Part shown: positions 1 through 57,078 of the stretch, piece after piece
How the letters are laid out: every line of letters starts with the position of its first letter
Numbering within the stretch: position 1 is the first letter of the stretch
Assembly (NCBI GenBank): GCA_964434585.1
Contig: CAYSVN010000001.1
Span: 1-57,078, forward strand
Length of the DNA stretch: 57,078 bases
Direction: 5' to 3'
From: an uncultured Candidatus Peribacteria bacterium
GTDB taxonomy: Bacteria > Patescibacteriota > Gracilibacteria > Peribacterales > Peribacteraceae
Position numbers and translations under genes: made by a program
The notes under the pieces: model-generated
Told to the model about the DNA's origin: nothing
Seen by the model: the letters and a program-made list of their open reading frames with translations, nothing else
The model's database searches: none

Positions 1-160
1 TTTGTAACCAACCCTTCGGCAAGCTCAGGGGTACACAAAAAAGTTTCGCACATGACAATTTTTTGCAGGTGGTTTATTCCAAGTCGTTCGCTATCCTTCT
101 TCGGCGGATTGCCACTCTCTCCTTTGGAAGCCACACAACTCAAAATTCACAGTGCGAGAA
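1..160 (+). repeat. Copy A (5' end cut by window edge) of a ~155-170 nt structured dispersed element; candidate small ncRNA or MITE
   Basis: Aligns with 16159-16311(-), 34342-34495(+) and 36357-36524(-). Shared blocks TTTGTAACC, AAAAAAGTTTCGC, CTTCGGCGGA, GGAAGCCACA and AGTGCGAGA, with paired stems. Confidence 0.7.
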
Positions 161-344
161 TTATGTACCGCATACGAAACAGCATGTTTGAACGAGTATT
201 ATGAGCCTATGATTGATTTCTACTAGGTGGCTGTTAGACAGGTAAAACCTGCAAATAAAACCCTACATCAATCTAAGGAAATCATGAATAGATGCTCATA
301 AACGAAGTGAGCTCTGTTTCGTGATTTTTTTGGTTCGTTTTTGT

Positions 345-366
345 ACCCGCCTACCGGCAGGCAGGT
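345..366. repeat. GC-rich palindrome ACCCGCCTACCGGCAGGCAGGT, an imperfect copy of the one at 33641-33662
   Basis: Direct comparison with the perfect 22-nt palindrome ACCTGCCTGCCGGCAGGCAGGT. Confidence 0.6.
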
Positions 367-390
367 CGACAAAAATGAACATTAATACCT

Positions 391-1020
391 TTAAGCAATT
401 GGCACTAGCTGATCACGATATTTCATAATCATAAATTTTACATCCTCAGTAAATTTATGAGGATTTTCTTGTATATCTTTTTCTAATTCTTCTACAGAAA
501 AAACTTCGATGCCACAGCTCTCGCCATCGGCAAAGCGAATAGCTCCATCAAAGTACCCAATGTACATGGTGTTCATAAATGTTTGTTTCATCATAATTCC
601 ATCAAATTCATTATCTACCTCATAATTATCAATATATTCTAACTGATGGCAAATACCAACAACACTTAAGTCAGTATTAGTAATTGCATTTTGAAATTCT
701 TTGCTGGGCAGTACAGACATAGGGAATCCAAGCTCTTCTGCACATTCCCTAATTAGTGTTAAATCAAAACTATCACCAGCAGATACATGGCCACCCACTG
801 TTTTATCATAGTAGCCAGGATTATGCATTTTAGCTTTACTACGCTTCTGTAGGTAAATACGGCCATGCGAATTCATAAGCAGTAAGCGAATACTTTTTAC
901 CTTTTTATCCATCACGCCAGTTTTAAAACCATGTGCTTTTGCTGCATCATAAAATATCTGACGCGGTTGCGTCTCTAAGAGGTTTGATGCCATATCGTAG
1001 ACTTCTAGCTGTTCTTCCAT
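391..1020 (-). CDS. NUDIX hydrolase family protein
   Basis: Nudix box GGHVSAGDSFDLTLIRECAEELGF (GX5EX7REUXEEXGU pattern). Confidence 0.8.
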   Translation of the reverse strand: MEEQLEVYDMASNLLETQPRQIFYDAAKAHGFKTGVMDKKVKSIRLLLMNSHGRIYLQKRSKAKMHNPGYYDKTVGGHVSAGDSFDLTLIRECAEELGFPMSVLPSKEFQNAITNTDLSVVGICHQLEYIDNYEVDNEFDGIMMKQTFMNTMYIGYFDGAIRFADGESCGIEVFSVEELEKDIQENPHKFTEDVKFMIMKYRDQLVPIA

Positions 1021-1065
1021 AAACTCATCCTAGCATTTTTTTAGTAAACAGCCTACAGTGGTTAA

Positions 1066-1641
1066 TCATAATGAAGCTTGATTCGCTGACCATTGATCTT
1101 TTGTAATTTCAAAACGATATGTTGGAATTTTCTGATTATTTTTTACGAAAAATGTTTCTTCCGCAGTTTGTACTTTTTGCATTCCAACTGACTGCATCAC
1201 TTTTTGACTTGCGATATTCCAGACAGCAACACCGGCATTAATTAATGGCATGTTAAGTTGTGTAAAACCAAATGCAACAGCAGATTGAATAGCTTCTTTC
1301 ATAAAACCTTTACCTCCATAGTCAGGATGTATCCAGTAGCCAAGATGTTCTTTTCCATTGGGGCCAATATCTATCCTGCCAATTGGTAAATGAGTGTTTT
1401 TATGATAGATAAAAAAATGAGCGCATTCATTATTAAGCCATTGATCTCGACCTTCCTCTAAGTTTTTATAAAGAGATTCTTTAGTCTCTGGCGGAGACCA
1501 ACTCATGCCATTATTAAAGCCAGGTTTGCGACTAGCAGACCATGTTAACTTTATTATTTCGTCAATTTCTTTTTGAGTTTGGGGAAATTTAAGAAATAAT
1601 CGCTCAGTTTTTAGTATGGTAGTAATAGGTGGAAAGTTCAT
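1066..1641 (-). CDS. GNAT family N-acetyltransferase (RimJ/RimL-like)
   Basis: GYWIHPDYGGKGFMKEAIQSAVAFGF acetyl-CoA binding-type motif; size typical of RimJ/L-like GNATs. Confidence 0.7.
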   Translation of the reverse strand: MNFPPITTILKTERLFLKFPQTQKEIDEIIKLTWSASRKPGFNNGMSWSPPETKESLYKNLEEGRDQWLNNECAHFFIYHKNTHLPIGRIDIGPNGKEHLGYWIHPDYGGKGFMKEAIQSAVAFGFTQLNMPLINAGVAVWNIASQKVMQSVGMQKVQTAEETFFVKNNQKIPTYRFEITKDQWSANQASL

Positions 1642-1724
1642 ATGTATAGTTAAACGGAGTAGTACTTAGATTGTTACATTACGGCTAATTTGTTATTCTA
1701 GTAACCTATTTACCTTATTTAATT

Positions 1725-3617
1725 ATGACCACTTCTGACATTCGCCAAAGCTACTTAGACTTCTTTGCAAAAAAAGGATGTGCAGTTGTTCCAAGTGCAT
1801 CACTACTACCAGATAACGACCCAACAACCCTGTTTACAGGTTCTGGAATGCAGCCGATGGTTCCTTATTTACTTGGGGAAACACATCCGCAAGGTGAAGA
1901 AATTTGTGATAGCCAAAAATGTTTCCGTAGCCAGGATATAGAAGAGGTGGGCGATAACAGCCATACAACTTTTTTTGAAATGCTAGGAAACTGGAGCTTG
2001 GGGAGTTATTTTAAAGAAGAGCAAATTCCTTGGATGTTTGAGTGGCTTACGCAAGAAGTGGGGTTAGATCCAAGTCGAATTTTTGTAACCTGTTTTGAAG
2101 GTGACGATAAAGTAGGGCGAGACGAAACCAGTATCGATCTATGGAAAAAGCAATTTAGCACAGTTGGCATCGATGCCAAGGTGGTAGACCATGCGGAGCG
2201 CGTTGGTTTAGACGGTGGACGTATTTTTACATACGGTGTTAAAGAAAACTGGTGGAGTCGTAGTGGCGTACCAGCCAATATGCCTGTTGGTGAACCAGGC
2301 GGTCCCGATAGCGAAATGTTTTGGGATTTTGGTGCAGAGCTTGAGTTGCACGAACAATCAGCATTTGCAGACAGTCCATGCCATGTTGCTTGTGACTGTG
2401 GCCGTTTTATGGAAATTGGAAACAATGTATTTATGCAGTTTATAAAAACAGAGCAAGGGTTCGAAAATCTACCACAGCAAAACGTAGATTTTGGTGGTGG
2501 GCTCGAACGTATTGCTGCTGCAAAAATTGATAGTCTAGATGTGTACAATATTGATCTATTCGATAATTTAAAAACAGTGCTAGAGCAACGGTCAGGTAAA
2601 AAATATGGCGACAATGAATCAGAAACAAATGCATTCCGTGTAGTGTTAGATCATTTACGTGGAGCAGTAATGCTAACAGCAGACGGTGCACCACCAAGTA
2701 ATAAAGACCAAGGTTACTTTACCCGACGTCTTTTACGGCGTGCCATTCGTTTTGGTGGGCAACTTGGACTTGATACTAATTTTTGTAAAGCCGCTGCAGA
2801 AGCAGTAATTCAAACGTACACCGTGGCGTATCCAGAACTTGCTACAAAAAAAGATGACATCTTGCGAATTCTTGATACCGAAGAAACACAATTTAGAGCA
2901 ACGCTTAAAAAAGGTGAAAAAGAATTGAATGATTACTTGCAGCAGCATGGATCTATCGATGGCGCGAAGGTGTTTTACTTTTACGAAACCTTTGGTTTCC
3001 CAAAAGAGCTAACAGAGGAGTTGTTAGAAGAAAAAGGGATGAGTATTACAAACCCAGAAGGATTCGATACCGCTAAAGCAACACACAGTGCAAGTTCTAA
3101 AACAGCATCTGCTGGTAAGTTTAAAGGTGGTTTGGCTGAACATACAGATGACACCACGCGGCTGCATACTGCAACCCATTTACTAAATGCAGCATTACGC
3201 CAAGTACTTGGTGACCACGTACAACAAAAAGGAAGTAACATTACTGCAGAACGTTTACGGTTCGACTTTAGTCATCCAGAGAAAATGACACCCGAGCAAA
3301 AAGAAGAAGTAACACGTTTAGTTAACGAGCAAATTGCAGCCGATGTGCCAGTTGGTTACTACAACACTACACCAGACCAAGCTAAGGCAGACGGTGCCAT
3401 TGGCGTATTTGATGACCGCTACGAAGGTGAGGTAAAAGTATACCAAATAGGGGACGGCAGCTTTAGTAAAGAAATCTGCGGCGGCCCGCACGTTGCTAAA
3501 ACTGGTATGATTGGTAAATTCAGAATTAAAAAAGAAGAGTCTTCATCTTCTGGCGTGCGTCGTATTAAAGCAGTTATTGAAGGCGGAGATGATGTGGAAG
3601 TAGCTGGGGAGCTATAA
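1725..3617 (+). CDS. alaS: Alanine--tRNA ligase, short form (630 aa) ending after the editing domain
   Basis: N-terminus IRQSYLDFFAKKGCAVVPSASLLP..DPTTLFTGSGMQP; editing-domain HTATHLLNAALRQVLG and CGGPHV; ends at GVRRIKAV. Confidence 0.95.
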   Translation: MTTSDIRQSYLDFFAKKGCAVVPSASLLPDNDPTTLFTGSGMQPMVPYLLGETHPQGEEICDSQKCFRSQDIEEVGDNSHTTFFEMLGNWSLGSYFKEEQIPWMFEWLTQEVGLDPSRIFVTCFEGDDKVGRDETSIDLWKKQFSTVGIDAKVVDHAERVGLDGGRIFTYGVKENWWSRSGVPANMPVGEPGGPDSEMFWDFGAELELHEQSAFADSPCHVACDCGRFMEIGNNVFMQFIKTEQGFENLPQQNVDFGGGLERIAAAKIDSLDVYNIDLFDNLKTVLEQRSGKKYGDNESETNAFRVVLDHLRGAVMLTADGAPPSNKDQGYFTRRLLRRAIRFGGQLGLDTNFCKAAAEAVIQTYTVAYPELATKKDDILRILDTEETQFRATLKKGEKELNDYLQQHGSIDGAKVFYFYETFGFPKELTEELLEEKGMSITNPEGFDTAKATHSASSKTASAGKFKGGLAEHTDDTTRLHTATHLLNAALRQVLGDHVQQKGSNITAERLRFDFSHPEKMTPEQKEEVTRLVNEQIAADVPVGYYNTTPDQAKADGAIGVFDDRYEGEVKVYQIGDGSFSKEICGGPHVAKTGMIGKFRIKKEESSSSGVRRIKAVIEGGDDVEVAGEL

Positions 3618-3662
3618 TTTTTTGTTTAAGAACAATCATAAGAGTGATATAATGGTTGTATT

Positions 3663-4349
3663 ATGAACATTAAACAATTAACTATTATTACATCTACCAT
3701 TCTATTAGTAGGATGCTCTTCCACTACAAAACCTACACGTAGTTTCCTGCCACCAGTAGAACAGGAGCCAAAGGAAGGAATCGTTACGAAAGATGAACTA
3801 ATGGATAACGTTGAACTTAGCATGACTGAAGATGAAGGGGATGAGGATTCGGATTTTGTTATTGAATTTGAAATAGAAGATGATCTTGGTAATAAAGATG
3901 AATTTAATATGGATCTTAGCGATGTGTTTAATAAAGATACTACCATAGATTGGACTTTGTTAACTGAAAATGCTGAACAGGAAGATTATATACTAACAGT
4001 GACTGATGTTGATGGAGGTAAAACATTTGTGCAGACAATCTCTTACGACTCAGAAAGTGGCAAAAAAAATATTGAAGGATTAGGCATACAGTACCAATCA
4101 TTATTAGATGTTCTTTCAGATCTTGAGATGTTTGATTATGGTCTTGAATTTGAAGGGCCAATCAATACTGAATGTGCAAAAAGCAGTTGTCAAAAATATA
4201 TTGCTAACACGGGTTCACAGGATTATGAGATCTTTTTTGATGACAAAGGCAGGCTAGTTGCTTATAATTTTGAGTTAGAAATAGGAAACTCTAGTAGTTT
4301 AAACTCAAGATTAGAGGTATTGGTTAGCTACACCTCGGTTAATTTATAG
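3663..4349 (+). CDS. Hypothetical lipoprotein, acidic
   Basis: Signal peptide with lipobox ILLVGCSS; no recognisable domain. Confidence 0.55.
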   Translation: MNIKQLTIITSTILLVGCSSTTKPTRSFLPPVEQEPKEGIVTKDELMDNVELSMTEDEGDEDSDFVIEFEIEDDLGNKDEFNMDLSDVFNKDTTIDWTLLTENAEQEDYILTVTDVDGGKTFVQTISYDSESGKKNIEGLGIQYQSLLDVLSDLEMFDYGLEFEGPINTECAKSSCQKYIANTGSQDYEIFFDDKGRLVAYNFELEIGNSSSLNSRLEVLVSYTSVNL

Positions 4350-4355
4350 AGCTTT

Positions 4356-4802
4356 CTACTTAAACAATTTCCCTAGCTCCTCTTTAAACTCATCAACATC
4401 TTTAAATTCCCGGTGAATAGATGCATAACGAATGTAGGCTACTTGGTCAATTTTCTTAAGCTCTTTCATAACATCATTACCAATAGTGGTGCTAGAAATT
4501 TCTTTTTTATTACCACCCCATTTTTTTTCTAATTTATTAAGCATGCTTTCAATTTGTTTTTGAGAAATAGGCCTTTTAGCAGAACTAAGCCAAATACCTT
4601 TCTCGAGCTTCGTACGACTATAAGGCTCACGAACACCGTCACGTTTTACAACAATAAGGTACGAAACCTCTTGGCGTTCGAATGTCGTAAAGCGATGATG
4701 GCATTTTGAACACTCACGACGACGCCTGATTGCTAAATTACTTTCAGCATCACGGCTATCGACAACCGATGTATCATCATGTTTACAGCGAGGACATTGC
4801 AT
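4356..4802 (-). CDS. nrdR: Transcriptional repressor NrdR
   Basis: MQCPRCKHDDTSVVDSRD...RRRRECSKCHHRFTTFE zinc ribbon followed by an ATP-cone. Confidence 0.95.
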   Translation of the reverse strand: MQCPRCKHDDTSVVDSRDAESNLAIRRRRECSKCHHRFTTFERQEVSYLIVVKRDGVREPYSRTKLEKGIWLSSAKRPISQKQIESMLNKLEKKWGGNKKEISSTTIGNDVMKELKKIDQVAYIRYASIHREFKDVDEFKEELGKLFK

Positions 4803-4859
4803 GGGGGTAGTTTAGAGGATTTTTATGAAAATAGGAATATTGGATTAATGTATTTAATA

Positions 4860-4956
4860 TTGCAGGGGTTTAAAATGTGTCAGAAGTGTAAGAAGGGCTA
4901 AAGTTTAAAAGTTTATTAAACCGAGAAACCTTTTACACCTCTGCAACTTCTGCAAC
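4860..4956. repeat. R1: palindromic GTTGCAGAGGT-word element
   Basis: Left arm TTGCAGGGGT..GTCAGAAGT..GTAAGAAGG; right arm CCTTTTACACCTCTGCAACTTCTGCAAC. Lies in the nrdR/aspS divergent spacer. Confidence 0.7.
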
Positions 4957-5013
4957 TTTTTATTCCTTATTTTTCTAGCACTAGGCCCAATTTTCCTCTA
5001 AAATCCATCTACT

Positions 5014-6777
5014 ATGCTACGAACCAATACTTGCGGAGAACTCCGCGCAGAAAACTCAGGCTCAACTGTAACCTTAAGTGGTTGGGTGCACCGTCGCCGC
5101 GACCACGGTGGGCTTATTTTTATAGACCTGCGTGACCGCTACGGTTTTACGCAGGTGGTTATTGAGCCAGAAAATAAAGAAGTCTTTGCTTTAGCAGAGC
5201 GCATTCGTAGTGAATGGGTGCTACAGATAGAAGGTGAAGTTCGTGGGCGTTTAGAAGGCGCAGAGCGCGATGATAACCCAACTGGAGCTATTGAGGTGGT
5301 GGTAAAAACTATTAACGTATTAAACGAAGCTAAAACTCCTCCGTTTGAAATTGACCAAGAGAAAGGGGTAAACGAAGAGCTGCGCCTTAAGCACCGTTAC
5401 TTAGACTTACGTCGTGAGCGCATGCAAAAGAACCTTAAAGTTCGCTACGATGTTATTAGAAACATTCGTGATTTTTTCCATAAGCAAGAATTTATGGAAA
5501 TTGAAACACCAATTATGATTAAAGGAACACCAGAAGGTTCACGTGAATATCTTGTACCTTCGCGTATGTATCCTGGAACATTTTACGTGTTGCCACAAAG
5601 CCCTCAGCAGTTAAAACAAATGTTAATGGTAGGTGGCTTAGACCGATACTTCCAGATTGCTCGCTGTTTCCGTGATGAAGACTTACGTGGCGACCGTCAG
5701 CCAGAATTTACGCAGCTTGATATGGAAATGTCTTTTGTAGATCAAGAAGATGTGTTAACACTGGTGGAAAATTGTCTAACAGAAGTAGTGGAAACACAAC
5801 GTCCTGATAAAAAAATTCAACAAAAACCATTTCCTCGTATGTCATATGAGCATGCGATGCATACCTACGGTTCTGATAAGCCTGACCTTCGTTTTGGTCT
5901 TGAATTTACAGATGTAACAGAAATTTGTAAAACATGTGGATTTACCGTATTTGAATCGCTTGCAACCATGGAAGATGGCTTTGTAAAAGCTATGAAAGTA
6001 CCAAATGCAGATAAATTTAGCCGTAAAGATATTGACGACCTAACAAAGCTTGCTCAAAACCATGGCGCTAAAGGTCTTGCTTGGGTGCGCGTTGGTGAAG
6101 ATAGTGGTCCAGTTGTTAAAAATACTTCTACAGAATTTCAGGCAGCATTGCTAACAGAAACAGATGCAGCTGCTGGAGATCTTATTTTCTTTGCAGCAGG
6201 TGAATACCCATTCGCTTTTGAACCACTTGGTGAAGTGCGTAAGGCAGTTGCAGAAAAATTAGATATGATCGATACGTCTGTGTGGAGCTTGCTTTGGGTT
6301 ACAGACTTCCCAATGTTTGAAAAAGATCCTGAAACAGGAGTAGTAGCTTCGGTGCATCATCCATTTACGCGTCCAAATCCAGAAGATATGGATAAGCTTT
6401 CTACGGCTCCCACAAAAGCACGCTCTATTGCCTACGACCCAGTGATGGATGGATACGAACTCGGCAGTGGTTCAATCCGTATTCATGAACCAGATCTTCA
6501 AACAAAGATTTTTGAAGTAATGAATATTGGTAAAGAAGAACAAGAAATGAAATTTGGCCACATGTTAAAAGCCTTTGAATATGGAGCTCCGCCGCATGGT
6601 GGAATTGCACTAGGTATTGATAGAATAGTAATGCTCCTTTGTGACGAGCCAAATATTCGTGAAGTTATTGCATTCCCTAAAGACCAAAAAGCGAAAGACG
6701 TTATGCTTGGTGCTCCAGCACCAATGCCAGATAAGCAGGTAGAGGAACTTGGTATTAAGGTTATTCGTGAAGACTAG
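5014..6777 (+). CDS. aspS: Aspartate--tRNA ligase, bacterial type
   Basis: [42 protein letters not shown] and [12 protein letters not shown] class II motifs. Confidence 0.95.
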
Positions 6778-6825
6778 CGGTATAACTAGTCATGGCTCGT
6801 CTTCGCTCACCATGACAACACAGTG

Positions 6826-7206
6826 TCACCCTGAGCGAAGACGAAGGGTTGCACTGTGTTGAATAAACATGTGTAGCCTTTTACGAAGGTGATGAGAATC
6901 ATTTTGACATTGTGATAAAATATTAAGCTTATCACTATCATTTTTTATAAGAGCTTTCTTCTTTCTTCGACTCCATTTTTTAATACGTTTTTCCCAATCG
7001 ATAGCATCAAGTACGTATTGAAACGCAGCGGTATACACTAATTGTATTGGTCGTTTCTTAAATGTATAACAAGTAGTATAAAAGCCAAATTGATGTTGCC
7101 ATAATCGCTTTGGTAAATCACTTGTTATGCCAATATAAAAAGAATCATCAACACACTTTAACATATAGACAGTATATTCTTTTTGCATAGGTGAACGATT
7201 ATACAC
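6826..7206 (-). CDS. GIY-YIG nuclease domain protein (small, stand-alone)
   Basis: YTVYMLKCVDDSFYIGITSDLPKRLWQH. The C-terminal tail is encoded by the CCCTGAGC..CGAAGGG mini-palindrome at 6827-6850. Confidence 0.8.
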   Translation of the reverse strand: MYNRSPMQKEYTVYMLKCVDDSFYIGITSDLPKRLWQHQFGFYTTCYTFKKRPIQLVYTAAFQYVLDAIDWEKRIKKWSRRKKKALIKNDSDKLNILSQCQNDSHHLRKRLHMFIQHSATLRLRSG

Positions 7207-7231
7207 CTATGATATGTTTAAATCAAGAAAT

Positions 7232-7981
7232 CTAGTCTAACAATTCAGCAGTCTTTCCGGTTTCTGGAATAATACTTTCAGTAATAATACCATTTTGCTC
7301 AGTAACCTTATAGCAATGGGCAGTGTTTTTACTCGTAATAACGTTATAGATGTCATCTTGCCAAACAATAGCTGCACATTCATCAACGCCAATGCCAACA
7401 CCTTTGTGTAGTTTTATAAATTCATAAAAACTTTCTCTACGAGGCTTGCCGTCAGTAGCGCTATCGTAATGAGGGCAATGAATAGCGGGAATAAAATTAA
7501 GTCCTGTTACGCGTATGTAATCCCAGTTATCTGCGGCGTCAAAGCTTGCGCTATCACTATGGCCAGATTCGTACCAACAAATAGAGCCAGCAGAAAGTCC
7601 ACACAAAACTTTGCCACTGTTACGAGCCTTTGTAAGTAAGGAATCAACACCACGCTCTTTCCAAAGCTGCATCATCATTTTTGTATTACCTCCACCAACA
7701 TAAATAATATCGGCCTGCTTAATTTTTTGCTGTATTCCTTCGTCAGTAATTACATTATCTAGCAATGGTAAAATGTCAACAGTACACCCTAGTAAGTCAC
7801 CATAGTATCCTTTAAACACATTAATATATCCTTCACTGTCGCTACTAGCAGTTGGAACAAACAGTACATTAGGGTTCGTTTTTTTAGAAAGCTTTATAAT
7901 AGCTTCATCAATAGACTGCGTTTCAATGGCTGTGCCTGGACGACCCATTTCTCCGCCACCAATAGTTACAATAGTACTCAT
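7232..7981 (-). CDS. Peptidase S51 (dipeptidase E / cyanophycinase-like)
   Basis: IYVGGGNTKMMMQLW and VLCGLSAGSICW, the nucleophile-Ser context typical of S51. Confidence 0.75.
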   Translation of the reverse strand: MSTIVTIGGGEMGRPGTAIETQSIDEAIIKLSKKTNPNVLFVPTASSDSEGYINVFKGYYGDLLGCTVDILPLLDNVITDEGIQQKIKQADIIYVGGGNTKMMMQLWKERGVDSLLTKARNSGKVLCGLSAGSICWYESGHSDSASFDAADNWDYIRVTGLNFIPAIHCPHYDSATDGKPRRESFYEFIKLHKGVGIGVDECAAIVWQDDIYNVITSKNTAHCYKVTEQNGIITESIIPETGKTAELLD

Positions 7982-7996
7982 AAAAACATTGTACCA

Positions 7997-8428
7997 TTAA
8001 TTCCAAGTATCAAAATCTTTAATCATTTGGGTTCGTTTTTCGTTACCGTCATATAAATTGTTAAACCAAGATTCTAAAATTTCTACTGGATCTTCTGTTA
8101 TCCAAGAGCTTAAACATAATACATTTGCATTATCATACACCTTTGCGAATTCAGCTTGTTTTGGTAACGTGCAAAGCGTTGCACGAATTCCCTTAAAACG
8201 ATTAGCACCAATTTCTACACCAGCACCAGTTCCACAAACTAAAATGCCAGAATCGTTTTCATTTCTTTGAATCGGTATCGTTACAGCAGGAATAATTTCT
8301 TGCAAACTTATTTTTACGTTAGAGTCCATTGTTCCAACATTTTTAAATTCAATACTATTAAGCGTTAAATAGTTCTCAATTTTTGTTAGTAAATCGACAG
8401 TGTGATGATCTCCAGCAATATTAATCAT
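7997..8428 (-). CDS. rpiB: Ribose-5-phosphate isomerase B (RpiB/LacA/LacB family)
   Basis: ILVCGTGAGVEIGANRFKGIRATLC; ~143 aa. Confidence 0.85.
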   Translation of the reverse strand: MINIAGDHHTVDLLTKIENYLTLNSIEFKNVGTMDSNVKISLQEIIPAVTIPIQRNENDSGILVCGTGAGVEIGANRFKGIRATLCTLPKQAEFAKVYDNANVLCLSSWITEDPVEILESWFNNLYDGNEKRTQMIKDFDTWN

Positions 8429-8449
8429 AATCTAAATAAATAATAGAAT

Positions 8450-9166
8450 CTACCAACCTTTTACTTCCATGCCATTTACGGCAGCATCTAATTCTGCCTT
8501 TTGTTTAGAGGCACCAGAGCCTTCCGCAATGCGCTGCTCTTCAATAAATAATGCGCATACAAATGTTTTATTATGGTCGGGTCCAGACTCACTAACCATT
8601 TCGTAGTGTGGAGTAATGTTTAATAATTCTTGTGATTTTTCTTGAAAACGGGACTTCGCATCACGGTCTTTACCAGCAGCAAGTAATGTTTGCAGGTCTA
8701 CTAAAATAAATTTTGTAATAAAGCTTTGTGCAGCATCGTAACCACGGTCTAGGTGTATAGCACCAATTAGCGCCTCTAACGCATTGGCTAGGGTGCTTTC
8801 TTTACTTCGGCCACCACTAGCTTCTTCGCCTTTACTCATGAACAAATAGTCACCCAAATTAATAGTAGTTGCTACCTTGGCTAGGTTTTCGCCACGCACT
8901 AATGCTGCGCGCCAGTTTGTTAACTCTCCTTCATTTTTATCACGAAACGAAAACAAATACTCCGTTACAATTAGTTCTAACACAGCGTCTCCTAAAAATT
9001 CTAGGCGCTCATTGTGGCCATTAACATGTTGTTGTTTACTAGCACTACGGTGGGTAAGTGATTCTGCAAGCATGTCTTTGTTTCTAAAAACAATACCAAT
9101 GGTTTTTTCTAACTGGGTAAAGGCAGCTGGCATATTACTTGGGGCAAATTTCTTGGGTAATAGCAT
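8450..9166 (-). CDS. rnc: Ribonuclease III
   Basis: NERLEFLGDAVLELIVTEYLF signature plus a C-terminal dsRBD. Confidence 0.95.
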   Translation of the reverse strand: MLLPKKFAPSNMPAAFTQLEKTIGIVFRNKDMLAESLTHRSASKQQHVNGHNERLEFLGDAVLELIVTEYLFSFRDKNEGELTNWRAALVRGENLAKVATTINLGDYLFMSKGEEASGGRSKESTLANALEALIGAIHLDRGYDAAQSFITKFILVDLQTLLAAGKDRDAKSRFQEKSQELLNITPHYEMVSESGPDHNKTFVCALFIEEQRIAEGSGASKQKAELDAAVNGMEVKGW

Positions 9167-9551
9167 TCAGCACTCCATGCACAAATTTACGACCTTCATC
9201 CGTGCTAAATTCCTTACAAAGTTCTACTGCTTCATTAATAATAATAGCGGGGGCTAATCCAGTTTCTTTGCTCATGGTTAACTCTGTTGCACCAATAAGC
9301 ATAATGGTTAGTGATACTTGATCAATCTCTTTTAACTCCCATTGTGGAGTGTGTTTATCAATTAATGTTTCACATGTTTCGCGGTGTGTAAAACAGTTAT
9401 CAAGTAACTGTGTTGCAAATGGTTGATCTGCGCCTTCATTTAAGCTGAAGGTAAGTTGTAAGGCTGACTGGAGTGCGGGTAGTTTTTGTTCTTTACGAGC
9501 ATACAATGCTTGTAGAACCGCAATCCGGGCAGCATGACGGTGTCGTGCCAT
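9135..9551 (-). CDS. nusB: Transcription antitermination factor NusB
   Basis: ARIAVLQALYA N-terminus, ~138 aa, overlaps the rnc start (operon). Confidence 0.85.
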   Translation of the reverse strand: MARHRHAARIAVLQALYARKEQKLPALQSALQLTFSLNEGADQPFATQLLDNCFTHRETCETLIDKHTPQWELKEIDQVSLTIMLIGATELTMSKETGLAPAIIINEAVELCKEFSTDEGRKFVHGVLNAITQEICPK

Positions 9552-9623
9552 AAAAAGGTCGGGAGGGGATTGTTTATATATTATAACTGATTAGAAGATT
9601 TAATACTACACATACAGTTAAAT

Positions 9624-9729
9624 GTTGCAGGTGTTGCAAAGGCGTCAGAGGTTAAAGAAGGAGTAAGTTTACTTACATCTTAAATAGCAAAACCTCTGAT
9701 ACGCCTGCAACATCTGTAACCTCTGCAAC
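9624..9729. repeat. R2: palindromic GTTGCAGAGGT-word element
   Basis: GTTGCAGGTGTTGCAAAGGCGTCAGAGGTT ... AACCTCTGATACGCCTGCAACATCTGTAACCTCTGCAAC. Lies in the nusB/lepB divergent spacer. Confidence 0.75.
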
Positions 9730-9783
9730 ATTGAACAGTCTTTCTCATGTGACTTTTTCCTTACTTTCCAGTAAAATGCCTCT

Positions 9784-10410
9784 ATGGAAAAAAAGAAAAA
9801 AAACTCTTGGTGGCTCGATATATTAGATATTGGTTTAAACGTTATTATCATCGTGGGTATTGTCGTAGCTATCCGTACATTCTTAGTATCACCATTCCAG
9901 GTTGATGGTCCAAGCATGAATAACACATTGGAAGACAATCAATACATTATCATCAATAAGTTAGCATATTATATTGGTAGTCCAAAACGTGGTGATGTTG
10001 TGGTATTTAAGGCAAAGCAAACAAATGAAAAATACTATGTTAAACGTGTGCTTGGCGTTGGTGGTGACGAGGTAATTTTGCGCGGAGGCGACGTATTTAT
10101 TAAAACACCAGATAGTGAGTTTGAAGTAAAAATTGAAGAAGCATACTTAGCAGAAGACAATCTTGGTCGTACGTATCAGAGGCACCCTAATAGTGGAAAC
10201 ACTACCGAAAAACGTTACCAGGTACCAAGTGATCAATATTTTTTGATGGGAGATAATCGTCAAGGAAGTCTAGATTCACGCAGTTTTAAAGATGAAAATG
10301 GAGCAGAAGTACCGTTTATTGCTGAAAATGATATTAAGGGGCGTGTATGGTTTGTAGCGTTGCCAGTTACAAAAATTCATGCTCTGTCTCCACCAGAATA
10401 TAATTTATAA
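9784..10410 (+). CDS. lepB: Signal peptidase I
   Basis: VDGPSMNNTL (catalytic Ser), YVKRVLGVGGDEV (Lys box), GDNRQGSLDSR. Confidence 0.9.
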   Translation: MEKKKKNSWWLDILDIGLNVIIIVGIVVAIRTFLVSPFQVDGPSMNNTLEDNQYIIINKLAYYIGSPKRGDVVVFKAKQTNEKYYVKRVLGVGGDEVILRGGDVFIKTPDSEFEVKIEEAYLAEDNLGRTYQRHPNSGNTTEKRYQVPSDQYFLMGDNRQGSLDSRSFKDENGAEVPFIAENDIKGRVWFVALPVTKIHALSPPEYNL

Positions 10411-10503
10411 AGGATGGAGGAGTTAGGAAATTAGGTATTTTTTTGGTATCCTTGCCACAAGGAAAATATATCTAAATTCCTATTATTCTATCTCCTCAAT
10501 CCT
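10411..10503. repeat. E1: palindromic AGGAGTTAGGAA-type element
   Basis: AGGATGGAGGAGTTAGGAAATTAGG ... TCTAAATTCCTATTATTCTATCTCCTCAATCCT; related to 44007-44057. Confidence 0.55.
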
Positions 10504-10508
10504 AAATT

Positions 10509-11228
10509 ATGTCAGGACACAGTAAATGGGCTTCAATTAAACACAAAAAAGGTGCCGCCGATGCCAAGCGTGGTAAAATTTTTACGCGCCATGCAAAACT
10601 TATTGAAATTGCCACCCGCTCTGGTGGACCCGATGTAGGTATGAACGCTGCATTAAAAACTGCAGTTGATAATGCTAAAGCAGACAATGTTCCTAATAAT
10701 AATATTGATAGAGCTATTAAAAAAGGCAGCGGAGAACTACAAGGAGAGGTAACGGCAGAAGTGAATTACGAAGCATACGGACCAGGTGGTTCAGCATTAA
10801 TTATTGAATGTTTAACTGATAATAAAAACAGGACACTGCCAAATATTAAGATGATTCTTAATAAAAAAGGTGGAAACTTTGCTGAAAGCGGTAGCGTAAT
10901 GTATATGTTCGAGCGGAAAGGTTTTGTACTCGCTGAAGTAAAAGAAGGTATGGATGCAGATGAATTAGAATTAGCATTGATTGATTACGGAGCAGAGGAC
11001 ATTAATGTTGGTGAAGAAATGATTGAAATTACGACAGGCATTAGCGATTGGACAAAAGTGCGCGATTACCTAAAAGAGCAAGAATTTGAAGTAACAGAAT
11101 CTGGACTTAAATATGTTTCAGGTCAAACTCAAGATCTCGATGATGAAAAAATGGAGAAAGTAGCTAATTTAATTGAAGCATTAGAGGAAGACGAAGATGT
11201 TTCTCAGGTGCATACCAACGTAGGATAA
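10509..11228 (+). CDS. yebC: YebC/PmpR family DNA-binding regulator
   Basis: MSGHSKWASIKHKKGAADAKRGKIFT. Confidence 0.95.
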   Translation: MSGHSKWASIKHKKGAADAKRGKIFTRHAKLIEIATRSGGPDVGMNAALKTAVDNAKADNVPNNNIDRAIKKGSGELQGEVTAEVNYEAYGPGGSALIIECLTDNKNRTLPNIKMILNKKGGNFAESGSVMYMFERKGFVLAEVKEGMDADELELALIDYGAEDINVGEEMIEITTGISDWTKVRDYLKEQEFEVTESGLKYVSGQTQDLDDEKMEKVANLIEALEEDEDVSQVHTNVG

Positions 11229-11233
11229 AAACC

Positions 11234-12742
11234 TTAAGCATTGAAGGTTTCTATGTCATCATTTTCGTATTCTTGTGCCCTTTTAATAAATAACAATAAT
11301 CCATAATAGAACATCACAGCAATCCATCCTAAATGCTCAATCTCTACGCTTGCATATGGCACTTTTGCCAGTGTTTTTGTAATAATGATAATAAGCTCTA
11401 AGCACGCCCAGCCAAGGTAAGCAATTAATTGGCCACCAAGCCACCAAACAGAGCTAAGCATTGTCCCTACAAAGCCAAACAACATCGCTAGTGGTAGCAG
11501 TGGGGCTACTAAAATATTAGCCAGTGGTGCAATTAAACTAAGGCGACCAAATAATACAATAATAAGTGGTACTGCTACCAGTTGTGCCGCCATAGTCATA
11601 GTAAGCGATTCCCGAACTGCAAATGTGTCAGGTGTACACTTAAACCATTTTTCTAGCATTGGGGAGAATTCTAGCAGTCCTAGTACTGCTAAAAACGAAA
11701 GCTGAAACCCAGCATCGTACCACAGTAATTTTGGATTAATCACTGTCATAAAAAATGCTGTCCAAAGCAGGGTGATACGTATGGTATTTTCACGACCAAG
11801 CTGCAAAGCCAATAAACTTAAGCAGCCCATAATGGCAGCACGTACTACCGCTGGTGATGCTCCCACAAATAATGTAAAGCCAACAATACAAATAACAATT
11901 GGTATAATACGGTACCGTTTAGGTACAAACCCAAAGGCAGCACCAATAAACAAAATAACAATGGCAATGTTGTAACCTGAAATCGCAATAATATGGGTTA
12001 ATCCGGTCGTATTAAAATCTTCCATTAAATGCGCAGGTATGCCTTTACGCGAACCTGTAAGTAGTCCTGCCATAAATGAGGCATGCGGCTCGCTGTAGAG
12101 TCGATTAATTTGTCGTTCAAATTTTTCTTTTATTCCAAAAAGACTATGTTGTACTATATTTTTTCTTATTGCAAGTTTTTTGCTTTTAAATTCTAAATCT
12201 TCTTTAGAAATTGATCCACGATACATAACGCTATAAATATTGTATCGGCTTAAGTATTGATCATACTGAAATGCTTCAATAGGCTTGGGCTTCTGCAGTA
12301 TTCCAGAAATTTGTACGGCATCACCTTGGTTATATTCTGGCCATTGGCGTTCATCGTTAAACAACACTAATCCTACAGCAGGCTGAAGGTAGCCAGAACC
12401 AGTATCAAGACTGGTAATATTAATAGTATATTTTGTTTGCAGTGGCCGCTTATCAGGATCTTGCGCAATAGTGCCATGCAAAACTTGGTATGTGCTATTG
12501 CTGTACCAATCAATACTAGCAGGGGATGATTGATGAGTACTTAACTGAACGCTCATAAAGGCTAGCCCCATAGCAAGTACAATTGGAGCAATCCATCGAT
12601 ACCAATGTTGGTAGTATCCAAATAGTATTAAAAGTATGAATCCTAGCCAAATAATAGATGGATACATAACCTGCTGATTCCATTGCAATAAAAAAAGTGT
12701 AAAGAGGTAGCTGCCATGAAACCAGTAAAGCGTTTGCAACAT
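11234..12742 (-). CDS. comEC: ComEC/Rec2 family competence channel protein (no beta-lactamase domain)
   Basis: Polytopic membrane protein with GLTHIIAISGYNIAIV motif. Confidence 0.8.
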   Translation of the reverse strand: MLQTLYWFHGSYLFTLFLLQWNQQVMYPSIIWLGFILLILFGYYQHWYRWIAPIVLAMGLAFMSVQLSTHQSSPASIDWYSNSTYQVLHGTIAQDPDKRPLQTKYTINITSLDTGSGYLQPAVGLVLFNDERQWPEYNQGDAVQISGILQKPKPIEAFQYDQYLSRYNIYSVMYRGSISKEDLEFKSKKLAIRKNIVQHSLFGIKEKFERQINRLYSEPHASFMAGLLTGSRKGIPAHLMEDFNTTGLTHIIAISGYNIAIVILFIGAAFGFVPKRYRIIPIVICIVGFTLFVGASPAVVRAAIMGCLSLLALQLGRENTIRITLLWTAFFMTVINPKLLWYDAGFQLSFLAVLGLLEFSPMLEKWFKCTPDTFAVRESLTMTMAAQLVAVPLIIVLFGRLSLIAPLANILVAPLLPLAMLFGFVGTMLSSVWWLGGQLIAYLGWACLELIIIITKTLAKVPYASVEIEHLGWIAVMFYYGLLLFIKRAQEYENDDIETFNA

Positions 12743-12901
12743 AAGTGATGAATTCTACACTACTATCTTTTTAAATACAAACAATATGTTAAAAAATAAA
12801 TACATATAAAATTTGGAATACATAATTAGCAGCTCCTAAAACAAAAAAATTGCACTGTCCAGTAATATATATCATTGTAAAATTAGTGTATTATATAAGT
12901 A

Positions 12902-13300
12902 ATGAAGCCTCATTTACCTGAAAGATTTAGAATACAAGTCAATCCTAATAATGGCATTCTTTGCGATTTTAGCAATAATTTTAATGAAATTGCCAGATGG
13001 CTTAATAGTTCTCGCACAAGAGTTGGCGATACATTAGAGAGTTGGCAAAGTAAGTTAAGAGGAATGCCAACGTATACAGAATACATTGAAAGGAAATGTA
13101 GAATGAAGCCATTAATTGAAAAAAAATCAGCAATTCAAATAGTTGCAGAATTAACGGAGACAGTAGAGGCAAAAAATCTGAATAGAATTGTATTAGAGCT
13201 CCGTAAAATTGGTATATTGAATCCCGAAGAACACAGAGAGACAGTTCGCGATTTAGTAAATGATGCAAGTCAAATTTTTAAACAAGGATTAGATAAATAA
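12902..13300 (+). CDS. Hypothetical protein
   Basis: ORF only; no recognisable motif. Confidence 0.4.
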   Translation: MKPHLPERFRIQVNPNNGILCDFSNNFNEIARWLNSSRTRVGDTLESWQSKLRGMPTYTEYIERKCRMKPLIEKKSAIQIVAELTETVEAKNLNRIVLELRKIGILNPEEHRETVRDLVNDASQIFKQGLDK

Positions 13301-13324
13301 TCTTTAAGCATGCTAATACAAATA

Positions 13325-13344
13325 GAGCGGAGACGGGTCGTTTT
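13325..13344. repeat. Left arm of a 20-bp perfect inverted repeat flanking the SLH gene
   Basis: GAGCGGAGACGGGTCGTTTT is the exact reverse complement of 14386-14405. Confidence 0.9.
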
Positions 13345-13453
13345 ACATTAAATACAACTATCACCCAATTCTGTAATTCGTACTACATCGATTTATTGCT
13401 TAAATAAACCGTTGCAATTAGGCTGTTAAGGTATTCTCTCTACACTATCAATT

Positions 13454-14383
13454 ATGAAAAAATTAGCATCATTACTATTATTAATTATAATACCAGCTGC
13501 CGCTTTGGCTGCTTTTCCTGATGTACCAGAGCAGTCACAGTACTTTGACGCTGTGGAGTACGCAAAACTTAATGGTATTGTAAATGGATATGATGATGGA
13601 ACGTACCGACCAAATGTAACAATTAACCGAGCGGAGTTTGTTAAAATATTAGTAGAATCTAACTTTACTGTAGCCGATGTAGAAAGCTGTACTGTGGATT
13701 CTATGGCGTACAGCGACGTGCCAAGTGCAGCTTGGTATGTGCCATATGTTTGTGTGGCAACAGAAGAAGGTATTATTAAAGGTTATGAAGATGGAACATT
13801 TAGGGCCGCTAATACTATTAATTTTGTAGAGGCTGCTAAAATTATTATTGCTACTGAAAATGGCGGAGAGATTGCTGGGGATCCTTGGTACCAGCCATAC
13901 GTTATTTCACTGAGTGAACGTAATGCTATTCCAACAGCTATAACAACATTAGATCATAATGTTACCAGGGGAGAAATGGCCGAAATGATGTATAGAACAT
14001 TGCAGTCTATTACAGATAAGCCTTCAACGACATATAACACATTGGCAGGCATTGAGGAGCAATCTGCAATATTAACGCCTGTAGATGGCAGTAATTCAAC
14101 AGGAGTAGCAAATGCTACGTGGGATGGTACAGAATATAAAGTGGTTGCAACATTTAGTAATCTTCCAGAAGCATTACCAGGCTTCTTTTATGAAGGCTGG
14201 GTTGTGCGCCCAGGTGCTAACCTGAGTATTATATCCACAGGTGTAGCTGACGGCATAACCGGTAATATATTTACGAGTAATCAAAATTTAATAGACCATA
14301 CTAGGTATGTGTTAACATTAGAGCCAGACGATGGAGATCCGGCACCAGCTCCAGAACATACTGTAGAAGGAGACTTTAATTAG
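13454..14383 (+). CDS. Secreted S-layer homology (SLH) domain protein
   Basis: Signal peptide LLLIIIPAAALAA; SLH-like repeats FPDVPEQSQYFDAVEYAKLNGIVNGYDDGTYRPNVTINRAEFVKIL and YSDVPSAAWYVPYVCVATEEGIIKGYEDGTFR. Confidence 0.75.
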   Translation: MKKLASLLLLIIIPAAALAAFPDVPEQSQYFDAVEYAKLNGIVNGYDDGTYRPNVTINRAEFVKILVESNFTVADVESCTVDSMAYSDVPSAAWYVPYVCVATEEGIIKGYEDGTFRAANTINFVEAAKIIIATENGGEIAGDPWYQPYVISLSERNAIPTAITTLDHNVTRGEMAEMMYRTLQSITDKPSTTYNTLAGIEEQSAILTPVDGSNSTGVANATWDGTEYKVVATFSNLPEALPGFFYEGWVVRPGANLSIISTGVADGITGNIFTSNQNLIDHTRYVLTLEPDDGDPAPAPEHTVEGDFN

Positions 14384-14385
14384 AA

Positions 14386-14405
14386 AAAACGACCCGTCTC
14401 CGCTC
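14386..14405. repeat. Right arm of the 20-bp perfect inverted repeat flanking the SLH gene
   Basis: AAAACGACCCGTCTCCGCTC. Its core GACCCGTCT.CGC is shared with the GIY-YIG element TIR at 37564. Confidence 0.9.
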
Positions 14406-14564
14406 ATTTATTATAGTAAGATGAAGTGAATGTATTATATTTATTAAAATCGATAGCTGCTTCGGGGTCTTTTCGCAGATAAAGCTAGCAGTAACTGCAT
14501 AAAGGGCGCGAAGCAATGCAATAACGAGCGTAGTGAGTTATAAATGGAGACGGCCCGTTTCTCC

Positions 14565-14765
14565 TTATCGATTTCGCCACCAGATCATCAGCAGGTTTGC
14601 TCCAAAGAAAATCATAACAAACGCAACGATGGTTGCCAATAAGTCTGGATTAACTAAAATTGCTACTCCTAGTAAAATAAGGAGTAATGCATTTGGTAGT
14701 AAAAAACCAGCAAACCGTTTTTGTAACGGGCTAGAGTATTTTTTATTGGAGTAAAAATTAAACAT
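14565..14765 (-). CDS. Small hydrophobic membrane protein (hypothetical)
   Basis: Two predicted TM segments (LLPNALLLILLGVAILV, IVAFVMIFFGANLLMIWW); start overlaps the stop of the upstream ORF. Confidence 0.4.
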   Translation of the reverse strand: MFNFYSNKKYSSPLQKRFAGFLLPNALLLILLGVAILVNPDLLATIVAFVMIFFGANLLMIWWRNR

Positions 14766-15172
14766 TATATAGTTCGTAGTTGAGCAGCTTTACCTCCTTT
14801 ATCAACTGCGCCCCCTAAACTTCTGTAGACAAGGTCAACAGTATCAAACAAGATCTGATTTGCTGTACCTGCTACAGCAGCAACCCCGTCTGGATTTTCA
14901 ACATTTTGATTAATAGTTCCCTTGTAGCGGTCCCATTCAGAGCCATATTGCTGTTTACGGTTTTCTCTGTAAACATCAGCATTTGATAAAAGATCTATTC
15001 CATCTGGTATCCAAGATCCTAGAATACCAATGGCTCCAGATACAGCGCCGCCAACACGACCACGAAAAATACCAGCGATATTTTTTACATTCTGCAAACT
15101 TCTACCTGCAACCCCAAAGGATTCAAGTCTATCTGGTTTTGCAGCCAAATTTTCAGATGGTGCGTTTCTCAT
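14765..15172 (-). CDS. Hypothetical protein with a glycine-zipper-like segment
   Basis: GRVGGAVSGAIGILG. Occupies the position after rpmH but lacks RnpA motifs. Confidence 0.45.
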   Translation of the reverse strand: MRNAPSENLAAKPDRLESFGVAGRSLQNVKNIAGIFRGRVGGAVSGAIGILGSWIPDGIDLLSNADVYRENRKQQYGSEWDRYKGTINQNVENPDGVAAVAGTANQILFDTVDLVYRSLGGAVDKGGKAAQLRTI

Positions 15173-15183
15173 AATTTAAATGA

Positions 15184-15348
15184 CTATTTACCTCCTTTAC
15201 CACCTTTAATACCAGCTTTTTGAGGAGTTAGAATTTTACGACCTTTACGACGACGTGCAGCAAGCACGCGTTTTCCACCTTTACTCTGAGACCTTTTAAG
15301 GAATCCATGAGTTCGAAGCCGTTTTCTCCATTTGAGTTTTCCTAACAT
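15184..15348 (-). CDS. rpmH: 50S ribosomal protein L34 (54 aa; below the ORF-track cutoff)
   Basis: Manual translation: [54 protein letters not shown]. Matches the L34 core THGF..R..T..G..VL..RR.KGR..L. Confidence 0.85.
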
Positions 15349-15363
15349 AGTTAAGAGAGTATA

Positions 15364-15969
15364 TTGATTAATATCGTAAAGTCAAATACTATGATCTCCT
15401 TTTTTATACCAATTTTCTATCGTAAAATATTCATGAATAATGCAGTAAATCAAGAATCAAAAATACTAGATGAGCCAGAGCTTATTGTAGAAACTGCAAC
15501 AGTAGCTCTAGCCGATGACATAAAGGCAGTTGGGTCATTTAGCTCTCTACCAAACATTGATGCAGGATTTTTAGATGGAATTCGTCATGAAAAAATTACA
15601 TACCTACTTGATATCTGGAGAGAAAAGATAGGAAAAGAGCTATGGTATGAGGTTAAAAAAGTAGGATTAGCATACGATGAAGCGGCTCAAGAATTAGGTA
15701 TACAGCTACTACAAGTTGAACAAGAAGAAGATGATTTTATTGTAGATATCCATACAGATTCTATTATTAAAAAAGTGGGGTTTACAAAAGAAAGTGTAAA
15801 ATTAATGCGTTTAAAATTATATCATACGCTAACAGACGCACTGGCTGAATTACTACAAGAGCAAAGAGTTCTTTTAAAGGTAAATACGAAGGTAAAAAAT
15901 GAACATGGCGTACAAGTACCAGTTATTAAGGGTGATGCCCGAGAAGCTCTTAACAAAGCTTTATCATAG
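15364..15969 (+). CDS. Hypothetical protein (alternative start ATG 15433)
   Basis: ORF only; acidic, helical-looking. Confidence 0.45.
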
Positions 15970-16158
15970 CAGTAATTAAACTGTGAAAGCCAAATGGAAT
16001 ACATTGGAGAAATAAGAAAAACCACTGAGATGAAAAAAGAGAAAATTGGAGATTAATCCAGTTGTCAAAAATAAGGATATTATCTGAAGAATAATTTCAC
16101 TCACTGTGATTAATTAGTGGTCAGTTAAAATAAGTAAGTTTACTATAGGGTTCATTAA

Positions 16159-16311
16159 TTCTCGCACTATCGAGAGGAGCTCTTGTGGCTTCCAAGGGAG
16201 TGAACGGCCATCCGCCGAACGCGATAGTTGACACGACTTGGAATAAGCCACTAAGTAAGCAGCGCAGTGCGAAACTTTTTTGTTACTTTTTTGGTTACAA
16301 AAAAGTAGGGA
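16159..16311 (-). repeat. Copy B of the structured dispersed element
   Basis: The reverse complement aligns over its whole length with copies A, C and D. It ends 20 nt upstream of the ligA start. Confidence 0.75.
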
Positions 16312-16321
16312 AAGAATGTAA

Positions 16322-18529
<2,208 letters not shown>

Positions 18530-18592
18530 TATTTTAAAATATTTAACTGTTCTTTTTTTATTTTTACCATTTACCATCAATAAGGAGAAACA

Positions 18593-18811
18593 ATGGTAGC
18601 GGTAATATTGTTGTGGCTATTCGCGCCTTCGTTTCATAAATACTACGTGTTTACACATAGAGTTTATGAACGATTTATGCGAAGTCATATGGACCCATTA
18701 GATGAGCAATATCACTTAAAAAGACGTAGGTTCTGGCAAAGAGTCGAACTTACAGCTCTAAGTGCCGTGATAGAAGCTTCAACATGGTGTTGTATTTTTT
18801 TACTCCAATAG
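18593..18811 (+). CDS. Small membrane protein (module 1), paralog of 19024-19344
   Basis: Strong SD AAGGAG at 18582-18587; N- and C-terminal hydrophobic segments around a basic RRRF core. Confidence 0.45.
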   Translation: MVAVILLWLFAPSFHKYYVFTHRVYERFMRSHMDPLDEQYHLKRRRFWQRVELTALSAVIEASTWCCIFLLQ

Positions 18812-19023
18812 AAAGGATAGCGTAAAGTTCTTGGTTGGCATCTTAATGAAAGGATCCAACTAATAGTCAGCATTCATTGCTGACACTAGCGGCATCGCAA
18901 GATGCCGAACAAGCCCAATGCAATGTTGCACCGGGCTTTTAATTTGACAAATAATTATTAATAGTTCAAAATATAATTCGTTCTTTTTTCATATTTCATA
19001 CCTCCCAAATTTTAAGGATAAAC

Positions 19024-19344
19024 ATGGGACCTGCTCTTTCCATATTTATGAAGGGATTGATGTTTATTGCTATCTTTCCTTTCACAATCTTTATTGTCTG
19101 CCGAATGCGCCATAGCTTACTTGGCTACCTTTGGTGGCATAGTGAGAACTATGACAAGTTTAGACAAAAAAGAGACTACGAAGGTAGTGAAGACGCAATG
19201 ACCTTCAGGACCAGGAAACGCCGCTTTAAAAAACGTGCGTTGGCAATATCTGCCATTGCTACTCTAGAAGTAGCATTATTCCTCATCTACAAATCTCCGT
19301 GGATCATCCATCATTTTGGGTGGTTATTTATCCCAGAAGGATAA
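19024..19344 (+). CDS. Small membrane protein (module 2)
   Basis: SD AAGGA at 19014-19018; same TM-basic(RKRRFKKR)-TM layout as 18593-18811. Confidence 0.45.
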   Translation: MGPALSIFMKGLMFIAIFPFTIFIVCRMRHSLLGYLWWHSENYDKFRQKRDYEGSEDAMTFRTRKRRFKKRALAISAIATLEVALFLIYKSPWIIHHFGWLFIPEG

Positions 19345-19441
19345 AGAACATGGCTTAACTTTAACGTTGAGCACCACGGCAACCATTGCGTTGCCGAAAT
19401 AACCCAACGCCACTTCGGCTGAGGGTTTTTTATTTGGTGTA

Positions 19442-19469
19442 TTGACAAAAACAATAAAATATGTAACAT
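19442..19469 (+). promoter_or_regulatory. Sigma70-like promoter of module 3
   Basis: TTGACA - 16 nt - TAACAT. Confidence 0.45.
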
Positions 19470-19522
19470 AGGATAGTTAGCAATCCTGCTAACAAGTTCT
19501 TTTCTACTACGGAAGGTATAGC

Positions 19523-19699
19523 ATGGAAGTTATCTTTATGCGGATCGAAGTGGAAACATTAAGCAGGCAACAAGTTCTTTGTTGCGTACTTGAGGAGGTT
19601 CTACTCCGGCTCTGTAAAACTACACATTTAACCGTAACTCAGCACGAGTACGGAGAACCAAAGCCAAATTTGGGACAAGTTCTAGATGTTTTAGTTTAA
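19523..19699 (+). CDS. Possible 58-aa ORF (below the track cutoff)
   Basis: Manual translation MEVIFMRIEVETLSRQQVLCCVLEEVLLRLCKTTHLTVTQHEYGEPKPNLGQVLDVLV; GGAAGG lies 6 nt upstream. Could instead be an untranslated leader. Confidence 0.2.
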   Translation: MEVIFMRIEVETLSRQQVLCCVLEEVLLRLCKTTHLTVTQHEYGEPKPNLGQVLDVLV

Positions 19700-19722
19700 T
19701 TATTTTCACACGGAGGTGAAAC

Positions 19723-19914
19723 ATGTCGACAGGAAATTTTGTGGAAGACATTCTAATAGTCTGTGTTCCGTACATCATCCCTGTTATGTCTATCGGCTTC
19801 GCTCTGTTCTGCAGACGCAAAACCGAAGGCATTGGTGCTCTCATTTTTGCTAGCAGCTTGCTAGTAGTAGGGGCACTTATTGTTGGAACGGTTGTCTGCG
19901 ATTTTATCTCGTAG
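19723..19914 (+). CDS. Small two-TM membrane protein (module 3)
   Basis: SD GGAGGTG at 19712-19718; hydrophobic ILIVCVPYIIPVMSIGFALF and ALIFASSLLVVGALIVGTVV. Confidence 0.45.
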   Translation: MSTGNFVEDILIVCVPYIIPVMSIGFALFCRRKTEGIGALIFASSLLVVGALIVGTVVCDFIS

Positions 19915-19944
19915 GCATAAATTGTTCCACAGAAAAGAGACCAA

Positions 19945-19985
19945 GGGTTAAACGCAAACAGTGAGCGCGTTCAACCCTTTTTTTT
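19945..19985 (+). terminator. Rho-independent terminator
   Basis: GGGTTAAACGC...GCGTTCAACCC stem followed by T8. Confidence 0.7.
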
Positions 19986-20020
19986 GCGTAAAAAACCGGT
20001 TTACTGTATAATAAAAACAT

Positions 20021-20431
20021 ATGGATACCACACTTTACTTAACCACGGCCGAACAAGAATTACTAAATAATATTGATGTAACGTTAACAGAAAACTTCTC
20101 TGTAGAAGCAGAAACATTCGGTAAGTATGAAACTATAAAACAGCTGCAAATGCGCCATTTTTTAGCAGACTTTACTGCTTATCCAGAAATTAATACACTT
20201 ATTGAAAAATTAAAAAGTAACCCTACTGACATTACAAAAGAAGACTTAGAAACCATGAACCCTGAGTTCCAAGAAGAGGTTTACTTTGCAATTGGAGCAA
20301 GAGGGGTTGATGTATTTGTGCAAGAACTTATAAAAAATATCTCTGATGAAGATGATATGGAAGCTCTTTGTTTTTTGACAACTGTTCGCCATAAATTACT
20401 CGATATTAACTCAAAATCTAAACATGTTTGA
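20021..20431 (+). CDS. Hypothetical acidic protein; first gene of the giant-protein operon
   Basis: TGTATAAT 8 nt upstream of the ATG; its stop overlaps the next start by 8 nt. Confidence 0.55.
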   Translation: MDTTLYLTTAEQELLNNIDVTLTENFSVEAETFGKYETIKQLQMRHFLADFTAYPEINTLIEKLKSNPTDITKEDLETMNPEFQEEVYFAIGARGVDVFVQELIKNISDEDDMEALCFLTTVRHKLLDINSKSKHV

Positions 20432-21068
20432 TACTGAAAACCTATCTTCGGCAGAAATAAAACGCCTTCAAGAGGCTAGCGAGGTTTATAGAAGTCTTGA
20501 TAGCCGTGAACGTGAAATTCTTGATGCAATTGACAATAGCGTTACCCAGCGCGAGGAATTAGCAGTAAATCTTAAAGACAGACTTAATGGTGAATACCAT
20601 GATGAATTAATTGATCATTTAGCGATGATTCATGAGCAAAAAGAAGCTAAAAAGGAATATACTTCTTGGGGTTATGTTAAAGAAAAAGCAGGCCAAGCTG
20701 CTAAGTGGGCCTGGAAGCATAAATGGTGGATTGCCGGCTTAACAACTGCTGCCATTTTTGGTTATGGTTATTATAGATATGGTGATTTAATGGGAGGAAT
20801 TCAAGTTATGAAAAATATCGGCGGCGGTATTGCAAACATGTATGGCGCCGCAACCGAAAAAATTGGTGGTTTCCTTGGCGGCCTTAAAGAGCGCCTTGGT
20901 GGCCTTTGGGGAGGCGCTGAAGAAATTGCGCAAAAATTACCAGGAGTTCCTGAAATTCCAGGTGGAGTGCTTCCACCAGATGGAGTAATACCGGAAATTC
21001 CAAGTATTCCAGAAGTACCAGTCCCTACTGATGGACTTCCTAGCCTTGGAGACTTTGACGCAACTTAA
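20424..21068 (+). CDS. Hypothetical membrane protein with a Gly-rich and Pro-rich C-terminus
   Basis: Helical N-terminus, TM WWIAGLTTAAIFGYGYY, GG-repeats GGGIANMYGAATEKIGGFLGGLKERLGGLWGG, then PEIP repeats. Confidence 0.55.
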   Translation: MFDTENLSSAEIKRLQEASEVYRSLDSREREILDAIDNSVTQREELAVNLKDRLNGEYHDELIDHLAMIHEQKEAKKEYTSWGYVKEKAGQAAKWAWKHKWWIAGLTTAAIFGYGYYRYGDLMGGIQVMKNIGGGIANMYGAATEKIGGFLGGLKERLGGLWGGAEEIAQKLPGVPEIPGGVLPPDGVIPEIPSIPEVPVPTDGLPSLGDFDAT

Positions 21069-21098
21069 AATCGTTTTTAACACATACAAACTAACATT

Positions 21099-24000
21099 AT
21101 GGCCGATTCGGGAGAAATACCTCAGGACTACGATAGTCTAGAGCGAAAACAACCAACAGCTCCGGTAGTACAACCAGCAGGTGAGGCCGAGCTTCCTCAG
21201 CATGGTGATCTGCTAAGGCAATTGCAGCAAACAATTGAAGCAAAAAATGTTAAGCTTATTGACAAAGAATTATTTGAAGCCTTAGCTTTGTTGGCTGCCT
21301 ATAAAGAAGATTGGAAAGAAGTTGAAGAGCTTCTTAGAATTGATAATTTTCCATCACCTACAAACGAAGGGCGCAAGCAACCAAATTTTACAGTTGATAA
21401 TCGATCGCTTGTAGAATTACACAAAAAATTGCAGCAATTTTTACGCCTTGCACGCTACAAGCACTTAGGTCGTGATGTTGGGCCTGCCTATAACAAAAGA
21501 ACGTTAACCCAAATTCAGAACACAACACTTAAACGAGTTGCGCAATTTTTAGAAGCTAGAAATACATACGTAGAAAAATACTGTAATGCAGATGTATACA
21601 TTTTCAATGAGATGTTAAAAGGGTATTTAGATAATGAGGTTATTCAAAAAAATGCAAATGAAGAATTAAAGAAATTTTTAGTAACAAACTACACACTTGC
21701 ACAGGAGTTAGGTTTGCCTGATATACCGTCTAAATATATTAATGAAGATGTATTACAGCGAATAACAGAAAGAGATGTTCGTGTTATGAAAATTATAGAA
21801 AATTGCATGAGAATAGATAAGAATAAAGAAGGTGAAATTGAAGCTTTTGAAGTAGATAAAAATAAAATAAAACAGTATCTTGAGTCGTTACAACTTGAAG
21901 CTGACCAGCAACAAATTGATGCGTTGTTTTTTATTGTTAAGGTTTTAATTGATGAGGAGAATCATGAGCAGCTTTACCAGGTTTCAGACAGTCTACGTAT
22001 ACCATTTGAAGATATAACCATTACTCAAGCTGCACCTTATTTAAATGAAAAAATGGAAATACTTGATGAACATTTAGGTGGTGCGTTTGAGAAGATTCGT
22101 GGAGCGGTTTCGAAACCAGTACTTAAACGCTACATGGAAGATGGTATTTCATTGCCAAAACTACCAAAGCTTTCAGAATCATTTAAAAAACTTAAGTTCG
22201 AAAACTTGCCAGCAGATGTAAAACTAGAACTAACCAAAGACATAAGAGCAGCTCTAGAAAACAAGCTTAACGATAACATTCCAGATGGGTTTAATACAAT
22301 TGATGATGATAAGTTAGTTGCAGAGATTGGTAATGTTCTCAGCTATATGAAAGGAAATAATACAACATTACTTAGTACGACAGATAGAACTGTTGGAGAA
22401 GAGGAAAACAAGCGTACATTAGAAGGAAAACCAAGTAGTTTTTCTGCGCGTGAGTATTCGATTATGCAAGCTCTTAAAGAATATATTTCTTCGGAAGTTT
22501 CTAGTGAGGCAGTTATTAATTCACTCCTTATTTATAATCGAGACGAGACGGTGCAGAAAAAAATGGTAGAGACCATTACTGATATGCTTACAGATTCATC
22601 TGACTCTCTTTCGCATGATGAAGCATTACAACTTCTTTTCCGTTTAAAATTGTCAGAGAGAGGAACAGGAAAGCCTCAAAGTAGTCCACTTCTTTTAATG
22701 GAAGGTTTACGACTATTACAAAGTCAAGACAGTGTCCTTGTGGACGACCGTAAACAGGGGCAAATTACTATCCAGGCAGCTGGCGAAATTCATATTGCTC
22801 ATGAATTTATGATGATGATTGCAAGAACGGCAGCCTCTGGTAAATTAGAAATCCCCGATGGTATTGAGGTGAGCGATGAAATGATGGACTTCTTAACATA
22901 CCAGGTAGGCCTTGGTGTAGAGCAATACAAAGAAGAGGAAACCACATTATTAGAAACCATAAAAAAATATAAATTACCTATTGCACTTTTTGTTCTTATA
23001 GCTGGTGGAATTGTTTTGTTTAGACCTGGAAAACGAGCAACGGAATTTGCAATTCAGGTAAATCGGGCTAAAATGCAAAACTTTACCCGAGGGACGTTAG
23101 CAGAATTTAAAAAAGCATACCCTAAATTGGCGCAACAGTTTTCTGATGACGAGATAAAAGCTACCAGAAGAATTGCCCGTGAAGTACTGCATGACTATAA
23201 CCAGCTTGAAACTCTAAATTTTCAAAGAAGAGGGGCATTGATTCGTACATTTAACCGTATAAAACAACAACAGGCGTTTGACATGGTAGAGCTGGTAAAA
23301 ACGCTAAAAAATATTAGAAATCCGCGTAGTATTATTGAAAAAATGGCAAACAAAGCCTTTTTGATTACAGATTCTGACCCCGCTTTAGTTGCTAGACTAG
23401 TGAATAAAACAGTAGGCTCACGAGAAGAGCTTACAAGTATTATGAAGCAAGCAGGGTATGCTGATGAAGTTATTAAAGATGCTATTCATGAGCTTGGCGC
23501 AACGAACATTTCTCATTTTGAAAGGCAGGAAAAATTATTTGCAGAAGCCGAAGAATTAATGAAAAGAACTACTAATGTAAGCACTTTAGATGATGCTACG
23601 AGAGCTGCAGAGATCGAAAGTTTAAAGGCTGATTTTAAAAAGCTTTCTACCAATCTAGAGAATGCGGCTGCAGAGATAAATCCTGCGTTTAAAGAGAAGT
23701 TTATTAAGCATCTACAACAAGAGTATCCTCACTTACCTCAGGGGAGCATGTCATCAGTTGATGAAGTTGTTGAGGGAGCGATTAGTGCCGCTCCTCGAAT
23801 TACCCATATTGAACAATTATCTAATATAGATGCTTTTAAAAATCGCCTTACATATATCTTGGAGGAGCTTGATGAAATTAACGCTATGAAAACTGGGAAA
23901 ATTGCACGCCTAAGAGAGTTTAATAAAAATACTGTGCGACCTTTTATGAAAGAACTTGCTGTATTTGAAGTAGACCATCCAACTGTACGTCGAACACTAG

Positions 24001-25712
24001 CAAATCAAATTATGGGAGACGTTATAACAGATGCGGATTGGGATATTATTAAATCCGCCCATGCAGAAACAGACATTGTAAAGAAGTCTGCAAAACTAAA
24101 AGCTCTTGAGCACTCAGTTGCAGATTTACCGCTTAAAGATGAAGCGCGTATTACGAAGCGCAATAATATTAGAAAATTAATGCGCACAGGGATAACAGGG
24201 GAAGTTGCGTTAGATGCTATGATACAACCCAGTACCGTCGATGAGCTTGCAGATGTTCTTAAAGGTTTAAGCCCAAAACATTGGGCACCAAAAATTACTA
24301 CTTACCTTAAGCGTTATCCTGGTCAATTAAATAGTGTTGGCAACATGCTTGATGATACTAGCGTCGTTACTGCAGCTAAACAGGCCGATGGAGTGGCTGA
24401 GTTATCAAGAATCCGATCTGCAGCTGTGCAAACATCACAACTACTAAGGAGAGGGTTTGGTCATGCAATTACAAAAGGTCTCCCTGTCGCCGGGTTTATA
24501 CTTGAAGCTTTTTTAATTCGTAGTACATATAATCAATTGCAAGCCGCAGAGAAACAAGGTGATGGAGCACAAATAGAACTTTTAAAAAGCAAACTTGATA
24601 CTGATGTGCAGGCATTTTCAAGCGAGGTAGTTCTGAGTGGATTTATGTATAGAGCTTCTCAATTAGGACAGCTTGGAGTAAAAACAACAATAGTCGGTGC
24701 TCTAGCTTTAACGGCTGGTCATTTAACAAAAGATGCTCTTTATACTTACGCAGATGAGATAAATAATATGACATATGACCGCTATCGTTCAGAGCGACCA
24801 GACCAAAACCTTCAAACAATAAAAGGTGCTACATTTGCAGCGCTCGTTGACCCAGAAGGTGTACAAAAATATGCCGAGTCAGCTGCTCTAGATGCTTACA
24901 TCGAAAATCTAAACTTAGCGCAGCTCAATGAATTAGACATGCTCTATGGAAGGGAAACATTGGCCTTTAAATTAGCAAAAAGTGAGCATAAATCATACGA
25001 AGAAATATTGAATAGTCAAAACTTACCAAGAGTACTTAAAGAAGAAAAAGAAAGCTTTATAAAAAGAGCAATTGCTGAATTCGTGCAATATAGTGAAGGG
25101 AAAGATCTAGAATGGGGAGAGCGCCTTGAGCAAGCAGTGGCTTACGCAGAACTTAAGCACAAGGAACGTCGTTTAAAATCATTATATGGAGAGAAGGCCT
25201 GGCAGCAGTCTATTGATGGCATGCCTACGCTTCAGGGGGGATTAGATCAATACCCAGTAAAAACAATGACTCCTGACGAAGTATTAACCAATGGTGGTTA
25301 TAACACTCAACTACTTGAGGCTTATAAATATGATCAGGCGGTACAATGGCTTACGGAATTTGAACTTGAAGTTGCAAATTTAAAGACAATTGATAATCAA
25401 CAAGACAGAAGCTTTGCAGAAATAGGTGTCAAAGCGAGGCTATTTACACTGTTCGCTAATGTATTTTTTATACATGATTATCATGTATACCTTTCCAAGG
25501 CACCCAATGGAGAACGTCATATTTATAAGCAAGCAAGCTTTGGACCAGAAGCACATAGGCAATTTGAATCTTTTCTTAAAGAATTAAGTGGTAAAGAACA
25601 TATCGCAAATCGTGTTAAGGCTGTATTAAATTTACAAAATTCTCTGCGAGAAGCCTTTAATCCTGGCAACATAATACTACAAAAAGGTAAAAGTAATTAT
25701 TTTGGAGACTAA
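21099..25712 (+). CDS. Giant (1537 aa) orphan protein, predominantly helical, with about three hydrophobic segments
   Basis: Uninterrupted 4.6-kb ORF; hydrophobic PIALFVLIAGGIVLF, GLPVAGFILEAFLI and TTIVGALALTAGHL; no catalytic motif recognised. Confidence 0.7.
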   Translation: MADSGEIPQDYDSLERKQPTAPVVQPAGEAELPQHGDLLRQLQQTIEAKNVKLIDKELFEALALLAAYKEDWKEVEELLRIDNFPSPTNEGRKQPNFTVDNRSLVELHKKLQQFLRLARYKHLGRDVGPAYNKRTLTQIQNTTLKRVAQFLEARNTYVEKYCNADVYIFNEMLKGYLDNEVIQKNANEELKKFLVTNYTLAQELGLPDIPSKYINEDVLQRITERDVRVMKIIENCMRIDKNKEGEIEAFEVDKNKIKQYLESLQLEADQQQIDALFFIVKVLIDEENHEQLYQVSDSLRIPFEDITITQAAPYLNEKMEILDEHLGGAFEKIRGAVSKPVLKRYMEDGISLPKLPKLSESFKKLKFENLPADVKLELTKDIRAALENKLNDNIPDGFNTIDDDKLVAEIGNVLSYMKGNNTTLLSTTDRTVGEEENKRTLEGKPSSFSAREYSIMQALKEYISSEVSSEAVINSLLIYNRDETVQKKMVETITDMLTDSSDSLSHDEALQLLFRLKLSERGTGKPQSSPLLLMEGLRLLQSQDSVLVDDRKQGQITIQAAGEIHIAHEFMMMIARTAASGKLEIPDGIEVSDEMMDFLTYQVGLGVEQYKEEETTLLETIKKYKLPIALFVLIAGGIVLFRPGKRATEFAIQVNRAKMQNFTRGTLAEFKKAYPKLAQQFSDDEIKATRRIAREVLHDYNQLETLNFQRRGALIRTFNRIKQQQAFDMVELVKTLKNIRNPRSIIEKMANKAFLITDSDPALVARLVNKTVGSREELTSIMKQAGYADEVIKDAIHELGATNISHFERQEKLFAEAEELMKRTTNVSTLDDATRAAEIESLKADFKKLSTNLENAAAEINPAFKEKFIKHLQQEYPHLPQGSMSSVDEVVEGAISAAPRITHIEQLSNIDAFKNRLTYILEELDEINAMKTGKIARLREFNKNTVRPFMKELAVFEVDHPTVRRTLANQIMGDVITDADWDIIKSAHAETDIVKKSAKLKALEHSVADLPLKDEARITKRNNIRKLMRTGITGEVALDAMIQPSTVDELADVLKGLSPKHWAPKITTYLKRYPGQLNSVGNMLDDTSVVTAAKQADGVAELSRIRSAAVQTSQLLRRGFGHAITKGLPVAGFILEAFLIRSTYNQLQAAEKQGDGAQIELLKSKLDTDVQAFSSEVVLSGFMYRASQLGQLGVKTTIVGALALTAGHLTKDALYTYADEINNMTYDRYRSERPDQNLQTIKGATFAALVDPEGVQKYAESAALDAYIENLNLAQLNELDMLYGRETLAFKLAKSEHKSYEEILNSQNLPRVLKEEKESFIKRAIAEFVQYSEGKDLEWGERLEQAVAYAELKHKERRLKSLYGEKAWQQSIDGMPTLQGGLDQYPVKTMTPDEVLTNGGYNTQLLEAYKYDQAVQWLTEFELEVANLKTIDNQQDRSFAEIGVKARLFTLFANVFFIHDYHVYLSKAPNGERHIYKQASFGPEAHRQFESFLKELSGKEHIANRVKAVLNLQNSLREAFNPGNIILQKGKSNYFGD

Positions 25713-25782
25713 GAATCTTTGTAAATATTTCAGAAATAGTTTTTCTTGAACACATTTTAGCGACGTAACCACAAATTTAACG

Positions 25783-25811
25783 TTGACTGGCTATGCAAGT
25801 ATCTTTAAAGT
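25783..25811 (+). promoter_or_regulatory. Candidate sigma70 promoter of the r-protein operon
   Basis: TTGACT - 17 nt - TAAAGT, about 80 nt upstream of rplC. Confidence 0.4.
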
Positions 25812-25890
25812 ACCTCCACTTTGAATGATTTTGAGCGAATAAAACCGTACTCCTTATCACTCATTTGTCTCTACTTATTGCCCCTTTCCG

Positions 25891-26487
25891 ATGTCAGGAC
25901 TTATCGCTACTAAACTCGGCATGTCTCGTATCTTCTCTGAAGAGGGAAAAGCTACACCTGTAACTTACCTTCAGGTAGAGCCAAATATGACCGTACGTCT
26001 TAAGACAGAAGAAAAAGATGGCTACAACGCTATTGTTCTTGGTTGTAATGCAAAGACACGTAAGCACCGTAACGGTAATGAAGTTACTAAGTACCGCACA
26101 CAACGTGAATGGAAAGTAGAAAGCCTAGAAGGATGTAAAGCTGGTAACATGATGGACGTAACCGCCATTCCAGATGAAGCAAAAGTAACCGTAACCGGAA
26201 TTTCAAAGGGTCGTGGTTTCCAGGGTGTTATTAAACGTCACGGTTTCTCTCGTGGTCCTGAAACTCATGGTTCTCACCACCACCGTCGCCCAGGTTCTGT
26301 AGGTATGTGTGAATTTCCTGGTCGTGTATTAAAAGGAAAGAAAATGCCAGGACATATGGGTAACGTACAAGTAACATTGCAACACCGCCCAGTAATGCTT
26401 GTTGATAAAGAAAAAAATATTTTTGCCGTTAAAGGCGCAGTACCAGGACCAAATGGTCGTACTGTATTCGTTACCATTGAAGACTAA
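25891..26487 (+). CDS. rplC: 50S ribosomal protein L3
   Basis: GLIATKLGMSRIF...GISKGRGFQGVIKRHGF. Confidence 0.95.
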   Translation: MSGLIATKLGMSRIFSEEGKATPVTYLQVEPNMTVRLKTEEKDGYNAIVLGCNAKTRKHRNGNEVTKYRTQREWKVESLEGCKAGNMMDVTAIPDEAKVTVTGISKGRGFQGVIKRHGFSRGPETHGSHHHRRPGSVGMCEFPGRVLKGKKMPGHMGNVQVTLQHRPVMLVDKEKNIFAVKGAVPGPNGRTVFVTIED

Positions 26488-27116
26488 TGAAAGTTGATAT
26501 GTATACAGCAACCGGCACAAAGAAAGGTTCTATGGACTTGCCTGCTGCTATGTTCGATGTAGAAATTAATGAAGGCCTAATGCACCAAGCATTAGTACGT
26601 CAACAATCAAACCGTCGCCAAGCAATTGCACACAGCAAAAGCCGTGGCGAAGTAAGTGGTTCGACTCGTAAGCTTTACAAGCAAAAAGGAACAGGTAACG
26701 CTCGTCGTGGTCAAATCCGCTCAAGTGTCGTTCGTGGTGGTCACAAAGCTTTTGGTCCACGCAATAACGCAAACTACATTAAAGACATGCCAAAGAAAAT
26801 GCGTCGTAATGCACTTAAAAGCTGCCTTAGTTACCAAGCAAAAGCTGGTAAAATTCTTGGCCTAGAAGGTTACACAGATACTATTTCTACAAAAGCATTC
26901 CACCAACTACTAGAAAAACTTCCAGTAGATATTGGTCGTCACATTTTATTTGTACTTCCAGAAGAACATAGAGCTCTTAAGCTTTCTGCTGCAAATGTTG
27001 AAAATGTAAAATCTGTACACGTACAATATTTAAATCCAGAAGATATTTTAAAAGCTCGTCACCTTATTTTTGTAGGAGACGCTGCTAAAAAATCTGCCGA
27101 CATCTTTGCATCATGA
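26487..27116 (+). CDS. rplD: 50S ribosomal protein L4
   Basis: QKGTGNARRGQIRSSVVRGGHKAFGP. Confidence 0.95.
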   Translation: MKVDMYTATGTKKGSMDLPAAMFDVEINEGLMHQALVRQQSNRRQAIAHSKSRGEVSGSTRKLYKQKGTGNARRGQIRSSVVRGGHKAFGPRNNANYIKDMPKKMRRNALKSCLSYQAKAGKILGLEGYTDTISTKAFHQLLEKLPVDIGRHILFVLPEEHRALKLSAANVENVKSVHVQYLNPEDILKARHLIFVGDAAKKSADIFAS

Positions 27117-27418
27117 TTACCAATAAACGTATTATCATCGGCCAAGTTACCACTGAAAAAAGTGAAGCCCTTAAAAAAAATACTAATCCAGTATTTACAT
27201 TAAAGGTTCACCCTAAAGCAACAAAAGTAGATGTAAAACGTGAACTTAAACAACGTTATGACCTAGAACCAACTTCTGTTCGCATGACTAAAATTGTTAA
27301 AAAAACTCGTGTTGCAGGCCGTGGAAAAGAAATTAACAAACGTAACGCTGGTAAAAAAGCCGTTATTACCCTAAATCCTGGTGAAAAATTAGATCTTACC
27401 GCTGTTAAAAAACGATGA
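27113..27418 (+). CDS. rplW: 50S ribosomal protein L23
   Basis: Position and VTTEKSEAL...FTLKVHPKATKVDVKRELK. Confidence 0.9.
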   Translation: MITNKRIIIGQVTTEKSEALKKNTNPVFTLKVHPKATKVDVKRELKQRYDLEPTSVRMTKIVKKTRVAGRGKEINKRNAGKKAVITLNPGEKLDLTAVKKR

Positions 27419-28257
27419 TTAAAACTTTAAAACCAACTACACCGGCTCGTCGACAAATGACTATTGCAGATTTCTCTAATCTGTCAAAAGTAAAACCTGA
27501 AAAGCGTCTTACAAAAGGTAAAAAACGTATTTCTGGACGTGGAAACAATGGTCGGCTAACTGTTCGTCACCGTGGTGGGGGACACAAGCGTCGCTACCGT
27601 ATGATTGATTTTAAGCGTACTGATAAAATGGGTGTACCAGGTAAAGTTGCCACTCTAGAATACGATCCAAACCGAACTTCTCGTATTGCACTTGTGCACT
27701 ATGCTGATGGTGATAAGCGTTATATTGTTGCTGCAAAAGGAATGAAAGTAGACGATACAGTTGTTTGTAGCGAACGTACAAAGGTAAAAATTGGTAATCG
27801 TATGCAGTTGGAATTCATTCCAATGGGTTACAAAATTTACAACCTAGAACTAAAACCAAATAAAGGTGGATGTATTGTGCGTAGCGCAGGTACTTCTGCA
27901 ACCCTCGTTGGTTTCGATGACCGTTATGCAATTGTGCAACTACCAAGTGGTGAAATGCGCCGTATTCTTAAAGAGTGTTACGCAACTGTTGGTACCGTTG
28001 GAAATGAGGACCACAGCCTTATCACCATTGGTAAAGCAGGTCGTATGCGCTGGATGGGACGTCGTCCTCAAGTTCTTGGTAAATCAATGAACGCTGTAGA
28101 CCACCCACATGGTGGTGGTGAAGGACACAGTCCAATTGGTATGAAAGCACCAAAAACAAAATGGGGTAAAAAAGCCCTTGGTGTTAAATCTCGTTCACTT
28201 AAAAAATATTCTGACCCCCTTATTATTCGTCGACGTACTAAAAAGCGTCGTAAGTAG
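27415..28257 (+). CDS. rplB: 50S ribosomal protein L2
   Basis: [32 protein letters not shown]. Confidence 0.97.
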
Positions 28258-28268
28258 TAACCTCTCTT

Positions 28269-28538
28269 ATGTCTAGATCTCTAAAAAAAGGCCCATTCGT
28301 AGACCCAAAGCTACTCAAAAAAGTCATGAAAATGATTGAAGCTGGTGATAAAAAAATCATCAAAACTTGGGCGCGTCGTAGTGATATTCCACCTGAATTT
28401 GTAGGATTCACCTTCGCAGTCCATAACGGTAGAGAATTTCTACCAGTCTACGTTACCGAGCAAATGGTGGGTCATAAACTTGGTGAATTCTCTTGGACTC
28501 ATAAATTTAAAGGCCACGGTGGTAAATTGGCCAAATAA
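28269..28538 (+). CDS. rpsS: 30S ribosomal protein S19
   Basis: [12 protein letters not shown]...FAVHNGREF. Confidence 0.97.
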
Positions 28539-28549
28539 CCTCTCTTATT

Positions 28550-28876
28550 ATGTTTGCATCTCTACGTTCTGTCCGCATCGCGCCTAAAAAAGCCAACCTC
28601 ATTGCTGAGATTGTGCGCGGTAAAACTGTGCGCGAAGCGCTTGCAGATTTAGAACTTGTTAATAAAAAAGGTGCTCGTATTCTACACGGCCTTATTAAGT
28701 CTGCTGCAGCGAATGCAACCAATAACGAAAAACAAAATGTCGATGATCTTTACATTAAAGAATTAATCGTTAATAAAGCACAAAATATGAGTCGCGGTAT
28801 TCCAATGGCTCGTGGACGTATGCGTCGTATTCGCAAATTTTTTAGTCACATTTCTGTACGCTTCGGCGTTAAATAA
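28550..28876 (+). CDS. rplV: 50S ribosomal protein L22
   Basis: VRIAPKKANLIAEIVRGKTVREAL. Confidence 0.93.
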   Translation: MFASLRSVRIAPKKANLIAEIVRGKTVREALADLELVNKKGARILHGLIKSAAANATNNEKQNVDDLYIKELIVNKAQNMSRGIPMARGRMRRIRKFFSHISVRFGVK

Positions 28877-28881
28877 ATCTT

Positions 28882-29544
28882 ATGGGTCAAAAAGTAAATC
28901 CTAACGGCTTCCGTATTGGAATCACCAACACCTGGTCGAGCTCTTGGTTCGCCTCTGGTAAAAAATTCCAACAATTCTTTTTACAAGATGTAAAAATTCG
29001 TCGTTATATCCGTGAGCGTTTACCAGATGCTGGTATCTCTAAAATTGCTATCGACCGTAGTAAAAATGTTTCTGTTACTATTCATAGTGCAAAGCCTGGT
29101 GTGATTATTGGTAAGCAAGGAGCTTCAATTGAACTCCTTAAAGGTGATCTTAATAAAAAATTCCCAGGTAACTTTGATGTTAATATTCAAGAAGTACGTA
29201 ACCCAGATGGTGATGCAGAAGTAATTGCAGAACTAATTCAAGGACAGCTGCAACGCCGTATGCCGTTTAGGCGTGCTGCTAAAATGGCTATTGAAAAAGC
29301 AATGCAATCTGGAGTAACTGGAATCAAAGTAACGATTGCTGGTCGTCTTAACGGAGCAGAAATTGCTCGTAGCGAACAGTTTAAAGATGGTAATATTCCA
29401 CTTCAAACTCTTCGTGCAGATGTAACCATGGCACGTCGTACTGCTCAAACTACTTATGGTAGCCTTGGTATTAAAGTTTGGATTTACAATGGTCTTGTCT
29501 TTAAGAAAATTCAACAAGTACAAAGTTCTTCTCTCCACTCTTAA
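28882..29544 (+). CDS. rpsC: 30S ribosomal protein S3
   Basis: [13 protein letters not shown]...[10 protein letters not shown] (KH domain). Confidence 0.97.
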
Positions 29545-29546
29545 TC

Positions 29547-29975
29547 ATGTTAGAACCTAAAAAAAGAAAATTTCGGAAAAACTTTAGACTACGAGGCGCC
29601 TTCAAGCGCAAGAAAGCAACTAAAGGACACACACTTGCCTTTGGTTCAATTGGTCTTAAAGCTATCTCAGGTGGAGAATTAACATCTCGTCAAATTGAAT
29701 CTGCTCGTCGCGCAATGACTCGTAGTGTAGCTCGTAGTGGTAAAATTTGGATTCGTCCTTTCCCACACATTCCTGTTACTAAGAAAGCTGCTGAAGTACC
29801 GATGGGATCTGGTAAAGGTGCTATTGAATACTACTGTGCTATTATTCGTCCAGGAACAATGTTATTTGAAATGGCTGGACTAGACCATCAATCTGCACGC
29901 GAAGCTCTTCGCCTTGCAAGTCACAAACTTCCTTTTAAAACTAAGATTATTGAACGTATTTCCCACACCGCTTAA
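29547..29975 (+). CDS. rplP: 50S ribosomal protein L16
   Basis: [13 protein letters not shown]...[14 protein letters not shown]. Confidence 0.95.
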
Positions 29976-29977
29976 TT

Positions 29978-30190
29978 ATGGCTAAACAATTAAAAGATTG
30001 GCGCGCAATGGACATAGCTTCATTAATAGAAGAAGTTACAAAACTTCGCGACCAACTAACAACTATTAAATTAAATATTGATCTTGGAAAAGAGAAAGAT
30101 ACCGCTAAACGAAAGCGTTTACGACGTCATCTCGCCCAAGTGAATACTATATTGAGTCATAAACAACAAGAACTGGCGCTTTCTGCTTGA
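29978..30190 (+). CDS. rpmC: 50S ribosomal protein L29
   Basis: Position and size; helical LIEEVTKLRDQL. Confidence 0.85.
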   Translation: MAKQLKDWRAMDIASLIEEVTKLRDQLTTIKLNIDLGKEKDTAKRKRLRRHLAQVNTILSHKQQELALSA

Positions 30191-30247
30191 TATCAGAACT
30201 AAGCTCCACTAAACTCTCCTCCCTTACTTCCTTTTTATTTCCTTATT

Positions 30248-30493
30248 ATGCGCACCAAGCGCGGAATTATTACATCGGCAAAAATGCAAGATACCGTTAC
30301 GGTAACTGTAGATACATCTAAATTGCATAAGCTTTATAAAAAACGTTATAAGCAAAGTAAAAACTTTCTAGCCGACAGTAAAGGGTTCGAAGGTCTTAAA
30401 GAAGGAGATGAAGTAGAAATTACAGAATGTAAACCACTTTCAAAAAGAAAACGATTCAAAGTAACAGAGCTTATTACCGTAGCTAACTCATGA
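30248..30493 (+). CDS. rpsQ: 30S ribosomal protein S17
   Basis: [16 protein letters not shown]...[18 protein letters not shown]. Confidence 0.93.
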
Positions 30494-30858
30494 TCCAATC
30501 TCAAACCATCCTTAATGTGGCAGATAATACAGGCGCGAAAAGCGTAATGTGTATCGTTGTACTTGGCGGCTCAAAACGTCGTTATGCTCGAGTTGGTGAT
30601 ATTATCACTGTAGCTGTTAAGTCAGCTGCTCCTCGTGGTAATGTTAAGCGTAAGTCAGTAGAAAAAGCAGTAGTAGTTCGTACAAAAACTGCCACTAAGC
30701 GTACTGACGGTAGTGCTATTCGTTTTGATGACAACGCATGCGTGCTAATTGACGCCTCTGGTCAACCAAAAGGCACTCGTGTTTTTGGACCAGTAGCTCG
30801 TGAATTACGTGGACGTGGTTACCAAAAAATTATTTCTCTTGCCCCTGATGTATTATGA
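30490..30858 (+). CDS. rplN: 50S ribosomal protein L14
   Basis: [17 protein letters not shown]. Confidence 0.97.
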
Positions 30859-31406
30859 AGATAAGAGCAGGCGATAGCGTCGTAGTTACCACTGGCAAAG
30901 ACAAAGGAAAGACAGGACAAATTTTAAAAGTATTACCTTTAAAAGACCGTGTAGTTGTAGCTGGTATTAATATGCGTAAGCGTCATATGCCTAAGCGTGC
31001 AAACCAAGCAGGTCAAATCATTACCTACGAAGCAAGCATTCATAGTAGTAATGTTATGATCATTGATCCTAAAACAAAAAAACCTTCACGTATTGGTACA
31101 AAAATTGATGACAAAGGTCGTCGTCAACGTATTGCGAAAAAGAGTGGAACAGTTCTTACAAACTCTAAGCCAAAAGCTGCAACAACAGAGGTAAAAAATG
31201 CAGATAGTGAAAGTAAAGAAAAGAAAGGAGCAGCAAAAGCAAAGACAACAACAGCAGCTAAAAAAACAACAACAAAAAAAACTGCACCAAAATCTAAAGA
31301 AAAAACTACCGCTGAGACATCTGCAAGTAAACCAGATGCAAAACCATTCTGGAAACGCATTGGTGGCTTTGGAAGCAGCGAAACTGACGAAGATTCCTCT
31401 GAATAA
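30855..31406 (+). CDS. rplX: 50S ribosomal protein L24 with a ~80-aa K/T/A-rich C-terminal extension
   Basis: [25 protein letters not shown] (KOW) followed by a low-complexity tail. Confidence 0.92.
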
Positions 31407-31408
31407 TC

Positions 31409-32113
31409 ATGCCAACTATTACCCCTCTACGCGATCGGCTTTCCACTGACATCTTAGCAGAGCTAAAGAAAAGTCTTGGTGAACGTAATATCAACGCCTA
31501 TCCAAAGGTAGAGAAGATTGTTATTGCTACAGGTATTAACAAAACAAAACAAGACAGCAAAGAACTCTACGATTATATCGTAGATTCAATTGAAAAAATT
31601 ACTGGACAACGTCCAGTACTTACAAAAGCAAAAAAAGCTGTTTCAAACTTTAAAACTCGCGAAGGAAACGTAGTGGGAGCAATGGTAACCCTACGTGGAG
31701 ATCGCATGATTGATTTTCTTGATCGCTTCATTCAATACGTTTTACCACGTGTACGCGACTTCCGCGGACTAAAATCGAAGTTAGACGGTCAAGGTAATTA
31801 CTCTATTGGGCTTACAGATCACACTGTATTTCCAGAGTTACCACCAGCAAATGCTAAGCAAATATTTGGATTACAAATCCAGATTGTAACCACTACCAAT
31901 AGCGACGTAGAGGCAAAAGCATTACTAGATGCAATGAATATGCCTTTCCGTAAAAAGAAAGAAGAAGTAAAAACAGAAACAGCTAAACCAGAACCTAAAA
32001 AAGAAGTTGCAGAAACTGTAGAGACTAAAGAGATTGCTTCATCTGAAGAAACTCCTGAAACTCCTGAGGTAACTGAAACTCCTGAAACTGATAATTCCGA
32101 TACCCCTTCTTAA
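31409..32113 (+). CDS. rplE: 50S ribosomal protein L5 with an acidic E/T/P-rich C-terminal extension
   Basis: [15 protein letters not shown]; tail ...[24 protein letters not shown]. Confidence 0.93.
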
Positions 32114-32117
32114 TCCC

Positions 32118-32342
32118 ATGGCTCGCACAGCTCTTAAAGTAAAACAACGGCGTAAAAAAGCAGAATTTCTGCGCGCAAAACAAGCTGGTCGTACGCCAAA
32201 ATTTCCAACACGTGTTTACAATCGTTGTGAACTCTGTGGACGTCAACGTGGATTCATGCGTTTCTTTGGAATCTGCCGTATTTGCTTCCGTGAATTAGCT
32301 AGTAATGGTGAAATTCCTGGTATTAAAAAATCTTCTTGGTAA
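32118..32342 (+). CDS. rpsN: 30S ribosomal protein S14, zinc-binding type
   Basis: [23 protein letters not shown]. Confidence 0.9.
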
Positions 32343-32346
32343 ACCT

Positions 32347-32736
32347 ATGACATATGTAACTGACCCTATCGGCGACTTTCTAACCCGCATGCGTAACGCG
32401 CAAGCAATTGGGAAAAAGACAGTCTCAGCTCCAAACTCTCGTTTAAAAATGCAACTTTGTGATGTTCTTAAGAAGCACGGTTGGATTACAGGTGCAGCTG
32501 TTATTGGTGATGCTCCAAAGCAATCTATCCAAGTAACATTCAACGCTGAACACCCAAAACTAGAACTAAAACGTGTTTCAAAACCTGGTCGTCGTACCTA
32601 CAGTGCTGCAAAAGAATTAAAATCAGTACTGAGTGGTTACGGATCATCTATTATTAGTACCAGCCAAGGCCTTATGACTGACGAAGAAGCCAGAAAAGCA
32701 AACCTTGGTGGTGAAATTCTTTGTACCATCGCTTAA
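32347..32736 (+). CDS. rpsH: 30S ribosomal protein S8 (start moved to ATG 32347)
   Basis: MTYVTDPIGDFLTRMRNA. Confidence 0.93.
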   Translation: MTYVTDPIGDFLTRMRNAQAIGKKTVSAPNSRLKMQLCDVLKKHGWITGAAVIGDAPKQSIQVTFNAEHPKLELKRVSKPGRRTYSAAKELKSVLSGYGSSIISTSQGLMTDEEARKANLGGEILCTIA

Positions 32737-32738
32737 TT

Positions 32739-33284
32739 ATGTCTCGAATTGGAAAAAAACCAGTGGCTATCCCAAACGGTGTAACTGTAGAAGTTACCGG
32801 CAATCATATTGTTGTAAAAGGACCAAAAGGGGAATTAAGTTATAAGCATTTACCACAAGTAAGTGTAGCTGTAGCCGATGGCGAGGTTGTTATTACCCGT
32901 AACGAAGAAACCCAAGAAGGTCGTGCATTTCACGGTCTTACCCGTCAACTTGTAGAAAACATGACGATTGGTGTTTCAAAAGGATATGAAAAGAAACTAG
33001 AAATTATTGGTGTTGGTTACAAGGCACAAGCTAAGGGTACATCTGCCACTCTTAATCTTGGTCATAGTCACCCAATTGAATACAAAGCACCAGAAGGTGT
33101 AGATATCTCTCAGGATGAGAAGAATAAACAAATTCTTGTTATCTCTGGTATCGATAAACAAAAAGTTGGACAAACCGCTGCGGAAATTCGTAGCTTTCGT
33201 CCACCAGAACCTTACAAGGGTAAGGGTGTTAAATATATTGACGAAGTTATTCGTCGTAAAGCTGGTAAAACAGCCGCTAAATAA
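32739..33284 (+). CDS. rplF: 50S ribosomal protein L6 (start moved to ATG 32739)
   Basis: MSRIGKKPVAIPNGVTV. Confidence 0.95.
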   Translation: MSRIGKKPVAIPNGVTVEVTGNHIVVKGPKGELSYKHLPQVSVAVADGEVVITRNEETQEGRAFHGLTRQLVENMTIGVSKGYEKKLEIIGVGYKAQAKGTSATLNLGHSHPIEYKAPEGVDISQDEKNKQILVISGIDKQKVGQTAAEIRSFRPPEPYKGKGVKYIDEVIRRKAGKTAAK

Positions 33285-33296
33285 TCTTAAACTATT

Positions 33297-33641
33297 ATGC
33301 AAACTTCTAAAGTCATTAATCGGCAAGCTAGAAAGCGACGTGTTGCAGCAACCGTTCGCGGTACTGCAGAATGTCCTCGTCTAAGTGTGTTTCGTTCATT
33401 AAAAAGAATCGATGCACAGCTAATCGACGACGTATCTGGTAAAACAGTAGCATCAGCTTCTACACATAACTTAAAAGCAAAACCAAACATGGATGGCGCT
33501 AAGAAAGTAGGTGATGCCATTGCGAAAGCCGGTAAAGATGCTAAAGTATCCACCGTTGTGTTTGACCGTAATGGTTACCGTTACCATGGTCGTGTAAAAG
33601 AGCTTGCAGAAGCAGCACGTGCCGGTGGTCTAAAATTTTAA
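33297..33641 (+). CDS. rplR: 50S ribosomal protein L18
   Basis: RLSVFRSLKRIDAQLIDD...FDRNGYRYHGRVKELAEAARAGGLKF. Confidence 0.95.
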   Translation: MQTSKVINRQARKRRVAATVRGTAECPRLSVFRSLKRIDAQLIDDVSGKTVASASTHNLKAKPNMDGAKKVGDAIAKAGKDAKVSTVVFDRNGYRYHGRVKELAEAARAGGLKF

Positions 33642-33662
33642 CCTGCCTGCCGGCAGGCAGGT
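33641..33662. repeat. Perfect 22-nt GC-rich palindrome between rplR and rpsE
   Basis: ACCTGCCTGCCGGCAGGCAGGT; a second, imperfect copy lies at 345-366. Confidence 0.85.
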
Positions 33663-33689
33663 TCAACCTCATTTACTAATATTTCTTCT

Positions 33690-34280
33690 ATGTCTAAAAC
33701 TTCTCGTCCAGATCGAAAACAACGTGGTCGCCGCGGTGATCGTCGTAAAGCACCAAAAGAGTTCGAAGAGACTACTATCTCAGTAGATCGTGTAACTCGT
33801 GTGGTAAAAGGTGGACGTCGTATGCGTTTCCGCGCTGTAGTTGTAGTAGGAAATAAAAAAGGTAAGGTTGGTATTGGTACTGGTAAAAGTAACGAAGTAA
33901 TGGGCGCTGTTCAAAAAGCAGTTGAACGTGCTAAAAAAAGTATGATTACTGTTCCAATTATTGATGGATCTATTCCGCACGCTATTGATATTAAATACAA
34001 AGCAGCAAAATTACGTTTCTTGCCTGCACGTGAAGGTACTGGTGTTATTGCTGGTGGTTCGCCTCGTATTATTCTAGAGCACGCTGGTTACAAAAATGTT
34101 CTTAGTAAGCGCTTCGGTACAAACAATAAACTTGTTAATGCACAAGCAGTTATGAAAGCTTTACAAATGCTTCGTGTTCGTCCACAAGATGAAAAAGAAG
34201 TAGTAGAAAGCACTCCAGAAGGAATTGATGTAAAAGTAATGAAAGAAGAAGATGCTGCAACATTAACAGTAGAAGCATAA
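33690..34280 (+). CDS. rpsE: 30S ribosomal protein S5 with N- and C-terminal extensions
   Basis: VDRVTRVVKGGRRMRFRAVVVVGNKKGKVGIGTGKSNEV. Confidence 0.95.
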   Translation: MSKTSRPDRKQRGRRGDRRKAPKEFEETTISVDRVTRVVKGGRRMRFRAVVVVGNKKGKVGIGTGKSNEVMGAVQKAVERAKKSMITVPIIDGSIPHAIDIKYKAAKLRFLPAREGTGVIAGGSPRIILEHAGYKNVLSKRFGTNNKLVNAQAVMKALQMLRVRPQDEKEVVESTPEGIDVKVMKEEDAATLTVEA

Positions 34281-34301
34281 ATTAAAATTACATATTAGGT
34301 T

Positions 34302-34326
34302 AAGAGGCTTCGGCCTCTTTTTTTTA
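34302..34326 (+). terminator. Rho-independent terminator closing the r-protein operon
   Basis: AAGAGGC-TTCG-GCCTCTT followed by a T-run. Confidence 0.8.
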
Positions 34327-34341
34327 TTTGATAGTATTTTC

Positions 34342-34495
34342 TCTCTACTTTTTTGTAACCAAAAAAGTAACAAAAAAGTTTCGCGCTAGACGTTCGGTCG
34401 TAAGTAACTTATTGCAAGTCATTCACTGTCCTTCTTCGGCGGACGGTCGTTCATTCCTTTGCAAGTTACTAGTACGCCCTCTCGGGAGCGCGAGA
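34342..34495 (+). repeat. Copy C of the structured dispersed element
   Basis: TCTCTACTTTTTTGTAACC...AAAAAAGTTTCGCGCT...GTAACTTATTGCAAG...CTTCGGCGGA...TTTGCAAGTTAC...GAGCGCGAGAG. Confidence 0.75.
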
Positions 34496-34533
34496 GATAC
34501 ACATTAAAGAGGAAAGAATCAAGGATTTTCTAT

Positions 34534-34848
34534 TTATTCTTCACTATTGTCAGTGTCCATTTGATTGTTAAGCCATATTTCAAATGCTACAATCTTTACT
34601 ATGTCATAAAAATATTCATCATCTACATCGCTCACATTGTTAAATAGTGCATGCCCACTCTCTCTAACCTTTTGTTTTATTCTGTTTAAAAAAGGCTGTT
34701 TAAGATGTTCTATTTGAGGTTTAACGCTATCAAAATCAAACTCACCTGATGACATCTCTTTACCTATAGCTTCTTCTATTAAGCTTGCCAGCGCTCCGTC
34801 AAAACTATTACCGCCTTTAGGGCTATTGTTATTAGTTGAATCACTCAT
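34534..34848 (-). CDS. Hypothetical acidic protein
   Basis: ORF only. Confidence 0.4.
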   Translation of the reverse strand: MSDSTNNNSPKGGNSFDGALASLIEEAIGKEMSSGEFDFDSVKPQIEHLKQPFLNRIKQKVRESGHALFNNVSDVDDEYFYDIVKIVAFEIWLNNQMDTDNSEE

Positions 34849-34889
34849 ATAACATTATTATAATTAAAAATTATAATATGTCAATTTTT

Positions 34890-36311
34890 CTATAAAGTCT
34901 CTACTTCCTGTCCACCACTAGTATCCAATACATTATAGCCAAGTGCTGCCAAAGCATCGCGTAATTCGTCTGATTTGGCAAAATCTTTATCCTCCCTGGC
35001 CTGTTTACGCATATCTAGCAGTTCCAGTACCTTTTCTGGTAAATCGAGCTTCTGAGGGGCTTCAAAGCAGCCGAAGGTGTAATTTACCATTTGCATAAAA
35101 TGGTGCAGCGAAGCATGTTCATCATCAGTTAAGTCTTTATTACGGCTCCAGGCCATACATTCAAATACGGCTGCTAATGCTCCAGAGGTATTTAAGTCAT
35201 CATTCATGCAGTGTAAAAACTTGGTCATATGGCCGTTAAGGTCATCGCTAAATTGCACGGGCCAGGTACAATGCATACAAACATCAAACTGATGTTCTGC
35301 AAACCAATCGTTAATTTTTTTACGGGCTTTTTTAGCGTCTTCCATGCCTTTCCATTCAAATTTTAACTTTGTACGGTAATGTACACTCATCATTAGATAT
35401 CTAAAGTCGAGTGGGTTAAATCCTTTTTCTTTTATCATTGGGACATCAATAACATTTCCAAGGGACTTACTCATTTTAATATCACCCAAGTCTATATGGC
35501 GTTTATGGAGCCAGTATTTACAGAACTGCTTACCGCTTACTCCTTCACTTTGGGCAATTTCACATTCATGGTGTGGAAAAATATTATCTTCGCCGCCGGT
35601 ATGGATATCAATTTGCTCGCCAAGATGTTTATGAGACATCGCACTGCATTCAATATGCCAACCAGGAAATCCTTCACCCCATGGGCTTGGCCACTTTAAA
35701 ATGTGGTGAGCATTAGTACCAACTAATTTTTTCCATAAAGCAAAATCAACAGGGGAATGCTTGCATTCGTTAATATCAACTCGCGCACCTGCTGTTAAGT
35801 TTTTTACCTTATTCCCACTTAACTGTCCGTAGCGTTCAAACTTAGCAACATCAAAATACACACCGTCATCAGTTTCATAGGCCAAACCTTTTTCTAGCAA
35901 TGCTTCAGTCATGGTAATCATTTCTGCTACATGTTCTGATGCCTTAGGCCGCTCATGCGAAGGTAGAATATTAAGCTCGGCTTCGTCCTCTAGGTACATT
36001 TCAGCATACTTGCTTGCAATTTCTAGCGGATCAATCTGTTCATGTTTTGCTTGTTTTTCTAGTTTGTCCTCACCGTCTTCTGCGTCTGCCACTAAATGTC
36101 CTACGTCGGTAATATTGGTTACTTGTAGCACATTATGCCCACTTACCTCTAGCCAGCGTCGTAGTAAATCAGCCATTAAATAGGCGCTAAAATTACCAAT
36201 GTGTGGTCTTCCATAAACTGTTGGTCCACAGGTATACATCAATACTTTGTCTTTATTAAGAGGTGTAAATTCCTCTAGCTGCCGACTATAAGTATTGTAA
36301 ATTTTTAACAT
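34890..36311 (-). CDS. cysS: Cysteine--tRNA ligase
   Basis: TCGPTVYGRPHIGN (HIGH), CPSPWGEGFPGWHIECS, KMSKSLGN. Confidence 0.96.
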   Translation of the reverse strand: MLKIYNTYSRQLEEFTPLNKDKVLMYTCGPTVYGRPHIGNFSAYLMADLLRRWLEVSGHNVLQVTNITDVGHLVADAEDGEDKLEKQAKHEQIDPLEIASKYAEMYLEDEAELNILPSHERPKASEHVAEMITMTEALLEKGLAYETDDGVYFDVAKFERYGQLSGNKVKNLTAGARVDINECKHSPVDFALWKKLVGTNAHHILKWPSPWGEGFPGWHIECSAMSHKHLGEQIDIHTGGEDNIFPHHECEIAQSEGVSGKQFCKYWLHKRHIDLGDIKMSKSLGNVIDVPMIKEKGFNPLDFRYLMMSVHYRTKLKFEWKGMEDAKKARKKINDWFAEHQFDVCMHCTWPVQFSDDLNGHMTKFLHCMNDDLNTSGALAAVFECMAWSRNKDLTDDEHASLHHFMQMVNYTFGCFEAPQKLDLPEKVLELLDMRKQAREDKDFAKSDELRDALAALGYNVLDTSGGQEVETL

Positions 36312-36356
36312 TTAAAAGTATTGTAGTTTGTTCTAAGTATAAAATACAGTATTCCA

Positions 36357-36524
36357 TCGCGCTCCCGAGAAGGCGTATTGTGGCTTCCAAGGTAGTGAAC
36401 GGCCATCCGCCGAACGCGATAGTTGACGCGACTTGGAGTAAGCCACTTACGACTGAACGTCTAGCGCGAAACTTTTTTGTGTACCCCTGAGCTTGCCGAT
36501 GGGTTGGTTACAAAAAAGTAGAGA
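36357..36524 (-). repeat. Copy D of the structured dispersed element, inverted relative to copy C
   Basis: The reverse complement aligns with A, B and C. It carries the same 22-nt insert (AACCC.TCGGCAAGCTCAGGGG) as copy A. Confidence 0.75.
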
Positions 36525-36585
36525 TAAAAACTGCAATCTCCCATTATCAATATTAAATACTTGTCAGTAAAATTTAGGCAGAAGG

Positions 36586-36873
36586 CTAATCTTCTATACC
36601 AATTTGTGCTTCAATTTGGTTAAGCTCTGTACGCAAAGCATAAACTTCACTTTGGTGCGAACGAATTGCACCCGTGTTTTTAAAAAGTTCACTAAGTCGG
36701 TTTTTAATTTCATGATACCGAATTCTTGATTCTTCTAACAATGCATCGTTTGTAGCAATTTTAATACTATGTTCAGTTTCGGTGGCAGGTTGTTCAGGAG
36801 GCATAATGCAAAAAATCCTACAGAAAACCAGTCCAGACAACAAGTGATAATCATGACAATTGGCATTTACCAT
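36586..36873 (-). CDS. Hypothetical protein (start uncertain; alternative ATG 36804)
   Basis: ORF only; C-terminal half looks like coiled coil. Confidence 0.35.
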   Translation of the reverse strand: MVNANCHDYHLLSGLVFCRIFCIMPPEQPATETEHSIKIATNDALLEESRIRYHEIKNRLSELFKNTGAIRSHQSEVYALRTELNQIEAQIGIED

Positions 36874-36893
36874 GTAAAAGCTATAATAAAATT

Positions 36894-37559
36894 ATGAAAC
36901 TTAACAAAGAAATTCTTGTATTTTTAAAAGAGCTCGCACTTAATAATAATAAGACATGGTACAACGACCACAAAGACCATTATAAAAAACTAAGAACAGA
37001 GTTTCACGATTGGCTAAACCAAGTAGCAGCAGTAATTGCTATGTTTGACGAGCGAGTACGTGACCATCTAGATAACAAAAAAACAATTAAAGTTTTTAGA
37101 CTACAACGTGATACACGGTTTTCTAAAGGTAAAGATCCTTATAAGCTTAATTTTGGTGGCAGTATTTCTGCTGGAGGCATGGACGAATTAAACCCAGGGT
37201 ATTACCTACATATAGAGCCTGGTAATTGCTTTATAGCCGGTGGACTTTATATGCCAGCTAAGCAAAAGCTTGCAGCCATCCGCGATAAAATGCTTACCGA
37301 CCCTAAAAAAATACGTGCAATTTTAGCCAATAAGCAATTACAGAAACATTTTAGTGGTTTAAGTACAGATGGTGACTTAAAAACTGCCCCCCGCGGATAC
37401 GATAAAGAAGATCCTAATGTAGACTTACTACGCCATAAGCATTTTATTTTATATAAGCAGGTAAAAGATAGCGATGTGTTTAAGTCAAATTTTATAAAAG
37501 ATGTGCTTGATGCCTACAAAGCCATGGAGCCACTACATAGTTATCTTGCTAAGGCTTAA
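36894..37559 (+). CDS. DUF2461 (TIGR02453) family protein
   Basis: NNNKTWYNDHKDHYKK, RDTRFSKGKDPYK, GYYLHIEPG..FIAGGLYMP. Confidence 0.75.
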   Translation: MKLNKEILVFLKELALNNNKTWYNDHKDHYKKLRTEFHDWLNQVAAVIAMFDERVRDHLDNKKTIKVFRLQRDTRFSKGKDPYKLNFGGSISAGGMDELNPGYYLHIEPGNCFIAGGLYMPAKQKLAAIRDKMLTDPKKIRAILANKQLQKHFSGLSTDGDLKTAPRGYDKEDPNVDLLRHKHFILYKQVKDSDVFKSNFIKDVLDAYKAMEPLHSYLAKA

Positions 37560-37563
37560 GTGT

Positions 37564-37946
37564 GACCCGTCTGCGCCTGTCTACGACAGTCTCCGTCGAG
37601 GTCACTTGATATAATATTTAAGGTGTACTATTATACACCCCTATGTTTCATTATGTATACTATTTACAGACGGAAGACAGTTGTCATTGGTATGTTGGAG
37701 TTACAAATAATCTTAAGCGTAGATTATTTGAACATAATAATGGGTTGAGTAGGCATACAAGTAAATATCTACAGCATCAAAAATGGAAATTGATGTCCTA
37801 TTTTGCTTTTCCAGACCGGCGTATCGCAGAAGAATTTGAGGATTACTTAAAATCTCAATCTGGAAGAGAATTTGCTAAAAAACATTTTACTCCATTTGCA
37901 AATGAAGACCTCGACGGAAGACGTCAAAGACGTCTGTAGACGGGTC
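37564..37946 (+). mobile_element. Candidate miniature mobile unit: GIY-YIG ORF bounded by 40-bp terminal inverted repeats
   Basis: 37564-37603 GACCCGTCT[20 nt hairpin]CCGTCGAGGTC versus the reverse complement of 37907-37946 GACCCGTCT[20 nt hairpin]CCGTCGAGGTC. The outer 9+11 nt are identical; the inner hairpins differ by compensatory changes. Confidence 0.55.
37643..37939 (+). CDS. GIY-YIG nuclease domain protein (small, stand-alone)
   Basis: YVYYLQTEDSCHWYVGVTNNLKRRLFEHNNG. The C-terminal LDGRRQRRL is encoded by the right TIR. Confidence 0.8.
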   Translation: MFHYVYYLQTEDSCHWYVGVTNNLKRRLFEHNNGLSRHTSKYLQHQKWKLMSYFAFPDRRIAEEFEDYLKSQSGREFAKKHFTPFANEDLDGRRQRRL

Positions 37947-37968
37947 GTATTCATGCTACAATACACCT

Positions 37969-38508
37969 ATGCAAACCTACGCAGTATTCCTTCGCGGCAT
38001 TAATATTAATGGGCATAACAAAATGCCGATGGCAGAACTACGCTCCGCGTTAGAGATGGCAGGTTTTACTAATGTTAAAACGGTATTGGCTTCGGGTAAT
38101 GTTTTACTTGATAGTAATCAATCAATAGAAGTGACGCAGGAGGTAGTATCAGACGCCATTGAAAAAACATTCGGTTTTAAAGTAGCGATTATTACCCGCA
38201 CACTTAAGTACTTGCAGCAATTAATTGATAGTAGTCCATTTAAAGAATTAGCTGACGATAAAGATTTAAAGCCTAATATTACGTTTTTACAAGAATCCAT
38301 AAACACTTCGGGCGATGAGCTACTAATGGAACCAGGGGAATTTAAAGTAGTGGCAGCAACAAATACTGAGATACTCAGCATTGTTTATATGGATGGTAAA
38401 AAACGAACTCTTGGTTTAATGAAAGCGTTAAAAGAGCAGCACGGAAAAAATATTACCACCAGAACTTGGAAAACAGTAGTAAAATTAGCTTTGCTTTCGG
38501 GGTCGTAA
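37969..38508 (+). CDS. DUF1697 family protein
   Basis: YAVFLRGININGHNKMPMAELRSALEMAGFTNVKTVLASGNVL. Confidence 0.75.
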   Translation: MQTYAVFLRGININGHNKMPMAELRSALEMAGFTNVKTVLASGNVLLDSNQSIEVTQEVVSDAIEKTFGFKVAIITRTLKYLQQLIDSSPFKELADDKDLKPNITFLQESINTSGDELLMEPGEFKVVAATNTEILSIVYMDGKKRTLGLMKALKEQHGKNITTRTWKTVVKLALLSGS

Positions 38509-38533
38509 TAAGTACAATACACATCCGTTGCCT

Positions 38534-38618
38534 GCCCAGGTGGTGGAATTGGTAGACACGCTGGTCTTAGGAACCAGTGCCGCAAGGCGTGAAGGTTCGA
38601 GTCCTTTCCTGGGCACCA
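38534..38618 (+). tRNA. tRNA-Leu (anticodon TAG), class II with long variable arm, CCA encoded
   Basis: Acceptor GCCCAGG/CCTGGGC, anticodon arm CTGGT-CTTAGGA-ACCAG, T arm GAAGG-TTCGAGT-CCTTT, ACCA 3' end. Confidence 0.9.
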
Positions 38619-38678
38619 TTAACAACATAAAATTAAACTACTATTAATAACTGCGTGGACGAGAAGTTTATCCTGAGC

Positions 38679-38699
38679 CTATCGAAGGGAGTCCTTTCC
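38679..38699 (+). repeat. Exact 21-nt duplicate of the tRNA-Leu 3' end
   Basis: GAGTCCTTTCCTGGGCACCAT is identical to 38599-38619, offset by 80 nt. Preceded by GAAGG (a T-stem with the TTC deleted) and a CCTGAGC..CGAAGGG mini-palindrome. Confidence 0.85.
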
Positions 38700-38761
38700 T
38701 GGGCACCATCGCTAACAATTATTATCAAGTAAATAAAGAAAAAGTATGTTATAATTTAACG

Positions 38762-39658
38762 ATGAATAAAAATGAATTGCTATCAACGGTTGTGCGCGAA
38801 TTAGCCGAATTGCAAGATGGCGAAAATGTAACAGAAATTCAAGAGTTAATTATGTCCGAAGTGGGCGATTTGTTAAATCAAAACAATGAAGATGTTTTAA
38901 ATTTACATGGTAATGCTAGACTTATTGCACAGACAACAGGTCAACCAGTATTGCATGATGCTATCTGGATGATGAGCGATATTGATCATCGTACGCTGCT
39001 AGAATGGTCGGATGAAGAAATCTCTAATATCGAAAGTGCTATTAAAAAATTACATTCTTACAGAATTCCTCAGCAGCAACAGTTGCCAATAATTACACAA
39101 AAAATAACACAGCTAACAAAAGCATTACAGCAGCATAGTGAGCTTTTTAAGTATAGAAATATAGCAGTGCACCTTGATGGTTCAATGTATTTTGGAGATG
39201 CATACATCCCAGAATCTGATCAAGTATCCACAAGAGATCCATCAGATATTGATATATCATTCATTGTTTTTGATGAGAGCGATATAAAATATAACGAAGA
39301 AGAAATAGAACGTAATTTAGTAGAAAATGTAGGAATGAATGTTGATATTAATACAATAAATATTAGCGAGTTAACAGATGAACTGGAGGAACATTTTGGG
39401 GCAGATATTGCCAGTATAGTGTTTGATGATGACCCATTAAGATATAATGAACACTTTTCTTTATTTGTAAGCAATTGTGCAGTATTACTATGCGGCCAAA
39501 CAATAGAGCTGCCAAACGCTAAGCATGCAGAAATAATGGATGAAATGCAGCAGTTAATCAAAAAAATTAAACAACGCGCTCAGGAGGATGTGCAATTTAG
39601 AGTGCTACTTATTACAAAAATGGTTCAAATAGCTGGTGCTAGAAACAAGCAACATTAA
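38762..39658 (+). CDS. Hypothetical protein with a possible minimal nucleotidyltransferase (Pol-beta-like) motif
   Basis: AVHLDGSMYFGDAY...DPSDIDISFIVFDE resembles hG[GS]x9-13[DE]hDh; weak. Confidence 0.4.
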   Translation: MNKNELLSTVVRELAELQDGENVTEIQELIMSEVGDLLNQNNEDVLNLHGNARLIAQTTGQPVLHDAIWMMSDIDHRTLLEWSDEEISNIESAIKKLHSYRIPQQQQLPIITQKITQLTKALQQHSELFKYRNIAVHLDGSMYFGDAYIPESDQVSTRDPSDIDISFIVFDESDIKYNEEEIERNLVENVGMNVDINTINISELTDELEEHFGADIASIVFDDDPLRYNEHFSLFVSNCAVLLCGQTIELPNAKHAEIMDEMQQLIKKIKQRAQEDVQFRVLLITKMVQIAGARNKQH

Positions 39659-39978
39659 AAATTTTACCACTGACTCTAAAAGATAAATACATAAAAAATA
39701 TACCCACGTTAAAATTTACCGGACTAGTACCGGGGGTGGTGAAATTTGACTATTTGAATTGGTGTTTACATCTACCTCTTAATTTGTGAGGCCTGTAAAC
39801 AAAATGAACATCAACACAACGAGTGTTGGATCCATGGTTAATTACCTGTCAGCCGTGGCTGACGTTAGGCGTTTAATTCTGAAGATGCGCTCAATAATTA
39901 GGTAAAGTGCTACCAAGAGGACGCAATCAGAAGAAGTTACTCGTACCTTGATGCCTTTGCTTGTAATAAGGTTTCTTC

Positions 39979-40006
39979 TTGCCTTCACTCTCTTCATCAG
40001 TATAAT
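39979..40006 (+). promoter_or_regulatory. Candidate sigma70 promoter for rpsF-rpsR
   Basis: TTGCCT - 16 nt - TATAAT, about 65 nt upstream of rpsF. Confidence 0.5.
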
Positions 40007-40072
40007 ACCGCTACATTATTTCTTCCCACGATCTTACCTGTAAGTTTCAAACGTGGGGTTCCCCCAAAAGTT

Positions 40073-40636
40073 ATGACGGTTTTAACACCTAAAGACGAAG
40101 ATAATCGCGTCTACGAACTAACGATTTTATATCCGTATCCACTATCACAAAAAGAAGAAAGTGATCTTCTAAAAAGTGTGGATGCATTATTTGCAGAATT
40201 TGGCGCAGAAAAACTGCATGAAGATAAGTGGGGCCGTCGTGGTCTTGCTTACCCTATTAAAGGGTTTAACGAAGGTTCGTACGTTGTGTACTACCTAGAA
40301 CTAGACCCAAGCAAGCTAAAAGCAATGGAAACGCAAATGCGTATTCTACCTGGCTTACTACGCCACTTAGCAGTGAAGCCACCTAAAGATTACCAAGTTT
40401 CAGATTTCTCTAGTAGTTTTGAAATTTGGAAAAAGCAATCAGCAGAAGAAGGCGATAAAGCAAAAGCAGCAGAAGAGCAACGTCTTCAAAAACGTGTAGC
40501 AGAAAAAGCAAAACGACAAGTAAAACGTGCCGCTAAAAAGAAAGACGAAGTAAAACAAGAAGCAGGCCACGTAGAAAAGAAAGAGCTAGATGCCAAGCTA
40601 GACGAACTTATTTCTGACGACGACCTTAGTCTCTAA
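40073..40636 (+). CDS. rpsF: 30S ribosomal protein S6 with a ~85-aa K/E/A-rich C-terminal extension
   Basis: YELTILYPYPLS...DKWGRRGLAYPIKG...GSYVVYYLE. Confidence 0.9.
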   Translation: MTVLTPKDEDNRVYELTILYPYPLSQKEESDLLKSVDALFAEFGAEKLHEDKWGRRGLAYPIKGFNEGSYVVYYLELDPSKLKAMETQMRILPGLLRHLAVKPPKDYQVSDFSSSFEIWKKQSAEEGDKAKAAEEQRLQKRVAEKAKRQVKRAAKKKDEVKQEAGHVEKKELDAKLDELISDDDLSL

Positions 40637-40657
40637 TCGTCATTTCCCCTTTAAACT

Positions 40658-40903
40658 ATGTCTTATAATAACAATAAAAATAAGCAGGCTCGTAAAGACC
40701 CTCGTACAAAACAATGTCCATTCACCGATAAAGGTGTTAAATACATCGACTACAAAGACTACCCAACTCTTAAAGAGTATGTAGATTACTACGGTAATAT
40801 TCGCCAACGTTACTACACTGGTGTAAGTCTTAAATACCAAAAAATGCTAAAGCAAGCCATTGAACGCGCACGTTTTATGGGAATGATTGCCTATAGAAAG
40901 TAA
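40658..40903 (+). CDS. rpsR: 30S ribosomal protein S18
   Basis: CPFTDKGVKYIDYKDYPTLKEYV...KMLKQAIERARFMGMIAY. Confidence 0.93.
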   Translation: MSYNNNKNKQARKDPRTKQCPFTDKGVKYIDYKDYPTLKEYVDYYGNIRQRYYTGVSLKYQKMLKQAIERARFMGMIAYRK

Positions 40904-41005
40904 CAGGGGTTTCAAAAGTTGCAGAAGTAAAAGAAGTGTCTCATTTAATAGAAGTATTGAATGAGGCCCTTTTTAAACCTTTGACACCTCTGCCACGTTT
41001 GCAAC
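40903..41005. repeat. R4: palindromic GTTGCAGAGGT-word element
   Basis: ACAGGGGTTTCAAAAGTTGCAGAAGTAAAAGAAGTG ... AAACCTTTGACACCTCTGCCACGTTTGCAAC. Confidence 0.65.
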
Positions 41006-41066
41006 TTAATTACTTTTAAAAGTACGTTAATTCTCATATACTTCACTAACATTTCCCCAACAACAC

Positions 41067-42014
41067 ATGAAACTTACTGAGCTTTACAAGCAGTCTGTCC
41101 AACACGGTATCGATAGCGATATGCGTAGTAAAAAAGATATTGATAAGCTTTTAAAGAAACAAAAAGAAAAACTAGACGGCCTAAAGGGCAAGAAAAAACA
41201 ATGGTTTAACGAGGACCGATTGTGGAATCCTTATCATGATTGTTGTATTAATTTTGAAGGTGATAATCCAGATGTAAAAACATTAGCAGTAGGCATAGAT
41301 ATTCATACAGAAGATTTACTATTAGTGGATCACCTTAATGCTAAAGGCGCAGGTATTGATGCTGTAATGGTACACCACCCAGAAGGAAGAGCTCTTGGTG
41401 AGCTTGATAAAGTAATGCCGCTAGAGATCGATATTTTAGCAAGTCATGGCGTGCCAGAAAATATTTCAGAAGGATTACTAGCCTCAAGGCGCAGCCAAGT
41501 ATTTCGTAGTTTTCATGCTCGTAATTTATTACAGACAGATAGAGCAGCAGAACTTTTAAATATTCCACTTATTGGCATGCATACCGTTACCGATAACCTA
41601 GCCTGGCAGTACGTAGAAAAGCATATTTGCAGTAAGCAGTGGGACGACCTTGGTAGTATTGTTGATGCCTTAAACGAACTTGGAGAATACGATTACTATG
41701 CCAGCCAAGGTAATCCAGCTTTTATTGTCCATGGTAAGTCGGACGGCCGACCAGGCAAAGTTGCTGCTACTGGCTTTACTGGCGGCACGAATGGCCCAGA
41801 GGGCATGATTGCAGAGCAGGCAAAGGCAGGTGTTGGTACTATTTTAACGATGCATGTAACCGAAAAAGAAATGGCTGTTGCCCGTAAACACCATATTAAT
41901 ATTATCCAATGTTCACATATGGGTAGTGATGCAATGGGTATTAATTTACTGCTCGATAAATTTCCAAAAATCAAAACCGTTGATTTAAGTGGATTTGTAC
42001 GTGTTAAAAGATAA
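41067..42014 (+). CDS. NIF3-like (DUF34) dinuclear-metal-centre family protein
   Basis: IDAVMVHHPEG, IPLIGMHTVTDN and CSHMGSDAMG, spaced like the NIF3 metal ligands. Confidence 0.5.
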   Translation: MKLTELYKQSVQHGIDSDMRSKKDIDKLLKKQKEKLDGLKGKKKQWFNEDRLWNPYHDCCINFEGDNPDVKTLAVGIDIHTEDLLLVDHLNAKGAGIDAVMVHHPEGRALGELDKVMPLEIDILASHGVPENISEGLLASRRSQVFRSFHARNLLQTDRAAELLNIPLIGMHTVTDNLAWQYVEKHICSKQWDDLGSIVDALNELGEYDYYASQGNPAFIVHGKSDGRPGKVAATGFTGGTNGPEGMIAEQAKAGVGTILTMHVTEKEMAVARKHHINIIQCSHMGSDAMGINLLLDKFPKIKTVDLSGFVRVKR

Positions 42015-42020
42015 ACAAAC

Positions 42021-42126
42021 GTTGCAGAGGTTAAAGAGGTGGCAGAGGTGTAAAAAGTTTCTTACTTTAATAAAGCTATAAAATCACACCTTCTTAAACT
42101 TTTTTAACGCCTGCCACCCCTGCAAC
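42021..42126. repeat. R5: palindromic GTTGCAGAGGT-word element
   Basis: GTTGCAGAGGTTAAAGAGGTGGCAGAGGTGTAAAAAG ... TTAACGCCTGCCACCCCTGCAAC, between convergent genes. Confidence 0.75.
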
Positions 42127-42132
42127 ATTTAT

Positions 42133-43989
42133 CTATCCCCAATACACCCCAATATGCCTATTAGGGTCGCTATTTAATATCATTGTGCAATCTTGGTCAT
42201 GAATGCGTACCATACCCTCACGGTTAATAATACCGGTAATATCTGTCAGAGCTTTAGGCTTACAACATTGTGCTACAACGGTAGGCATAGGAATGCCATC
42301 TTTAAATAAAATACTGTAATCCTTTACACGTCGTAGTGGCTTGGTAATACGCTTAAGAAGTGAGGGTTTTTCCTTGCTAAGCTGTTGCCATAGTAAGTGT
42401 GGTTTTAAGACTCCTTTACCAACTTGAACAACAAGTTCTTCTCTTTTGTTAAATGTTAAACGTTGGTTATCAACAATGGCGAGTGCACTAAGAGCTTTTG
42501 TAAGCGGCGGCTGGTTATGCTTTTTAAAAAGTTTATTAATTTTATCTTTCCCTTTTATTAAATGTTCGGGCCTATCTTTAATATCAAGATACTTACGCAG
42601 TTTATTGCGTGCACTGCGGGCGTGTAAGTGCGAAAGCCAATGCCCAGAAGCTTCGGGGGTATTGCCAGTGGTAATGGTGATAATGTCACCATTCTCAAGC
42701 ACTTGGTCTATTTTGGCAACCCTGCCATTAACCATAGAGCTACGATAATGAATACCAAGCTCGCTATGGACAGCAAATGCAAAGTCAAGTGGTGTAGATT
42801 GTGCAGGTAGCTCTACAACGTCATGCTTAGGTGTTAGTACATAAATAGAGCTACGACTAATGTTTTCAATAGCCTGGTCGGCTGGTGTATCTGTAAGTAG
42901 TTTTTGAACCTGGTCAGCATGGGTGTGAATAGTATCTGATCCAATTTCTTTATAGCCCCAGTGACTCGAAGAACCATAGCGCGCCTGATGATCCATTTGC
43001 AACGTTCGAATTTGCAATTCAATAAAGTCCTGCTTAGGCACATGGGGCAACTGGGTAAGTGTTGTATGTACACTGCGGTAACCGTTTGGCTTTGGAAAAT
43101 TAATATAATCTTTAAATCTACCCTCTACAACGTCTCCCATGGTATTAACTATAGAAAGAGCTTTATAGCAATCTTCTTCTTTTTCTACAATAATTCTAAA
43201 TGCAAATAAATCATACACTTGCTCTATAGAGGTGTAAGCTCGCAGTTTCATTTTTAAAAACAGGCTGTAGGGTTCTTTAACTCGGTACTCTACCGTTGCT
43301 AAAATGCCTGCCTTCTTTAAGTGTTGCTTTAGGCTTTTTTTGGTAAGTGGTAAGAAACTTATATCAATTGCTTTTACCTGCTGCACAACATGCTGTTCGT
43401 CATTTGGGTAGACAACGGAAAATGCAGTACGTTCAAGCTCTTTTTTAATGGTGTACATACCAAGCCTGGCCGCAATAGGGGCAAATAGCTTTAAGGCGTA
43501 TAGGCTAATTCTACGCTGGTGAGCTTGGCTAAATTCATGAATATAATGCATGTTATGGACATAATCACAAAGGCCAATCAACAATGTTCTATCATCCTTT
43601 GAGGCTTTAATAAGGGCCATTGTTAGCATTTGCAACTGTGAGCGCTTTGGCTTATTGGTAATTTGGCCAATCATTAAAAGGTCTGCACTTAGTTGCTGGA
43701 TATTTACGTTCAAATCACGCTCAACTTGCTCAAGTGGTACGTCAGTATTTTTAGCATGGTGCAACAAGCAGCCATCCACAGCTGATTGATCAGGCTTAAG
43801 TGGGCTCATAATTTCGAGTACTTCCAATGTGTGTTTATAAACACTAACGCCAGTAGGGTGTTCTAGTCCTCGGTAAATCGCCTTGCAATACTGTACAATT
43901 TTACGTGTACGTTTTTGGTTTAAATGCGGGTTCTCTAAAAAAACATGACGCAAAATTTCTACACTACTTTTAGATTGTACAGGTGGCAT
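42133..43989 (-). CDS. RelA/SpoT homolog: (p)ppGpp synthetase with TGS domain and a degenerate HD motif
   Basis: Synthetase RFKDYINFPKPNGYRSVHT..ELQIRTLQMDHQARYG..HWGYKE; TGS IYVLTPKHDVVELPAQSTPLDFAFAVHSELG. The HD region reads LLHHAKN rather than LLHD. Confidence 0.88.
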   Translation of the reverse strand: MPPVQSKSSVEILRHVFLENPHLNQKRTRKIVQYCKAIYRGLEHPTGVSVYKHTLEVLEIMSPLKPDQSAVDGCLLHHAKNTDVPLEQVERDLNVNIQQLSADLLMIGQITNKPKRSQLQMLTMALIKASKDDRTLLIGLCDYVHNMHYIHEFSQAHQRRISLYALKLFAPIAARLGMYTIKKELERTAFSVVYPNDEQHVVQQVKAIDISFLPLTKKSLKQHLKKAGILATVEYRVKEPYSLFLKMKLRAYTSIEQVYDLFAFRIIVEKEEDCYKALSIVNTMGDVVEGRFKDYINFPKPNGYRSVHTTLTQLPHVPKQDFIELQIRTLQMDHQARYGSSSHWGYKEIGSDTIHTHADQVQKLLTDTPADQAIENISRSSIYVLTPKHDVVELPAQSTPLDFAFAVHSELGIHYRSSMVNGRVAKIDQVLENGDIITITTGNTPEASGHWLSHLHARSARNKLRKYLDIKDRPEHLIKGKDKINKLFKKHNQPPLTKALSALAIVDNQRLTFNKREELVVQVGKGVLKPHLLWQQLSKEKPSLLKRITKPLRRVKDYSILFKDGIPMPTVVAQCCKPKALTDITGIINREGMVRIHDQDCTMILNSDPNRHIGVYWG

Positions 43990-44006
43990 GATACAGATTA
44001 TAACAC

Positions 44007-44057
44007 AGGATGTTAGGAGTTAGCATATAGTAGAGGAATTTCTAAATCCTAACTCCT
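44007..44057. repeat. E2: palindromic AGGAGTTAGGA-type element
   Basis: AGGATGTTAGGAGTTAGCAT...GGAATTTCTAAATCCTAACTCCT; related to 10411-10503. Confidence 0.55.
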
Positions 44058-44063
44058 TTTATC

Positions 44064-44516
44064 TTATAAGCTTGTGCTGTCTAACACTAGCGTAACCGGT
44101 CCATCGTTTACCAATGTCACTTGCATATAGGCGCCAAATTCACCAGTTTCAATAGTTCCAAGTCGTTCATTTTTTTGCAACACAGCAATAACATATTCAT
44201 AAAGTTCTCTAGCTTTATTTGGTTCCATGGCTGTGGTGTAATCTGGCCTGTTACCTTTTTTAAGCGTGCCTGCCAGTGTAAATTGTGAAACCACTAAAAT
44301 ATCGCCGCTAATATCTTGAATACTAAGGTCGTTAATTTTACCTTCATTATTGGTAAATAGTCTTACATTCAGTATTTTTTGGATGAGTTTATCAGCATCA
44401 TCTTCATTATCATCAGCCATTACTCCAAGTAGTAATACGTAGCCTTGTTGAATGTTTCTTGTTTCGTTATTCATGGAAACAGAAGCCGATGTACAGCGTT
44501 GCAGGATTATTTTCAT
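44064..44516 (-). CDS. dtd: D-aminoacyl-tRNA deacylase
   Basis: MKIILQRC..ASVSM...ILVVSQFTLAG..KKGNRPDY. Confidence 0.9.
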   Translation of the reverse strand: MKIILQRCTSASVSMNNETRNIQQGYVLLLGVMADDNEDDADKLIQKILNVRLFTNNEGKINDLSIQDISGDILVVSQFTLAGTLKKGNRPDYTTAMEPNKARELYEYVIAVLQKNERLGTIETGEFGAYMQVTLVNDGPVTLVLDSTSL

Positions 44517-45403
44517 GCAGTACGTTTTAAAACCCTACATTGTGGCTCTTTTACTTGAGCGTTTATAGCTAAATCTTCTGGATGAATAAGATCAAACTCA
44601 GATCCAGTAACAGTAGTTAAGGTATTCACGCCATAATGCTCTCTAAATTTATCACGAACTTTATGATGGATAGCTAATAATTTCTCTAGAACAATTCTTT
44701 GCATATCTAAAACCTCAAGCATATCATCGTGATATTCTTTTGATCTTGCATCAACTAATTGGCTATGGCCAAGCGTTCTATTGAGTGCATCCCGAGTAAT
44801 ATCACAAATTGGAAAGCTCCACGTTTCTTTTCCTTCATGCTCTTCACTCATAAAATTCTGCAAAGACAGAATGACATTTGGGCTTCCATTAAACTTATTG
44901 AAATCCTCATAAAAACTTAACTGAGAATTAGGAAACATTTCAGGGTTGCCCTGAAGAGCGTGAATAGTTTGCCTAATAACAACAAGCTCTGCATTTAATT
45001 GAGTAATGGTATGCTCAAGATTAGTAGGTGATAAGAGTGTTGTAAGTGGGTCCGATCCATCCCGGATAATATCATCCTTACAAAGCTTTGCCCATTTTTT
45101 AACAGTGGTGATTTGGTAAATAGCATCAAGAACAGCTGGTTGAATAGACATACTCTTTGCACTTTCGCCTACAGATAGCGTTCCATGAAACCGGTGAATT
45201 TCAAATGGGGTTCTATTGCTAGTTATTTGATGAAAAAGGTTATGCCGTTTGGCATCAGGGGCTTTAATTCTATTTAGATCATTATCACGTCCCATTCTAC
45301 TACGGGCAATTCCGTGGTGAATATTGGGATCTTTAGGATTTTTAGAGTCAACGGAAGTTTGTATTTCTTGCAGCTCATTGGTTTCAGAGAGTTGGTTGAC
45401 CAT
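44513..45403 (-). CDS. Hypothetical protein; 4-nt overlap with dtd (operon)
   Basis: ORF only; no motif recognised. Confidence 0.5.
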   Translation of the reverse strand: MVNQLSETNELQEIQTSVDSKNPKDPNIHHGIARSRMGRDNDLNRIKAPDAKRHNLFHQITSNRTPFEIHRFHGTLSVGESAKSMSIQPAVLDAIYQITTVKKWAKLCKDDIIRDGSDPLTTLLSPTNLEHTITQLNAELVVIRQTIHALQGNPEMFPNSQLSFYEDFNKFNGSPNVILSLQNFMSEEHEGKETWSFPICDITRDALNRTLGHSQLVDARSKEYHDDMLEVLDMQRIVLEKLLAIHHKVRDKFREHYGVNTLTTVTGSEFDLIHPEDLAINAQVKEPQCRVLKRTA

Positions 45404-45501
45404 TGGTTTTTAATATAGGCTTTATTGATTAATTGTGCAAATTTACCCATGTAAAGAAGCCTTCTAAAAACAATCCTTGAGTTTCTAAAAAAGTTCTATA
45501 G

Positions 45502-47124
<1,623 letters not shown>

Positions 47125-47187
47125 AATATATAGATAAAATAAGTAGAATATGATAAAATAATAAGATATTTTAGTAACTTATTTTGC

Positions 47188-48672
47188 ATGGATGATCAAA
47201 ATTCACCATCGGAAAATAGCCTTGAAGGTAACCAAGACTTAAATAGACAGAGCGCTACTCTTCAAGATGGAAATGCAGCGGAGAATGTTTCGATAGACCT
47301 TACTCCATTAGCGCCACATTTAGAGCATATTCAACAAAGTCTTAAGGAGGTTATGGAAGGCGTTGGTTCAAGATTTAATGAGGTAAAAGAAGTTTGCAGC
47401 GGTATTCTTAATTATATTTCCAGTCGAGCAAAAGCGATTCTTACTGTAAAAGATAAGACTGGTGAAGAAGCTGTGGAAGTAAGAGAGCAGTTAGGTGAGT
47501 TGTTAACAGCAGATGCTATTAAAGCGGTAAATGCTAGCGTACGTGGCGCTTCTTGGGCTGTGGCAAACAAGCCACATTTTCTAGAAATACTAAAACGGAA
47601 CAATGCAAAATTATATGGAAAATATATGGCGTTGGGCGCTGGCGCATTTACATTTATTAACTGGCTTGTAACTCATAATGTAGACGAAAGGCTACAAAAA
47701 TTCGCACCAACATCATTGTTTCCAGCGATAGCATTAACCGTTGCCCCTTTTTATGTTAAAAAGTTTCGAGGGATGGACAAGTACCATGAAGAAAAAGAAA
47801 AATTTGCAACCATGATTACAAATATAGAAATGGATGTTCGTAATTTATCATTGGATGATAAAATACAACCAGAGGATGCTTATAAAATAATTCGAACCCT
47901 TGGCTTATTAGCATCATTTATTCATAACTACGAAGATAGATCTGGAGCATGTATTACAAAATATATGGATAAAATAGGCGAATTAGATACGTATTTTGCA
48001 GAACAATCTAAGGAGGTACAACAAATTGCTTTAGATATTTTTAGTGAAAATAAATTAGAGACAAAAAAAGTAAAATCAAAAAATGGTGAACAGGAAGAGG
48101 TAAAAATGATCATTCCAGAAGTGACTGATTATCAACTTGGGCAAATGTGGCGTAAATTATTAGCAATTCTAGAGGACCAGTGTCAAGAAGTTGCTTTAAG
48201 AAAAAACGCAAAAGGTAGCCAAAATCCAAATTGGATACCCACATTTTCAGAAGAGAAAGTTAACGATGTTTCTGTAACAGGACTTACGGAAACATTGCAA
48301 ATTGCAGAATTAAGAGCTTCCTGTATGAAGATTGAGTCACGCGTAAGAAATGTTATTACAAAAGCAGAAGAATACGCAATTTATGGTAGCTGGGCAACGT
48401 TTGTCTCGTCGTTATATGCTGCTACACACCCAGATCCAACCATTCAATATGGCGCCATGGCGTTACTAGGAGTTGTATCCTCTTACATACTAGCAGTTAA
48501 AACGGACAATGGCCTTTCTGGACAAGGAAAAGACGCAACGTTTAGCTCTTCAAGTTATCAATTTGGTCATAAAATGTTAGATGTATTTAATAAATCTGTT
48601 ATAGAGGTAGAGATTCATGCTAGAGAATTAGTAAGTAAAAGGCCTCCTTCGAATATTGTTGTAGATATATAA
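47188..48672 (+). CDS. Hypothetical membrane protein (~4 hydrophobic segments)
   Basis: ORF with MALGAGAFTFINWLV, LFPAIALTVAPFYV, YGSWATFVSSLYAA and ALLGVVSSYILAV. Confidence 0.55.
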   Translation: MDDQNSPSENSLEGNQDLNRQSATLQDGNAAENVSIDLTPLAPHLEHIQQSLKEVMEGVGSRFNEVKEVCSGILNYISSRAKAILTVKDKTGEEAVEVREQLGELLTADAIKAVNASVRGASWAVANKPHFLEILKRNNAKLYGKYMALGAGAFTFINWLVTHNVDERLQKFAPTSLFPAIALTVAPFYVKKFRGMDKYHEEKEKFATMITNIEMDVRNLSLDDKIQPEDAYKIIRTLGLLASFIHNYEDRSGACITKYMDKIGELDTYFAEQSKEVQQIALDIFSENKLETKKVKSKNGEQEEVKMIIPEVTDYQLGQMWRKLLAILEDQCQEVALRKNAKGSQNPNWIPTFSEEKVNDVSVTGLTETLQIAELRASCMKIESRVRNVITKAEEYAIYGSWATFVSSLYAATHPDPTIQYGAMALLGVVSSYILAVKTDNGLSGQGKDATFSSSSYQFGHKMLDVFNKSVIEVEIHARELVSKRPPSNIVVDI

Positions 48673-48813
48673 CGCCTAGTATACTTCTTCAAAAATGAAT
48701 AAATACTGTTGAGTTTTTATAAATTATAAGTATTATCTGTGTCCCGAGTCAGTAGTTCGTCTTCGCTTGCTTTGCAAGCTCCGCCGTAACCGCTCACCTA
48801 TCTTTCACATCAC

Positions 48814-48888
48814 GGGTCAGTAGCTCAGTGGTAGAGCAGTAGGCTTTTAACCTATTGGCCGTGAGTTCGATCCTCACCTGACCCACCA
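48814..48888 (+). tRNA. tRNA-Lys (anticodon TTT), CCA encoded
   Basis: Acceptor GGGTCAG/CTGACCC, D arm GCTC-AGTGGTA-GAGC, anticodon arm GTAGG-CTTTTAA-CCTAT, T arm GTGAG-TTCGATC-CTCAC. Confidence 0.92.
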
Positions 48889-48984
48889 CCTTTAAATACA
48901 AAAACAGTAACACTTCACATATCACAGTTTTATGCTCTGGATAATATTTAAAGATAGCTATGTATGGTATAATAGTTAGATTTT

Positions 48985-50628
48985 GTGAACAAATTCTCAG
49001 CTTTTCTATCGGCTTTCTTGCTTGTAGCCCTATTAGGTGTAGGTGGTACCGTATTTGCACAAAGTAACTGGGACGCCACCTTAAAAGCTAGTACCGAGGC
49101 GTTTACCATTATTGATGACGCGGATAGCTTAAGTGATATCTACCTACAATTTGGTGAAAACGTAGCAGAAACATTAACGTTTAATTTAGCTAATGACCGT
49201 TTTGAATTTAGTAATGATATATACATAAATGGTAATATTGCTGCTACCGGTAGTTTATTTATTAGTAATGATGGTGTATCAAACGATGCTACTATTATTT
49301 TTGATGAGCTAACTTCAACGAACTTAAGTTATAACTTTGGTAATAATCGTTTTGAATTTAGTAACGATGTATATATAAATGGCGGCCTAGAGGCAGCAGG
49401 ATCTATTACCGGTACAACACTTGCAACAACTACTCTACCAAACTGTGAGACGTTAGAAACCAATAGCGGCGGCCAATTAACCTGTGGTGCCGGTACAGTA
49501 ATTGCTCAAACTGGTTCCTCTTTGGCCACTATTCAAGTACGGCGCAGTAGCGGTAGTGTCTTTACGCTAACAAACCAAGACCAATGGTATCAATTTCCAT
49601 TTACTATTATAGATAGCGAAAGTAATACAGATGTTATTGAACATAATACTACAACCGCTAGCCGTATTGATATTAAAGAAGATGGTTATTATTTCCTTTC
49701 TTACCGTGTAGACCACAATGCTAACGTTAACCATGAACTATGGGCACGTGTCACGCAAAACGGAATAGAAATTCCAGGGTCTTACACCCAAGGAAGAAAC
49801 TTTGGAGGCGAGTTTTCCCCCAATGTTATTAGCGTGGTTTCTTACCTAGAAAATGGTGATTATGTAGAGCTAGAAGTACAACGTAAAACAGTGTTAAATA
49901 TCCAAAATGACACTATTTTAACGGTAACAAAACTTGAAGGCGTTCGTGGGCCAGAAGGCCCGGCGGGAACAGGTGGTTTAACGCAAGCAGAAACAGATGC
50001 GCTTTATGTAAATACCGCCGGAGATACCATGACAGGCGCATTAATAAATACCGTTTCGGTAACTTCTGAATTTATTAATGTGGCCTCAGCGACGCCACCT
50101 ACTTGTAATGTAGCCAATTTTGGTAGGCAGTGGGTCGATAGCGATACGGGTATGTTATACGTTTGCGACCCAAGCCGTACTAAGTGGCTGACACCGGCTG
50201 ACCAAAGCATTTGGGGAGAGCAAAATGGAGCCCAGTGTGTAGCAGGTGATTCTATTGGTAGCGAAGGCGACTGTGTTATTGAGTATGGAAGCTCGGTTGG
50301 GGTAAACCAAGATACAGAAGATAATGCTATCTATTTTCCGCATCCAATAACTATTACTGGTTATGGTTTCTCTAACGATGATAACGACTGTAATACTGGT
50401 ACATTTAGCATTGAAACATGGACAAGTGGCGGCACAGCTACTGATGAACCATTAATATTTGAGGCAGATATTGCAACAGGCATTGGGAATGTAGACACTA
50501 GTCAATCTTCCAATCTTTCTATTGATTTAAGAGGGCAGCAGTATAGAACATTTGGTATTGATAATGATTGCGGCCAAACAATTGATGATTATAATATGAT
50601 TATCTATTATCGCTACCGACATGATTAA
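48985..50628 (+). CDS. Secreted paralog P1: RFEFSNDVYING repeat module x2, C1q/TNF-like jelly-roll, tail-fibre-like GDTMTG motif, Cys-containing C-terminal domain
   Basis: GTG start; signal peptide ...GGTVFAQS; IQVRRSSG...IDIKEDGYYFLSYRV...LENGDYVELEV has C1q-like spacing; GPEGPAGTGG; LYVNTAGDTMTGAL. Confidence 0.7.
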   Translation: MNKFSAFLSAFLLVALLGVGGTVFAQSNWDATLKASTEAFTIIDDADSLSDIYLQFGENVAETLTFNLANDRFEFSNDIYINGNIAATGSLFISNDGVSNDATIIFDELTSTNLSYNFGNNRFEFSNDVYINGGLEAAGSITGTTLATTTLPNCETLETNSGGQLTCGAGTVIAQTGSSLATIQVRRSSGSVFTLTNQDQWYQFPFTIIDSESNTDVIEHNTTTASRIDIKEDGYYFLSYRVDHNANVNHELWARVTQNGIEIPGSYTQGRNFGGEFSPNVISVVSYLENGDYVELEVQRKTVLNIQNDTILTVTKLEGVRGPEGPAGTGGLTQAETDALYVNTAGDTMTGALINTVSVTSEFINVASATPPTCNVANFGRQWVDSDTGMLYVCDPSRTKWLTPADQSIWGEQNGAQCVAGDSIGSEGDCVIEYGSSVGVNQDTEDNAIYFPHPITITGYGFSNDDNDCNTGTFSIETWTSGGTATDEPLIFEADIATGIGNVDTSQSSNLSIDLRGQQYRTFGIDNDCGQTIDDYNMIIYYRYRHD

Positions 50629-50693
50629 AACACAATAAACATACAATGGAAACTAGTTAATATTGTTAAAAAATGGTACAATGGTTAGATCTT

Positions 50694-52310
50694 GTGAACA
50701 AATTCTCAGCTTTCCTATCGGCTTTTGTAATAGTAGAATTATGTAGTGTAGTGCATACCGTATTTGCACAAAGCAACTGGGACGCCACCTTAAAAGCTAG
50801 TACCGAGGCGTTTACTATTATTGATGATTCCGATACACTTAGCGATATTTACTTACAATTTGGTGAAAGCGTAGCAGAAACGTTAACATTCCACCGTACG
50901 AATGATTGGTTTGAATTTAGTAACGATGTTTATATACAAGGAGAGTTAACTACTTCCGGCGTAACAATCTTGCCATTACCAGACTGTGCAAACTTAGTTA
51001 CCAATGGCTCTGGTAGTATTATTTGTGGCAATACAACACAAATAACATTTACCGGTAGCGACTTAGCCGCTGTACAAGTACGTCGAGACACAAATTTAAA
51101 TTTGGCATTAGCTAGTACATGGCTTGATATCACCTTTAATAATACCGATATTGAAAGTAACGTTGCAGCGTTAGAGCACAATGACGTTAATACAGAGATT
51201 ATTGATATCAAACAAGATGGGTACTATATGATTTCGTACCATGTTACGTCGTCTGGAGGTTCTACAACTGGTGTCCAACAGCACGATCTATCAGTCCGAG
51301 TGCTAAAGAATAATGCAGATGTTTTAGAGGGATCTTTAACACGTTCTGCTGAATTTGTGCTGGAATATATTCCAAATACTATTAGTATTTTGGCATTCTT
51401 GCAAAAAGATGATGAAATTAAGCTGCAAGCGCTGCGTGAACTTAACTCACCAAATGAGATTATTGATGAAACAGTCTTTACAATTGTAAGCTTGGAAAGT
51501 GGTGGTTCTAGTGGTTCGTTGCTTCAAGTAGATGCTGATGATTTGTATGTTAATACCACTGGTGATACGATGACAGGAACATTAAATATTGCTAATGGTG
51601 GAGAATTAAATGTAGAAGGTAGTATTACGACCGATTCCAATTTGGGGTTAAATAGCGATGGGGCCGCTGTTGATGTCGGCATACGGTTTGGTGGTCCAGC
51701 AACACAATCACTTGTGTATGCAATAGGAAACACGCGGTTTGAATTTAGTGATGATGTGTATGTAAATGGTAACGCAGCAGTCACAGAAAATTTATTTATT
51801 AACGTTGATGATACTGCCGCAGATGCTAGTATTTCATTTGGGGGAACTACTCCACAAAGCCTATTATACTCTGATGGAAACACTCGGTTTGAATTAAGTG
51901 ATGATACCCAAATTGATGGAGAATTAGGTGTGACAGAAAATATCAACAGTCGCTGTGGAGCCCATGATAGCTTTAGTTTTGAACGTGGTGGTGTAAGCTC
52001 TAATAATTCCTGGGCAGTTGGTAATGGGCAAACACCTTGGGGTGCACCAATGGCTTGTAGCGGAGAAGTAACAGCAATGTCCGCGGTTTGTACGGGCTCA
52101 ATTGGAACCTCGCTCACTGCAGTGCTGCGTAAGAATAACGTTCCAACAACTTGTGTGGTTAATATTGCAGCGACAGTTGGTGATGCAACCTCGGTTGATT
52201 GCAATGAAACATTTGCTGTCGATGATGTATTAGGAATCTATGCTGGAACAGAAACAGGTGCTTGGACAGAATGTGTTGGTACATTTTGGACAAGGTATGA
52301 TATTCAATAG
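50694..52310 (+). CDS. Secreted paralog P2 (start moved to GTG 50694): repeat module, C1q/TNF-like domain, GDTMTG motif, two further repeat modules, Cys-rich C-terminus
   Basis: The 5' ~150 nt are nearly identical to P1. VQVRRDTN...IDIKQDGYYMISYHV; LYVNTTGDTMTGTL; NTRFEFSDDVYVNG and NTRFELSDDTQIDG. Confidence 0.7.
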   Translation: MNKFSAFLSAFVIVELCSVVHTVFAQSNWDATLKASTEAFTIIDDSDTLSDIYLQFGESVAETLTFHRTNDWFEFSNDVYIQGELTTSGVTILPLPDCANLVTNGSGSIICGNTTQITFTGSDLAAVQVRRDTNLNLALASTWLDITFNNTDIESNVAALEHNDVNTEIIDIKQDGYYMISYHVTSSGGSTTGVQQHDLSVRVLKNNADVLEGSLTRSAEFVLEYIPNTISILAFLQKDDEIKLQALRELNSPNEIIDETVFTIVSLESGGSSGSLLQVDADDLYVNTTGDTMTGTLNIANGGELNVEGSITTDSNLGLNSDGAAVDVGIRFGGPATQSLVYAIGNTRFEFSDDVYVNGNAAVTENLFINVDDTAADASISFGGTTPQSLLYSDGNTRFELSDDTQIDGELGVTENINSRCGAHDSFSFERGGVSSNNSWAVGNGQTPWGAPMACSGEVTAMSAVCTGSIGTSLTAVLRKNNVPTTCVVNIAATVGDATSVDCNETFAVDDVLGIYAGTETGAWTECVGTFWTRYDIQ

Positions 52311-52363
52311 ATAGATAAAAAATAGTAAAATTATAAAAAATATGGTATAATAATATAATAATC

Positions 52364-53152
52364 ATGAGAAAATCATTGTTATTATTGGCTGTTTTACTAA
52401 TACCATTAATTAGTGGTATGCATACTGTTGTTGCCAGTAGTTGGAACCCTACGTTAAAAGTAAGCACAGAGCCTTTTACAATTATAGATGATAGTGCTGG
52501 ATTACTAGAAGATATTTACTTACAATTTGGTGATACATTAGCAGAAACATTAATGTTTAACCGTGCTAACAATAGGTTTGAATTTAGTGATGATGTATAT
52601 GTAAATGGTGATATTGAAGCCGCTGGAGTTGTCACAGCATCACAGGCGACATTAACAGGATTGGTAAATTGTTCAAAGTTAAAAACAAACACTTTAGGGC
52701 AAGTCACTTGTAATACCGATCCTTCTATTTTGCATGTTGACACAAGTTCTATTGTAACAACTGGAGCAAACTGGATAACAGCATATTCTGTAGTTATTCC
52801 CGGTGGAACAATTGGTGTGGGCAATGCACTTGATATTGATGTATGGGCAGATAGAACGAGTGGTACCAGCTCAGCAGCATTTAGGGTGCTATATGGTGGA
52901 TCACAAATTGTCGCAATGGGAAATAACGGTAATGACCCAGCCCGTATCGATGTCATGATTAAAGGTGATGGAACTACAAGTGCGCAAAAAGGATTTATGG
53001 ACCACAGTAATTCGGGTAATGGTGGTACAAACCGTGGTAATGTTGCTATTGATTCTACGGTAGACCAAACATTACAAATACAAATTAACCCCAATGTTGA
53101 TACAAACAATTGGACATTTGAATATTTAAGTATTGAAGTTCTAGAGCCGTAA
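52364..53152 (+). CDS. Secreted paralog P3 (short): one repeat module plus a beta-rich C-terminal domain
   Basis: Signal peptide LLAVLLIPLISGMHTVVASS; shared SWNPTLKVSTEPFTIIDD...IYLQFGDTLAETLMFNRANNRFEFSDDVYVNGD. Confidence 0.65.
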   Translation: MRKSLLLLAVLLIPLISGMHTVVASSWNPTLKVSTEPFTIIDDSAGLLEDIYLQFGDTLAETLMFNRANNRFEFSDDVYVNGDIEAAGVVTASQATLTGLVNCSKLKTNTLGQVTCNTDPSILHVDTSSIVTTGANWITAYSVVIPGGTIGVGNALDIDVWADRTSGTSSAAFRVLYGGSQIVAMGNNGNDPARIDVMIKGDGTTSAQKGFMDHSNSGNGGTNRGNVAIDSTVDQTLQIQINPNVDTNNWTFEYLSIEVLEP

Positions 53153-53267
53153 TTAATTAAGGTGGTAAATATAATTAAAAATACCTATATAGCTATCCAG
53201 GTAAAAACCACTACCAAAGTCTTAGAACCAGGTATCACATCGATAGACTTCGAGTTATAATCTATTT

Positions 53268-54386
53268 ATGAAAATTATTCTAGCTCATGAACTTTTAACC
53301 ATGCGTGGCGGTGCAGAACGTGTTGTAAAAGCGCTGGCAGATAAATATAAAGACGCGCCAATTATTACATTACTCTATCATCAAAAAAAATTACAGAGCT
53401 GGTTTCCAGAATCACGAGTGAAAGTTTCGATGCTTCAATTATTTAGCTGGCTCACAACTAATCACCATGTTTACCTACCGTTATTTCCGCGTGCAGTAGA
53501 TTCTATTCGCGTGGACCAGCATGCAGATGTTCTATTAAGCTCGTCTTCTGCGTTTATGCACGGTCTTAAAACACCAAGTAATACAAAGCATATTTGTTAC
53601 GTTCATGCACCAGCCAGGTATCTTTGGGACAGAACACACGAAATGCTAGAGCGCGCAAATCAGGGCGTATTGGGTCCACTTAAATATTGGCTGGCATCAA
53701 TATTATTTCACCATTTACGCAAGTGGGATGTTGCAGTAGCAACTCGGCCAGATGTACTACTAGCTGCTTCTAAAGACGTGCAGCGTCGCATTAAATTATA
53801 TTGGGGCCGCGAAAGCCAGGTGGTTTATCCGTTTGTAGATAATTACTGGCTAGAGCAAGACGGCGTACTGCCAAGGCCAGTAGAGCACGAATACTACTTG
53901 GTAGTGTCGACGCTTGTGCGCTATAAGCAAATAGAATTAGCGGTAAGAGCGTTTAATGAGAACGGTAAAAAATTAATTATTGTAGGCGAAGGGCCCGATA
54001 AAAAACGCCTCCAGTATATGGCTTACAGCAATATTACGTTTGTAGGTTATAAAGAACGCGATGCATTATGTGCTTATTACCAACATGCGCGAGCAGTAAT
54101 ATTCCCAGGGGAGGAAGACTTTGGTATTGTGCCACTAGAAGCAATGTCGCAAGGAACACCACTTATTGCTTATGGCCGTGGTGGAGCGCTAGAGACTATA
54201 AAAAATAATACACATGGTGTGTTATTTAATGAGCCATATTATGCAGCAATAAACCAGGCAGCACAGCAGTTAGAAACCATGGAGTTCGATAAACCTACGC
54301 TAAAACAACAAGCTGCCAAGTTTAGTAAGCAGGTATTTTTTAAAACAATTGATAATGTTGTAACAACTGCAGTTTCGGTAGATTAA
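53268..54386 (+). CDS. Glycosyltransferase family 4 (GT-B fold)
   Basis: GEEDFGIVPLEAMSQGTPLIAYGRGGALETI (E-x7-E region). Confidence 0.85.
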   Translation: MKIILAHELLTMRGGAERVVKALADKYKDAPIITLLYHQKKLQSWFPESRVKVSMLQLFSWLTTNHHVYLPLFPRAVDSIRVDQHADVLLSSSSAFMHGLKTPSNTKHICYVHAPARYLWDRTHEMLERANQGVLGPLKYWLASILFHHLRKWDVAVATRPDVLLAASKDVQRRIKLYWGRESQVVYPFVDNYWLEQDGVLPRPVEHEYYLVVSTLVRYKQIELAVRAFNENGKKLIIVGEGPDKKRLQYMAYSNITFVGYKERDALCAYYQHARAVIFPGEEDFGIVPLEAMSQGTPLIAYGRGGALETIKNNTHGVLFNEPYYAAINQAAQQLETMEFDKPTLKQQAAKFSKQVFFKTIDNVVTTAVSVD

Positions 54387-54406
54387 AGCTGTGATATACT
54401 GTGGTC

Positions 54407-55318
54407 ATGAAAACTATTGCTGTTATTGGTGCCGGTGATGTTGGTGCTCACATTGTAAATGCAGGCATGAGCGCAAGGCTAGAGGCTCAATTCTATTTGG
54501 TAGATATTAATAAAGAATTAAGCGCTTCCCAAGTATTAGATTTAAAAGACAGTCAGTTGCCTGCTGGTAAATCATTAGTAGAAGATGCTGATTTTTCTCA
54601 TCCAGATGTTCAATCTGCAGATATTTATGTAATAACTGCTGGAGTAAAGCAAAAACCAGGCGAAAGCAGATGTTCATTACTCGGGCGTAATAAAGTTATT
54701 TTAGAATCTATTAAAGAGCAGCTACCTTCTATAAAACCAGAAGCAATTGTTATGCTGGTAACAAATCCAGTAGATATTTTAACGCAAATAGCTAATGAGC
54801 TTTTTAGCTTACCGCAAGGCCAGGTATTTGGAACTGGAACCATATTAGATACCAATCGCTTCCATTGGCGCCTAGCAAAGCATTTAAGCCAGCAGCTAGA
54901 AGATGTATCTGGTTATGTATTAGGTGAGCATGGTGATAGTGGCTTTATCGCTTGGTCGACCGTTCATACAGCTACTGTTATTAATAATGAATCTAAAAAT
55001 ACAATGGAAACAGATGTTCGCAGTGCTGCCCACACTATTATAGATGGAAAAGGATCTACATATTTTGGTGTCAGCGCAATGGTAACATTGTTGCTTCGTG
55101 CCATCATCCATAATTCACAAAAAGTTTTACCAGTATCAACTTCGTTAAAAGGGCAGTATGGGTTACATAATATTGCACTTGGTGTTCCAGCGGTCATTGG
55201 CAGCCAGGGGGTTCAGTCTGTTATAGAGCTAGAGTTAACACCTAAAGAACAACAGCAGTTACAAAATTCTGCAGCAGAATTGCAGAAACTATTTACCGAA
55301 TGTTCACTCCATTCATAG
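54407..55318 (+). CDS. ldh: L-lactate/malate dehydrogenase family, LDH-like (track start is GTG 54401)
   Basis: IAVIGAGDVGAH, ITAGVKQKPGESR, VTNPVDILT, LGEHGDS. Confidence 0.88.
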   Translation: MKTIAVIGAGDVGAHIVNAGMSARLEAQFYLVDINKELSASQVLDLKDSQLPAGKSLVEDADFSHPDVQSADIYVITAGVKQKPGESRCSLLGRNKVILESIKEQLPSIKPEAIVMLVTNPVDILTQIANELFSLPQGQVFGTGTILDTNRFHWRLAKHLSQQLEDVSGYVLGEHGDSGFIAWSTVHTATVINNESKNTMETDVRSAAHTIIDGKGSTYFGVSAMVTLLLRAIIHNSQKVLPVSTSLKGQYGLHNIALGVPAVIGSQGVQSVIELELTPKEQQQLQNSAAELQKLFTECSLHS

Positions 55319-57078
55319 TTGTGAATTCAAACCTAGAACATTTACAGGCAACGGTAAAGCAGGCGCCAACAGGCCCTGGTGTTTATCAATGGAAAAACGA
55401 AAAAGGCACCGTGCTTTATGTTGGTAAGGCTAAAAATTTACGAAACCGTTTAAAAAATTACGTGCATACTAAGCCAGATATAACAGATGGTCCTTGGAAG
55501 CGAGCCTTAAAAGAGCATATTGCAGATGTAGACTGGACCATTACCACAACCGAAATTGAAGCACTGGTGCTGGAAACAAATATTATTAAGCAGTTGCGCC
55601 CAAAATATAATATTGTCATGAAAGATGGTAAAAATTATATTTATGTTCGCGTTGGTATCGACGAGCCGTACCCAACGGTACGACTTCAGCGTCATCCTCA
55701 ACGAGACAAGGCCAAGTATTACGGGCCATTTTTACAAAAGTACCAAATAGAAAATATTTTAGATGCACTCCACCTGGTATGGCCATGGAAAACGTGTAAG
55801 CAATCTATTACTAAGCTTAATAATAATCCAGAAGCCCAACTTAAAAACCCATGCCTAGAAGCGCAAATTAAACAGTGTTGTGGTACGTGTAATGGTGTAA
55901 TAACTCAAGAAAATTACCGAGTATCTATTGGTTATTTACAAGATTTTTTAAAAGGAAATCATAAAGCCGCAAAAGATGCCATTACAGCCAAAATGCAAGA
56001 AGCTGCTGCTGTTAAACAGTTTGAAAAAGCGGTAAAACTACGCGATGCTATTGGATGGATAAAGCAACTAAATGAGCGCCAACAGGTATCGGACACTACC
56101 GGTGAAAGTACCGACTACATTGGTCTTGCTCTTGGTAAAACCGAGGCGCAAATTGTTATTTTAAAAGAGCGCGATGGTCGCGTGGTTTACGAAGACATCT
56201 TAAGCTTAAAGACATCGCTCGACGACCCGGCAGAAATATTACGGCAGTTTATAACACAGTATTATGACCAAAACATGATACCCCCTGTTATTGCGTTGCC
56301 AACCGAGGTTGCAGATAGCGAAATTGAGCAAAATTGGCTGCGTGAGCAACGCGACGGAGCAGTAGAGCTGCTTGTGCCCCAGCGTGGTAAAAAAAGCCGC
56401 CTAAGCGCATTAGCAGTTAAAAATGCTGATAGTAAAATGCGCGCCAAGCTTACCAAGTGGGAAGCACAAACTAAAGGACGTAAACAAGCGCTAGAGGACT
56501 TAGAAAAACTACTGCAACTGCCAGCATTCCCAAAACGAATAGAGGGGTACGATATTTCGCACTTAGCAGGGGATTTTACCGTAGGAAGTATGGTAATAAT
56601 GCACGATGGTAAAGCAAAAAACGACCACTACCGAAGTTTTAGTATTAAAACCTTAAAACAGGGAGAGGTAGACGATTATCAGTCTTTAAAAGAAGTATTA
56701 AAACGACGTTTACGTTATATTGCAAAAGAGGCAGTCCGCCTAAAATGGGAAGAGGCAGGCGTAACATTTGGAAGGGCAAAAAAATCTGAAATAGAAACAT
56801 TAAAAAAAGTAATTGATGATCATAAAGAATATATCTATGCAAATGAAGTTATACCAAAAGAGTTTATAGTCGCTCGATTTGAAGATGAAATTATTGCCTT
56901 TGCGAGAATAGAAGAATATAACAGTGTGAAAGAGCTCTGTTGCGTGTGGGTGCATGATCATTGGAGAGGTCAAAAATTAGGGTATCAAATAATTGAAAGA
57001 TTATTAAAACCAGTAAAAACTGGCAAGGTTTACATTTGTATTGATCCAAGCCTAGAAGAATATTATGCAGCTCTTAAT
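55300..57078 (+). CDS. uvrC: Excinuclease ABC subunit C, 3'-partial (runs off the window; alternative start GTG 55321), with a GNAT-like insertion from ~56719
   Basis: Manual translation: PGVYQWKNEKGTVLYVGKAKNLRNRLKNY (GIY-YIG), UVR-like KQFEKAVKLRD, IEGYDISHLAG, DDYQSLKEVLKRRL, then VWVHDHWRGQKLGYQIIERLL. Confidence 0.85.
   Translation, partial: MFTPFIVVNSNLEHLQATVKQAPTGPGVYQWKNEKGTVLYVGKAKNLRNRLKNYVHTKPDITDGPWKRALKEHIADVDWTITTTEIEALVLETNIIKQLRPKYNIVMKDGKNYIYVRVGIDEPYPTVRLQRHPQRDKAKYYGPFLQKYQIENILDALHLVWPWKTCKQSITKLNNNPEAQLKNPCLEAQIKQCCGTCNGVITQENYRVSIGYLQDFLKGNHKAAKDAITAKMQEAAAVKQFEKAVKLRDAIGWIKQLNERQQVSDTTGESTDYIGLALGKTEAQIVILKERDGRVVYEDILSLKTSLDDPAEILRQFITQYYDQNMIPPVIALPTEVADSEIEQNWLREQRDGAVELLVPQRGKKSRLSALAVKNADSKMRAKLTKWEAQTKGRKQALEDLEKLLQLPAFPKRIEGYDISHLAGDFTVGSMVIMHDGKAKNDHYRSFSIKTLKQGEVDDYQSLKEVLKRRLRYIAKEAVRLKWEEAGVTFGRAKKSEIETLKKVIDDHKEYIYANEVIPKEFIVARFEDEIIAFARIEEYNSVKELCCVWVHDHWRGQKLGYQIIERLLKPVKTGKVYICIDPSLEEYYAALN

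Follow-up and report, generated by a model that had tools for sequence, protein, structure and literature searches.

A tandem array of candidate small membrane-protein genes with strong Shine-Dalgarno sites in an ultra-small Peregrinibacteria-like bacterium

CPR bacteria live as episymbionts and have not been cultured, and most of the genes specific to their lineages await an explanation. In one such organism, an uncultured, ultra-small, Peregrinibacteria-like CPR bacterium, a stretch of 57,078 nucleotides (the window) contains an array of three small open reading frames (ORFs) in the ~1.5 kb between ligA, which encodes DNA ligase, and a conserved operon. Are these ORFs genes, and if so, what do they make? 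The answer developed here, which is held to be probable, is that they are fast-evolving, autonomous genes for small helical-hairpin membrane proteins, and that their translation depends on Shine-Dalgarno (SD) sites. The flanking genes are of the housekeeping kind, namely ligA, the conserved operon and genes for ribosomal proteins. The operon downstream encodes proteins of 136, 214 and 1537 aa (the last termed the giant protein below), and has its own promoter, with TATAAT at 20007-20012, 8 nt upstream of the operon ATG.

The array consists of three co-oriented modules on the + strand, at 18512-18945, 18944-19441 and 19442-19987 (Table 1). Each module has a TTGACA promoter with a perfect -35 box, a strong SD, a small ORF (P1, P2 and P3, respectively) and, 3′ of it, a terminator or a stack of stem-loops. 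The initial annotation had described this anatomy of promoter, SD, small membrane ORF and hairpins or terminator, and all of its elements are in place. The TTGACA boxes that it placed before modules 2 and 3 are present, and module 1 has one as well, which overlaps the final codons of ligA. At the density of the genome, the probability of finding three such words inside 936 nt of one strand is ~1e-4. The three ORFs also have in common an AAAC(A)ATG start context. Public pipelines have annotated P1 and P2 as genes, and P3 was not called.

Table 1. Features of the three-module array, in positions of the window
Feature	Position	Strand	Description
Module 1 promoter	18512-18540	+	TTGACA, 17-nt spacer, TAAAAT; homologous to module 2 promoter
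Module 1 5′UTR	18549-18592	+	Conserved GTTC and T7 tract at 18549-18559; SD TAAGGAG at 18581-18587
P1 (72 aa)	18593-18811	+	Short hydrophobic N-terminus, basic middle (KRRRF), C-terminal TM-like segment
Module 1 3′ stem-loop stack	18812-18945	+	Hairpins at 18833-18861, 18866-18884 and 18890-18907 (GCAA loop)
Module 1 terminator	18911-18938	+	Hairpin, then T tail
Module 2 promoter	18944-18972	+	TTGACA, 17-nt spacer, CAAAAT
Module 2 5′UTR	18980-19023	+	GTTCTTTTTT at 18980-18989; SD TAAGGA at 19013-19018
P2 (106 aa)	19024-19344	+	TM1 (~residues 8-26), charged loop, TM2 (~72-89), aromatic tail
Module 2 3′ stack	19345-19441	+	Hairpins at 19353-19372 and 19377-19396; terminator 19397-19431 and T6 tail
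Module 3 promoter	19442-19469	+	TTGACA, 16-nt spacer, TAACAT
Module 3 leader	19476-19722	+	5′ hairpin at 19476-19493; ACAAGTTCT repeated three times in frame; ORF58; SD GGAGGTG at 19712-19718
ORF58 (58 aa)	19523-19699	+	Weak SD GGAAGG
P3 (63 aa)	19723-19914	+	Two-TM hairpin, acidic N-terminus, CRRKTEG loop
Module 3 intrinsic terminator	19943-19987	+	13-nt arms (19943-19979), then T8

Transcription of each unit would begin at a near-consensus, sigma-70-type promoter, and each product would be a lineage-specific small inner-membrane protein. The promoters of modules 1 and 2 would give a U-rich 5′UTR of ~45 nt, and that of module 3 would give a leader of ~245 nt, possibly also encoding a 58-aa protein. 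The stem-loop stack and intrinsic terminator would then end each unit and insulate the next. The module 3 leader had been described as ~250 nt long with three ACAAGTTCT repeats and a possible 58-aa ORF, both of which were found. The repeat copies start at 19492, 19570 and 19675, and because the word has just 30 copies in 2.37 Mb (both strands counted), three of them within 190 nt are not a product of chance. ORF58 and the leader were also considered as a degenerate copy of module 1, a candidate that was rejected when the similarity proved not significant.

Strong SD sites are rare in this genome. No SD-like word of at least 4 nt precedes 714 of the 789 long ORFs (~90%) compared to 85% of random positions, and with long ORFs doing no better than random, the view that the SD sites of the array are atypical is confirmed. 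A 6-nt SD word is found at just 6 of the 789 (0.8%). Genome-wide, 15 small intergenic ORFs have a 6-nt SD, and three of these are P1, P2 and P3, in which a gap of 4-5 nt separates an SD word of 6-7 nt from the ATG. By comparison, a -10 box lies 5-9 nt before the ATG in 22.7% of long ORFs and in 2.7% of random positions; such a box marks leaderless mRNAs. The family-type 16S rRNA tail is ...UCUCCUUA, and the 3′ end of the host's own 16S rRNA is absent from the MAG. TCCTTA is kept in the 16S tails of all six relatives compared, while the core drifts (TCTCC, TTTCC, CTTCC, CCTCC). The leadered mRNAs of the array would rely on a real SD, in which TAAGGA is complementary to the UCCUUA-3′ of the 16S tail, invariant in family relatives with a drifted CCUCC core, while most promoter-proximal genes would be leaderless and most genes have no SD.

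Prokaryotes in which SD sites are scarce and CCUCC is not conserved include Candidatus Peribacter riflensis of the Peregrinibacteria (PMC10783764), and the anti-SD has been lost in some Parcubacteria (PMC9297842). The present genome resembles these in that SD sites are hardly used and the anti-SD core drifts in its family relatives. However, those studies treat a genome-wide trend, and the feature that stands out in the present genome, a minority of cassettes led by strong SD sites, is not described in them.

Modules 1 and 2 are diverged copies from a tandem duplication, a relation that is apparent mainly from their flanks. Their promoter and 5′UTR regions are ~83% identical over 54 nt, and the score of this alignment was reached by 0 of 2000 shuffles and is the best among 229 TTGACA-anchored sites of the genome. 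In addition, the two modules have in common a 3′ hairpin and terminator with paired changes. The motif CGGCAnC...GnTGCCG-GAA-terminator occurs at just two sites in the genome, the 3′ ends of modules 1 and 2, where similar hairpins and a terminator-like hairpin had been noted. The coding bodies tell less. P1 and P2 have no similarity detectable by BLASTP (E = 0.29), their global alignment is weakly above shuffles (p ~0.017), and the ORF bodies can barely be aligned. They had been called paralogs with a TM/basic/TM layout; the relatedness stands by way of the flanks, but it is not seen by BLASTP, and P1 does not have two clear TM segments. A tandem duplication produced modules 1 and 2, after which the expression signals were kept and the coding bodies diverged to near saturation, yet stayed open. 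This combination of kept signals with diverged but open ORFs suggests selection for a small basic and hydrophobic membrane protein, and not for a particular sequence.

P1 has one clear TM-like segment and a hydrophobic N-terminus of 12 residues. In P2, the charged loop comprises 45 residues, with the basic RTRKRRFKKR at its end. The fold that AF2 gives for this protein is a helical hairpin (pLDDT 75.6, pTM 0.36). Relative to P2, the hydrophobic N-terminal segment of P1 looks truncated. Each product may form a helical hairpin with a basic loop, likely with an N-out, loop-in, C-out topology, although a two-TM look is seen in ~12% of random small intergenic ORFs. We infer that all three units are transcribed and translated, and that P1-P3 insert into the membrane in this topology.

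The ORFs are orphans in every collection searched. Against Pfam, NCBIfam, PHROGs and PADLOC, P1-P3 gave sub-threshold noise from unrelated families (best E 0.009 to 0.14), and with no curated cut-off reached in Pfam, NCBIfam or PADLOC and no PHROG match, the initial impression that no known family is recognisable is upheld. P2 matched only itself in a word-index search, and itself and two junk translations of tandem repeats in a HMMER scan of 1.84 billion representatives. The proteins are orphans also in an index of 5.8 billion clusters. P3 is not in the protein collection, and P1 is there only as a 99% strain variant, annotated as a gene in two other assemblies. Among 200 family genomes, no relative of P2 or P3 was found. 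In ten relatives, unrelated genes lie 3′ of ligA. Those relatives in which the 136/214/giant-protein operon is kept do not have the array, which is absent from relatives at both flanks. As to the check proposed initially, the array is thus not conserved beside the giant-protein operon. A remnant of a neighbouring gene was rejected as a source, with chance-level matches only when 415 ORFs from the relatives' loci were compared with the region by tblastn.

The array had also been described as compositionally foreign. Its GC content (0.389 compared to 0.386 in the genome) and its tetranucleotide distance (41st percentile) are instead native, and codon-level features alone are atypical. A foreign origin was rejected on this native composition and on the lack of a match in phage or plasmid collections. 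Like phage morons, the modules are autonomous, each with a promoter, one small ORF and a terminator; they lie between conserved genes, are lacking in relatives and are atypical in codon usage. Unlike morons, they have no prophage context and no PHROG match, their bulk composition is native, and their flanks are housekeeping genes. The proposed holin, immunity or bacteriocin-immunity role is not supported by any family match or by lysis, bacteriocin or transporter neighbours. A holin or lysis cassette was rejected on the lack of a PHROG or Pfam holin match and with ligA and an orphan operon as neighbours, and a bacteriocin immunity array on the lack of bacteriocin precursors, modification genes and ABC exporters in the 10 kb to each side. 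Integron cassettes were considered as well and rejected. An attC site has ~57-140 nt, R″/L″-L′/R′ arms and an integrase nearby; the hairpins here are ~20 nt long with 7-bp stems, and the window contains no integrase.

Variation among strains provides evidence on coding. Three haplotypes were compared over 10.3 kb, that of the window and two from other assemblies (L036, and L023 with L034). The array makes up 14% of this length and holds 6 of the 9 variant sites (p = 5e-4), and it is the most variable stretch among the co-occurring strains. P1 has the SNPs R30R, S31S and W65C, and P3 has the synonymous G50G. All four SNPs within P1 and P3 are thus at codon position 3 (p = 0.012) and three are synonymous, in what is a tiny sample, with two of the four only 3 nt apart and P2 free of SNPs. 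Of the remaining differences, one changes G to C at 19417, in the inner stem of the module 2 3′ stack, and another turns the T7 tract of module 1 into T8 in both other haplotypes. Coding is supported because the ORF SNPs are all at third positions and three are synonymous. By the initial annotation, a lack of synonymous-biased substitution would have counted against coding; the only substitutions available, those among the three haplotypes, do have this bias and so do not refute it. Moreover, ORFs of at least 72, 106 and 63 codons after a given ATG have chance probabilities of 0.009, 0.001 and 0.017 (product 2e-7), and chance is an unlikely source of these ORFs.

As to function, one may guess at membrane-active small proteins with quick evolutionary turnover, either toxin-like or modulating membrane complexes. 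AcrZ, MgtS and KdpF are bacterial small membrane proteins from unannotated small ORFs; proteins of this type are mostly shorter than 50 aa and single-pass, and are encoded beside, or co-regulated with, the complex that they modulate. The array proteins resemble them in being small, hydrophobic and helical, and in that such proteins are often lineage-specific, are often missed by gene callers and have short mRNAs of their own. They differ in that no partner is evident.

Another comparison is with toxins. Possibly, although on balance this is unlikely, the array is a tandem locus akin to type I toxin-antitoxin systems, in which small membrane proteins, toxic on overproduction, would each be checked by an antisense or 3′-overlapping sRNA, and the structured 3′ regions would be the zone of sRNA-mRNA interaction, as in Bacillus txpA/RatA and bsrG/SR4. 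This would sharpen the function within the small membrane-protein explanation, with which it is compatible. Fozo et al. 2010 searched for type I toxins by a size of fewer than 70 aa, a TM segment, tandem copies and similarity beyond the ORF (PMC2887945), and the array does consist of tandemly duplicated, self-contained units of ~430-500 bp with similarity beyond the ORF. By the size rule, P3 (63 aa, 2 TM) fits, but P1 (72 aa) is borderline and P2 (106 aa) is over, both exceeding the limit. Tandem chromosomal loci of type I include ldr/rdl, ibs/sib and zorO-orzO in E. coli and txpA/RatA and bsrG/SR4 in B. subtilis (PMC2887945, PMC3919570). As in these, ~0.4-0.5-kb self-contained repeats, each with its own promoter, hydrophobic ORF and terminator, occupy one intergenic gap, with similarity beyond the ORF, fast evolution, few or no homologues and strongly structured RNA segments; the TM segments and polar or aromatic C-termini of the small ORFs agree with this, and type I toxins are typically orphans whose sequences turn over quickly. 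In contrast to these loci, the proteins of the array are larger (63-106 aa) and would be two-helix hairpins, whereas a single TM is the rule among known type I toxins, and none matches a toxin family.

The predicted RNA features are similarly divided. The 3′ regions are exceptionally structured: 18812-18945 has a folding energy of -51.1 kcal/mol (z = -6.15), which ranks it within the top 0.25% among 130-nt intergenic windows, and 19345-19435 has a z of -4.13. However, modules 1 and 2 have short 5′UTRs without significant structure (z = -0.8 and +0.2), unlike typical toxin mRNAs. Promoter-like sites lie on the minus strand at 18999-18970 and 19729-19702, as does a terminator-like hairpin at 18884-18866, but these promoters are weak (9/12 matches), and such sites are as numerous as in shuffled sequence. 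Known toxin families (Hok, Ldr/Fst, TxpA, Ibs, ShoB, TisB and others) gave no match. For the toxin role that had been proposed, there is accordingly no positive evidence and no family match in Pfam, NCBIfam or PADLOC. A wider and equally tentative reading, itself unlikely, is that in this lineage, poor in SD sites and largely leaderless, SD-dependent initiation survives as a minority channel for fast-evolving, autonomous membrane-protein cassettes. The array would be a hotspot of birth and turnover, a conserved expression chassis with freely diverging cargo, and its products would be membrane-active, of a toxin or competition type, and possibly RNA-gated, by a type I antitoxin or by CsrA on the A(N)GGA/SD words.

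It is rather doubtful that the RNAs are functional and the ORFs incidental, with the 3′ stacks acting as sRNAs or 3′UTR-derived sRNAs, the module 3 leader binding or titrating CsrA, and the SD-like A(N)GGA words serving as CsrA sites instead of ribosome sites. Codon statistics lend this some support and speak against the ORFs as genes. The dicodon coding scores of P1, P2 and P3 (-0.15, 0.02 and 0.03) are within the range of spurious open frames, while windows of real genes with matched hydrophobicity average 0.60 for P1 and P2 (5th percentile 0.24) and 0.38 for P3 (5th percentile 0.12). GC3 of the ORFs is 0.33-0.46 compared to 0.29 in the genome, and GC in P2 has no periodicity by codon position. 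The non-coding ends of modules 1 and 2 are also better conserved than their ORFs, and the strength of the module 1 fold points in the same direction. Against this, all four ORF SNPs are at third codon positions, and three open frames after correctly spaced SD-ATG pairs have a joint chance of ~1e-7. The leader itself has 9 GGA words compared to 2.2 expected (9-10 per 250 nt), a density within the top 0.2% of windows that is exceeded in non-coding DNA only by the RNase P RNA. CsrA is encoded in the genome (contig C22, 11579-11785), and csrA is present also in 50 of 81 family genomes. Nevertheless, most of the GGA words are predicted to be paired, with no preference for loops, and their enrichment is also explained by the Glu and Gly codons of ORF58. 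Rfam gave no match at the gathering threshold and noise alone at E up to 10. The hairpin motif occurs nowhere else in the genome, and its four pattern matches in metagenomes are at the level of chance, in high-GC coding DNA. A MAFFT alignment of the two sequences of the 3′ element was out of structural register. A CsrA sponge is less likely with its GGA words mostly paired. For the ACGG words, a guanidine-II (mini-ykkC) element was considered and rejected on inspection and on Rfam.

It is improbable that the modules go back to an old insertion or duplication and are now decaying without function, with ORFs open by luck. The orphan status in all databases, the atypical codon usage, the absence from relatives at both flanks and the seemingly truncated N-terminus of P1 would agree with decay, and the polymorphism among strains, the highest of any segment, fits relaxed constraint. 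However, promoter, 5′UTR, SD, start, frame and terminator are intact in all three modules and all three haplotypes. The duplicate has conserved flanks around ORF bodies that are saturated but open, the SNPs are third-position biased and mostly synonymous, and genes at equivalent positions in relatives have no similarity to the array.

Finally, it is highly improbable that the ORFs serve as long leader peptides in attenuators coupled to translation, gating the next module and ultimately the 136/214/1537-aa operon: each ORF does stop shortly upstream of a terminator stack, and module 1 has one modest alternative pairing (the 15-nt stretch 18830-18844 with 18899-18913, overlapping hairpin 2 and the terminator foot), but every downstream unit, the operon included, has its own promoter, ORFs of 63-106 aa have no regulatory codon runs, a ribosome that has arrived at the stop codon of P1 would fall short of the alternative helix, that of module 2 has only 8 AU-rich bp (read by eye), and the array is lacking in relatives that have the operon.

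If the array does encode small membrane proteins, it is a compact example of how new proteins of this kind are expressed in a genome mostly without SD initiation. It also illustrates conserved expression signals with a nearly freely evolving cargo, and where strain variation concentrates. Should the proteins be toxins or factors of host interaction, they would be among the few testable functional handles on this organism, and the array would lend itself naturally to tests of SD-dependent compared to leaderless translation; otherwise, it would be a cluster of small orphan ORFs of the ordinary kind. In support of the small membrane-protein explanation, the genome has further small membrane ORFs that combine a strong promoter with an AAGGA word.

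The array on the plus strand between ligA and a three-gene orphan operon probably produces three autonomous, strongly promoted, Shine-Dalgarno (SD)-dependent mRNAs, each encoding one small helical-hairpin membrane protein (P1, P2 and P3). The array lies on contig C1 of a MAG of 1.19 Mb (92 contigs, GC 38.5%), and the rplC-rpsE ribosomal-protein block comes next after the orphan operon. Every element described in the initial annotation is present in the sequence. In every module, an SD word lies downstream of the promoter and 4–5 nt 5′ of the ATG. TTGACA boxes had been reported before modules 2 and 3, and module 1 also has a promoter-like site with a perfect TTGACA, overlapping the end of ligA. 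With 231 TTGACA words on both strands of the genome, finding three within 936 nt of a single strand has a probability of about 1e-4.

Features of the array, its neighbours and its strain variants
Feature	Position	Strand	Details
ligA	16331-18529		upstream neighbour of array
Module 1 promoter	18512	+	TTGACA, 17-nt spacer, TAAAAT
Module 1 5′UTR variant			T7/T8 length change
P1 (module 1)	18593-18811	+	SD TAAGGAG; 72 aa; variants R30R, S31S, W65C
Module 2 promoter	18944	+	TTGACA, 17-nt spacer, CAAAAT
P2 (module 2)	19024-19344	+	SD TAAGGA; 106 aa
Module 2 terminator variant			one change, inner stem
Module 3 promoter	19442	+	TTGACA, 16-nt spacer, TAACAT
P3 (module 3)	19723-19914	+	SD GGAGGTG; 63 aa; variant G50G
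Three-gene orphan operon	20021-25712		products 136, 214, 1537 aa; downstream neighbour of array

The sequence 3′ of P1 (18812-18945) forms a row of hairpins with a terminator last, and its folding energy (-51.1 kcal/mol, z = -6.15) is in the top 0.25% among 11,134 intergenic 130-nt windows. Two hairpins and a terminator follow P2 (19345-19435, z = -4.13), and the module 3 terminator has 13-bp arms followed by T8. The motif CGGCAnC-loop-GnTGCCG-GAA..A.CCCAA.GC occurs genome-wide only at the 3′ sites of modules 1 and 2. The three repeats reported in the module 3 leader are found as ACAAGTTCT, with spacings of 78 and 105 nt that place all copies in frame with a possible 58-aa ORF (19523-19699), within which two of the three encode QVL. 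Elsewhere in the genome, ACAAGTTCT lies within unrelated coding repeats. The P1 coding sequence itself contains an imperfect hairpin (18633-18670; 18-nt arms, 83% complementary, 2-nt loop).

These translation signals are rare in this genome. The initial annotation rightly called the SD sites atypical, since an SD-like word of at least 4 nt is absent from -20 to -4 in 714 of 789 long ORFs (compared to 85% of random positions). Only six of the 789 have a 6-nt SD word, and only 15 small intergenic ORFs in the whole genome have one, the array's three included. A -10 hexamer (at least 5/6 match) lies 5–9 nt before the first ATG in 22.7% of long ORFs compared to 2.7% of random positions, with a peak distance of 6 nt, and promoter-proximal genes therefore appear to be largely leaderless. 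This includes the downstream operon, which starts with TATAAT, 8 nt and the ATG at 20021 (20007-20023). A similar TATAAT-proximal start precedes the 136/214/giant operon of a relative (G198; L021, about 2575-2596), which indicates conservation of the operon promoter despite non-conserved DNA upstream of it.

The MAG contains no 16S gene. In the 16S tails of six family relatives (L028-L033), ...TCCTTA is invariant, while the CCUCC core reads TCTCC in three and TTTCC, CTTCC and CCTCC in one each. This variability agrees with PMC10783764, which lists Candidatus Peribacter riflensis as an SD-scarce organism that lacks a conserved CCUCC. TAAGGA, which module 1 and module 2 have in common, exactly complements the invariant part of the relatives' tail. 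The suggestion that the modules are compositionally foreign did not hold, as their GC (0.389 compared to 0.386) and tetranucleotide composition (41st percentile) match those of the genome. In addition, phage and plasmid DNA collections gave no match to the array. What sets the modules apart is thus not foreignness but their leaders and SD dependence, in a genome that is leaderless and SD-independent. Published work already describes the SD-scarce background; the novelty lies in its contrast with a few strongly SD-led, autonomous, fast-evolving cassettes. At C21 978-1352, C21 2501-2737 and C25 14676-14999, further small membrane ORFs combine a near-consensus promoter with AAGGA in the 5′UTR; they may constitute a class of leadered, SD-using genes for small membrane proteins across the genome.

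As the initial annotation had stated, no known family is recognizable in the proteins by Pfam, PHROGs, NCBIfam or PADLOC searches, and the array matches no RNA family. P2 has no real homologue in a 5.8-billion-cluster index or among 1.84 billion representatives, all scanned with HMMER; two extra matches in that scan were rejected as tandem-repeat junk. P2 and P3 are absent from 200 family genomes, and P3 also from the protein collection. In ten relatives, ligA is followed by unrelated genes. The proposed conservation beside the giant-protein operon was not found: in two relatives with the operon, different genes precede it and modules of this kind are missing, so the array is not part of that system. 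The possibility that the array is a remnant of the genes at those positions in relatives was rejected on comparison with them. In ligA itself, an in-frame TAG (17351-17353), where LigA normally has Ala, splits the gene. Because two independent assemblies (L023, L036) call the same split (340 + 378 aa), it is no isolated assembly error. In family relatives, ligA is uninterrupted (about 720–750 aa).

The paralogy claimed for P1 and P2 survives through their flanks, not at the protein level. BLASTP finds no similarity (E = 0.29), and a global alignment is marginal (p about 0.017), resting mainly on KRRRF/RKRRF and the next hydrophobic segment. The promoter and early transcript, however, are about 83% identical over 54 nt, with a score reached by 0 of 2000 shuffles and above that of all other 229 TTGACA-anchored genome sites. 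Both modules also share the second 3′ hairpin and the terminator foot, where the two partners of a base pair have changed together (U-A to A-U in the hairpin, G-C to A-U in the terminator). Given these homologous flanks, modules 1 and 2 either are tandem duplicates or re-use one expression chassis. Their signals are conserved and their ORF bodies close to saturation, and yet the bodies run without a stop for 72 and 106 codons after the SD-led ATG (random ATG: P = 0.009 and 0.001). Module 3 has no detectable relation to either.

Evidence on the coding status of the ORFs cuts both ways. Dicodon scores, trained on long genes of this genome, are -0.15 (P1), 0.02 (P2) and 0.03 (P3), compared to means of 0.60 (for P1 and P2) and 0.38 (for P3) in hydrophobicity-matched windows of real genes and 0.82 in the adjoining 136- and 214-aa genes. 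GC3 (0.33–0.46 compared to 0.29) also argues against coding. Some other strongly promoted small membrane ORFs score equally low. In favor of coding, the annotated frame scores best of six for all three ORFs. Public pipelines call P1 and P2 as genes, and not P3. AF2 without an alignment predicts a helix-turn-helix hairpin for P2 (pLDDT 75.6, pTM 0.36), which is compatible but not discriminating.

Exact-protein look-ups of neighbor genes retrieved two more same-species assemblies: an ENA scaffold (L036, covering 14393-21528) and JGI sample 3300039175 (L023 and L034, covering 14085-19135 and 19137-24431). The JGI assembly breaks exactly within P2, which may reflect strain heterogeneity. Nine variant sites occur over 10.3 kb, six of them in the 1.5-kb array (p = 5e-4); this is direct evidence, also new here, that the array is a strain-level variation hotspot, and strains differ mainly at this locus. 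The four SNPs within ORFs all change a third codon position (p = 0.012), three of them synonymously, in a small sample with two SNPs 3 nt apart and none in P2. The lack of synonymous bias that the initial annotation named as evidence against coding is thus not observed.

Under the favored reading, each protein would have a basic cytoplasmic loop, with P2 arranged as TM-45 residues-TM, P3 as TM-CRRKTEG-TM and P1 as a shortened version. The stem-loop stack and terminator would insulate each unit, and selection would keep each unit's expression signals and open frame and the overall hydrophobic-basic-hydrophobic character while sequences turn over fast. Of function we infer only an outline, membrane-active small proteins. 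The unit architecture resembles that of phage morons and tandem type I toxin loci, and the predicted products resemble bacterial small membrane proteins; tested for membership, they fell into no named family. The initial observation is therefore confirmed and its interpretation partly supported.

Self-contained units in tandem that resemble each other beyond the ORF are the very signature by which type I toxin loci were discovered (PMC2887945), and this, with the highly structured 3′ regions, makes a type I toxin-like locus attractive. Nevertheless, it seems unlikely, as the proteins exceed typical toxins in size, the 5′UTRs of modules 1 and 2 are unstructured, and minus-strand promoter-like sites are weak. 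Slightly less plausible still is an RNA-only or CsrA-related role, for which the GGA-rich module 3 leader and the native csrA gene speak; it is weakened because the GGA words are mostly paired in predicted folds and the SNPs follow a third-position pattern. Intact signals in all haplotypes and a separate promoter for every downstream unit make decay remnants improbable and attenuator leaders very improbable.

The csrA gene (C22 11579-11785; 68 aa) has a full SD, TAAGGAGG, and normal codon usage, and 50 of 81 family genomes encode CsrA, frequently as tandem copies. Divergent from csrA lies an ORF for a 63-aa two-TM protein, and the pair spans C22 11219-11785. The promoter of this ORF is of the TTGACAAATAAT type seen in modules 1 and 2, and its 3′ end contains the word AAAGGAGGTGAT, with a terminator right after. 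A GGA-rich structured stretch, on the minus strand of C82 (about 1063-1500), contains GGAGGAAAGTC... and ...ACAAAACTCGGCTTATA motifs and is, judged by eye, presumably an RNase P RNA gene. The most GGA-rich window of the genome, at a contig edge (C10 1-330), is a coding tandem repeat with three copies of GSDDDGDTGDLGTDSDD.

Follow-up and report, generated by a model that had tools for sequence, protein, structure and literature searches.

Three adjacent genes, which we call A, B and C, form a genuine membrane-associated system without a known family or structure, and are not a one-off orphan. They lie in a 57,078-nucleotide stretch of DNA from an uncultured Candidatus Peribacteria bacterium, the whole of which we analyzed and refer to as the window. 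The original prediction had described them as an orphan operon ending in a giant protein. That label fell: an exhaustive HMMER search (single phmmer pass) recovered 11 relatives of protein C (phmmer E 5e-239 to 1e-12), and homologues of A and B occur in the same order in other lineages. The supposed singleton is now a defined three-family system with alignments, motifs (notably a hairpin containing E1136), a likely ancestral address and partial models, and it provides a concrete target for study in Peregrinibacteria enrichments. Genomes of the Candidate Phyla Radiation (CPR) often contain conserved hypothetical operons; by "new" we mean that the tools used could assign no known protein family or system, which does not imply novelty of mechanism.

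All three predicted open reading frames (136, 214 and 1537 aa) are present on the + strand, preceded by a hairpin and a promoter element:

19943..19985, + strand: terminator-like hairpin, then a U8 run (RNA fold -14.7 kcal/mol, z -2.1)
20005..20012, + strand: extended -10 promoter element, TGTATAAT, 8 nt before the gene A ATG; leaderless-type start
20021..20431, + strand: gene A, encoding a soluble 136-aa protein, acidic (pI 4.4) and without a hydrophobic segment
20424..21068, + strand: gene B, whose first 8 nt are also the last of gene A; the product is a single-pass membrane protein of 214 aa
21099..25712, + strand: gene C, encoding a 1537-aa giant protein, predicted to be all-alpha; it starts 30 nt after B

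The overlap between the end of gene A and the start of gene B reads ATGTTTGA, and the B/C spacer in the window is A/C-rich and without a Shine-Dalgarno sequence. The overlap, the spacer length and the position of the -10 element had all been claimed, and each was confirmed in the sequence. Equivalent boxes, TGGTATACT or TGGTAGAAT, lie 7 nt before gene A in four other loci (L084, L086, L087 and L091), giving an extended -10 box 7-8 nt 5' of gene A in 5 out of 5 loci. Across loci, the distance between A and B varies between -8 and +9 nt, and that between B and C is 6-37 nt. With its U8 run, the hairpin closes the small-ORF unit that lies upstream and sets the 5' limit of the operon. The tight or overlapping junctions, the -10 box kept in five loci and the terminator-like hairpin just upstream agree with the claim of a single transcript; judged from these sequence features, genes A, B and C are one leaderless-type, tightly coupled operon of ~5.7 kb. 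A leaderless-type start is usual in this genome and common for other genes of the window, and is not peculiar to the triad. The length of gene C, 1537 codons in DNA of 38% GC, together with its full-length homologues, rules out a chance open reading frame. The locus was assembled independently in three other data sets with 99.8-100% identity, and the triad carries three SNPs among strains (two synonymous and one non-synonymous), too few to show selection.

Homology within the C family runs full length (transitive BLAST), and the relatives carry an RRxLA/WxxIxxAH/RxGIxGE domain, the carboxylate hairpin and an ALDAY/YAELKHxERR/FG domain. At least four or five further lineages, all distantly related uncultured Peregrinibacteria-like bacteria, share the order A-B-C, and the three proteins are 133-136, 196-263 and 1345-1537 aa long in the window, L084, L086, L087 and L091. 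L090 holds a partial triad, the B-C pair. Co-occurrence in other genomes had been proposed as a check, and synteny was found; this shared gene order strengthens the case for a real system. Identity across the triad is 23%, compared with 60-69% for the neighbours LepA, IF2 and L19, corresponding to evolution about three times faster. That the architecture has been retained despite ~23% identity, and at a cost of ~5.7 kb in small CPR genomes, argues for a needed, lineage-specific function. The results therefore support the claim that the triad is a lineage-restricted system kept in small, reduced genomes. P0015 and P0018 seemed to carry a B-like module fused to the N-terminus of C, but we rejected this fusion given an hhalign probability of at most 2.3%.

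Word-index searches of very large databases had returned "no homologue" (C matched only itself, B matched nothing and the family profile recovered only its query), results superseded by the exhaustive phmmer pass that revealed the family. The A, B and C families had no match in Pfam, NCBIfam, PHROGs, PADLOC or PDB sequences, and fold searches against PDB and viral folds matched the triad to no known structure. Searches of 50,697 phage genomes and of plasmids, and pattern scans of IMG/VR, gave no triad match, and a pattern scan of JGI metagenome contigs gave nothing. In these sequence, profile and fold searches, the giant protein fell into no characterized family. A YoaH/UPF0181 match in two members (E about 1e-3) covered a short "AGYSxEEV" helix-turn motif alone and was uninformative.

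Protein A, by its alignment, is a member of a new family with conserved LYLTxxEQ, MRxxMADF, GARG and VRHxLL motifs. In each of four further loci a homologue lies directly 5' of B, with 21-44% identity and E values from 1e-39 to 2e-3; searches of Pfam and PDB gave no match. We also considered an HD-domain idea based on the conserved H988 and H1459-D1460 of C and rejected it: these residues, which the hairpin separates, are ~470 aa apart, and the sole hit related to the idea, a YedJ match to protein A, was insignificant (E 0.066).

Homologues of protein B were found in L084, L091, L086 and L087, and in L090 for the tail. The protein has the following parts beyond its N-terminal ~100 aa:

20724..20783, + strand: transmembrane segment of B, aa 101-120, WWIAGLTTAAIFGYGYYRYG, a hydrophobic segment
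20784..21065, + strand: predicted extracytoplasmic tail of B, aa 121-214, a Gly-rich block and then PEIP/PEVP Pro-rich acidic repeats

The single transmembrane segment, the GGGIANMYG/GGFLGG/GGLWGG block and the PEIP repeats described earlier were all found, together with PEVP repeats. The 94-aa tail contains 20 Gly and 11 Pro, has a net charge of -7 and is low-complexity to its end; the tails of relatives are 72-93 aa long and Ala/Gly/Pro-rich, with a Pro content that varies (2 Pro in L086). None of the five members had a Pfam match to a TonB_C/TolA_C C-terminal domain. Lys and Arg residues number 4-6 in the 15 aa before the transmembrane segment versus 1-3 after it in 5 out of 5 members, and from this pattern B is predicted to be N-in/C-out in all five, with its N-terminal ~100 aa in the cytoplasm.

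Protein C divides into five regions:

21099..22973, + strand: N-terminal region of C, aa 1-625, with the first ~40 aa disordered and Pro/Gln/Glu-rich, the rest helical and poorly conserved
22974..23030, + strand: hydrophobic segment H1 of C, aa 626-644, LPIALFVLIAGGIVLFRPG, KD19 1.97
23811..24458, + strand: conserved helical domain of C, aa ~905-1120, with VRPFM, RRxLA, WxxIxxAH and RxGIxGE motifs in the alignment
24462..24719, + strand: hydrophobic helical hairpin H2-loop-H3 of C, aa 1122-1207, conserved in the alignment
24831..25709, + strand: conserved C-terminal helical domain of C, aa ~1245-1537, with ALDAY, LExAxxYAELKHxERR, HDxxxxLS and a terminal FG[DPS]

The protein is predicted to be all-alpha, consistent with its earlier description as a largely helical giant. 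AlphaFold2 (AF2) confidently modelled two compact helical domains on either side of the hairpin (pLDDT ~75-85 for the block at aa ~905-1120 and ~85 for aa ~1254-1524), and its confidence at the hairpin was low to moderate. At pLDDT 47.9, the model of the N-terminal region was too poor for a fold search, so no fold was assigned to it; Pro/Gln/Glu-rich disordered N-termini recur among C homologues. The alignment showed the hairpin to be the best-conserved element of C: H2 has a conserved mid-helix Glu/Asp (E1136) in ~10 of 11 members, the loop contains GD and SK motifs, H3 is Gly/Pro-rich (GxGGL...GPxGW...GGL), and G1132, A1150 and G1190 are near-invariant in the family.

Hydrophobic segments had been claimed around aa 635 and twice near aa 1130-1200. 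The segment at aa 626-644 is clear, and those at aa 1122-1140 and about 1177-1207 are weaker; overall, the values are borderline (KD19 1.3-2.0), with the hairpin marginal in the window protein (H2 KD 1.39, H3 below 1.2). Segments aligned to H1 in the relatives are weakly hydrophobic and have more Lys/Arg downstream than upstream, making it doubtful that H1 is a true transmembrane helix. A motif scan of C revealed no Walker A, HExxH, CxxC, LPXTG or lipobox, and the protein has no N-terminal signal-like segment or internal repeats, which bears out the claimed lack of catalytic, repeat and secretion motifs. Cysteines make up 2 of its 1537 residues. No signal peptide or secretion motif was found in A, B or C.

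Turning to genomic position, a pyruvyl transferase gene (PS_pyruv_trans) lies directly upstream of the triad in L084, L086 and L087, and is absent from this position in L091; lepA lies downstream of the giant gene in five loci (L084, L086, L087, L095 and L096). By this shared synteny, pyruvyl transferase-triad-lepA is likely the ancestral site. In the window, the triad sits between rplC and a stretch with ligA and small ORFs, and neither lepA nor a pyruvyl transferase gene is present in the 57 kb, a positional, not defining, difference for the triad family. As had been proposed, the triad occupies the rpsJ/tuf site before rplC: rpsL-rpsG-fusA-tuf-rpsJ precede rplC in relatives, and none of these five genes lies within the window. 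We detected no triad homologues at 80 rplC loci of GTDB representatives, so none of them, the closest MAG (L001, 65% L3 identity) included, has the triad next to rplC; on this comparison that adjacency is not a property of the triad system. The small-ORF array upstream, whose constant co-occurrence had been put forward as a check, accompanies the triad nowhere else. A 3249-aa ORF upstream of rplC in L010, tried as a relative of C, turned out to be an unrelated, beta-rich surface protein. The GC content of the triad is the same as that of the genome, and its surroundings are chromosomal housekeeping genes rather than mobile DNA.

As the best explanation of the triad, we tentatively propose a membrane-anchored cytoplasmic scaffold tied to the cell wall through B. 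The products of the operon would be subunits of a structural complex that is anchored in the membrane and belongs to the envelope of the bacterium itself. A would be acidic and soluble, acting in the cytoplasm as a partner or chaperone. In B, ~100 helical residues would lie in the cytoplasm, followed by a single transmembrane helix and a flexible, acidic, Gly/Pro-rich tail (~90 aa) extending into the wall or S-layer zone. The bulk of C would be cytoplasmic and would be held at the membrane by the hairpin at aa 1122-1207, possibly also by helix 626-644. The A-B-C complex would then serve as a scaffold organizing the cytoplasmic face of the membrane or connecting it with the wall, and would be neither an enzyme nor a secreted adhesin. 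The envelope link suggested in the original prediction is plausible given the predicted N-in/C-out topology of B, its Gly/Ala/Pro-rich tail and the pyruvyl transferase neighbour in three lineages; the host interaction raised with it is purely speculative. CsaB-type pyruvylation of wall polymers provides the anchor for SLH proteins, and SLH-domain proteins are encoded near the triad in the window and in L087. The pyruvyl transferase adjacency may be mere conserved gene order (rplS-pyr-triad-lepA), and membrane insertion of C is insecure; the hairpin could instead form a buried core. Among known systems, EzrA-type spectrin-like scaffolds resemble the triad in being all-alpha, non-enzymatic and membrane-tethered, although the hydrophobic elements of C are internal rather than N-terminal. 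B, with its transmembrane helix and an extended tail rich in Pro, Gly and Ala, partly recalls the spacers of TonB and TolA; however, its transmembrane helix follows a ~100-aa cytoplasmic domain, the Pro content of the tail is not conserved and there is no C-terminal globular domain. The triad proteins had no Pfam match to EzrA, TonB_C or TolA domains.

The triad might instead be an export or translocator module acting on a host cell, in which A would be a small acidic chaperone keeping B, C or both soluble, and B and C would leave the cell with no Sec signal and insert their hydrophobic helices into the membrane of a partner cell; we consider this unlikely. Like the ipgC-ipaB-ipaC and sycD-yopB-yopD operons, in which each following protein has one or two adjacent hydrophobic helices, the triad begins with a small acidic protein, and its later proteins are helical, Sec-less and soluble-looking, B having one hydrophobic helix and C two adjacent ones. 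This resemblance to injection-system operons is drawn from general knowledge and is a lead only. The lack of a signal peptide on B or C, the recurrent disordered N-termini of C and the very fast evolution relative to neighbours would fit such a module, as would the view of Peregrinibacteria as presumed symbionts that invest in large surface proteins (PMC4736985). However, the one-helix protein here precedes the two-helix protein, the reverse of those operons, C (1350-1540 aa) is 3-4 times larger and far exceeds known translocators, and the charge pattern of B fits usual insertion into the cell's own membrane. Moreover, A, B and C had no match to the TPR-type (SycD/IpgC), IpaB/YopB or IpaC/YopD families in Pfam, NCBIfam or PDB profiles, a secretion-system gene adjoins the triad in 0 out of 8 informative loci, and the flanking DNA of the triad loci examined (57 kb of this genome) contains no injection apparatus genes. 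The conserved hairpin, with its central Glu/Asp in H2 (~10 of 11 members), GD/SK loop and Gly/Pro-rich H3, raises the improbable alternative that C oligomerizes through it into an ion-conducting, energy-coupling or pore-like assembly, the large helical domains acting as a cytoplasmic regulator or stator. Buried carboxylates paired with Gly-rich helices are typical of ion-translocating membrane proteins, but C is homologous to none of these families, AF2 has little confidence in its model of the hairpin and, as given above, hydrophobicity there is marginal in the window. Also a long shot, C oligomers formed via the carboxylate hairpin could make an ion-conducting or membrane-remodelling assembly coupled through B to the wall or S-layer at a site of host contact, amounting to a previously unrecognized envelope machine specific to one branch of the CPR.

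We rejected, as very improbable, a domesticated or remnant phage tail module with C as the tape-measure protein and A and B as tail-assembly chaperones. Tape-measure proteins and C are both very long and alpha-helical with Gly-rich hydrophobic stretches, and both follow two small genes (gpG/gpGT in phages, overlapping genes here). B weakly matched phrog_991 (tape measure; E 0.0039), and BFVD models of tape-measure proteins ranked among the best matches when the C model was compared with viral folds (E 0.004-0.2). Those fold matches, however, had TM-scores of 0.07-0.11, reflecting generic long-helix similarity, and the AF2 model of C contains compact helical domains. There was no significant homology: 0 out of 12 C family members had a PHROG match at E <= 0.01, with no Pfam match either, and the scans of phage genomes and IMG/VR lacked the triad. 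No locus has phage or tail genes flanking the triad, which keeps its chromosomal lepA synteny and has housekeeping flanks in 8 loci. B has its own ATG in all loci, A has a stop codon and the A/B spacing varies, so there is no G/GT-type frameshift arrangement. The chance that the ORFs are non-functional, being spurious or a decaying pseudogene, is close to nil: the lack of annotation or family match and the few strain SNPs would allow it, but uninterrupted ORFs of 1345-1537 aa in lineages with only ~23% protein identity, together with conserved gene order, sizes and motifs, effectively refute it.

Fast evolution such as that of the triad speaks against the scaffold reading, being more typical of exposed or host-facing proteins, although it is also known in low-constraint helical scaffolds. 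Large extracellular cysteine-rich proteins have been described in Peribacteria genomes (PMC4736985). They are, like C, large and lineage-specific, come from the same candidate phylum and have been proposed to act at the cell surface; C differs from them in having no signal peptide and 2 Cys, and in being helical rather than repeat- or beta-rich.

Three adjacent ORFs on the forward strand, encoding proteins A, B and C (the giant protein) and together called the triad, follow a hairpin that ends the upstream small-ORF unit.

19943-19985: hairpin followed by U8 (-14.7 kcal/mol, z -2.1)
20021-20431, + strand: gene A, 136 aa, pI 4.4, without a hydrophobic segment
20424-21068, + strand: gene B, 214 aa
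21099-25712, + strand: gene C, 1537 aa

The three ORFs matched the original prediction, as did the overlap between A and B (ATGTTTGA), the 30-nt gap between B and C, and the -10 box (TGTATAAT at 20005-20012, 8 nt 5' of the gene A ATG). All three stop codons are in use in the window (35 TAA, 14 TAG and 7 TGA), indicating that the standard-code ORF calls are sound. The GC content of the triad is in line with that of the rest of the window, and assemblies of three further public data sets contain the locus at 99.8-100% identity, the strain SNPs inside the triad being two synonymous and one non-synonymous. A non-gene reading of these ORFs was excluded for practical purposes. No terminator like the upstream hairpin was found 3' of the giant gene.

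Searched directly against Pfam, NCBIfam, PHROGs, PADLOC and PDB sequences, the triad could be assigned to no family; the top Pfam score (Mac, 17.8 bits) lay under its cut-off, and protein B gave a weak match to the tape-measure family phrog_991 (E 0.0039). Among 5.8 billion proteins, word-index searches retrieved the query alone. A single, non-iterated, exhaustive phmmer pass with aa 338-1537 of C against 1.84 billion cluster representatives recovered 11 relatives of the giant protein, including some fragments. One of these, P0008 (1418 aa), was 47% identical to the giant protein, several others showed 24-31% identity over lengths of 1345-1444 aa, and one had 1926 aa. All-against-all BLAST indicated nearly full-length homology between members, with aa 131-1387 of P0010 aligning with aa 80-1339 of P0014. 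Thus, the family of the giant protein is rare but genuine. The alignments in this analysis are shallow (5-12 sequences). The earlier description of the operon as an orphan does not survive these 11 relatives, and homologues of A and B also occur at other loci.

We looked up gene order on the contigs coding for the giant-protein relatives, which yielded the following arrangements in other genomes.

L084: A, B and C of 133, 196 and 1418 aa
L086: A, B and C of 136, 212 and 1389 aa
L087-L089: A, B and C of 134, 263 and 1393 aa
L091/L092: A, B and C of 135, 215 and 1345 aa
L090: final part of a B homologue, 35 nt 5' of gene C

The A homologues were 21-44% identical to the 136-aa protein of the window (E 1e-39 to 2e-3). 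Protein B was recognisably related to that of the window in three out of four loci (L084, E 5e-20; L091, 1e-4; L086, 0.14-0.74); the L087 protein reached it only via L084 (E 1e-3) and the low-complexity tail, and the architecture was the same in all five members. Across loci, the A/B junctions ranged from -8 to +9 nt and the B/C junctions from 6 to 37 nt, the B/C spacers being A/C-rich and lacking a Shine-Dalgarno sequence. An extended -10 box stood 7-8 nt 5' of the gene A ATG at five out of five loci (TGTATAAT once, TGGTATACT three times and TGGTAGAAT once). Together, the tight junctions and the conserved box support a single leaderless-type transcript, in agreement with the single operon predicted originally. 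This leaderless-type layout is the genome's norm, and the triad is not special in that respect: most first genes in the window carry a -10 box 6-9 nt 5' of the start and no Shine-Dalgarno sequence. The data establish the triad as an operon of three genes that is chromosomal, conserved and coupled in translation. The GC content of the loci spanned 41 to 56%, indicating that several distinct lineages are involved. The original proposal was right in taking the triad to be lineage-restricted.

Two distant giant-protein relatives, P0015 (on L093) and P0018 (on L094), have different N-terminal halves containing coil-TM-Gly-rich/acidic modules that are protein-B-like, with no significant similarity to B. 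Their genes are preceded by ones for products of 101 aa and 109 aa, which are mutually related (E 2e-4) and showed no relation to A. This arrangement may represent a fused variant of the triad system.

At L086 and L087, rplS, a PS_pyruv_trans gene, the triad and lepA followed one another in this order. The partial flanking ORFs of L084 encode a pyruvyl transferase and a LepA-like GTPase, and lepA lay 3' of the giant gene at L095 and L096. From these flanks, the ancestral address is likely pyruvyl transferase - triad - lepA, with the ligA/rplC site in the window being secondary; the flanks also differ from pyruvyl transferase/lepA at L091 and L094. The original prediction had attached weight to the site before rplC and to the small-ORF array upstream. 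Its remark that genes normally preceding rplC are missing was correct: the window L3, encoded next to the triad, best matched a Candidatus Peregrinibacteria MAG (65%), followed by Peregrinibacteria, Peribacteria and Patescibacteria MAGs (47-52%), and gene order in those relatives is rpsL-rpsG-fusA-tuf-rpsJ-rplC, with none of rpsL, rpsG, fusA, tuf and rpsJ present within the window. The weight placed on the site itself was not upheld, and none of 80 rplC loci contained a relative of any triad protein. Nor can the small-ORF array carry much weight, since it had no counterpart at other triad loci.

In the window, the ribosomal-protein cluster opens with rplC, without rpsJ or tuf (25713-25890), and a TTGACT-17-TAAAGT promoter-like site (25783-25811) with a leader of ~80 nt lies 5' of rplC, a layout that differs from the leaderless one of most window genes. 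In a Patescibacteria MAG (L010, 139-9888), the product of a 3249-aa ORF directly 5' of rplC is a surface protein with beta-rich repeats that is anchored in the membrane at its C-terminus; it has no relation to C.

Between L086 and L087, neighbouring proteins were 69% (LepA), 66% (L19) and 60% (IF2) identical, compared with 23% for A and 23% for C; B was barely alignable. The triad thus evolves roughly three times faster than its neighbours, yet order, sizes and motifs are kept.

Protein A, an acidic soluble protein, carries the conserved motifs LYLTxxEQ, MRxxMADF, GARG and VRHxLL. Protein B has a helical N-terminal part of ~100-150 aa, a single hydrophobic helix and a low-complexity tail (72-94 aa) that is Gly/Ala/Pro-rich and mostly acidic; the predicted Gly-rich block and PEIP repeats were present in the 214-aa protein. 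In five out of five members, 4-6 Lys/Arg precede the helix and 1-3 follow it, which by the positive-inside rule predicts an N-in/C-out topology. The first residues of the giant protein form a disordered stretch rich in Pro, Gln and Glu. The N-terminal half that comes after it is helical and poorly conserved, and its AF2 model was unusable (pLDDT 47.9). Using the family alignment, the AF2 model of aa 645-1537 was all-alpha (mean pLDDT 64), with confident blocks at ~aa 909-1119 and 1254-1524. The hairpin between those blocks is the family's most conserved element: a hydrophobic helix (H2) with a central Glu/Asp (E1136 in the window) in ~10 out of 11 members, then a charged ~35-aa loop bearing GD and SK motifs, and a Gly/Pro-rich hydrophobic helix (H3). 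We recovered the hydrophobic segments predicted for C, at aa 626-644 (H1) plus two weaker ones at ~1122-1207. H1 hydrophobicity was clear in the window's protein but weak in relatives, and positive charge was greater downstream than upstream, which casts doubt on a membrane-spanning H1 with a 625-aa domain outside. It would be simpler to place C in the cytoplasm, with the hairpin as its anchor. Scans of C for Walker A, HExxH, CxxC, LPXTG and lipobox found none, and it lacked an N-terminal signal-like segment and internal repeats, consistent with the predicted absence of motifs.

Profile searches against PDB sequences gave no match for the 12-member C profile (best E 0.98) or for the A and B profiles. 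No member of the three families had a meaningful match in Pfam, NCBIfam or PHROGs, the sole recurrent one being to YoaH/UPF0181, over a short helix-turn motif that two members share (E ~1e-3). Foldseek found nothing in the PDB at E <= 1e-3 with the C-terminal model; the top folds, at TM-scores of 0.1-0.15, were alpha-solenoids and arrays of helical bundles of a generic kind (nucleoporins, karyopherins, catenin/vinculin), and top BFVD matches included tape-measure proteins (TM-scores 0.07-0.11). Searches by tblastn of 50,697 phage genomes and 72,556 plasmids gave no match. With these searches, the three families could not be assigned to any known kind, and we regard them as new as protein families and as an operon. 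Operons of conserved hypothetical genes are common among CPR genomes.

The operon encodes a soluble acidic A, a single-pass B whose extended tail is predicted to be extracytoplasmic, and the very large all-alpha C with its conserved hydrophobic hairpin. We tentatively propose that the triad forms a membrane-anchored cytoplasmic scaffold, tied by B to the wall or S-layer zone. Such a scaffold fits the absence of signal peptides and enzymatic motifs, the predicted N-in/C-out B, the housekeeping flanking genes, and the CsaB-like pyruvyl transferase immediately upstream in three lineages, with SLH-domain proteins nearby. The originally suggested envelope link is possible, given the B topology and the pyruvyl transferase neighbour. 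The main but less likely rival is an export or translocator module in which A would be the chaperone. The gene layout, the hydrophobic helices inside otherwise soluble proteins and the fast evolution suggest it; it has no associated secretion genes and no homology. That the hairpin builds an ion-conducting or pore assembly seems improbable, the conserved carboxylate and the Gly-rich helix being the only features that point to it. A domesticated tape-measure module is very unlikely.

Other features of the window were also recorded. The ligA gene (16331-18529) is a single reading frame broken by one in-frame TAG at 17351-17353, a position where Ala is expected in LigA sequences. The same split was called in an independent assembly, L081 (340 + 378 aa). 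TAG is the normal stop of 14 other window genes, and no suppressor tRNA was found in the window; ligA may be a pseudogene, encode a split enzyme or be read through in a programmed way. At 18512-19914 lie four small ORFs (72, 106, 58 and 63 aa), three of them predicted two-helix membrane proteins. Three TTGACA-type -35/-10 promoters precede them, the third 5' of the 58-/63-aa pair, and hairpins occur in the intergenic regions. Each of the four has a strong Shine-Dalgarno sequence (AAGGAG/GGAGG), which nearly all remaining window genes lack; those look leaderless. Strain SNPs in the small ORFs were all synonymous (3/3).

A conserved intergenic element of ~100 nt was present in four copies.

16150-16290, + strand: ~100-nt element
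36345-36485, + strand: ~100-nt element
1-142, - strand: ~100-nt element
34335-34477, - strand: ~100-nt element

It has a long stem (GUGGCUUCCAAGG…CUUGGAAUAAGCCAC) with four pairs kept by compensatory changes; the CCGCCGAA loop region is invariant, and the tail reads GCGAAAC-T6. It had no match in Rfam and could be an undescribed small RNA or repeat element. A second repeat family consists of 51-nt units.

4855, 9620, 16714, 40896, 40914, 42008, 42017: seven copies of the 'GTTGCAGAGGT…' repeat

The copy at 16714-16764 lies inside the ligA coding region and encodes an acidic insertion. The SLH-domain gene at 13454-14383 carries a 20-nt indel (14051-14070) relative to contig L081, which is otherwise 99.8% identical to this assembly; without those 20 nt, the call changes from one protein of 309 aa to two of 206 and 80 aa. 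A surface-layer-type protein thus shows frameshift variation between strains. Tandem paralogous genes of ~545 aa each occupy 48964-53152, with repeats of 106-287 nt at 60-80% identity.

Follow-up and report, generated by a model that had tools for sequence, protein, structure and literature searches.

The BOX elements of Streptococcus pneumoniae and the ERIC/IRU sequences of enterobacteria are intergenic repeats of 100-200 nt that fold into stable hairpins, are modular (boxA/B/C in varying combinations) and lie in either orientation near gene ends. They are co-transcribed with adjacent genes and encode no transposase themselves. MITEs, such as Correia/NEMIS in Neisseria, and the Rickettsia palindromic elements (RPE) are short, non-coding, dispersed hairpins whose presence varies among relatives. 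CPR bacteria have tiny genomes, and to our knowledge few non-coding elements or mobile repeats have been described in them; a literature search on structured repeats in CPR bacteria or Peregrinibacteria found nothing relevant.

Here, we describe an element of ~165 nt that occurs four times, among housekeeping genes, in the DNA of an uncultivated, Peregrinibacteria-like CPR bacterium (the window, i.e. the whole 57,078-nt stretch that was analysed). The family is real and undescribed, and it is most likely a lineage-specific structured repeat of intergenic DNA; a new RNA gene and an inversion switch are less probable readings. As in BOX and ERIC, the copies are intergenic, occur in either orientation, form a stable hairpin and combine their modules mosaically; the comparison is one of description, there being no sequence similarity, and the element further differs in its setting (four copies in 57 kb of a CPR host), its invariant non-palindromic apex motif, and an extra AT hairpin with a U/A tract. 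Its length, lack of coding content, dispersal and variable presence among relatives are those of MITEs and RPE. In contrast to MITEs, and counting against this reading, no target-site duplication was found at the element boundaries (the flanks of copies A, read from the same-strain contig L028, B, C and D were inspected), nor were sharp, clean terminal inverted repeats; the long hairpin does have imperfect inverted repeats for arms, and an asymmetric hairpin and ~14 nt of conserved 5' flank lie outside them.

The first-pass annotation, made from the letters of the window, had listed four copies of a structured element, and nhmmer recovers all of them at essentially the same coordinates (E 1e-47 to 4e-58; Table 1). 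A covariance model built from the copies (R1), run over the window with its filters off, scores them at 140-202 bits and matches nothing else, and the sequence ACAAAAAAGTTTCGC has four exact occurrences compared with 0.34 expected. Pairwise identity among the copies is 73-83%, i.e. they are 17-27% diverged and can be described as old. All four are intergenic and dispersed, two on each strand, and their neighbours include small species-specific ORFs. No Pfam or PHROG family matched the small flanking ORFs.

Table 1. Positions of the element copies and their parts in the window.
Feature	Position	Strand	Sequence or remark
Copy A	1..163	+	nhmmer and covariance model
ext module	168..385	+	directly downstream of copy A; second long hairpin
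Copy B	16152..16314	-	nhmmer and covariance model
Copy C	34339..34501	+	nhmmer and covariance model
P1 (hairpin H), copy C	34347..34379	+	ACTTTTTTGT ... ACAAAAAAGT
P2 5' strand, copy C	34380..34387	+	TTCGCGCT; partner 34487-34494
P3 5' strand, copy C	34404..34418	+	GTAACTT, bulge ATT, GCAAG; partner 34458-34469 (TTTGC AAGTTAC)
Invariant apical motif, copy C	34435..34443	+	TTCGGCGGA; in all copies
P2 3' strand, copy C	34487..34494	+	AGCGCGAG
Apical motif, other copies	100-108(+), 16211-16219(-), 36406-36414(-)		same motif, TTCGGCGGA
Segment bracketed by C and D	34534..36311	-	104-aa ORF and cysS
Copy D	36350..36527	-	nhmmer and covariance model

The window start cuts off the first ~11 nt of copy A; its missing 5' end, CTCTTGACTTT, was read from L028, which also makes visible the upstream gene, an FAD/NAD-binding oxidoreductase whose stop codon lies 7 nt away. 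The P1 end of copy B is ~17 nt from the GTG start of the divergent ligA gene, and a species-specific 201-aa ORF has its 3' end 185 nt from the P2 end. Copy C comes after the canonical S5 terminator (34302-34326), and 38 nt separate its P2 end from the 3' end of a hypothetical, species-specific 104-aa ORF (34534-34848, minus strand); kinship of this ORF with a 104-aa ORF near the A locus of a sister species was considered, and the two proved unrelated. Copy D is flanked by a 95-aa ORF (36586-36873, minus strand) and by the start of cysS (34890-36311, minus strand). The inverted C-D pair thus brackets the 104-aa ORF and cysS as had been annotated, but the 95-aa minus-strand ORF that precedes the plus-strand gene at 36894 had been overlooked.

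Each copy comprises an AT hairpin (P1, also called H) and an irregular long hairpin of ~110 nt, in which a closing stem (P2) is followed by a variable connector, a stem with a 3-nt bulge (P3) and a conserved apex. The helices described at first pass are borne out. The P1 stem, ACTTTTTTGT/ACAAAAAAGT, is present and invariant in every copy; P2 reads TCGCGCT/AGCGCGA in copies C and D and TCGCACT/AGTGCGA in copies A and B, so that one pair is G-C versus A-T; and P3 reads GTGGCTT-ayt-CCAAG/CTTGG-AAGCCAC in A, B and D and GTAACTT-att-GCAAG/TTTGC-AAGTTAC in C, which differs from the other copies at three pairs on both sides. Both apical variants described earlier were also found. The connector helices vary in sequence by copy (AATTTT/AAAATT in A, CGTA/TACG in C and D), and the P1 loop contains either a 22-nt GC mini-hairpin (copies A and D) or CAAAAAAGT, an alternative pairing partner (copies B and C).

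In an alignment of the four related sequences, on which all of the covariation was scored, 95% of cells pair and 9/41 pairs have double-sided changes, a pairing result reached in 0/500 column shuffles; sliding the partners by 1-3 columns lowers pairing to 40-48%. Since several of the double changes were co-inherited as recombined modules, these nine pairs represent few independent compensatory events. Single copies also fold better than shuffled sequences (RNA z -4.35 and -3.41, DNA z -4.65), the fold being equally significant with DNA and with RNA parameters, and all three SNPs that distinguish copies B-D among same-strain assemblies fall at unpaired positions. With its shuffle and slide controls, this analysis upholds the earlier claim of a conserved fold maintained by compensatory changes. 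The modules are distributed as first noted, the 22-nt insert being common to A and D, the core to B and D, and the spacers to C and D, which bears out the proposed exchange among copies: the copies have exchanged modules through recombination or gene conversion, and the complementarity of both arms has been kept by selection or by hairpin-templated repair. The invariant, partly unpaired apex, TTCGGCGGA, and the conserved bulge are unexplained by a plain hairpin role and point to a specific binding partner. Coding capacity was rejected, because the open frames are not the same from copy to copy and start codons are lacking; when the open six-frame translations of all four copies were joined into a chimera and searched against a protein database, there were no matches.

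The element is one of at least three unrelated hairpin-repeat families carried by the window. In the second, the ext module, the closing stem TACGAAACAG/CTGTTTCGTG leads into ATTTTTTTGG, beyond which is an H-type hairpin, TTCGTTTTTGT ... ACAAAAATGAA; its loop contains a 20-nt GC palindrome that is itself repeated. A sister species (75-90% DNA identity to the window) conserves the module at the orthologous site and also has it after an element stump at its S5-cysS locus; five compensated pairs are seen among the three sequences, and no conserved ORF turned up when ext was searched for one. The third family, of ~100 nt and with the form GTTGCAG...CTGCAAC, has four intergenic copies, and a related hairpin lies in frame within ligA as a lineage-specific insert of ~30 aa. 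In lying in frame within a gene this hairpin resembles RPE; it is related to the GTTGCAG family, not to the 165-nt element. UGA recoding (genetic code 4 or 25) was also considered for this genome and rejected, as TGA read-through leaves real genes no longer.

Outside the window, pattern, covariance-model and BLAST searches found no copy beyond this species. Exact patterns of two invariant blocks retrieved 16 stretches from GTDB genomes and 8 from JGI metagenomes, which were judged chance matches by nhmmer and inspection; 7 viral-contig stretches were all rejected by the covariance model, and blastn against plasmids and phages gave no match. None of the orthologous sites in the sister species holds an intact copy: at two the element is absent, at one it is replaced, and at one a 55-nt stump remains. 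The sister A site has an inverted ext unit in place of the element, the C site has only the element's 3' ~55 nt, fused to ext, and the D site has a 256-aa ORF. The sister B locus was reached through rpmH (the closest ligA homologue is at 55%, and no sister ortholog was among those found), and a covariance-model search there, with filters off, found nothing. No site is cleanly empty, as the surrounding DNA differs too. The presence of the element thus varies between related genomes, as is characteristic of MITEs, and it occupies junctions where gene content departs from the sister species.

The fold is almost wholly Watson-Crick and strand-symmetric. The alifold energies of the two strands are practically equal (-36.3 versus -36.8), and when helices are predicted on both strands the G-U and A-C cells number 2 versus 2; a forward-strand assignment based on G-U pairs (8 versus 2) was an artefact of predicting the structure on the forward strand alone. 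Equal folding and the absence of a G-U strand bias therefore leave RNA and DNA, and either strand as the transcribed one, as candidates. The order of features differs between the strands. On the reverse strand, CUUUUUUGU comes directly after the GC-rich closing stem P2 and H comes next, and GCGAAAC-TTTTTT-GT follows P2 in 4/4 copies. The ext module shares this layout (long hairpin, U-tract, AT hairpin), its closing stem being followed by ATTTTTTT and then by H. In this orientation, 3/4 copies lie downstream of a co-directional gene without a canonical terminator in between, copy D having no co-directional gene to terminate; in the forward orientation, co-orientation with the upstream gene is also 3/4.

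The reverse-strand succession of P2, U tract and H, together with the same layout in ext, is the basis for proposing a terminator-like role. As judged from sequence, the GC-rich stem followed by a U6 tract (4/4) at a gene 3' end (3/4) would resemble an intrinsic terminator. The 'loop' of an intrinsic terminator has 3-10 nt, whereas that of the element would hold ~100 nt of structure, and a second AT hairpin can sequester the U tract; a terminator with a structured loop of this size is non-canonical, and a simple terminator scan does not report the element's hairpin, which is far longer than the canonical form. On balance, a lineage-specific, modular, recombining MITE/BOX/ERIC-like structured intergenic repeat, plausibly serving as a terminator-like 3'-end module, is an explanation to which we give even chances. 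Constraint would then act on a single-stranded nucleic acid, most likely the read-through transcripts of neighbouring genes, in which the reverse-strand modules may serve as terminator-like or 3'-end-protecting hairpins. Copy A would end NUDIX, copy B the 201-aa ORF and copy C the cysS/104-aa operon, and the modules may also insulate the leaderless-type promoters that lie just past them. The copies themselves may have spread by transposition, through an unseen enzyme, or by recombination.

An alternative that we regard as unlikely, though deserving of weight, is that the copies are paralogous genes for trans-acting small RNAs of ~160 nt, each with its own promoter, in which the unpaired apical UUCGGCGGA is a seed or a protein-binding site. 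Compensatory changes alongside conserved unpaired motifs and a fixed bulge position are compatible with such genes, as is the avoidance of paired positions by the same-strain SNPs. In A, B and C, weak TAnnnT-type -10-like hexamers precede the conserved 5' boundary by 7-9 nt, a TTTACT-17-GATAAT match stands immediately upstream of D, and copy A could use the terminator of ext. However, these promoter-like sites vary between copies, and a search across the copies found no conserved promoter; a terminator scan found none on the forward-reading strand after B, C and D; neither G-U pairs nor folding energy shows strand asymmetry; and the orthologous sites in the sister keep no copy. A discrete RNA gene, one of the possibilities left by the first pass, is thus not supported, and four copies in 57 kb of a small CPR genome would be unusual for such a gene. 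The element has no match among known RNA families either, in agreement with the first-pass annotation: Rfam 15, which includes T-box, 6S, SRP, tmRNA, RNase P, ribozymes and the transposon-associated RNAs that it holds, reports only two tRNAs in the whole window at the gathering threshold, and in E-value mode (the C-D region and A with ext) the best match has E 0.11, all matches scoring far below gathering.

It is improbable that the element is a non-autonomous derivative, or an RNA component, of a mobile element whose genes lie in another part of the genome, either as an IS200/IS605-type palindrome-associated element that is moved as single-stranded DNA, or as a stand-alone omega-RNA- or bridge-RNA-like guide scaffold whose variable flank is the guide. 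The element shares with the IS200/IS605 family and the TnpB omega-RNA its hairpin-based ends, the absence of target-site duplication and a structured non-coding unit of ~150 nt with a variable flank. The subterminal hairpin H lies ~7-14 nt within the conserved 5' boundary, sequence varies right past the conserved P2 end, presence differs by species, and copy A with ext forms a composite of ~400 nt (H - core - ext - H) with H-type hairpins at both ends in direct orientation. In B, C and D, by contrast, the hairpin is one-ended. No conserved tetra- or pentanucleotide stands out at the left junction against the element's own conserved flank, and no transposon-associated RNA of Rfam matches at either threshold. 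The TnpB, IscB or IS110 gene that the first pass suggested as a partner is missing from the window by Pfam, as are TnpA and any other transposase, and no such Pfam occurs among the called genes of those contigs of relatives that were examined.

We give a similarly low probability to an unknown-class structured RNA of the CPR lineage, i.e. a multi-copy scaffold or guide RNA working with an unlinked nuclease, recombinase or regulator. The apical UUCGGCGGA and the conserved bulge would be the protein contacts of such an RNA, and the variable sequence by P2 would provide its specificity.

The first-pass suggestion of an invertible segment, with cysS and the 104-aa ORF between C and D as recombination sites, is very improbable. 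The two copies are mutually inverted, 74% identical over ~175 nt, and placed around genes opposite in strand to their neighbours. This identity, interrupted by indels, makes them a poor substrate for homologous inversion, and no recombinase gene is nearby. The sister species, which lacks D, keeps the same S5(+)/cysS(-)/DUF2461(+) order and orientations, so that the orientation of cysS is independent of the C-D pair. At these junctions, independent same-strain assemblies (L033, L041, L042 and L043) have the arrangement of the window and no other: L033 and L041 span the junction of D, and only L043 reads well into C, since L041 and L042 end ~15 bases inside it. Of the features of an invertible segment, inverted repeats are present, with only one orientation seen in the sister and in the assemblies that reach the junctions.

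A cis-regulatory leader RNA (T-box-like or r-protein-type) controlling cysS is very improbable. Copy D does stand 40 nt upstream of cysS and in the same orientation, but cysS is provided with a TACAAT box of its own, 8 nt before the ATG and downstream of D. Copies A, B and C are not upstream of any co-directional gene, T-box and other leader families gave no match, the window's alaS and aspS genes are without a copy, and the sister cysS has no element.

The 165-nt element and ext keep their folds by compensatory change, and the GTTGCAG-related hairpin sits within an essential gene. If the terminator-like reading is true, CPR bacteria would use modular, exchangeable long hairpins to end and insulate transcription units near apparently leaderless promoters; if the elements are mobile, they would flag the hotspots at which genes turn over in a reduced genome. 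In practical terms the gain is modest: a new covariance model with which this lineage can be annotated, and caution about assembly breaks at repeats, since the assemblies L041 and L042 both break at copy C, as expected at repeats. A further GC hairpin family, belonging to the sister species, occupies comparable sites there.

Direct reading followed by alignment revealed one element of 163-178 nt at four places in the window (copies A to D, listed in the table). An nhmmer profile of the copies retrieves all four (E 1e-47 to 4e-58) and no other match, and a covariance model built from them (R1), run over the whole window with filters off, returns the same four copies at 140-202 bits, the next match having an E-value of 0.15. 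Within the element the 15-mer ACAAAAAAGTTTCGC is invariant, occurring four times as compared to 0.34 expected. The window edge truncates copy A, whose missing 5' end is provided by L028, a 99% identical contig from another sample, in which the copy starts 7 nt past the stop codon of an oxidoreductase gene.

Coordinates of the element copies and of other hairpins and boxes; strands of copies A to D follow the orientation chosen in the first-pass annotation
Feature	Sequence	Positions	Strand	Remark
Copy A	window	1-163	+	direct reading and alignment
Copy B	window	16152-16314	-	direct reading and alignment
Copy C	window	34339-34501	+	direct reading and alignment
Copy D	window	36350-36527	-	direct reading and alignment
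ext unit	window	168-385	+	
ext unit	L031	2616-2806	-	
ext unit	L031	2825-3020	+	
ext unit	L026	2276-2455	-	
GTTGCAG...CTGCAAC hairpin, ~100 nt	window	4856-4951		intergenic, nrdR-aspS spacer
GTTGCAG...CTGCAAC hairpin, ~100 nt	window	9616-9732		intergenic
GTTGCAG...CTGCAAC hairpin, ~100 nt	window	40904-41007		intergenic
GTTGCAG...CTGCAAC hairpin, ~100 nt	window	42035-42129		intergenic
GTTGCAG-family member	L031	6810-6876		sister species, nrdR-aspS spacer
Hairpin-bearing ligA insert	window	16714-16800		arms 16739-16754 and 16773-16788
20-nt palindrome	window	33642-33661		L18-S5 spacer
Palindrome variant	window	346-365		loop of ext terminal hairpin
Start-codon box	window	36312-36330		
Start-codon box	L044	1087-1110		
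Start-codon box	L046	1896-1925		
Start-codon box	L026	790-818		
Sister GC-rich hairpin	L026	~2640-2700		
Sister GC-rich hairpin	L031	~1784-1813		
Sister GC-rich hairpin	L044	~1150-1185		

The element contains an AT hairpin (P1, stem ACTTTTTTGT/ACAAAAAAGT), a closing stem (P2) in which one pair is A-T in copies A and B and G-C in copies C and D, and a long stem (P3) with a 3-nt bulge, three pairs of which are altered on both strands in copy C. At the apex two variants surround the invariant TTCGGCGGA, and the alignment reveals that modules are distributed mosaically among the copies. In this alignment 95% of cells are paired and 9 of the 41 pairs exhibit a double-sided change, which in a low-power sample of four related sequences whose modules are inherited jointly amounts to few independent compensatory events. 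This level of pairing and compensation was matched by none of 500 shuffles, and pairing falls to 40-48% when the partners are slid. The P2-P3 connector differs in sequence between copies and retains its pairing in each, and the folds of single copies are more stable than those of shuffled sequences (z -3.4 to -4.7). The four-copy element claimed in the first-pass annotation is thus real and well above chance, every structural detail described there is present, and the proposed fold with paired substitutions is supported.

The consensus fold is nearly equal on the two strands (-36.3 vs -36.8 kcal/mol) and is as significant with DNA parameters as with RNA parameters; no conserved promoter was found before the copies on either strand, and no terminator-like feature lies 3' of copies B, C or D on the strand originally read. 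An RNA gene is therefore not shown by these data. A paralogous sRNA family, which the invariant and partly unpaired apical motif favors, seems an unlikely explanation. A G-U excess on the strand originally read (8 vs 2) was discarded, as it vanishes in helices predicted on both strands (2 vs 2).

Searched with Rfam 15, the whole window yielded two tRNAs only at the gathering threshold and the element regions gave no credible match at an E-value threshold, in line with the earlier failure to recognize a known RNA. Scanning GTDB genomes, JGI metagenome contigs and viral contigs for exact patterns produced chance matches only, rejected by nhmmer or the covariance model, and neither blastn against plasmids and phages nor a protein database queried with all open translations of the copies gave a match. 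So far, in the collections searched, the family is confined to this species. The window showed no transposase, TnpB, IscB, IS110 or recombinase gene. We consider it improbable that the element belongs to an unseen mobile element, whether as its guide RNA or as a non-autonomous derivative. The window also encodes two small stand-alone GIY-YIG domain proteins (6826-7206(-), 126 aa; 37643-37939(+), 98 aa), one gene lying ~1.1 kb from copy D; a link to the repeats is not established.

Contigs of relatives, found via clusters of the window's own proteins, comprise the same strain from other samples (at least 99% identical; L028-L030, L033, L041-L043), a sister species (75-90% DNA identity; L025-L027, L031-L032, L044-L045) and a third, more distant relative (L046). 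Same-strain contigs carry the copies at identical places; L041 and L042 break at copy C, as expected of assemblies at repeats, and all three SNPs within copies B to D fall at unpaired positions. None of the four orthologous sites examined in the sister species holds an intact copy. A 256-aa ORF and a 75-nt spacer stand in place of copy D upstream of cysS, and the B site upstream of ligA contains a GC-rich hairpin of a sister-specific family and no copy, as judged by the covariance model with filters off. The A site, between the oxidoreductase and NUDIX genes, contains no copy and two head-to-head units of ext, a second hairpin module that directly follows copy A in the window, and at the C site between S5 and cysS only the 3' ~55 nt remain, of B type and joined to an ext unit. 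With its sister sites empty, replaced or reduced to a stump, the element behaves as a decaying, recombining repeat does, unlike a conserved gene, and the stump shows the family to be older than the divergence of these two species. The proposed inversion across copies C and D is unsupported: the sister, which lacks D, keeps S5(+), cysS(-) and DUF2461(+) oriented relative to each other as in the window, other assemblies reaching the C and D junctions contain the window's arrangement only, and there is no recombinase gene near the segment. An invertible segment is accordingly very improbable, and a cysS leader is the least credible explanation of all. The sister's own GC-rich hairpins, CCTCTCCC(C)RGCC(C)TCTCC-loop-GGAGAGG..., occupy site types that hold the 165-nt element in the window, past the S5 terminator and upstream of ligA.

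The ext module is kept at the orthologous place in the sister, downstream of NUDIX, together with a diverged inverted paralogue, and is also next after the element stump at the sister S5-cysS locus. It contains no conserved ORF and has no Rfam match. Its long hairpin measures ~160 nt, and five of the pairs are compensated across three sequences; after the closing stem UACGAAACAG/CUGUUUCGUG come AUUUUUUUGG (U7) and an AT hairpin of the TTTTTGT...ACAAAAA type, as in P1. Its fold favors the U-tract strand (-42.3 vs -34.7), and ext is itself a candidate for an sRNA or a terminator module. This layout is that of the 165-nt element on its reverse strand, where in 4/4 copies the long hairpin closed by the GC-rich P2 is followed by CUUUUUUGU and the AT hairpin; between its convergent genes, the A locus therefore carries a head-to-head pair of these units in both species. 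Read on the reverse strand, copy B lies 3' of a 201-aa ORF, with its end ~35 nt short of ligA, and copy C comes after the cysS/104-aa operon; copy A is preceded by NUDIX, with ext in between, and copy D has no co-directional gene.

With about even confidence, we read the element as a structured intergenic repeat of the BOX/ERIC/MITE type that is modular, recombining and specific to this lineage. On the opposite strand from the one originally chosen, it plausibly serves as a 3'-end module resembling a terminator. Beyond the observed fold, compensation, mosaicism and lack of orthologous conservation, this reading would entail transcription and termination, as well as a means of spread of the copies, all of which we infer. 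No Shine-Dalgarno sequence precedes cysS or ligA; a TACAAT or TACACT box lies 6-8 nt 5' of their start codons (for ligA, read in the relatives), which points to leaderless mRNAs in this lineage. With leaderless-type promoters, it would be sensible for adjacent transcription units to be tightly insulated.

Hairpin-forming insertions plainly accumulate in this genome. The GTTGCAG...CTGCAAC family has the ends GTTGCAGG.GT ... ACCTCTGCAAC, with a T-rich run after some copies, and the sister has a member in the same nrdR-aspS spacer as the window. A hairpin lying in frame inside ligA shares 88% identity over 41 nt with the repeat of this family at 42017-42057; it encodes a ~30-aa hypervariable insert after LVYEK in the LigA adenylation domain of this lineage, which is missing from more distant homologues. 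As with the Rickettsia palindromic elements, a hairpin repeat has here been inserted in frame into a coding gene. The L18-S5 spacer, ~20 nt longer than the sister's as judged by gene coordinates, contains a 20-nt GC-rich palindrome, CCTGCCTGCCGGCAGGCAGG, and a variant, CCCGCCTACCGGCAGGCAGG, found in the ext terminal hairpin is missing from that of the sister. The palindrome resembles a mobile mini-palindrome, and the 22-nt P1 insert shared by copies A and D (ACCCWTCGGCAAGCTCAGGGGT) is perhaps related to it.

The ligA gene (16331-18529 +) is also broken by an in-frame TAG (17351-17353) in place of the conserved Ser of the motif KAPRW[S]RAYKFP. The TAG is found in every same-strain assembly, and gene callers divide the gene into 340 + 378 aa; Ser is present in the sister (L044) and in L046, whose ORF is unbroken over at least 631 aa. 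Possible explanations are read-through of the stop codon, or that this essential gene has been split or pseudogenised.

The nearest proteins to the cysS and ligA products carry the names Peregrinibacteria, Peribacteria or Patescibacteria and are only 55-61% identical, stop-codon usage is standard, and the genes include the r-protein operon, several aaRS genes, ligA, relA and pyrG, among others; the window is thus a housekeeping region of a CPR bacterium that is uncultivated and has no close relatives sequenced. The r-protein operon stops at the S5 gene with a canonical terminator (33690-34326), not running on to L15 and secY, and is followed by cysS and small species-specific ORFs, the identical break occurring in the sister species. 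Immediately upstream of the r-protein genes beginning at 25891, three successive ORFs of 136, 214 and 1537 aa (20021-25712) lack a Pfam family. Three neighbouring ORFs of 547, 545 and 262 aa (48964-52616) likewise lack one, and their N-terminal DNA segments are 72-81% identical to one another, so they constitute a tandem paralogous gene family.

Follow-up and report, generated by a model that had tools for sequence, protein, structure and literature searches.

How does a gene for a very small nuclease come to lie between two inverted repeats, and do the gene and the repeats together form a mobile element? This question is raised by a 383-bp unit in the genome of an uncultured Candidatus Peribacteria bacterium. 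The genome comprises 92 contigs and 1.19 Mb, has a G+C content of 38.5%, and is ~96% complete. The window, which is the whole stretch of DNA that was analysed, is its contig C1 (57,078 nucleotides). In ultra-small CPR/Patescibacteria genomes, small stand-alone GIY-YIG genes rank with the most frequent genes that lack an explanation, and this genome alone has 14 stand-alone GIY-YIG ORFs of ~80-150 codons, one of them interrupted by a stop codon, plus UvrC. The first-pass annotation of the window read the unit as a minimal selfish element made of a nuclease gene and two hairpin ends. The unit and its surroundings are composed of the following features.

36894..37559, + strand: upstream flanking gene, DUF2461 family (ORF list, Pfam and sister-lineage comparison)
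37564..37603, + strand: left arm, with P1L GACCCGTCT at 37564-37572, a mini-hairpin CTGTC-TAC-GACAG at 37577-37589, and P2L CCGTCGAGGTC at 37593-37603
37606..37634, + strand: promoter-like site of the nuclease gene, TTGATA-17 nt-TATTAT, with 10/12 consensus matches, adjoining the left arm
37643..37888, + strand: core of the GIY-YIG nuclease gene, 82 codons and a single domain, with no loss of the motif residues that all paralogs share
37889..37939, + strand: C-terminal extension and TAG stop, 16 codons, of which the first ~5 residues are shared with the ortholog in sister lineage L105 and the remainder reads into the right arm
37907..37946, + strand: right arm, with P2R GACCTCGACGG at 37907-37917, a mini-hairpin AGACGTC-AAA-GACGTCT at 37919-37935, and P1R AGACGGGTC at 37938-37946
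37947..37968, + strand: spacer before the DUF1697 gene, with a -10-like TACAAT at 37957-37962
37969..38508, + strand: downstream flanking gene, DUF1697 family (ORF list, Pfam and sister-lineage comparison)

The 383-bp unit and its nuclease gene

A repeat search of the window recovered 37564-37603 and 37907-37946 as one inverted pair of 40 nt, 73% complementary and 303 nt apart. The inverted-repeat layout first described for this locus is thus confirmed: the outer 9-nt and inner 11-nt blocks match exactly, and the central 20 nt differ between the arms. Each arm also has a hairpin of its own with a different sequence (CTGTC/GACAG versus AGACGTC/GACGTCT), as had been noted, and folding a single arm as DNA gives a modest gain over shuffles (z = -1.1 to -2.5). 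Between the arms, the outer blocks form a 9-bp stem, P1 (GACCCGTCT / AGACGGGTC), and the inner blocks form a 12-bp stem, P2 ((T)CCGTCGAGGTC / GACCTCGACGG(A)). When the arms are joined, they form a very stable long hairpin of -34 kcal/mol as DNA and -53 to -59 kcal/mol as RNA. The left arm begins 4 nt past the DUF2461 stop codon. The inner block CCGTCGAGGTC has two exact occurrences in the window, both in the 383-bp unit, and no others in the whole 1.185-Mb genome; allowing up to one mismatch, there are 3 matches in the window versus 0.11 expected, a number reached by 0 of 100 shuffles. For the outer block GACCCGTCT, the window has 4 occurrences, where 0.05 are expected, and the genome has 12.

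The 98-aa product of the ORF at 37643-37939 matches the Pfam family GIY-YIG (PF01541) over residues 3-75 with E = 4.5e-14. The core of its family is 83 aa long and is without any other domain. Members of its subfamily usually end at residue 83 (...KKHL / ...LKHY), and the 15-residue tail of this protein is read-through. As the first-pass annotation had stated, the right repeat encodes the C-terminus of the nuclease: the last 11 codons and the TAG lie inside the right arm. Alignment of the paralogs gives 40 invariant columns, and the conserved residues of the putative active site include Tyr4, Tyr6, Tyr17, Arg26/27, and Glu63/66. The dN/dS of the closest pair is 0.08, and dS is saturated against the L105 ortholog. 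The nuclease gene is intact and under strong purifying selection. The -10 box of its promoter-like site lies 8 nt before the ATG, so the leader of the mRNA would be very short or missing.

The first-pass annotation had left open whether the protein belongs with homing endonucleases or with YhbQ/UPF0213-like families. The TIGR01453 model scores 16.5 bits against a cut-off of 56, and the protein has no DNA-binding domain. The best sequence match among solved structures is the UPF0213 protein 1zg2 (E = 6e-9), followed by SLX1 at E = 5e-4, yet 1zg2 falls in a different clade of the protein tree described below. A search of NCBIfam returned no informative family. The closest named relatives of the gene are from Candidatus Peribacteria (Peregrinibacteria, Patescibacteria), and a tblastn search of plasmids found no match for this protein and two Methylobacterium matches for the second gene type of the window.

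The impression that the unit is not a classical insertion sequence (IS) was borne out. Two of the marks of an IS or MITE are present, namely terminal inverted repeats and an empty site in a related genome (L110). No transposase (DDE, HUH, serine or tyrosine recombinase) is encoded in the unit, and its sole ORF is the GIY-YIG nuclease. Near-identical copies were not found in the genome, in which the paralogs of the gene are 57-66% identical and the repeat copies described below have a mean column identity of 57%. A target-site duplication, for which the first-pass annotation had suggested looking, is absent: the flanks of the unit are TAAGTGT on the left and GTATTCATG on the right, without a direct repeat. 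The pair CTATTATACACC / CTACAATACACC was considered as a candidate duplication and rejected; these are the -10 boxes and short leaders of two genes. This pattern of a -10 box and short leader is common among the genes of the genome.

The alternative named at the outset, that the two arms are independent terminators of the DUF2461 and nuclease genes, is also rejected. The arms are without T tracts, and a scan of the + strand for intrinsic terminators found none at them. Searching Rfam at gathering scores and at E <= 1 returned tRNAs and one chance match, and nothing at the arms.

A palindromic repeat found across the genome supplies both arms

The outer block GACCCGTCT is the core of AAACGACCCGTCTCCGC, which opens a ~190-nt intergenic repeat and, inverted, closes it. 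The outer stem P1 of this repeat is CGACCCGTCTCCG / CGGAGACGGGTCG, followed by linkers, an inner stem P2 (e.g., GCTACGCCGAGGTCTTTG / CAAAGACCTCGGCGTAG), and an apical loop. The full layout is a four-helix palindrome of 80-200 nt: P1L, hairpin A, P2L, loop, P2R, hairpin B, P1R. Iterated nhmmer searches found about 19 repeat loci beyond the unit in the 1.19-Mb genome, and P1 half-sites number 29 in the genome versus 5-11 in shuffled genomes. The copies vary by paired changes in both stems. In two short variants (C54:6969-7050 and C30:9198-9290), small hairpins replace the AT-rich linkers, giving the same layout as that of the unit's arms. The left arm aligns with P1L and P2L of these short variants and of the element beside the L105 ortholog. 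The arms of the 383-bp unit correspond to the left and right halves of this palindrome. In the unit, the apical position, the P2 loop, is taken up by the gene module, and for this reason the halves look like 40-nt terminal inverted repeats.

Most copies of the repeat carry no gene, and most begin 2-20 nt past the stop codon of a co-oriented gene. A target duplication was found at none of the 10 gene-less copies checked. Two copies in the window bracket a gene that encodes an SLH-domain protein.

13284..13343, - strand: partial repeat copy, inverted, consisting of P1L and about 45 nt
14387..14560, + strand: full gene-less repeat copy, beginning 3 nt past the stop of the SLH-domain gene

The GIY-YIG ORFs of the genome fall into at least seven subfamilies. 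Subfamily A consists of five genes, the one at 37643-37939 and the four paralogs mentioned above. Homology among the five loci begins at the -35 box, and the movable module would thus be the promoter together with the ORF, ~300 bp in all. Each of the four paralogs has a repeat copy 0-63 nt beyond its stop codon, as located with nhmmer.

C6:3813-4007: repeat copy beside a subfamily-A paralog
C4:36479-36661: repeat copy beside a subfamily-A paralog
C18:12354-12482: repeat copy beside a subfamily-A paralog
C6:32972-33128: repeat copy beside a subfamily-A paralog

With about 19 repeat loci in 1.19 Mb, we estimate the probability of such adjacency at about 1% per gene, and chance adjacency of all four paralogs is very unlikely. 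Gene and repeat show a specific and persistent linkage. Where the gene lies with respect to the repeat differs between loci; it may precede P1L, occupy the P2 loop, or follow P1R. Bracketing was found for one of the five subfamily-A genes. When each of the 14 GIY-YIG ORFs was tested formally for surrounding inverted repeats, only the 383-bp unit stood out. An inventory of these genes therefore returned a mixed answer on whether other copies carry such ends: the four other subfamily-A genes are unbracketed, yet a repeat copy lies beside every one of them. Genes of the remaining subfamilies are found with different repeats or with tRNA genes. Two k-mer measures of flanking repeats were less useful. 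An 11-mer measure was uninformative, covering 21% of the genome, and a 12-mer measure marked 8 of the 14 GIY-YIG genes versus 28% of background genes and was too blunt for diverged repeats.

The reading of the unit as a selfish one with hairpin ends survives in part. The nuclease gene and the repeat do belong together, with all five subfamily-A genes touching a copy of the family. The ends are not private to the nuclease, as they are shared with a repeat that is mostly gene-less, and the identity of the paralogs (57-66%) together with purifying selection (dN/dS 0.08) leaves no sign of recent transposition.

The window carries a second GIY-YIG gene, which had been described as likewise ending in a hairpin.

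6826..7206, - strand: second small GIY-YIG gene, of another clade (EK.IKKW type), with a tail that reads into the GTCACCCTGAGCGAAGACGAAGGG repeat at 6825-6848

This gene does end inside CCCTGAGCGAAGACGAAGGG, a hairpin that is part of another repeat family, GTCAYCCTGAGC(N6)CGAAGG. With the pattern relaxed to CCTGAG...GAAGG, 47 matches were obtained.

A published system provides a frame for both genes. In Neisseria meningitidis, the GIY-YIG protein SsnA, which has 94 residues and a single domain and is of the cd10448 group, binds the NTS hairpin repeat on single-stranded DNA (ssDNA) and cuts just upstream of it (PMC11893778). Its activity is site-specific cleavage of ssDNA beside the hairpin, with none on double-stranded DNA or RNA (PMC11893778). 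A protein tree that included nine genes from genomes with exact NTS repeats served as a proxy for cd10448 membership; among these nine, NTS-like repeats on both sides of the gene were confirmed for L064 and L069. In this tree, the genes from NTS genomes and the second gene type of the window form one clade. The protein of the 383-bp unit belongs to the other major clade, which has the motif YLKSGxG (SH-aLRT 95), and 1zg2 groups with the first of the two clades.

Orthologous sites and relatives in other genera

The DUF2461 gene is absent in 38 of 40 related genomes. Four other assemblies from the same population carry the identical unit, without presence/absence polymorphism. In sister lineages, the site was located through DUF2461 homologs that are about 85% identical. 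In L110, the site is empty: the DUF2461 stop codon overlaps the start of DUF1697 (TAATG), and the spacer sequence CATGCTACAAT is missing. The search for empty sites suggested by the first-pass annotation was thus successful, and the 383-bp unit is an insertion relative to this sister lineage. In L107, L108, and L109, a 153-nt spacer holds a gene-less four-helix palindrome of a different sequence with an 18-nt P2 loop, followed by the promoter CATGCTACAAT that is also present in the window. A tree of DUF2461 places the four lineages in a polytomy and does not separate gain in the window's lineage from loss in L110.

In L105, a different gene lies downstream of DUF2461, and the ortholog of the nuclease gene is found ~0.9 kb upstream of it. 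The two proteins share 71% amino acid identity, which is above that of the paralogs within the genome (57-66%). Directly after the L105 ortholog lies a full palindrome, the P1 (GGCCCGTCTTC) and P2 (CGTCGAGGCC) of which align with the arms of the unit. The gene and the palindrome stay together while the site and their relative position change.

A related gene was found in 47 of 60 other genera of the family, and a close, subfamily-A-like one in about 16, mostly in single copy. In 22 of the 32 loci examined, the gene is preceded by a co-oriented tRNA gene, not always of the same identity, the end of which is 41-355 nt upstream, and at most of the subfamily-A-like loci the four-helix palindrome begins right after the CCA. 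Bracketing like that of the unit, with outer and inner stems around the ORF, was seen at 3 of 28 loci (L085, L088, and L100), each in a different genus. At four loci, the tRNA tail recurs as a direct repeat behind the gene, over 15 nt in L085, 21 nt in L088, 16 nt in L093, and 16 nt in L100, and these include all three bracketed ones. The 383-bp unit itself lies behind a protein-coding gene, and no direct repeat accompanies it. In more distant Patescibacteria, the genes L026, L027, L028, and L031 are bracketed by significant inverted repeats. Other repeat families also occupy tRNA tails in the Peribacteria genome.

Origin of the unit and comparison with known systems

The unit is probably an inserted copy of a partnership between nuclease and palindrome like that of Ssn/SRM, and not an IS with terminal repeats of its own. 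If the nuclease resembles SsnA in its action, it may recognise the folded hairpins of its own repeat on ssDNA and nick beside them. Nicks at the bases or tips of the hairpins could trigger repair or recombination, which might occasionally copy or relocate the palindrome, with or without the gene module. Such copying or relocation would account for both the gene-less copies and the three arrangements of gene and arms. The old and constrained gene may be kept by the element's own spread, or it may have been recruited to serve the host, possibly in the control of recombination around bracketed genes such as the SLH gene. Self-mobilisation of the unit is inferred, and against it stand the lack of a target duplication at this site, the age of the paralogs, and strongly purifying selection.

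A bolder form of this idea, which we put forward as speculation and think unlikely, is that the four-helix palindrome and the nuclease of ~83 residues make up a novel type of mobile DNA, with recognition provided by the element's own folded DNA and not by a protein domain. Hairpins extruded on ssDNA would be cut by the nuclease at their base or tip, after which host repair would place copies of the palindrome, at times along with the gene module, at new sites. These sites would be tRNA tails in most genera and positions just behind stop codons in the Peribacteria genome. If this were true, units of ~300-400 bp would be the smallest self-contained mobile elements, and the gene-less copies would be their non-autonomous derivatives. 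A simple transposon reading has against it the absence of a target duplication, the absence of recent copies, and the rarity of bracketed ones.

Passive co-location is possible, though doubtful. The small GIY-YIG genes would be ordinary host genes for repair or recombination factors, and they and the palindromes would each accumulate in the few permissive intergenic spots of the compact genome, which are tRNA tails and gene ends; the bracket would result from the chance landing of the gene or the repeat in the other, and the nuclease would not act on the repeat. Such an account does not predict that 5 of 5 subfamily-A genes lie within 0-63 nt of one family of ~19 loci while other subfamilies lie beside other repeats, or that the L105 ortholog, at another site, again adjoins a homologous palindrome. 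It agrees with the strong purifying selection and the age of the paralogs, with the gene-less state of most repeat copies, with the presence of other repeat families at tRNA tails in the same genome, and with the varying position of the gene relative to the repeat. Brackets are few as well, at 1 of 5 genes in this genome and 3 of 28 in the family, but the linkage of gene and repeat is conserved across genera, and a specific interaction of nuclease and repeat has been published for SsnA (PMC11893778).

It is improbable that the element works at the level of RNA, with the arms and P1/P2 repeats acting as 3'-UTR stabilisers or processing sites for the gene upstream, or with 5'/3' pairing that controls translation of the nuclease. 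The inverted repeat would then reflect selection on RNA folding. The usual location of the repeats, 2-20 nt past the stop of a co-oriented gene, is in line with this, but the arms have no T tracts, + strand terminator matches, or Rfam family. Compensatory differences between the stems of different copies would be expected of RNA, and they are equally expected for DNA palindromes. The joined arms are very stable as RNA; however, the promoter of the nuclease gene is on the gene side of the left arm, which places that arm outside the nuclease mRNA unless there is read-through. Selection on RNA also leaves the empty site, the relocated ortholog, and the tRNA-tail duplications unexplained.

Very improbable is an autonomous, integrase-free transposon in which the GIY-YIG enzyme excises and inserts a self-sufficient 383-bp unit through its 40-nt ends: a single nuclease gene between inverted ends, the empty site in a sister lineage, and the direct repeats of the tRNA target at bracketed relatives speak for it, but GIY-YIG enzymes are hydrolytic and to our knowledge have no strand-transfer activity, the unit has neither a target duplication nor a second identical copy, the other four paralogs are unbracketed, and many gene-less repeats, 57% identical on average, have the same ends.

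The Ssn work of 2025 tied one small GIY-YIG clade, as a hairpin-guided ssDNA nuclease, to genomic repeats (PMC11893778). The locus described here suggests that a second, separate GIY-YIG clade has the same kind of partnership with a composite palindrome of different structure. It goes beyond the published Ssn work in showing one locus and its vicinity in three states (empty, with the palindrome alone, and with both palindrome and gene), and in the relocation of the gene-palindrome pair in a sister lineage. If the nuclease acts on its own palindrome, the family would offer new sequence- or structure-specific ssDNA nucleases as tools. It would also offer a testable model of how the spread of palindromes reshapes compact genomes, including the bracketing of a surface-protein gene.

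Several known systems share parts of this arrangement. The UPF0213/YhbQ-type proteins (PDB 1zg2 and 1ywl) and the nuclease domain of SLX1 are alike in giving the best solved-structure sequence matches. SLX1 is a structure-specific nuclease for branched DNA that needs SLX4 and has a RING domain, and we know of no association with repeats described for the UPF0213, YhbQ, or SLX1 proteins. Free-standing GIY-YIG homing endonucleases, such as I-TevI and the Seg proteins of phage T4 (e.g., SegB in a tRNA gene cluster), share the catalytic domain, presence or absence at a fixed site between related genomes, and an association with tRNA genes, which is seen here in the relatives of the unit. The nuclease of the unit differs in having 83 aa versus >200 aa, in lacking a DNA-binding domain, in its hairpin arms, and in residing in a cellular genome and not a phage. 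Direct repeats of the target, such as those at the relatives of the unit, are not a product of homing. In REP/BIME-RAYT systems (IS200/IS605-like Y1), one small gene also lies between inverted palindromes that have multiplied as gene-less intergenic copies, and the gene and repeats are likewise old and co-evolving and not freshly transposed. The enzymes differ: RAYT is an HUH tyrosine transposase, whereas the enzyme here is a hydrolytic GIY-YIG nuclease, for which we know of no covalent DNA intermediate.

The closest published system is Ssn/SRM (PMC11893778). The differences begin with the protein, which is of the YLKSGxG clade in the unit and of the EKQLKKW type in Ssn. The SRM consensus HGTCWYN(0-2)YYVSBRHN(0-5)WNVSBRGN(0-2)RNCYNB, used as a regular expression validated on canonical NTS sequences, has 3 matches in the genome versus 1-4 in shuffles, and none at the unit. 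The repeats here are composite four-helix palindromes of 80-200 nt present in tens of copies, whereas the Ssn repeats are hairpins of 20-50 nt present in hundreds. In addition, relatives of the unit's gene target tRNA tails with duplication. The likenesses concern the arrangement as a whole. Both systems have a single-domain GIY-YIG protein of about 80-100 aa, the gene of which is flanked 5' and 3' by inverted, hairpin-forming repeats that occur in multiple copies elsewhere in the genome. In both, the repeats bracket other genes, namely the SLH surface-protein gene here and membrane-protein genes in Neisseria. Among the genes homologous to ssnA, 42% are flanked on both sides by such repeats (PMC11893778), and the authors of the Ssn/SRM work themselves point to the IS-like layout of NTS-ssnA-NTS and to the parallel with REP/RAYT (Chenal et al., Nat Commun 2025, PMC11893778).

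Origin and expression of the neighboring genes
The unit that carries the GIY-YIG nuclease gene (37564-37946) lies between genes for a DUF2461 protein and a DUF1697 protein, a pair that occupies window positions 36894-38508. Once four close lineages are set aside, no relative of the DUF2461 protein exceeds 51% identity, and the named ones among the nearest come mostly from Bacteroidota. The DUF2461 gene is missing from 38 of 40 related genomes. This distribution fits a horizontal acquisition of the pair. In the genes examined, the small GIY-YIG genes and DUF1697, -10-like boxes are located 6-10 nt upstream of the ATG (37629-37645, 37957-37971, and other starts). This distance suggests that the mRNAs of the organism are leaderless or carry a very short leader.

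Apparent insertions and GIY-YIG genes at tRNA tails
A tRNA gene of the window is followed by a short segment and a copy of its own tail:
38534-38618, tRNA-Leu(TAG)
38619-38688, 70-nt stretch with a CCTGAGCCTATCGAAGG repeat, directly after the tRNA
The tRNA tail, GAGTCCTTTCCTGGGCACCA (38599-38618), is duplicated exactly over 20 nt at 38689-38708, beyond the 70-nt stretch. The same arrangement is found behind tRNA-Arg on contig C11 and tRNA-Lys on contig C17, and each of the three segments appears to be a small gene-less insertion at the tail of a tRNA gene.

Outside of the window, GIY-YIG genes are found at tRNA genes. On contig C83 (1997-2342), a 79-residue GIY-YIG gene has a full-length tRNA-Leu(CAA) on one side and, on the other, an incomplete duplicate of this tRNA that runs from the D loop through to the 3' end. 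Inserted in this partial copy is a hairpin, CCTGTCTGCCGACAGG, similar to the mini-hairpin in the left arm (37564-37603) of the window's GIY-YIG unit. Two loci from another phylum, L061 and L073, have the same layout. Both subfamily-B GIY-YIG genes follow a tRNA:
C4:24024-24598, locus with tRNA-Met
C6:15273-15770, locus with tRNA-Arg
Between tRNA and gene, the two loci share a palindromic stretch, CGTAAAAGTCGC..., and in the C4 locus the tRNA tail, CACGTGGCACCA, is additionally repeated. In another Peribacteria genus, a bracketed unit behind tRNA-Gln (L100) contains four nested long-range stems of 20, 17, 13, and 11 bp. Because some of these stems lie inside the ORF, the gene as a whole could form a folded-back structure.

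Repeat families beyond the unit
A second repeat family, larger than the palindromic P1/P2 family, has the form GTCAYCCTGAGC(N6)CGAAGG and is present at window positions 6790-6850 and genome-wide. A looser pattern, CCTGAG...GAAGG, gave 47 matches. Its copies are often within longer palindromes, and each of the three subfamily-C GIY-YIG genes runs at its 3' end into a GC-rich hairpin that is of this type or resembles it.

The P1/P2 family itself also brackets a surface-protein gene:
13284-13343, partial P1/P2-family copy
13454-14383, SLH-domain surface-protein gene
14387-14560, full P1/P2-family copy
Across this bracket (13284-14560), two P1L ends, inverted relative to each other, flank the SLH gene, one on each side. 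This resembles the way in which membrane-protein genes of Neisseria are bracketed by NTS (NTS-gene-NTS), the hairpin repeats bound by SsnA.

Follow-up and report, generated by a model that had tools for sequence, protein, structure and literature searches.

Three tandem paralogs beside tRNA-Lys in an uncultured Candidatus Peribacteria bacterium as candidate modular fibre proteins with a C1q/BclA-like head and exchangeable tips

The window, i.e. the whole 57,078-nucleotide stretch of DNA analysed here, includes three consecutive genes next to a tRNA-Lys gene, and the locus raises the question of whether their products form surface fibres, a coat, soluble proteins or phage tail components. An earlier note, made from the sequence alone, had described a cluster of three secreted paralogs (P1, P2 and P3) and regarded them as candidate attachment fibres. 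The genes concerned are listed below.

48814..48888, + strand: tRNA-Lys (anticodon UUU), upstream neighbour of P1, kept in the syntenic locus L001
48985..50628, + strand: P1, 547 aa, GTG start
50694..52310, + strand: P2, 538 aa, GTG start
52364..53152, + strand: P3, 262 aa, ATG start
53268..54386, + strand: GT4 glycosyltransferase (Pfam), downstream neighbour kept in L001, L002 and L003

The three open reading frames and the GT4 gene were found where they had been reported, and almost everything else that the earlier note had described at the locus holds as well. An alternative P2 start, ATG at 50673, is used in the mechanical ORF list and in the NCBI annotation. P1 and P2 share 39% identity over 363 aligned positions (E 3e-64), and P1 and P3 are 67% identical across the N-module (E 3e-24); as judged by these values, P1, P2 and P3 are genuine paralogs. 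P1 is composed of a signal peptide, two N-modules, a Cys linker, a C1q-like head, a short collagen-like stretch, a YVN junction and the tip P1C. P2 includes a signal peptide, one N-module, the Cys linker, a C1q-like head, the YVN junction, two further modules and the tip P2C, and P3 consists of a signal peptide (aa 1-24), an N-module, the Cys linker and the tip P3C.

48985..49059, + strand: P1 signal peptide, aa 1-25, predicted cleavage between VFA and QS
49060..49404, + strand: P1 mature N-terminus and two 50-aa modules, aa 26-140
49435..49488, + strand: P1 Cys-bracketed linker LPNCETLETNSGGQLTCG, C154 and C167
51624..51938, + strand: P2 internal module pair, 50 aa each, aa 311-415

The signal peptide attributed to each protein was recognised by eye from a K-rich n-region, a hydrophobic core and a V-x-A cleavage site, and in 32 of 34 relatives a hydrophobic stretch immediately precedes the conserved N-terminal motif. 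The mature N-terminus right after the signal peptide, (Q)SNWDATLKASTEAFTIIDD in the window proteins and SSWxPTLLVNTExFxxIDDGDG in the family consensus, is the most conserved element across the whole family. P1 contains the module core [FL]E[FL]S[DN]D twice, P2 three times and P3 once, which agrees with the copy numbers given in the earlier note. The repeat is also seen in the DNA as six copies, and since these are 150 nt apart where tandem, the module period is 50 aa and not the ~45 aa first proposed. The Cys-bracketed linker had been recorded for P1 and P2, and it is present in P3 as well (C103 and C116). In the AF2 monomer models, pLDDT falls below 55 in the linkers and over the first 50 residues of the mature proteins.

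The module had been called novel. There is indeed no model for it in Pfam or NCBIfam, where the family also has no name, but it is not peculiar to this genome and, as judged by sequence comparison, is widespread: the family includes 1240 representatives at 50% identity, which are metagenomic and unannotated. Two to four family genes stand in tandem in 20 of 44 loci, and the proposed architecture of a conserved base with a variable tip recurs across the family with many alternative tips.

49513..49938, + strand: P1 C1q/TNF-like (BclA_C-related) jelly-roll head, aa 177-318, pLDDT >90
49939..49983, + strand: P1 collagen-like stretch, five G-X-Y triplets that immediately follow the head
51054..51497, + strand: P2 C1q-like head, about aa 121-268, Pfam BclA_C

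The AF2 monomer model of P1 has pLDDT >90 across residues 180-320, and a Foldseek search of the PDB with the head gave 390 matches at E<=1e-3, the top ones being adiponectin, C1q, C1QL2/3, Cbln1, EDA-A1, BclA (Bacillus collagen-like protein of anthracis) and ExsFA/BxpB. C1QL2/3 superimpose with TM 0.80-0.83. With C1QL3, C1q, Cbln1 and BclA, the TM score is 0.77-0.83 and the rmsd 2.1-3.1 Å over ~140 columns; for BclA, a TM of about 0.8 is accompanied by 20-21% identity. P1 and P2 thus have a central C1q/TNF jelly-roll domain related to BclA_C, as had been suspected from residue spacing. P3 has no C1q-like head, and the description of the whole cluster as combining such domains applies to P1 and P2 only. 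By sequence, P2 matches Pfam BclA_C (PF18573), which belongs to the C1q/TNF superfamily, with 16.1 bits (E 0.01), under the curated cut-off of 38 bits, and P1 shows no match to this model and a weak one to C1QL2 (E 0.21). Among 43 relatives, 33 match BclA_C at E<=0.01 (best E 3.7e-17) and six match C1q; P0007 (67.9 bits) and P0019 (43.1 bits) exceed the BclA_C cut-off. The collagen-like stretch noticed earlier in P1, GVRGPEGPAGTGGLT, comprises five G-X-Y triplets, and none occur in P2 or P3. In the family, 3-13 triplets follow within 12 aa after the head in 71 of 85 complete heads, and these runs hint at trimers.

50002..50043, + strand: P1 junction motif LYVNTAGDTMTGAL, phage tail-fibre-type
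50053..50628, + strand: P1 tip P1C, aa 357-547, 6 Cys, predicted beta-sandwich, pLDDT about 85-94
51543..51584, + strand: P2 junction motif LYVNTTGDTMTGTL, crossover point of the L001 mosaic gene
51939..52310, + strand: P2 tip P2C, aa 416-538, 6 Cys, predicted jelly-roll/TNF-like beta-sandwich

The motif YVNTxGDTMTG lies at residue 341 of P1 and residue 285 of P2, and the form D.LYVN..GDTMTG.L is common to P1, P2 and phage tail-fibre/tailspike genes. The phrog_4465 'tail fiber protein' aligns exactly, albeit weakly (E 0.33), to P1 residues 333-354; the motif-rich relative P0109 matches phage tailspike/tail-fibre genes at E about 1e-20 to 3e-5, and matches in BFVD were to tail-fibre proteins and collagen-repeat proteins of phages. 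The association with tail fibres made in the earlier note holds. A single gene in L001, coding for a 540-aa protein, is P1-like before YVNxxGDTMTG (83-90% identity to P1 over residues 91-290) and P2-like after it (80-100% identity to P2 over residues 301-540, with 67% in one 30-residue block). This switch shows that modules are exchanged at the junction.

P1C, P2C and P3C (the last spanning aa 118-262 of P3) are mutually unrelated in sequence, as claimed; however, P2C, modelled with pLDDT mostly 86-97, is itself a predicted jelly-roll of TNF-like fold and resembles C1q/Cbln/TNF folds with TM 0.4-0.5. The best PDB match of P2 residues 297-538 is the Bdellovibrio fibre Bd2439 (8onf_B, E 1.5e-4, 261 aligned columns), a modest one (TM 0.38, rmsd 11.7 Å), which is no surprise for an elongated protein modelled as a monomer. 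In this match, the P2 module pair precedes the tip at the position of the Bd2439 beta-helical stalk. P3 and its L001 ortholog share 83-97% identity, with the tip conserved at least as well as the base; hence, at this distance, the tips do not diverge rapidly.

Bd2439 combines a beta-helix with a TNF-like, GlcNAc-binding tip and belongs to fibres with an invariant N-terminal domain, for which there is no PDB homologue, and swappable tips (PMC10769870). These mosaic adhesive trimeric (MAT) fibres of Bdellovibrio bacteriovorus are, like the window family, cellular, non-phage proteins in multiple paralogs whose N-terminal part stays constant while the C-terminal tips can be swapped; P1-P3 would share export with them. 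Bd2439 (PDB 8onf), whose TNF-like tip contains disulfides, is the top PDB match to the C-terminal half of P2, and both families resemble phage tail fibres. A TNF-like tip is also found in the MAT fibre Bd2734. The MAT proteins differ in being about 1000 aa long, and many of them have an S74 chaperone domain at their end; in P1-P3 no such domain was found. Unlike them, P1 and P2 have an internal C1q/BclA_C-like head, followed in P1 by a short collagen-like stretch. Given the likeness of the family to phage tail fibres and to the fibres by which Bdellovibrio recognises prey, P1-P3 are good candidates for cell-surface adhesins.

The preferred reading, given a probability of about 0.6, is that P1-P3 are exported by the Sec route and assemble as subunits into trimeric, modular fibres located at or close to the cell surface; trimeric fibre proteins they probably are. 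After cleavage of the signal peptide, the conserved mature N-terminus and the first module would form the cell-proximal base. In P1 and P2, a disulfide-bracketed linker would come next and lead to a trimeric head of C1q/TNF type (BclA_C-related). A short collagen-like triple-helix segment would continue the head in P1 and most relatives. The YVNxxGDTMTG junction would come next in both P1 and P2. Directly beyond the junction P1 would carry P1C, whereas P2 would have a beta-helical stalk of two more modules and then the TNF-like P2C. P3 would be an abridged form in which a third tip, P3C, follows the base and linker. The most likely function of the distal domains is to bind ligands on other cells or on surfaces, and these ligands are probably glycans; heads and tips would be reshuffled through recombination at conserved junctions. 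The organism may be an episymbiont, and the fibres might then attach it to its host.

The strongest competitor, which nevertheless appears unlikely, is that P1-P3 build a BclA-like surface nap or coat, in which they would stand as a dense layer of hairs, possibly glycosylated, with a structural or protective function and not as specific receptor-binding adhesins. The protective roles meant here are hydrophobicity and shielding from phage or predators. Consistent with a nap are the BclA_C-related head with BclA and ExsFA/BxpB among its best structural matches, the high content of Thr and Ser (19-20%), GT4 as a conserved neighbour, and an SLH-domain protein encoded in the window, a sign of an organised wall or S-layer. 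As in BclA, the jelly-roll head adjoins a collagen-like G-X-Y segment, and a conserved N-terminal segment might serve to tether the fibre to the cell's outer layer. However, BclA has a long collagen-like stalk, whereas the collagen-like stretch is limited to P1; moreover, BclA and C1q have their head at the C-terminus, after the stalk, whereas P1 and P2 have an internal head, with any G-X-Y run behind it. The many alternative tips and their exchange are typical of recognition proteins, and in locus L004 the family member P0006 is followed by a SecA homologue, as identified by its sequence, and not by GT4. A functional tie between the GT4 gene and the fibres is speculative. P1-P3 further differ from BclA in the Sec signal peptide and the N-module; no exosporium context or leader was seen and no NCBIfam exosporium model matched. 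An exosporium nap glycoprotein of the BclA type thus does not fit proteins with a Sec signal peptide, an internal head and at most five triplets.

Less probable again is that P1-P3 are soluble, lectin-like or matrix proteins that bind polysaccharide in the medium or biofilm, unattached to the producer cell; nutrient capture and aggregation are the uses meant. Such proteins would have signal peptides and lack a recognisable anchoring signal. Indeed, no LPXTG motif, C-terminal TM segment or lipobox was found in P1-P3, which end in YYRYRHD, WTRYDIQ and IEVLEP, respectively, and surface retention would therefore depend wholly on the putative role of the N-module. TNF/C1q-like domains are often lectins (PMC10769870). 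Nevertheless, the conservation of the mature N-terminus would be puzzling if this segment did not dock to a conserved partner, e.g. the surface of the cell itself, and the elongated multi-module architecture is like that of anchored fibres. The collagen-like adhesins Scl1/Scl2 and Lcl are extracellular and trimeric, as P1-P3 may be, and a few family members match their NCBIfam models via G-X-Y runs. P1-P3 had no NCBIfam match at E <0.01 and none to the Scl/Lcl models; unlike these LPXTG-anchored adhesins, they have no sortase signal, very short collagen stretches in place of a long collagen region, and different globular domains.

A phage origin, with the genes once coding for tail fibres of a tailocin or of a prophage whose remnant lies beside tRNA-Lys, would be suggested by the adjoining tRNA and by the YVNxxGDTMTG motif and the fold, which match phage tail fibres, collagen-repeat fibres of uncultured phages among them. 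With these fibres the window family would further share trimeric beta-helical repeats, C1q-like knobs and mosaic tip exchange. Such an origin is very improbable, given the signal peptides on all three proteins, the housekeeping context (CTP synthase upstream, GT4 and LDH downstream) with no phage, virion or baseplate genes nearby, the tRNA-gene-GT4-LDH synteny in a relative ~80% identical, a GC content equal to that of the flanks, and the lack of any match by tblastn against 50,697 phage genomes or in scans of IMG/VR. The viral collections searched (INPHARED, IMG/VR) contained neither relatives nor the consensus N-terminal leader motif. Since no duplicate of the tRNA-Lys 3' end was found, there is no att-like site, and the tRNA adjacency gives no sign of integration. 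The gene setting is cellular, not viral, with housekeeping neighbours and conserved synteny; in the relative, the gene after LDH reads as UvrC by sequence. A signal peptidase I gene is also located within the window.

Each of the three genes further has its own TGGTAYAAT box, as had been pointed out.

48965..48973, + strand: extended -10-like box TGGTATAAT, 11 nt upstream of the P1 start
50674..50682, + strand: extended -10-like box TGGTACAAT, 11 nt upstream of the P2 GTG
52343..52351, + strand: extended -10-like box TGGTATAAT, 12 nt upstream of the P3 ATG

The gap between box and start in P1 is too short for a Shine-Dalgarno leader. The window contains five copies of TGGTAYAAT, as compared with 1.6 expected, and at least five were reached in 2 of 100 shuffles; the placement of a box 11-12 nt before all three starts is more telling than this count.

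Three neighbouring paralogs encoding putatively exported, fibre-type proteins, P1, P2 and P3, were found downstream of a tRNA-Lys gene at the coordinates that the earlier note on this DNA had claimed for them:

48814–48888, tRNA-Lys(UUU)
48985–50628, + strand, P1, 547 aa, GTG start
50694–52310, + strand, P2, 538 aa counted from GTG
52364–53152, + strand, P3, 262 aa

The public annotation of P2 (P0003, 545 aa) and the mechanical ORF both begin at ATG 50673, which overlaps a -10-like box. DNA and protein homology with P1 (87% DNA identity from the box through the signal peptide) supports GTG 50694 as the likely true start. The window contains five copies of TGGTAYAAT, against 1.6 expected, and those at 48965, 50674 and 52343, the boxes that had been described for each gene, lie 11–12 nt 5' of the P1, P2 and P3 start codons. 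This spacing leaves no space for a Shine-Dalgarno leader and, judged by consensus matching alone, the P1–P3 mRNAs would therefore be nearly leaderless. The sites lack a -35 match and are absent from the list produced by a sigma-70 scan demanding a -35 hexamer; no intergenic terminators were found. Another copy of the box, at 7988–7996 (- strand), adjoins the start of a minus-strand ORF (7232–7981), and this box and the three at the cluster lie 6–12 nt from start codons, which suggests that leaderless or near-leaderless mRNAs may be common in this genome.

The N-termini of all three proteins show an n-region with K/R residues, then a hydrophobic core and a V-x-A site, the features of the signal peptide previously proposed for each. 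The cleavage sites read from the sequence are VFA↓QS in P1 and P2 and VVA↓SS in P3. No lipobox, LPXTG motif or C-terminal membrane segment was found in P1, P2 or P3. P1 and P2 share 39% identity over 363 aligned positions (E 3e-64), and the similarity of P1 to P3 is confined to the N-terminal 70 residues (67% identity, E 3e-24). The core of the repeat module, [FL]E[FL]S[DN]D, is located at positions 73 and 123 in P1, 73, 349 and 399 in P2, and 72 in P3. The earlier copy counts (two in P1, one plus two in P2, one in P3) hold, and the length of ~45 aa given with them does not: the six copies are detectable as DNA with a spacing of 150 nt where they are in tandem, hence the module period is 50 residues. 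The Cys-bracketed linker reported for P1 (C154/C167) and P2 (C98/C111) also occurs in P3 (C103/C116). The LYVNT.GDTMTG.L motif noted in P1 and P2 was located, as YVNTxGDTMTG, at positions 341 and 285, respectively, and the collagen-like stretch of P1 consists of five G-X-Y triplets (GVRGPEGPAGTGGLT) immediately C-terminal to the central domain. No fibre modules were found in other ORFs of the window.

The central domain, or head, of P1 and P2 is, on the evidence of sequence profiles and structural models, a C1q/TNF jelly-roll of the BclA_C kind, in agreement with the jelly-roll spacing recognised in the earlier note. Direct sequence matches are weak and mutually consistent: P2 residues 145–245 match Pfam BclA_C with E 0.01 (16.1 bits, under the 38-bit cut-off), P1 residues 215–298 match C1QL2 in the PDB with E 0.21, and ExsFA is matched with E 0.33. 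A 16-sequence profile of the head again placed C1QL2 first (E 0.15). The link to BclA_C is firm because relatives match this Pfam family: among 43 relatives scanned with Pfam, 33 gave BclA_C (best E 3.7e-17), six C1q and one TNF. Two family proteins exceed the curated BclA_C cut-off, P0007 with 67.9 bits and P0019 with 43.1, and closer relatives score 27–34 bits. Ten positions of the head are invariant in its alignment (A4): Q8, R10, D34, H44, Y60, Y64, H74, E100, D116 and R124. When P1 was modelled with AF2 from a 43-sequence alignment, pLDDT exceeded 90 over residues 180–320, and Foldseek gave 390 PDB matches at E≤1e-3. The list is led, by E-value, by single-chain trimers of adiponectin and C1q heads, and the top matches also include Caprin-2 C1q, EDA-A1 and BAFF/APRIL. 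TM-scores are 0.80–0.83 to C1QL2/C1QL3 (rmsd 2.1–3.1 Å), 0.78–0.79 to Cbln1 and ~0.8 to BclA (20–21% identity); ExsFA/BxpB and the phage knobs of the phi812 central spike and cyanophage A4 were matched as well. The best matches among predicted viral structures come from uncultured phages and giant viruses and are collagen-repeat and tail-fibre proteins.

The C-terminal tip domains of P1, P2 and P3 (P1C, P2C and P3C) had been described as mutually unrelated; consistent with this, hhalign detected no relation among these three tips and the head. In an AF2 model of P2 residues 297–538, the mean pLDDT is 78.6, with most of the tip at 86–97. The best PDB match of this segment is 8onf (E 1.5e-4, 261 aligned columns), which comprises the C-terminal domains of the Bdellovibrio bacteriovorus fibre Bd2439, followed by Ena3A, small jelly-roll capsids and C1q/Cbln/TNF-like heads at TM 0.4–0.5. 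In the Bd2439 construct, a trimeric beta-helix leads to a TNF-like tip that binds GlcNAc and Proteus O-antigen (PMC10769870). It belongs with the mosaic adhesive trimeric (MAT) fibres, a family in which an invariant, presumably cell-proximal N-terminal domain is combined with tips swapped in evolution (PMC10769870). By analogy with Bd2439, the pair of 50-aa modules in P2 is probably a beta-helical stalk and P2C a TNF-like tip. P1C (residues 357–547, six Cys) is confidently predicted to be a beta structure (AF2, pLDDT ~85–94), although the C1q-like head accounts for most structural matches of the P1 model, and P3C has just two detectable relatives; neither P1C nor P3C gave a sequence match of note to solved structures. 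The association of YVN..GDTMTG with tail fibres was borne out by phrog_4465 ('tail fiber protein'), which aligns exactly with P1 residues 333–354 (E 0.33), and by P0109, a motif-rich family member that matches tailspike and tail-fibre genes of Streptomyces, Bacillus and Synechococcus phages with E 8e-20 to 3e-5. The YVNxxGDTMTG motif is common to phage fibres and P1/P2.

A locus in a close relative, L001, is syntenic with the window, with the gene order tRNA-Lys, fibre genes, glycosyltransferase GT4, LDH and a putative UvrC (read from sequence); GT4 is 82% identical between the two. L001 has only two fibre genes. One encodes a 540-aa protein that is 83–90% identical to P1 over residues 91–290 and 80–100% identical to P2 over residues 301–540, except for one 30-residue block at 67%. 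The switch from P1-like to P2-like sequence coincides with the YVNxxGDTMTG junction. This mosaic could have arisen through deletion by P1 x P2 recombination in the L001 lineage, or through duplication and tip replacement in the window lineage; under either history, the conserved junction serves as a recombination joint. The P3 orthologs of the window and L001 are 83–97% identical over their full length, and tips are therefore exchanged as units and are not visibly fast-evolving at this distance. Fragments at L001 19–600 and 670–915 resemble by eye a 494-aa protein of the window (47188–48672, + strand) in the same relative position; the latter is encoded just 5' of tRNA-Lys, contains several hydrophobic segments and matches no Pfam family significantly.

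When 1.84 billion cluster representatives were searched exhaustively with a profile, 1240 proteins passed E≤1e-3, of which 565 also passed E≤1e-10 and 89 passed E≤1e-30; the representatives, clustered at 50% identity, make up >1000 clusters. Domain mapping of the best 150 of the 1240 proteins revealed modules that shuffle freely. In these 150, the N-terminal repeat module is usually first, with internal copies too, there are one to three heads in tandem, and YVN motifs are in places very numerous. The conserved base and variable tip previously seen in the window extend to the family, where alternative C-termini include P2C (19 proteins), P1C (11), P3C (one, P0006, in which it caps a full-length fibre) and, in 94 proteins, other regions of at least 100 aa. 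A run of 3–13 G-X-Y triplets lies within 12 residues after 71 of the 85 complete heads. Conservation is highest at the mature N-terminus: 34 members carry the motif A↓SSW[NDS]PTLLVNTE[SA]F.[IVT]IDDGDG in their first 60 residues, directly after a hydrophobic stretch in 32 of them. No model of the N-terminal module or leader motif was found in Pfam, NCBIfam or PHROGs, and public sources label family proteins 'hypothetical protein'.

A degenerate DNA pattern of the leader gave 44 matches in metagenome contigs, among them one from Hainich groundwater and others 212, 350 and 757 kb long, and none in 2.9 million viral contigs (IMG/VR). Two to four family genes, mostly adjacent and co-directional, occur at 20 of the 44 loci, and one locus (L043) carries three tandem paralogs with differing tips. 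In JGI metagenomes, protein patterns detected no close relatives, and the leader DNA pattern was the only one to match. Word-index homolog searches were poorly sensitive for this family (5 and 14 matches), and with the P3 tip gave no match, missing even P3 itself.

A prophage or island origin of the cluster was rejected because it lies among housekeeping genes (CTP synthase and the 494-aa membrane protein upstream, GT4 and LDH downstream), its GC content is that of the flanks, no duplicated tRNA-Lys 3' end was found in the window, 50,697 phage genomes gave no match, and IMG/VR gave no confirmed relative and no leader-motif match.

The best-supported reading is that P1–P3 would be Sec-exported, trimeric, modular fibres, docked by the conserved N-terminal module and presenting a C1q-like head and variable tip for recognition of a ligand, probably a glycan. 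That the fibres are trimeric, sit at the cell surface, mediate adhesion or have any episymbiotic role is inferred. By analogy, P1–P3 would work like MAT fibres, BclA filaments and phage receptor-binding proteins, being formal members of none. The P1 and P2 heads score under the BclA_C family cut-off, and the order in BclA and C1q is reversed in the fibre family, where the head precedes the collagen-like stretch. Unlike many MAT fibres, P1–P3 have no S74 domain and, unlike phage receptor-binding proteins, no virion context; their N-terminal module is unnamed.

More broadly, and tentatively (probability roughly 0.3), P1–P3 may be members of a large, as yet unnamed family of trimeric fibre-adhesins, exported by Sec, of small-genome, possibly Patescibacteria/CPR, bacteria, defined by a conserved docking motif at the mature N-terminus (SSWxPTLLVNTExFxxIDDGDG) and built from exchangeable C1q-like heads, beta-helical modules and tips, as a cellular counterpart of phage receptor-binding proteins and MAT fibres. 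If so, the tandem paralog sets would determine which partner or host cells are open to attachment. Little is known of partner-cell recognition by ultra-small or surface-attached bacteria. For attachment by cultivated Saccharibacteria, type IV pili have been reported, together with a few VCBS, dockerin or FN3 proteins (PMC10633639; PMC12206443), and no paper listed by a literature search that combined these terms mentioned C1q or BclA. The family, with its conserved base, C1q-like heads, swappable tips and tandem paralogs, would supply concrete candidates for recognition fibres and extend to another lineage the theme, known from Bdellovibrio, of a phage-like fibre used by a cell. The N-terminal module and leader motif could also be used to annotate many 'hypothetical proteins'.

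The window also encodes signal peptidase I and, at 13454–14383 (+ strand), a protein that combines two SLH repeats with an RskA_C-like C-terminus. This protein hints at an S-layer or secondary-cell-wall-polymer envelope, which could be a docking target of the fibres. A ribosomal-protein operon at 25891–34280 (+ strand), with L3, L2, S3 and S5 confirmed by Pfam, terminates at S5; L30, L15 and SecY were not found after it (34281–34890), where small ORFs without Pfam matches precede a convergent CysRS gene. Absence of L30 is typical of CPR bacteria. This operon end fits a reduced, possibly CPR, genome and is not proof of taxon. Directly 5' of the operon is a 1537-aa ORF (21099–25712, + strand) with no Pfam match and no fibre modules. 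The NAD-dependent DNA ligase LigA occupies two + strand ORFs separated by 39 nt, 16331–17353 (adenylation domain, matched in two stretches) and 17393–18529 (OB fold, zinc finger, HhH and BRCT); the gene may be genuinely split, or the interruption may stem from a frameshift or a sequencing error.

In L043, whose contig is unrelated to the window, a secreted protein with SLH-type repeats by eye (1272–2369, - strand) lies beside the three tandem paralogs. On a 706-kb metagenome contig (L007; 15111–24032, + strand), the 1645-aa family member P0166 precedes a 2973-aa LVIVD-repeat protein with faint Lactonase and BNR matches, another giant surface-type protein.
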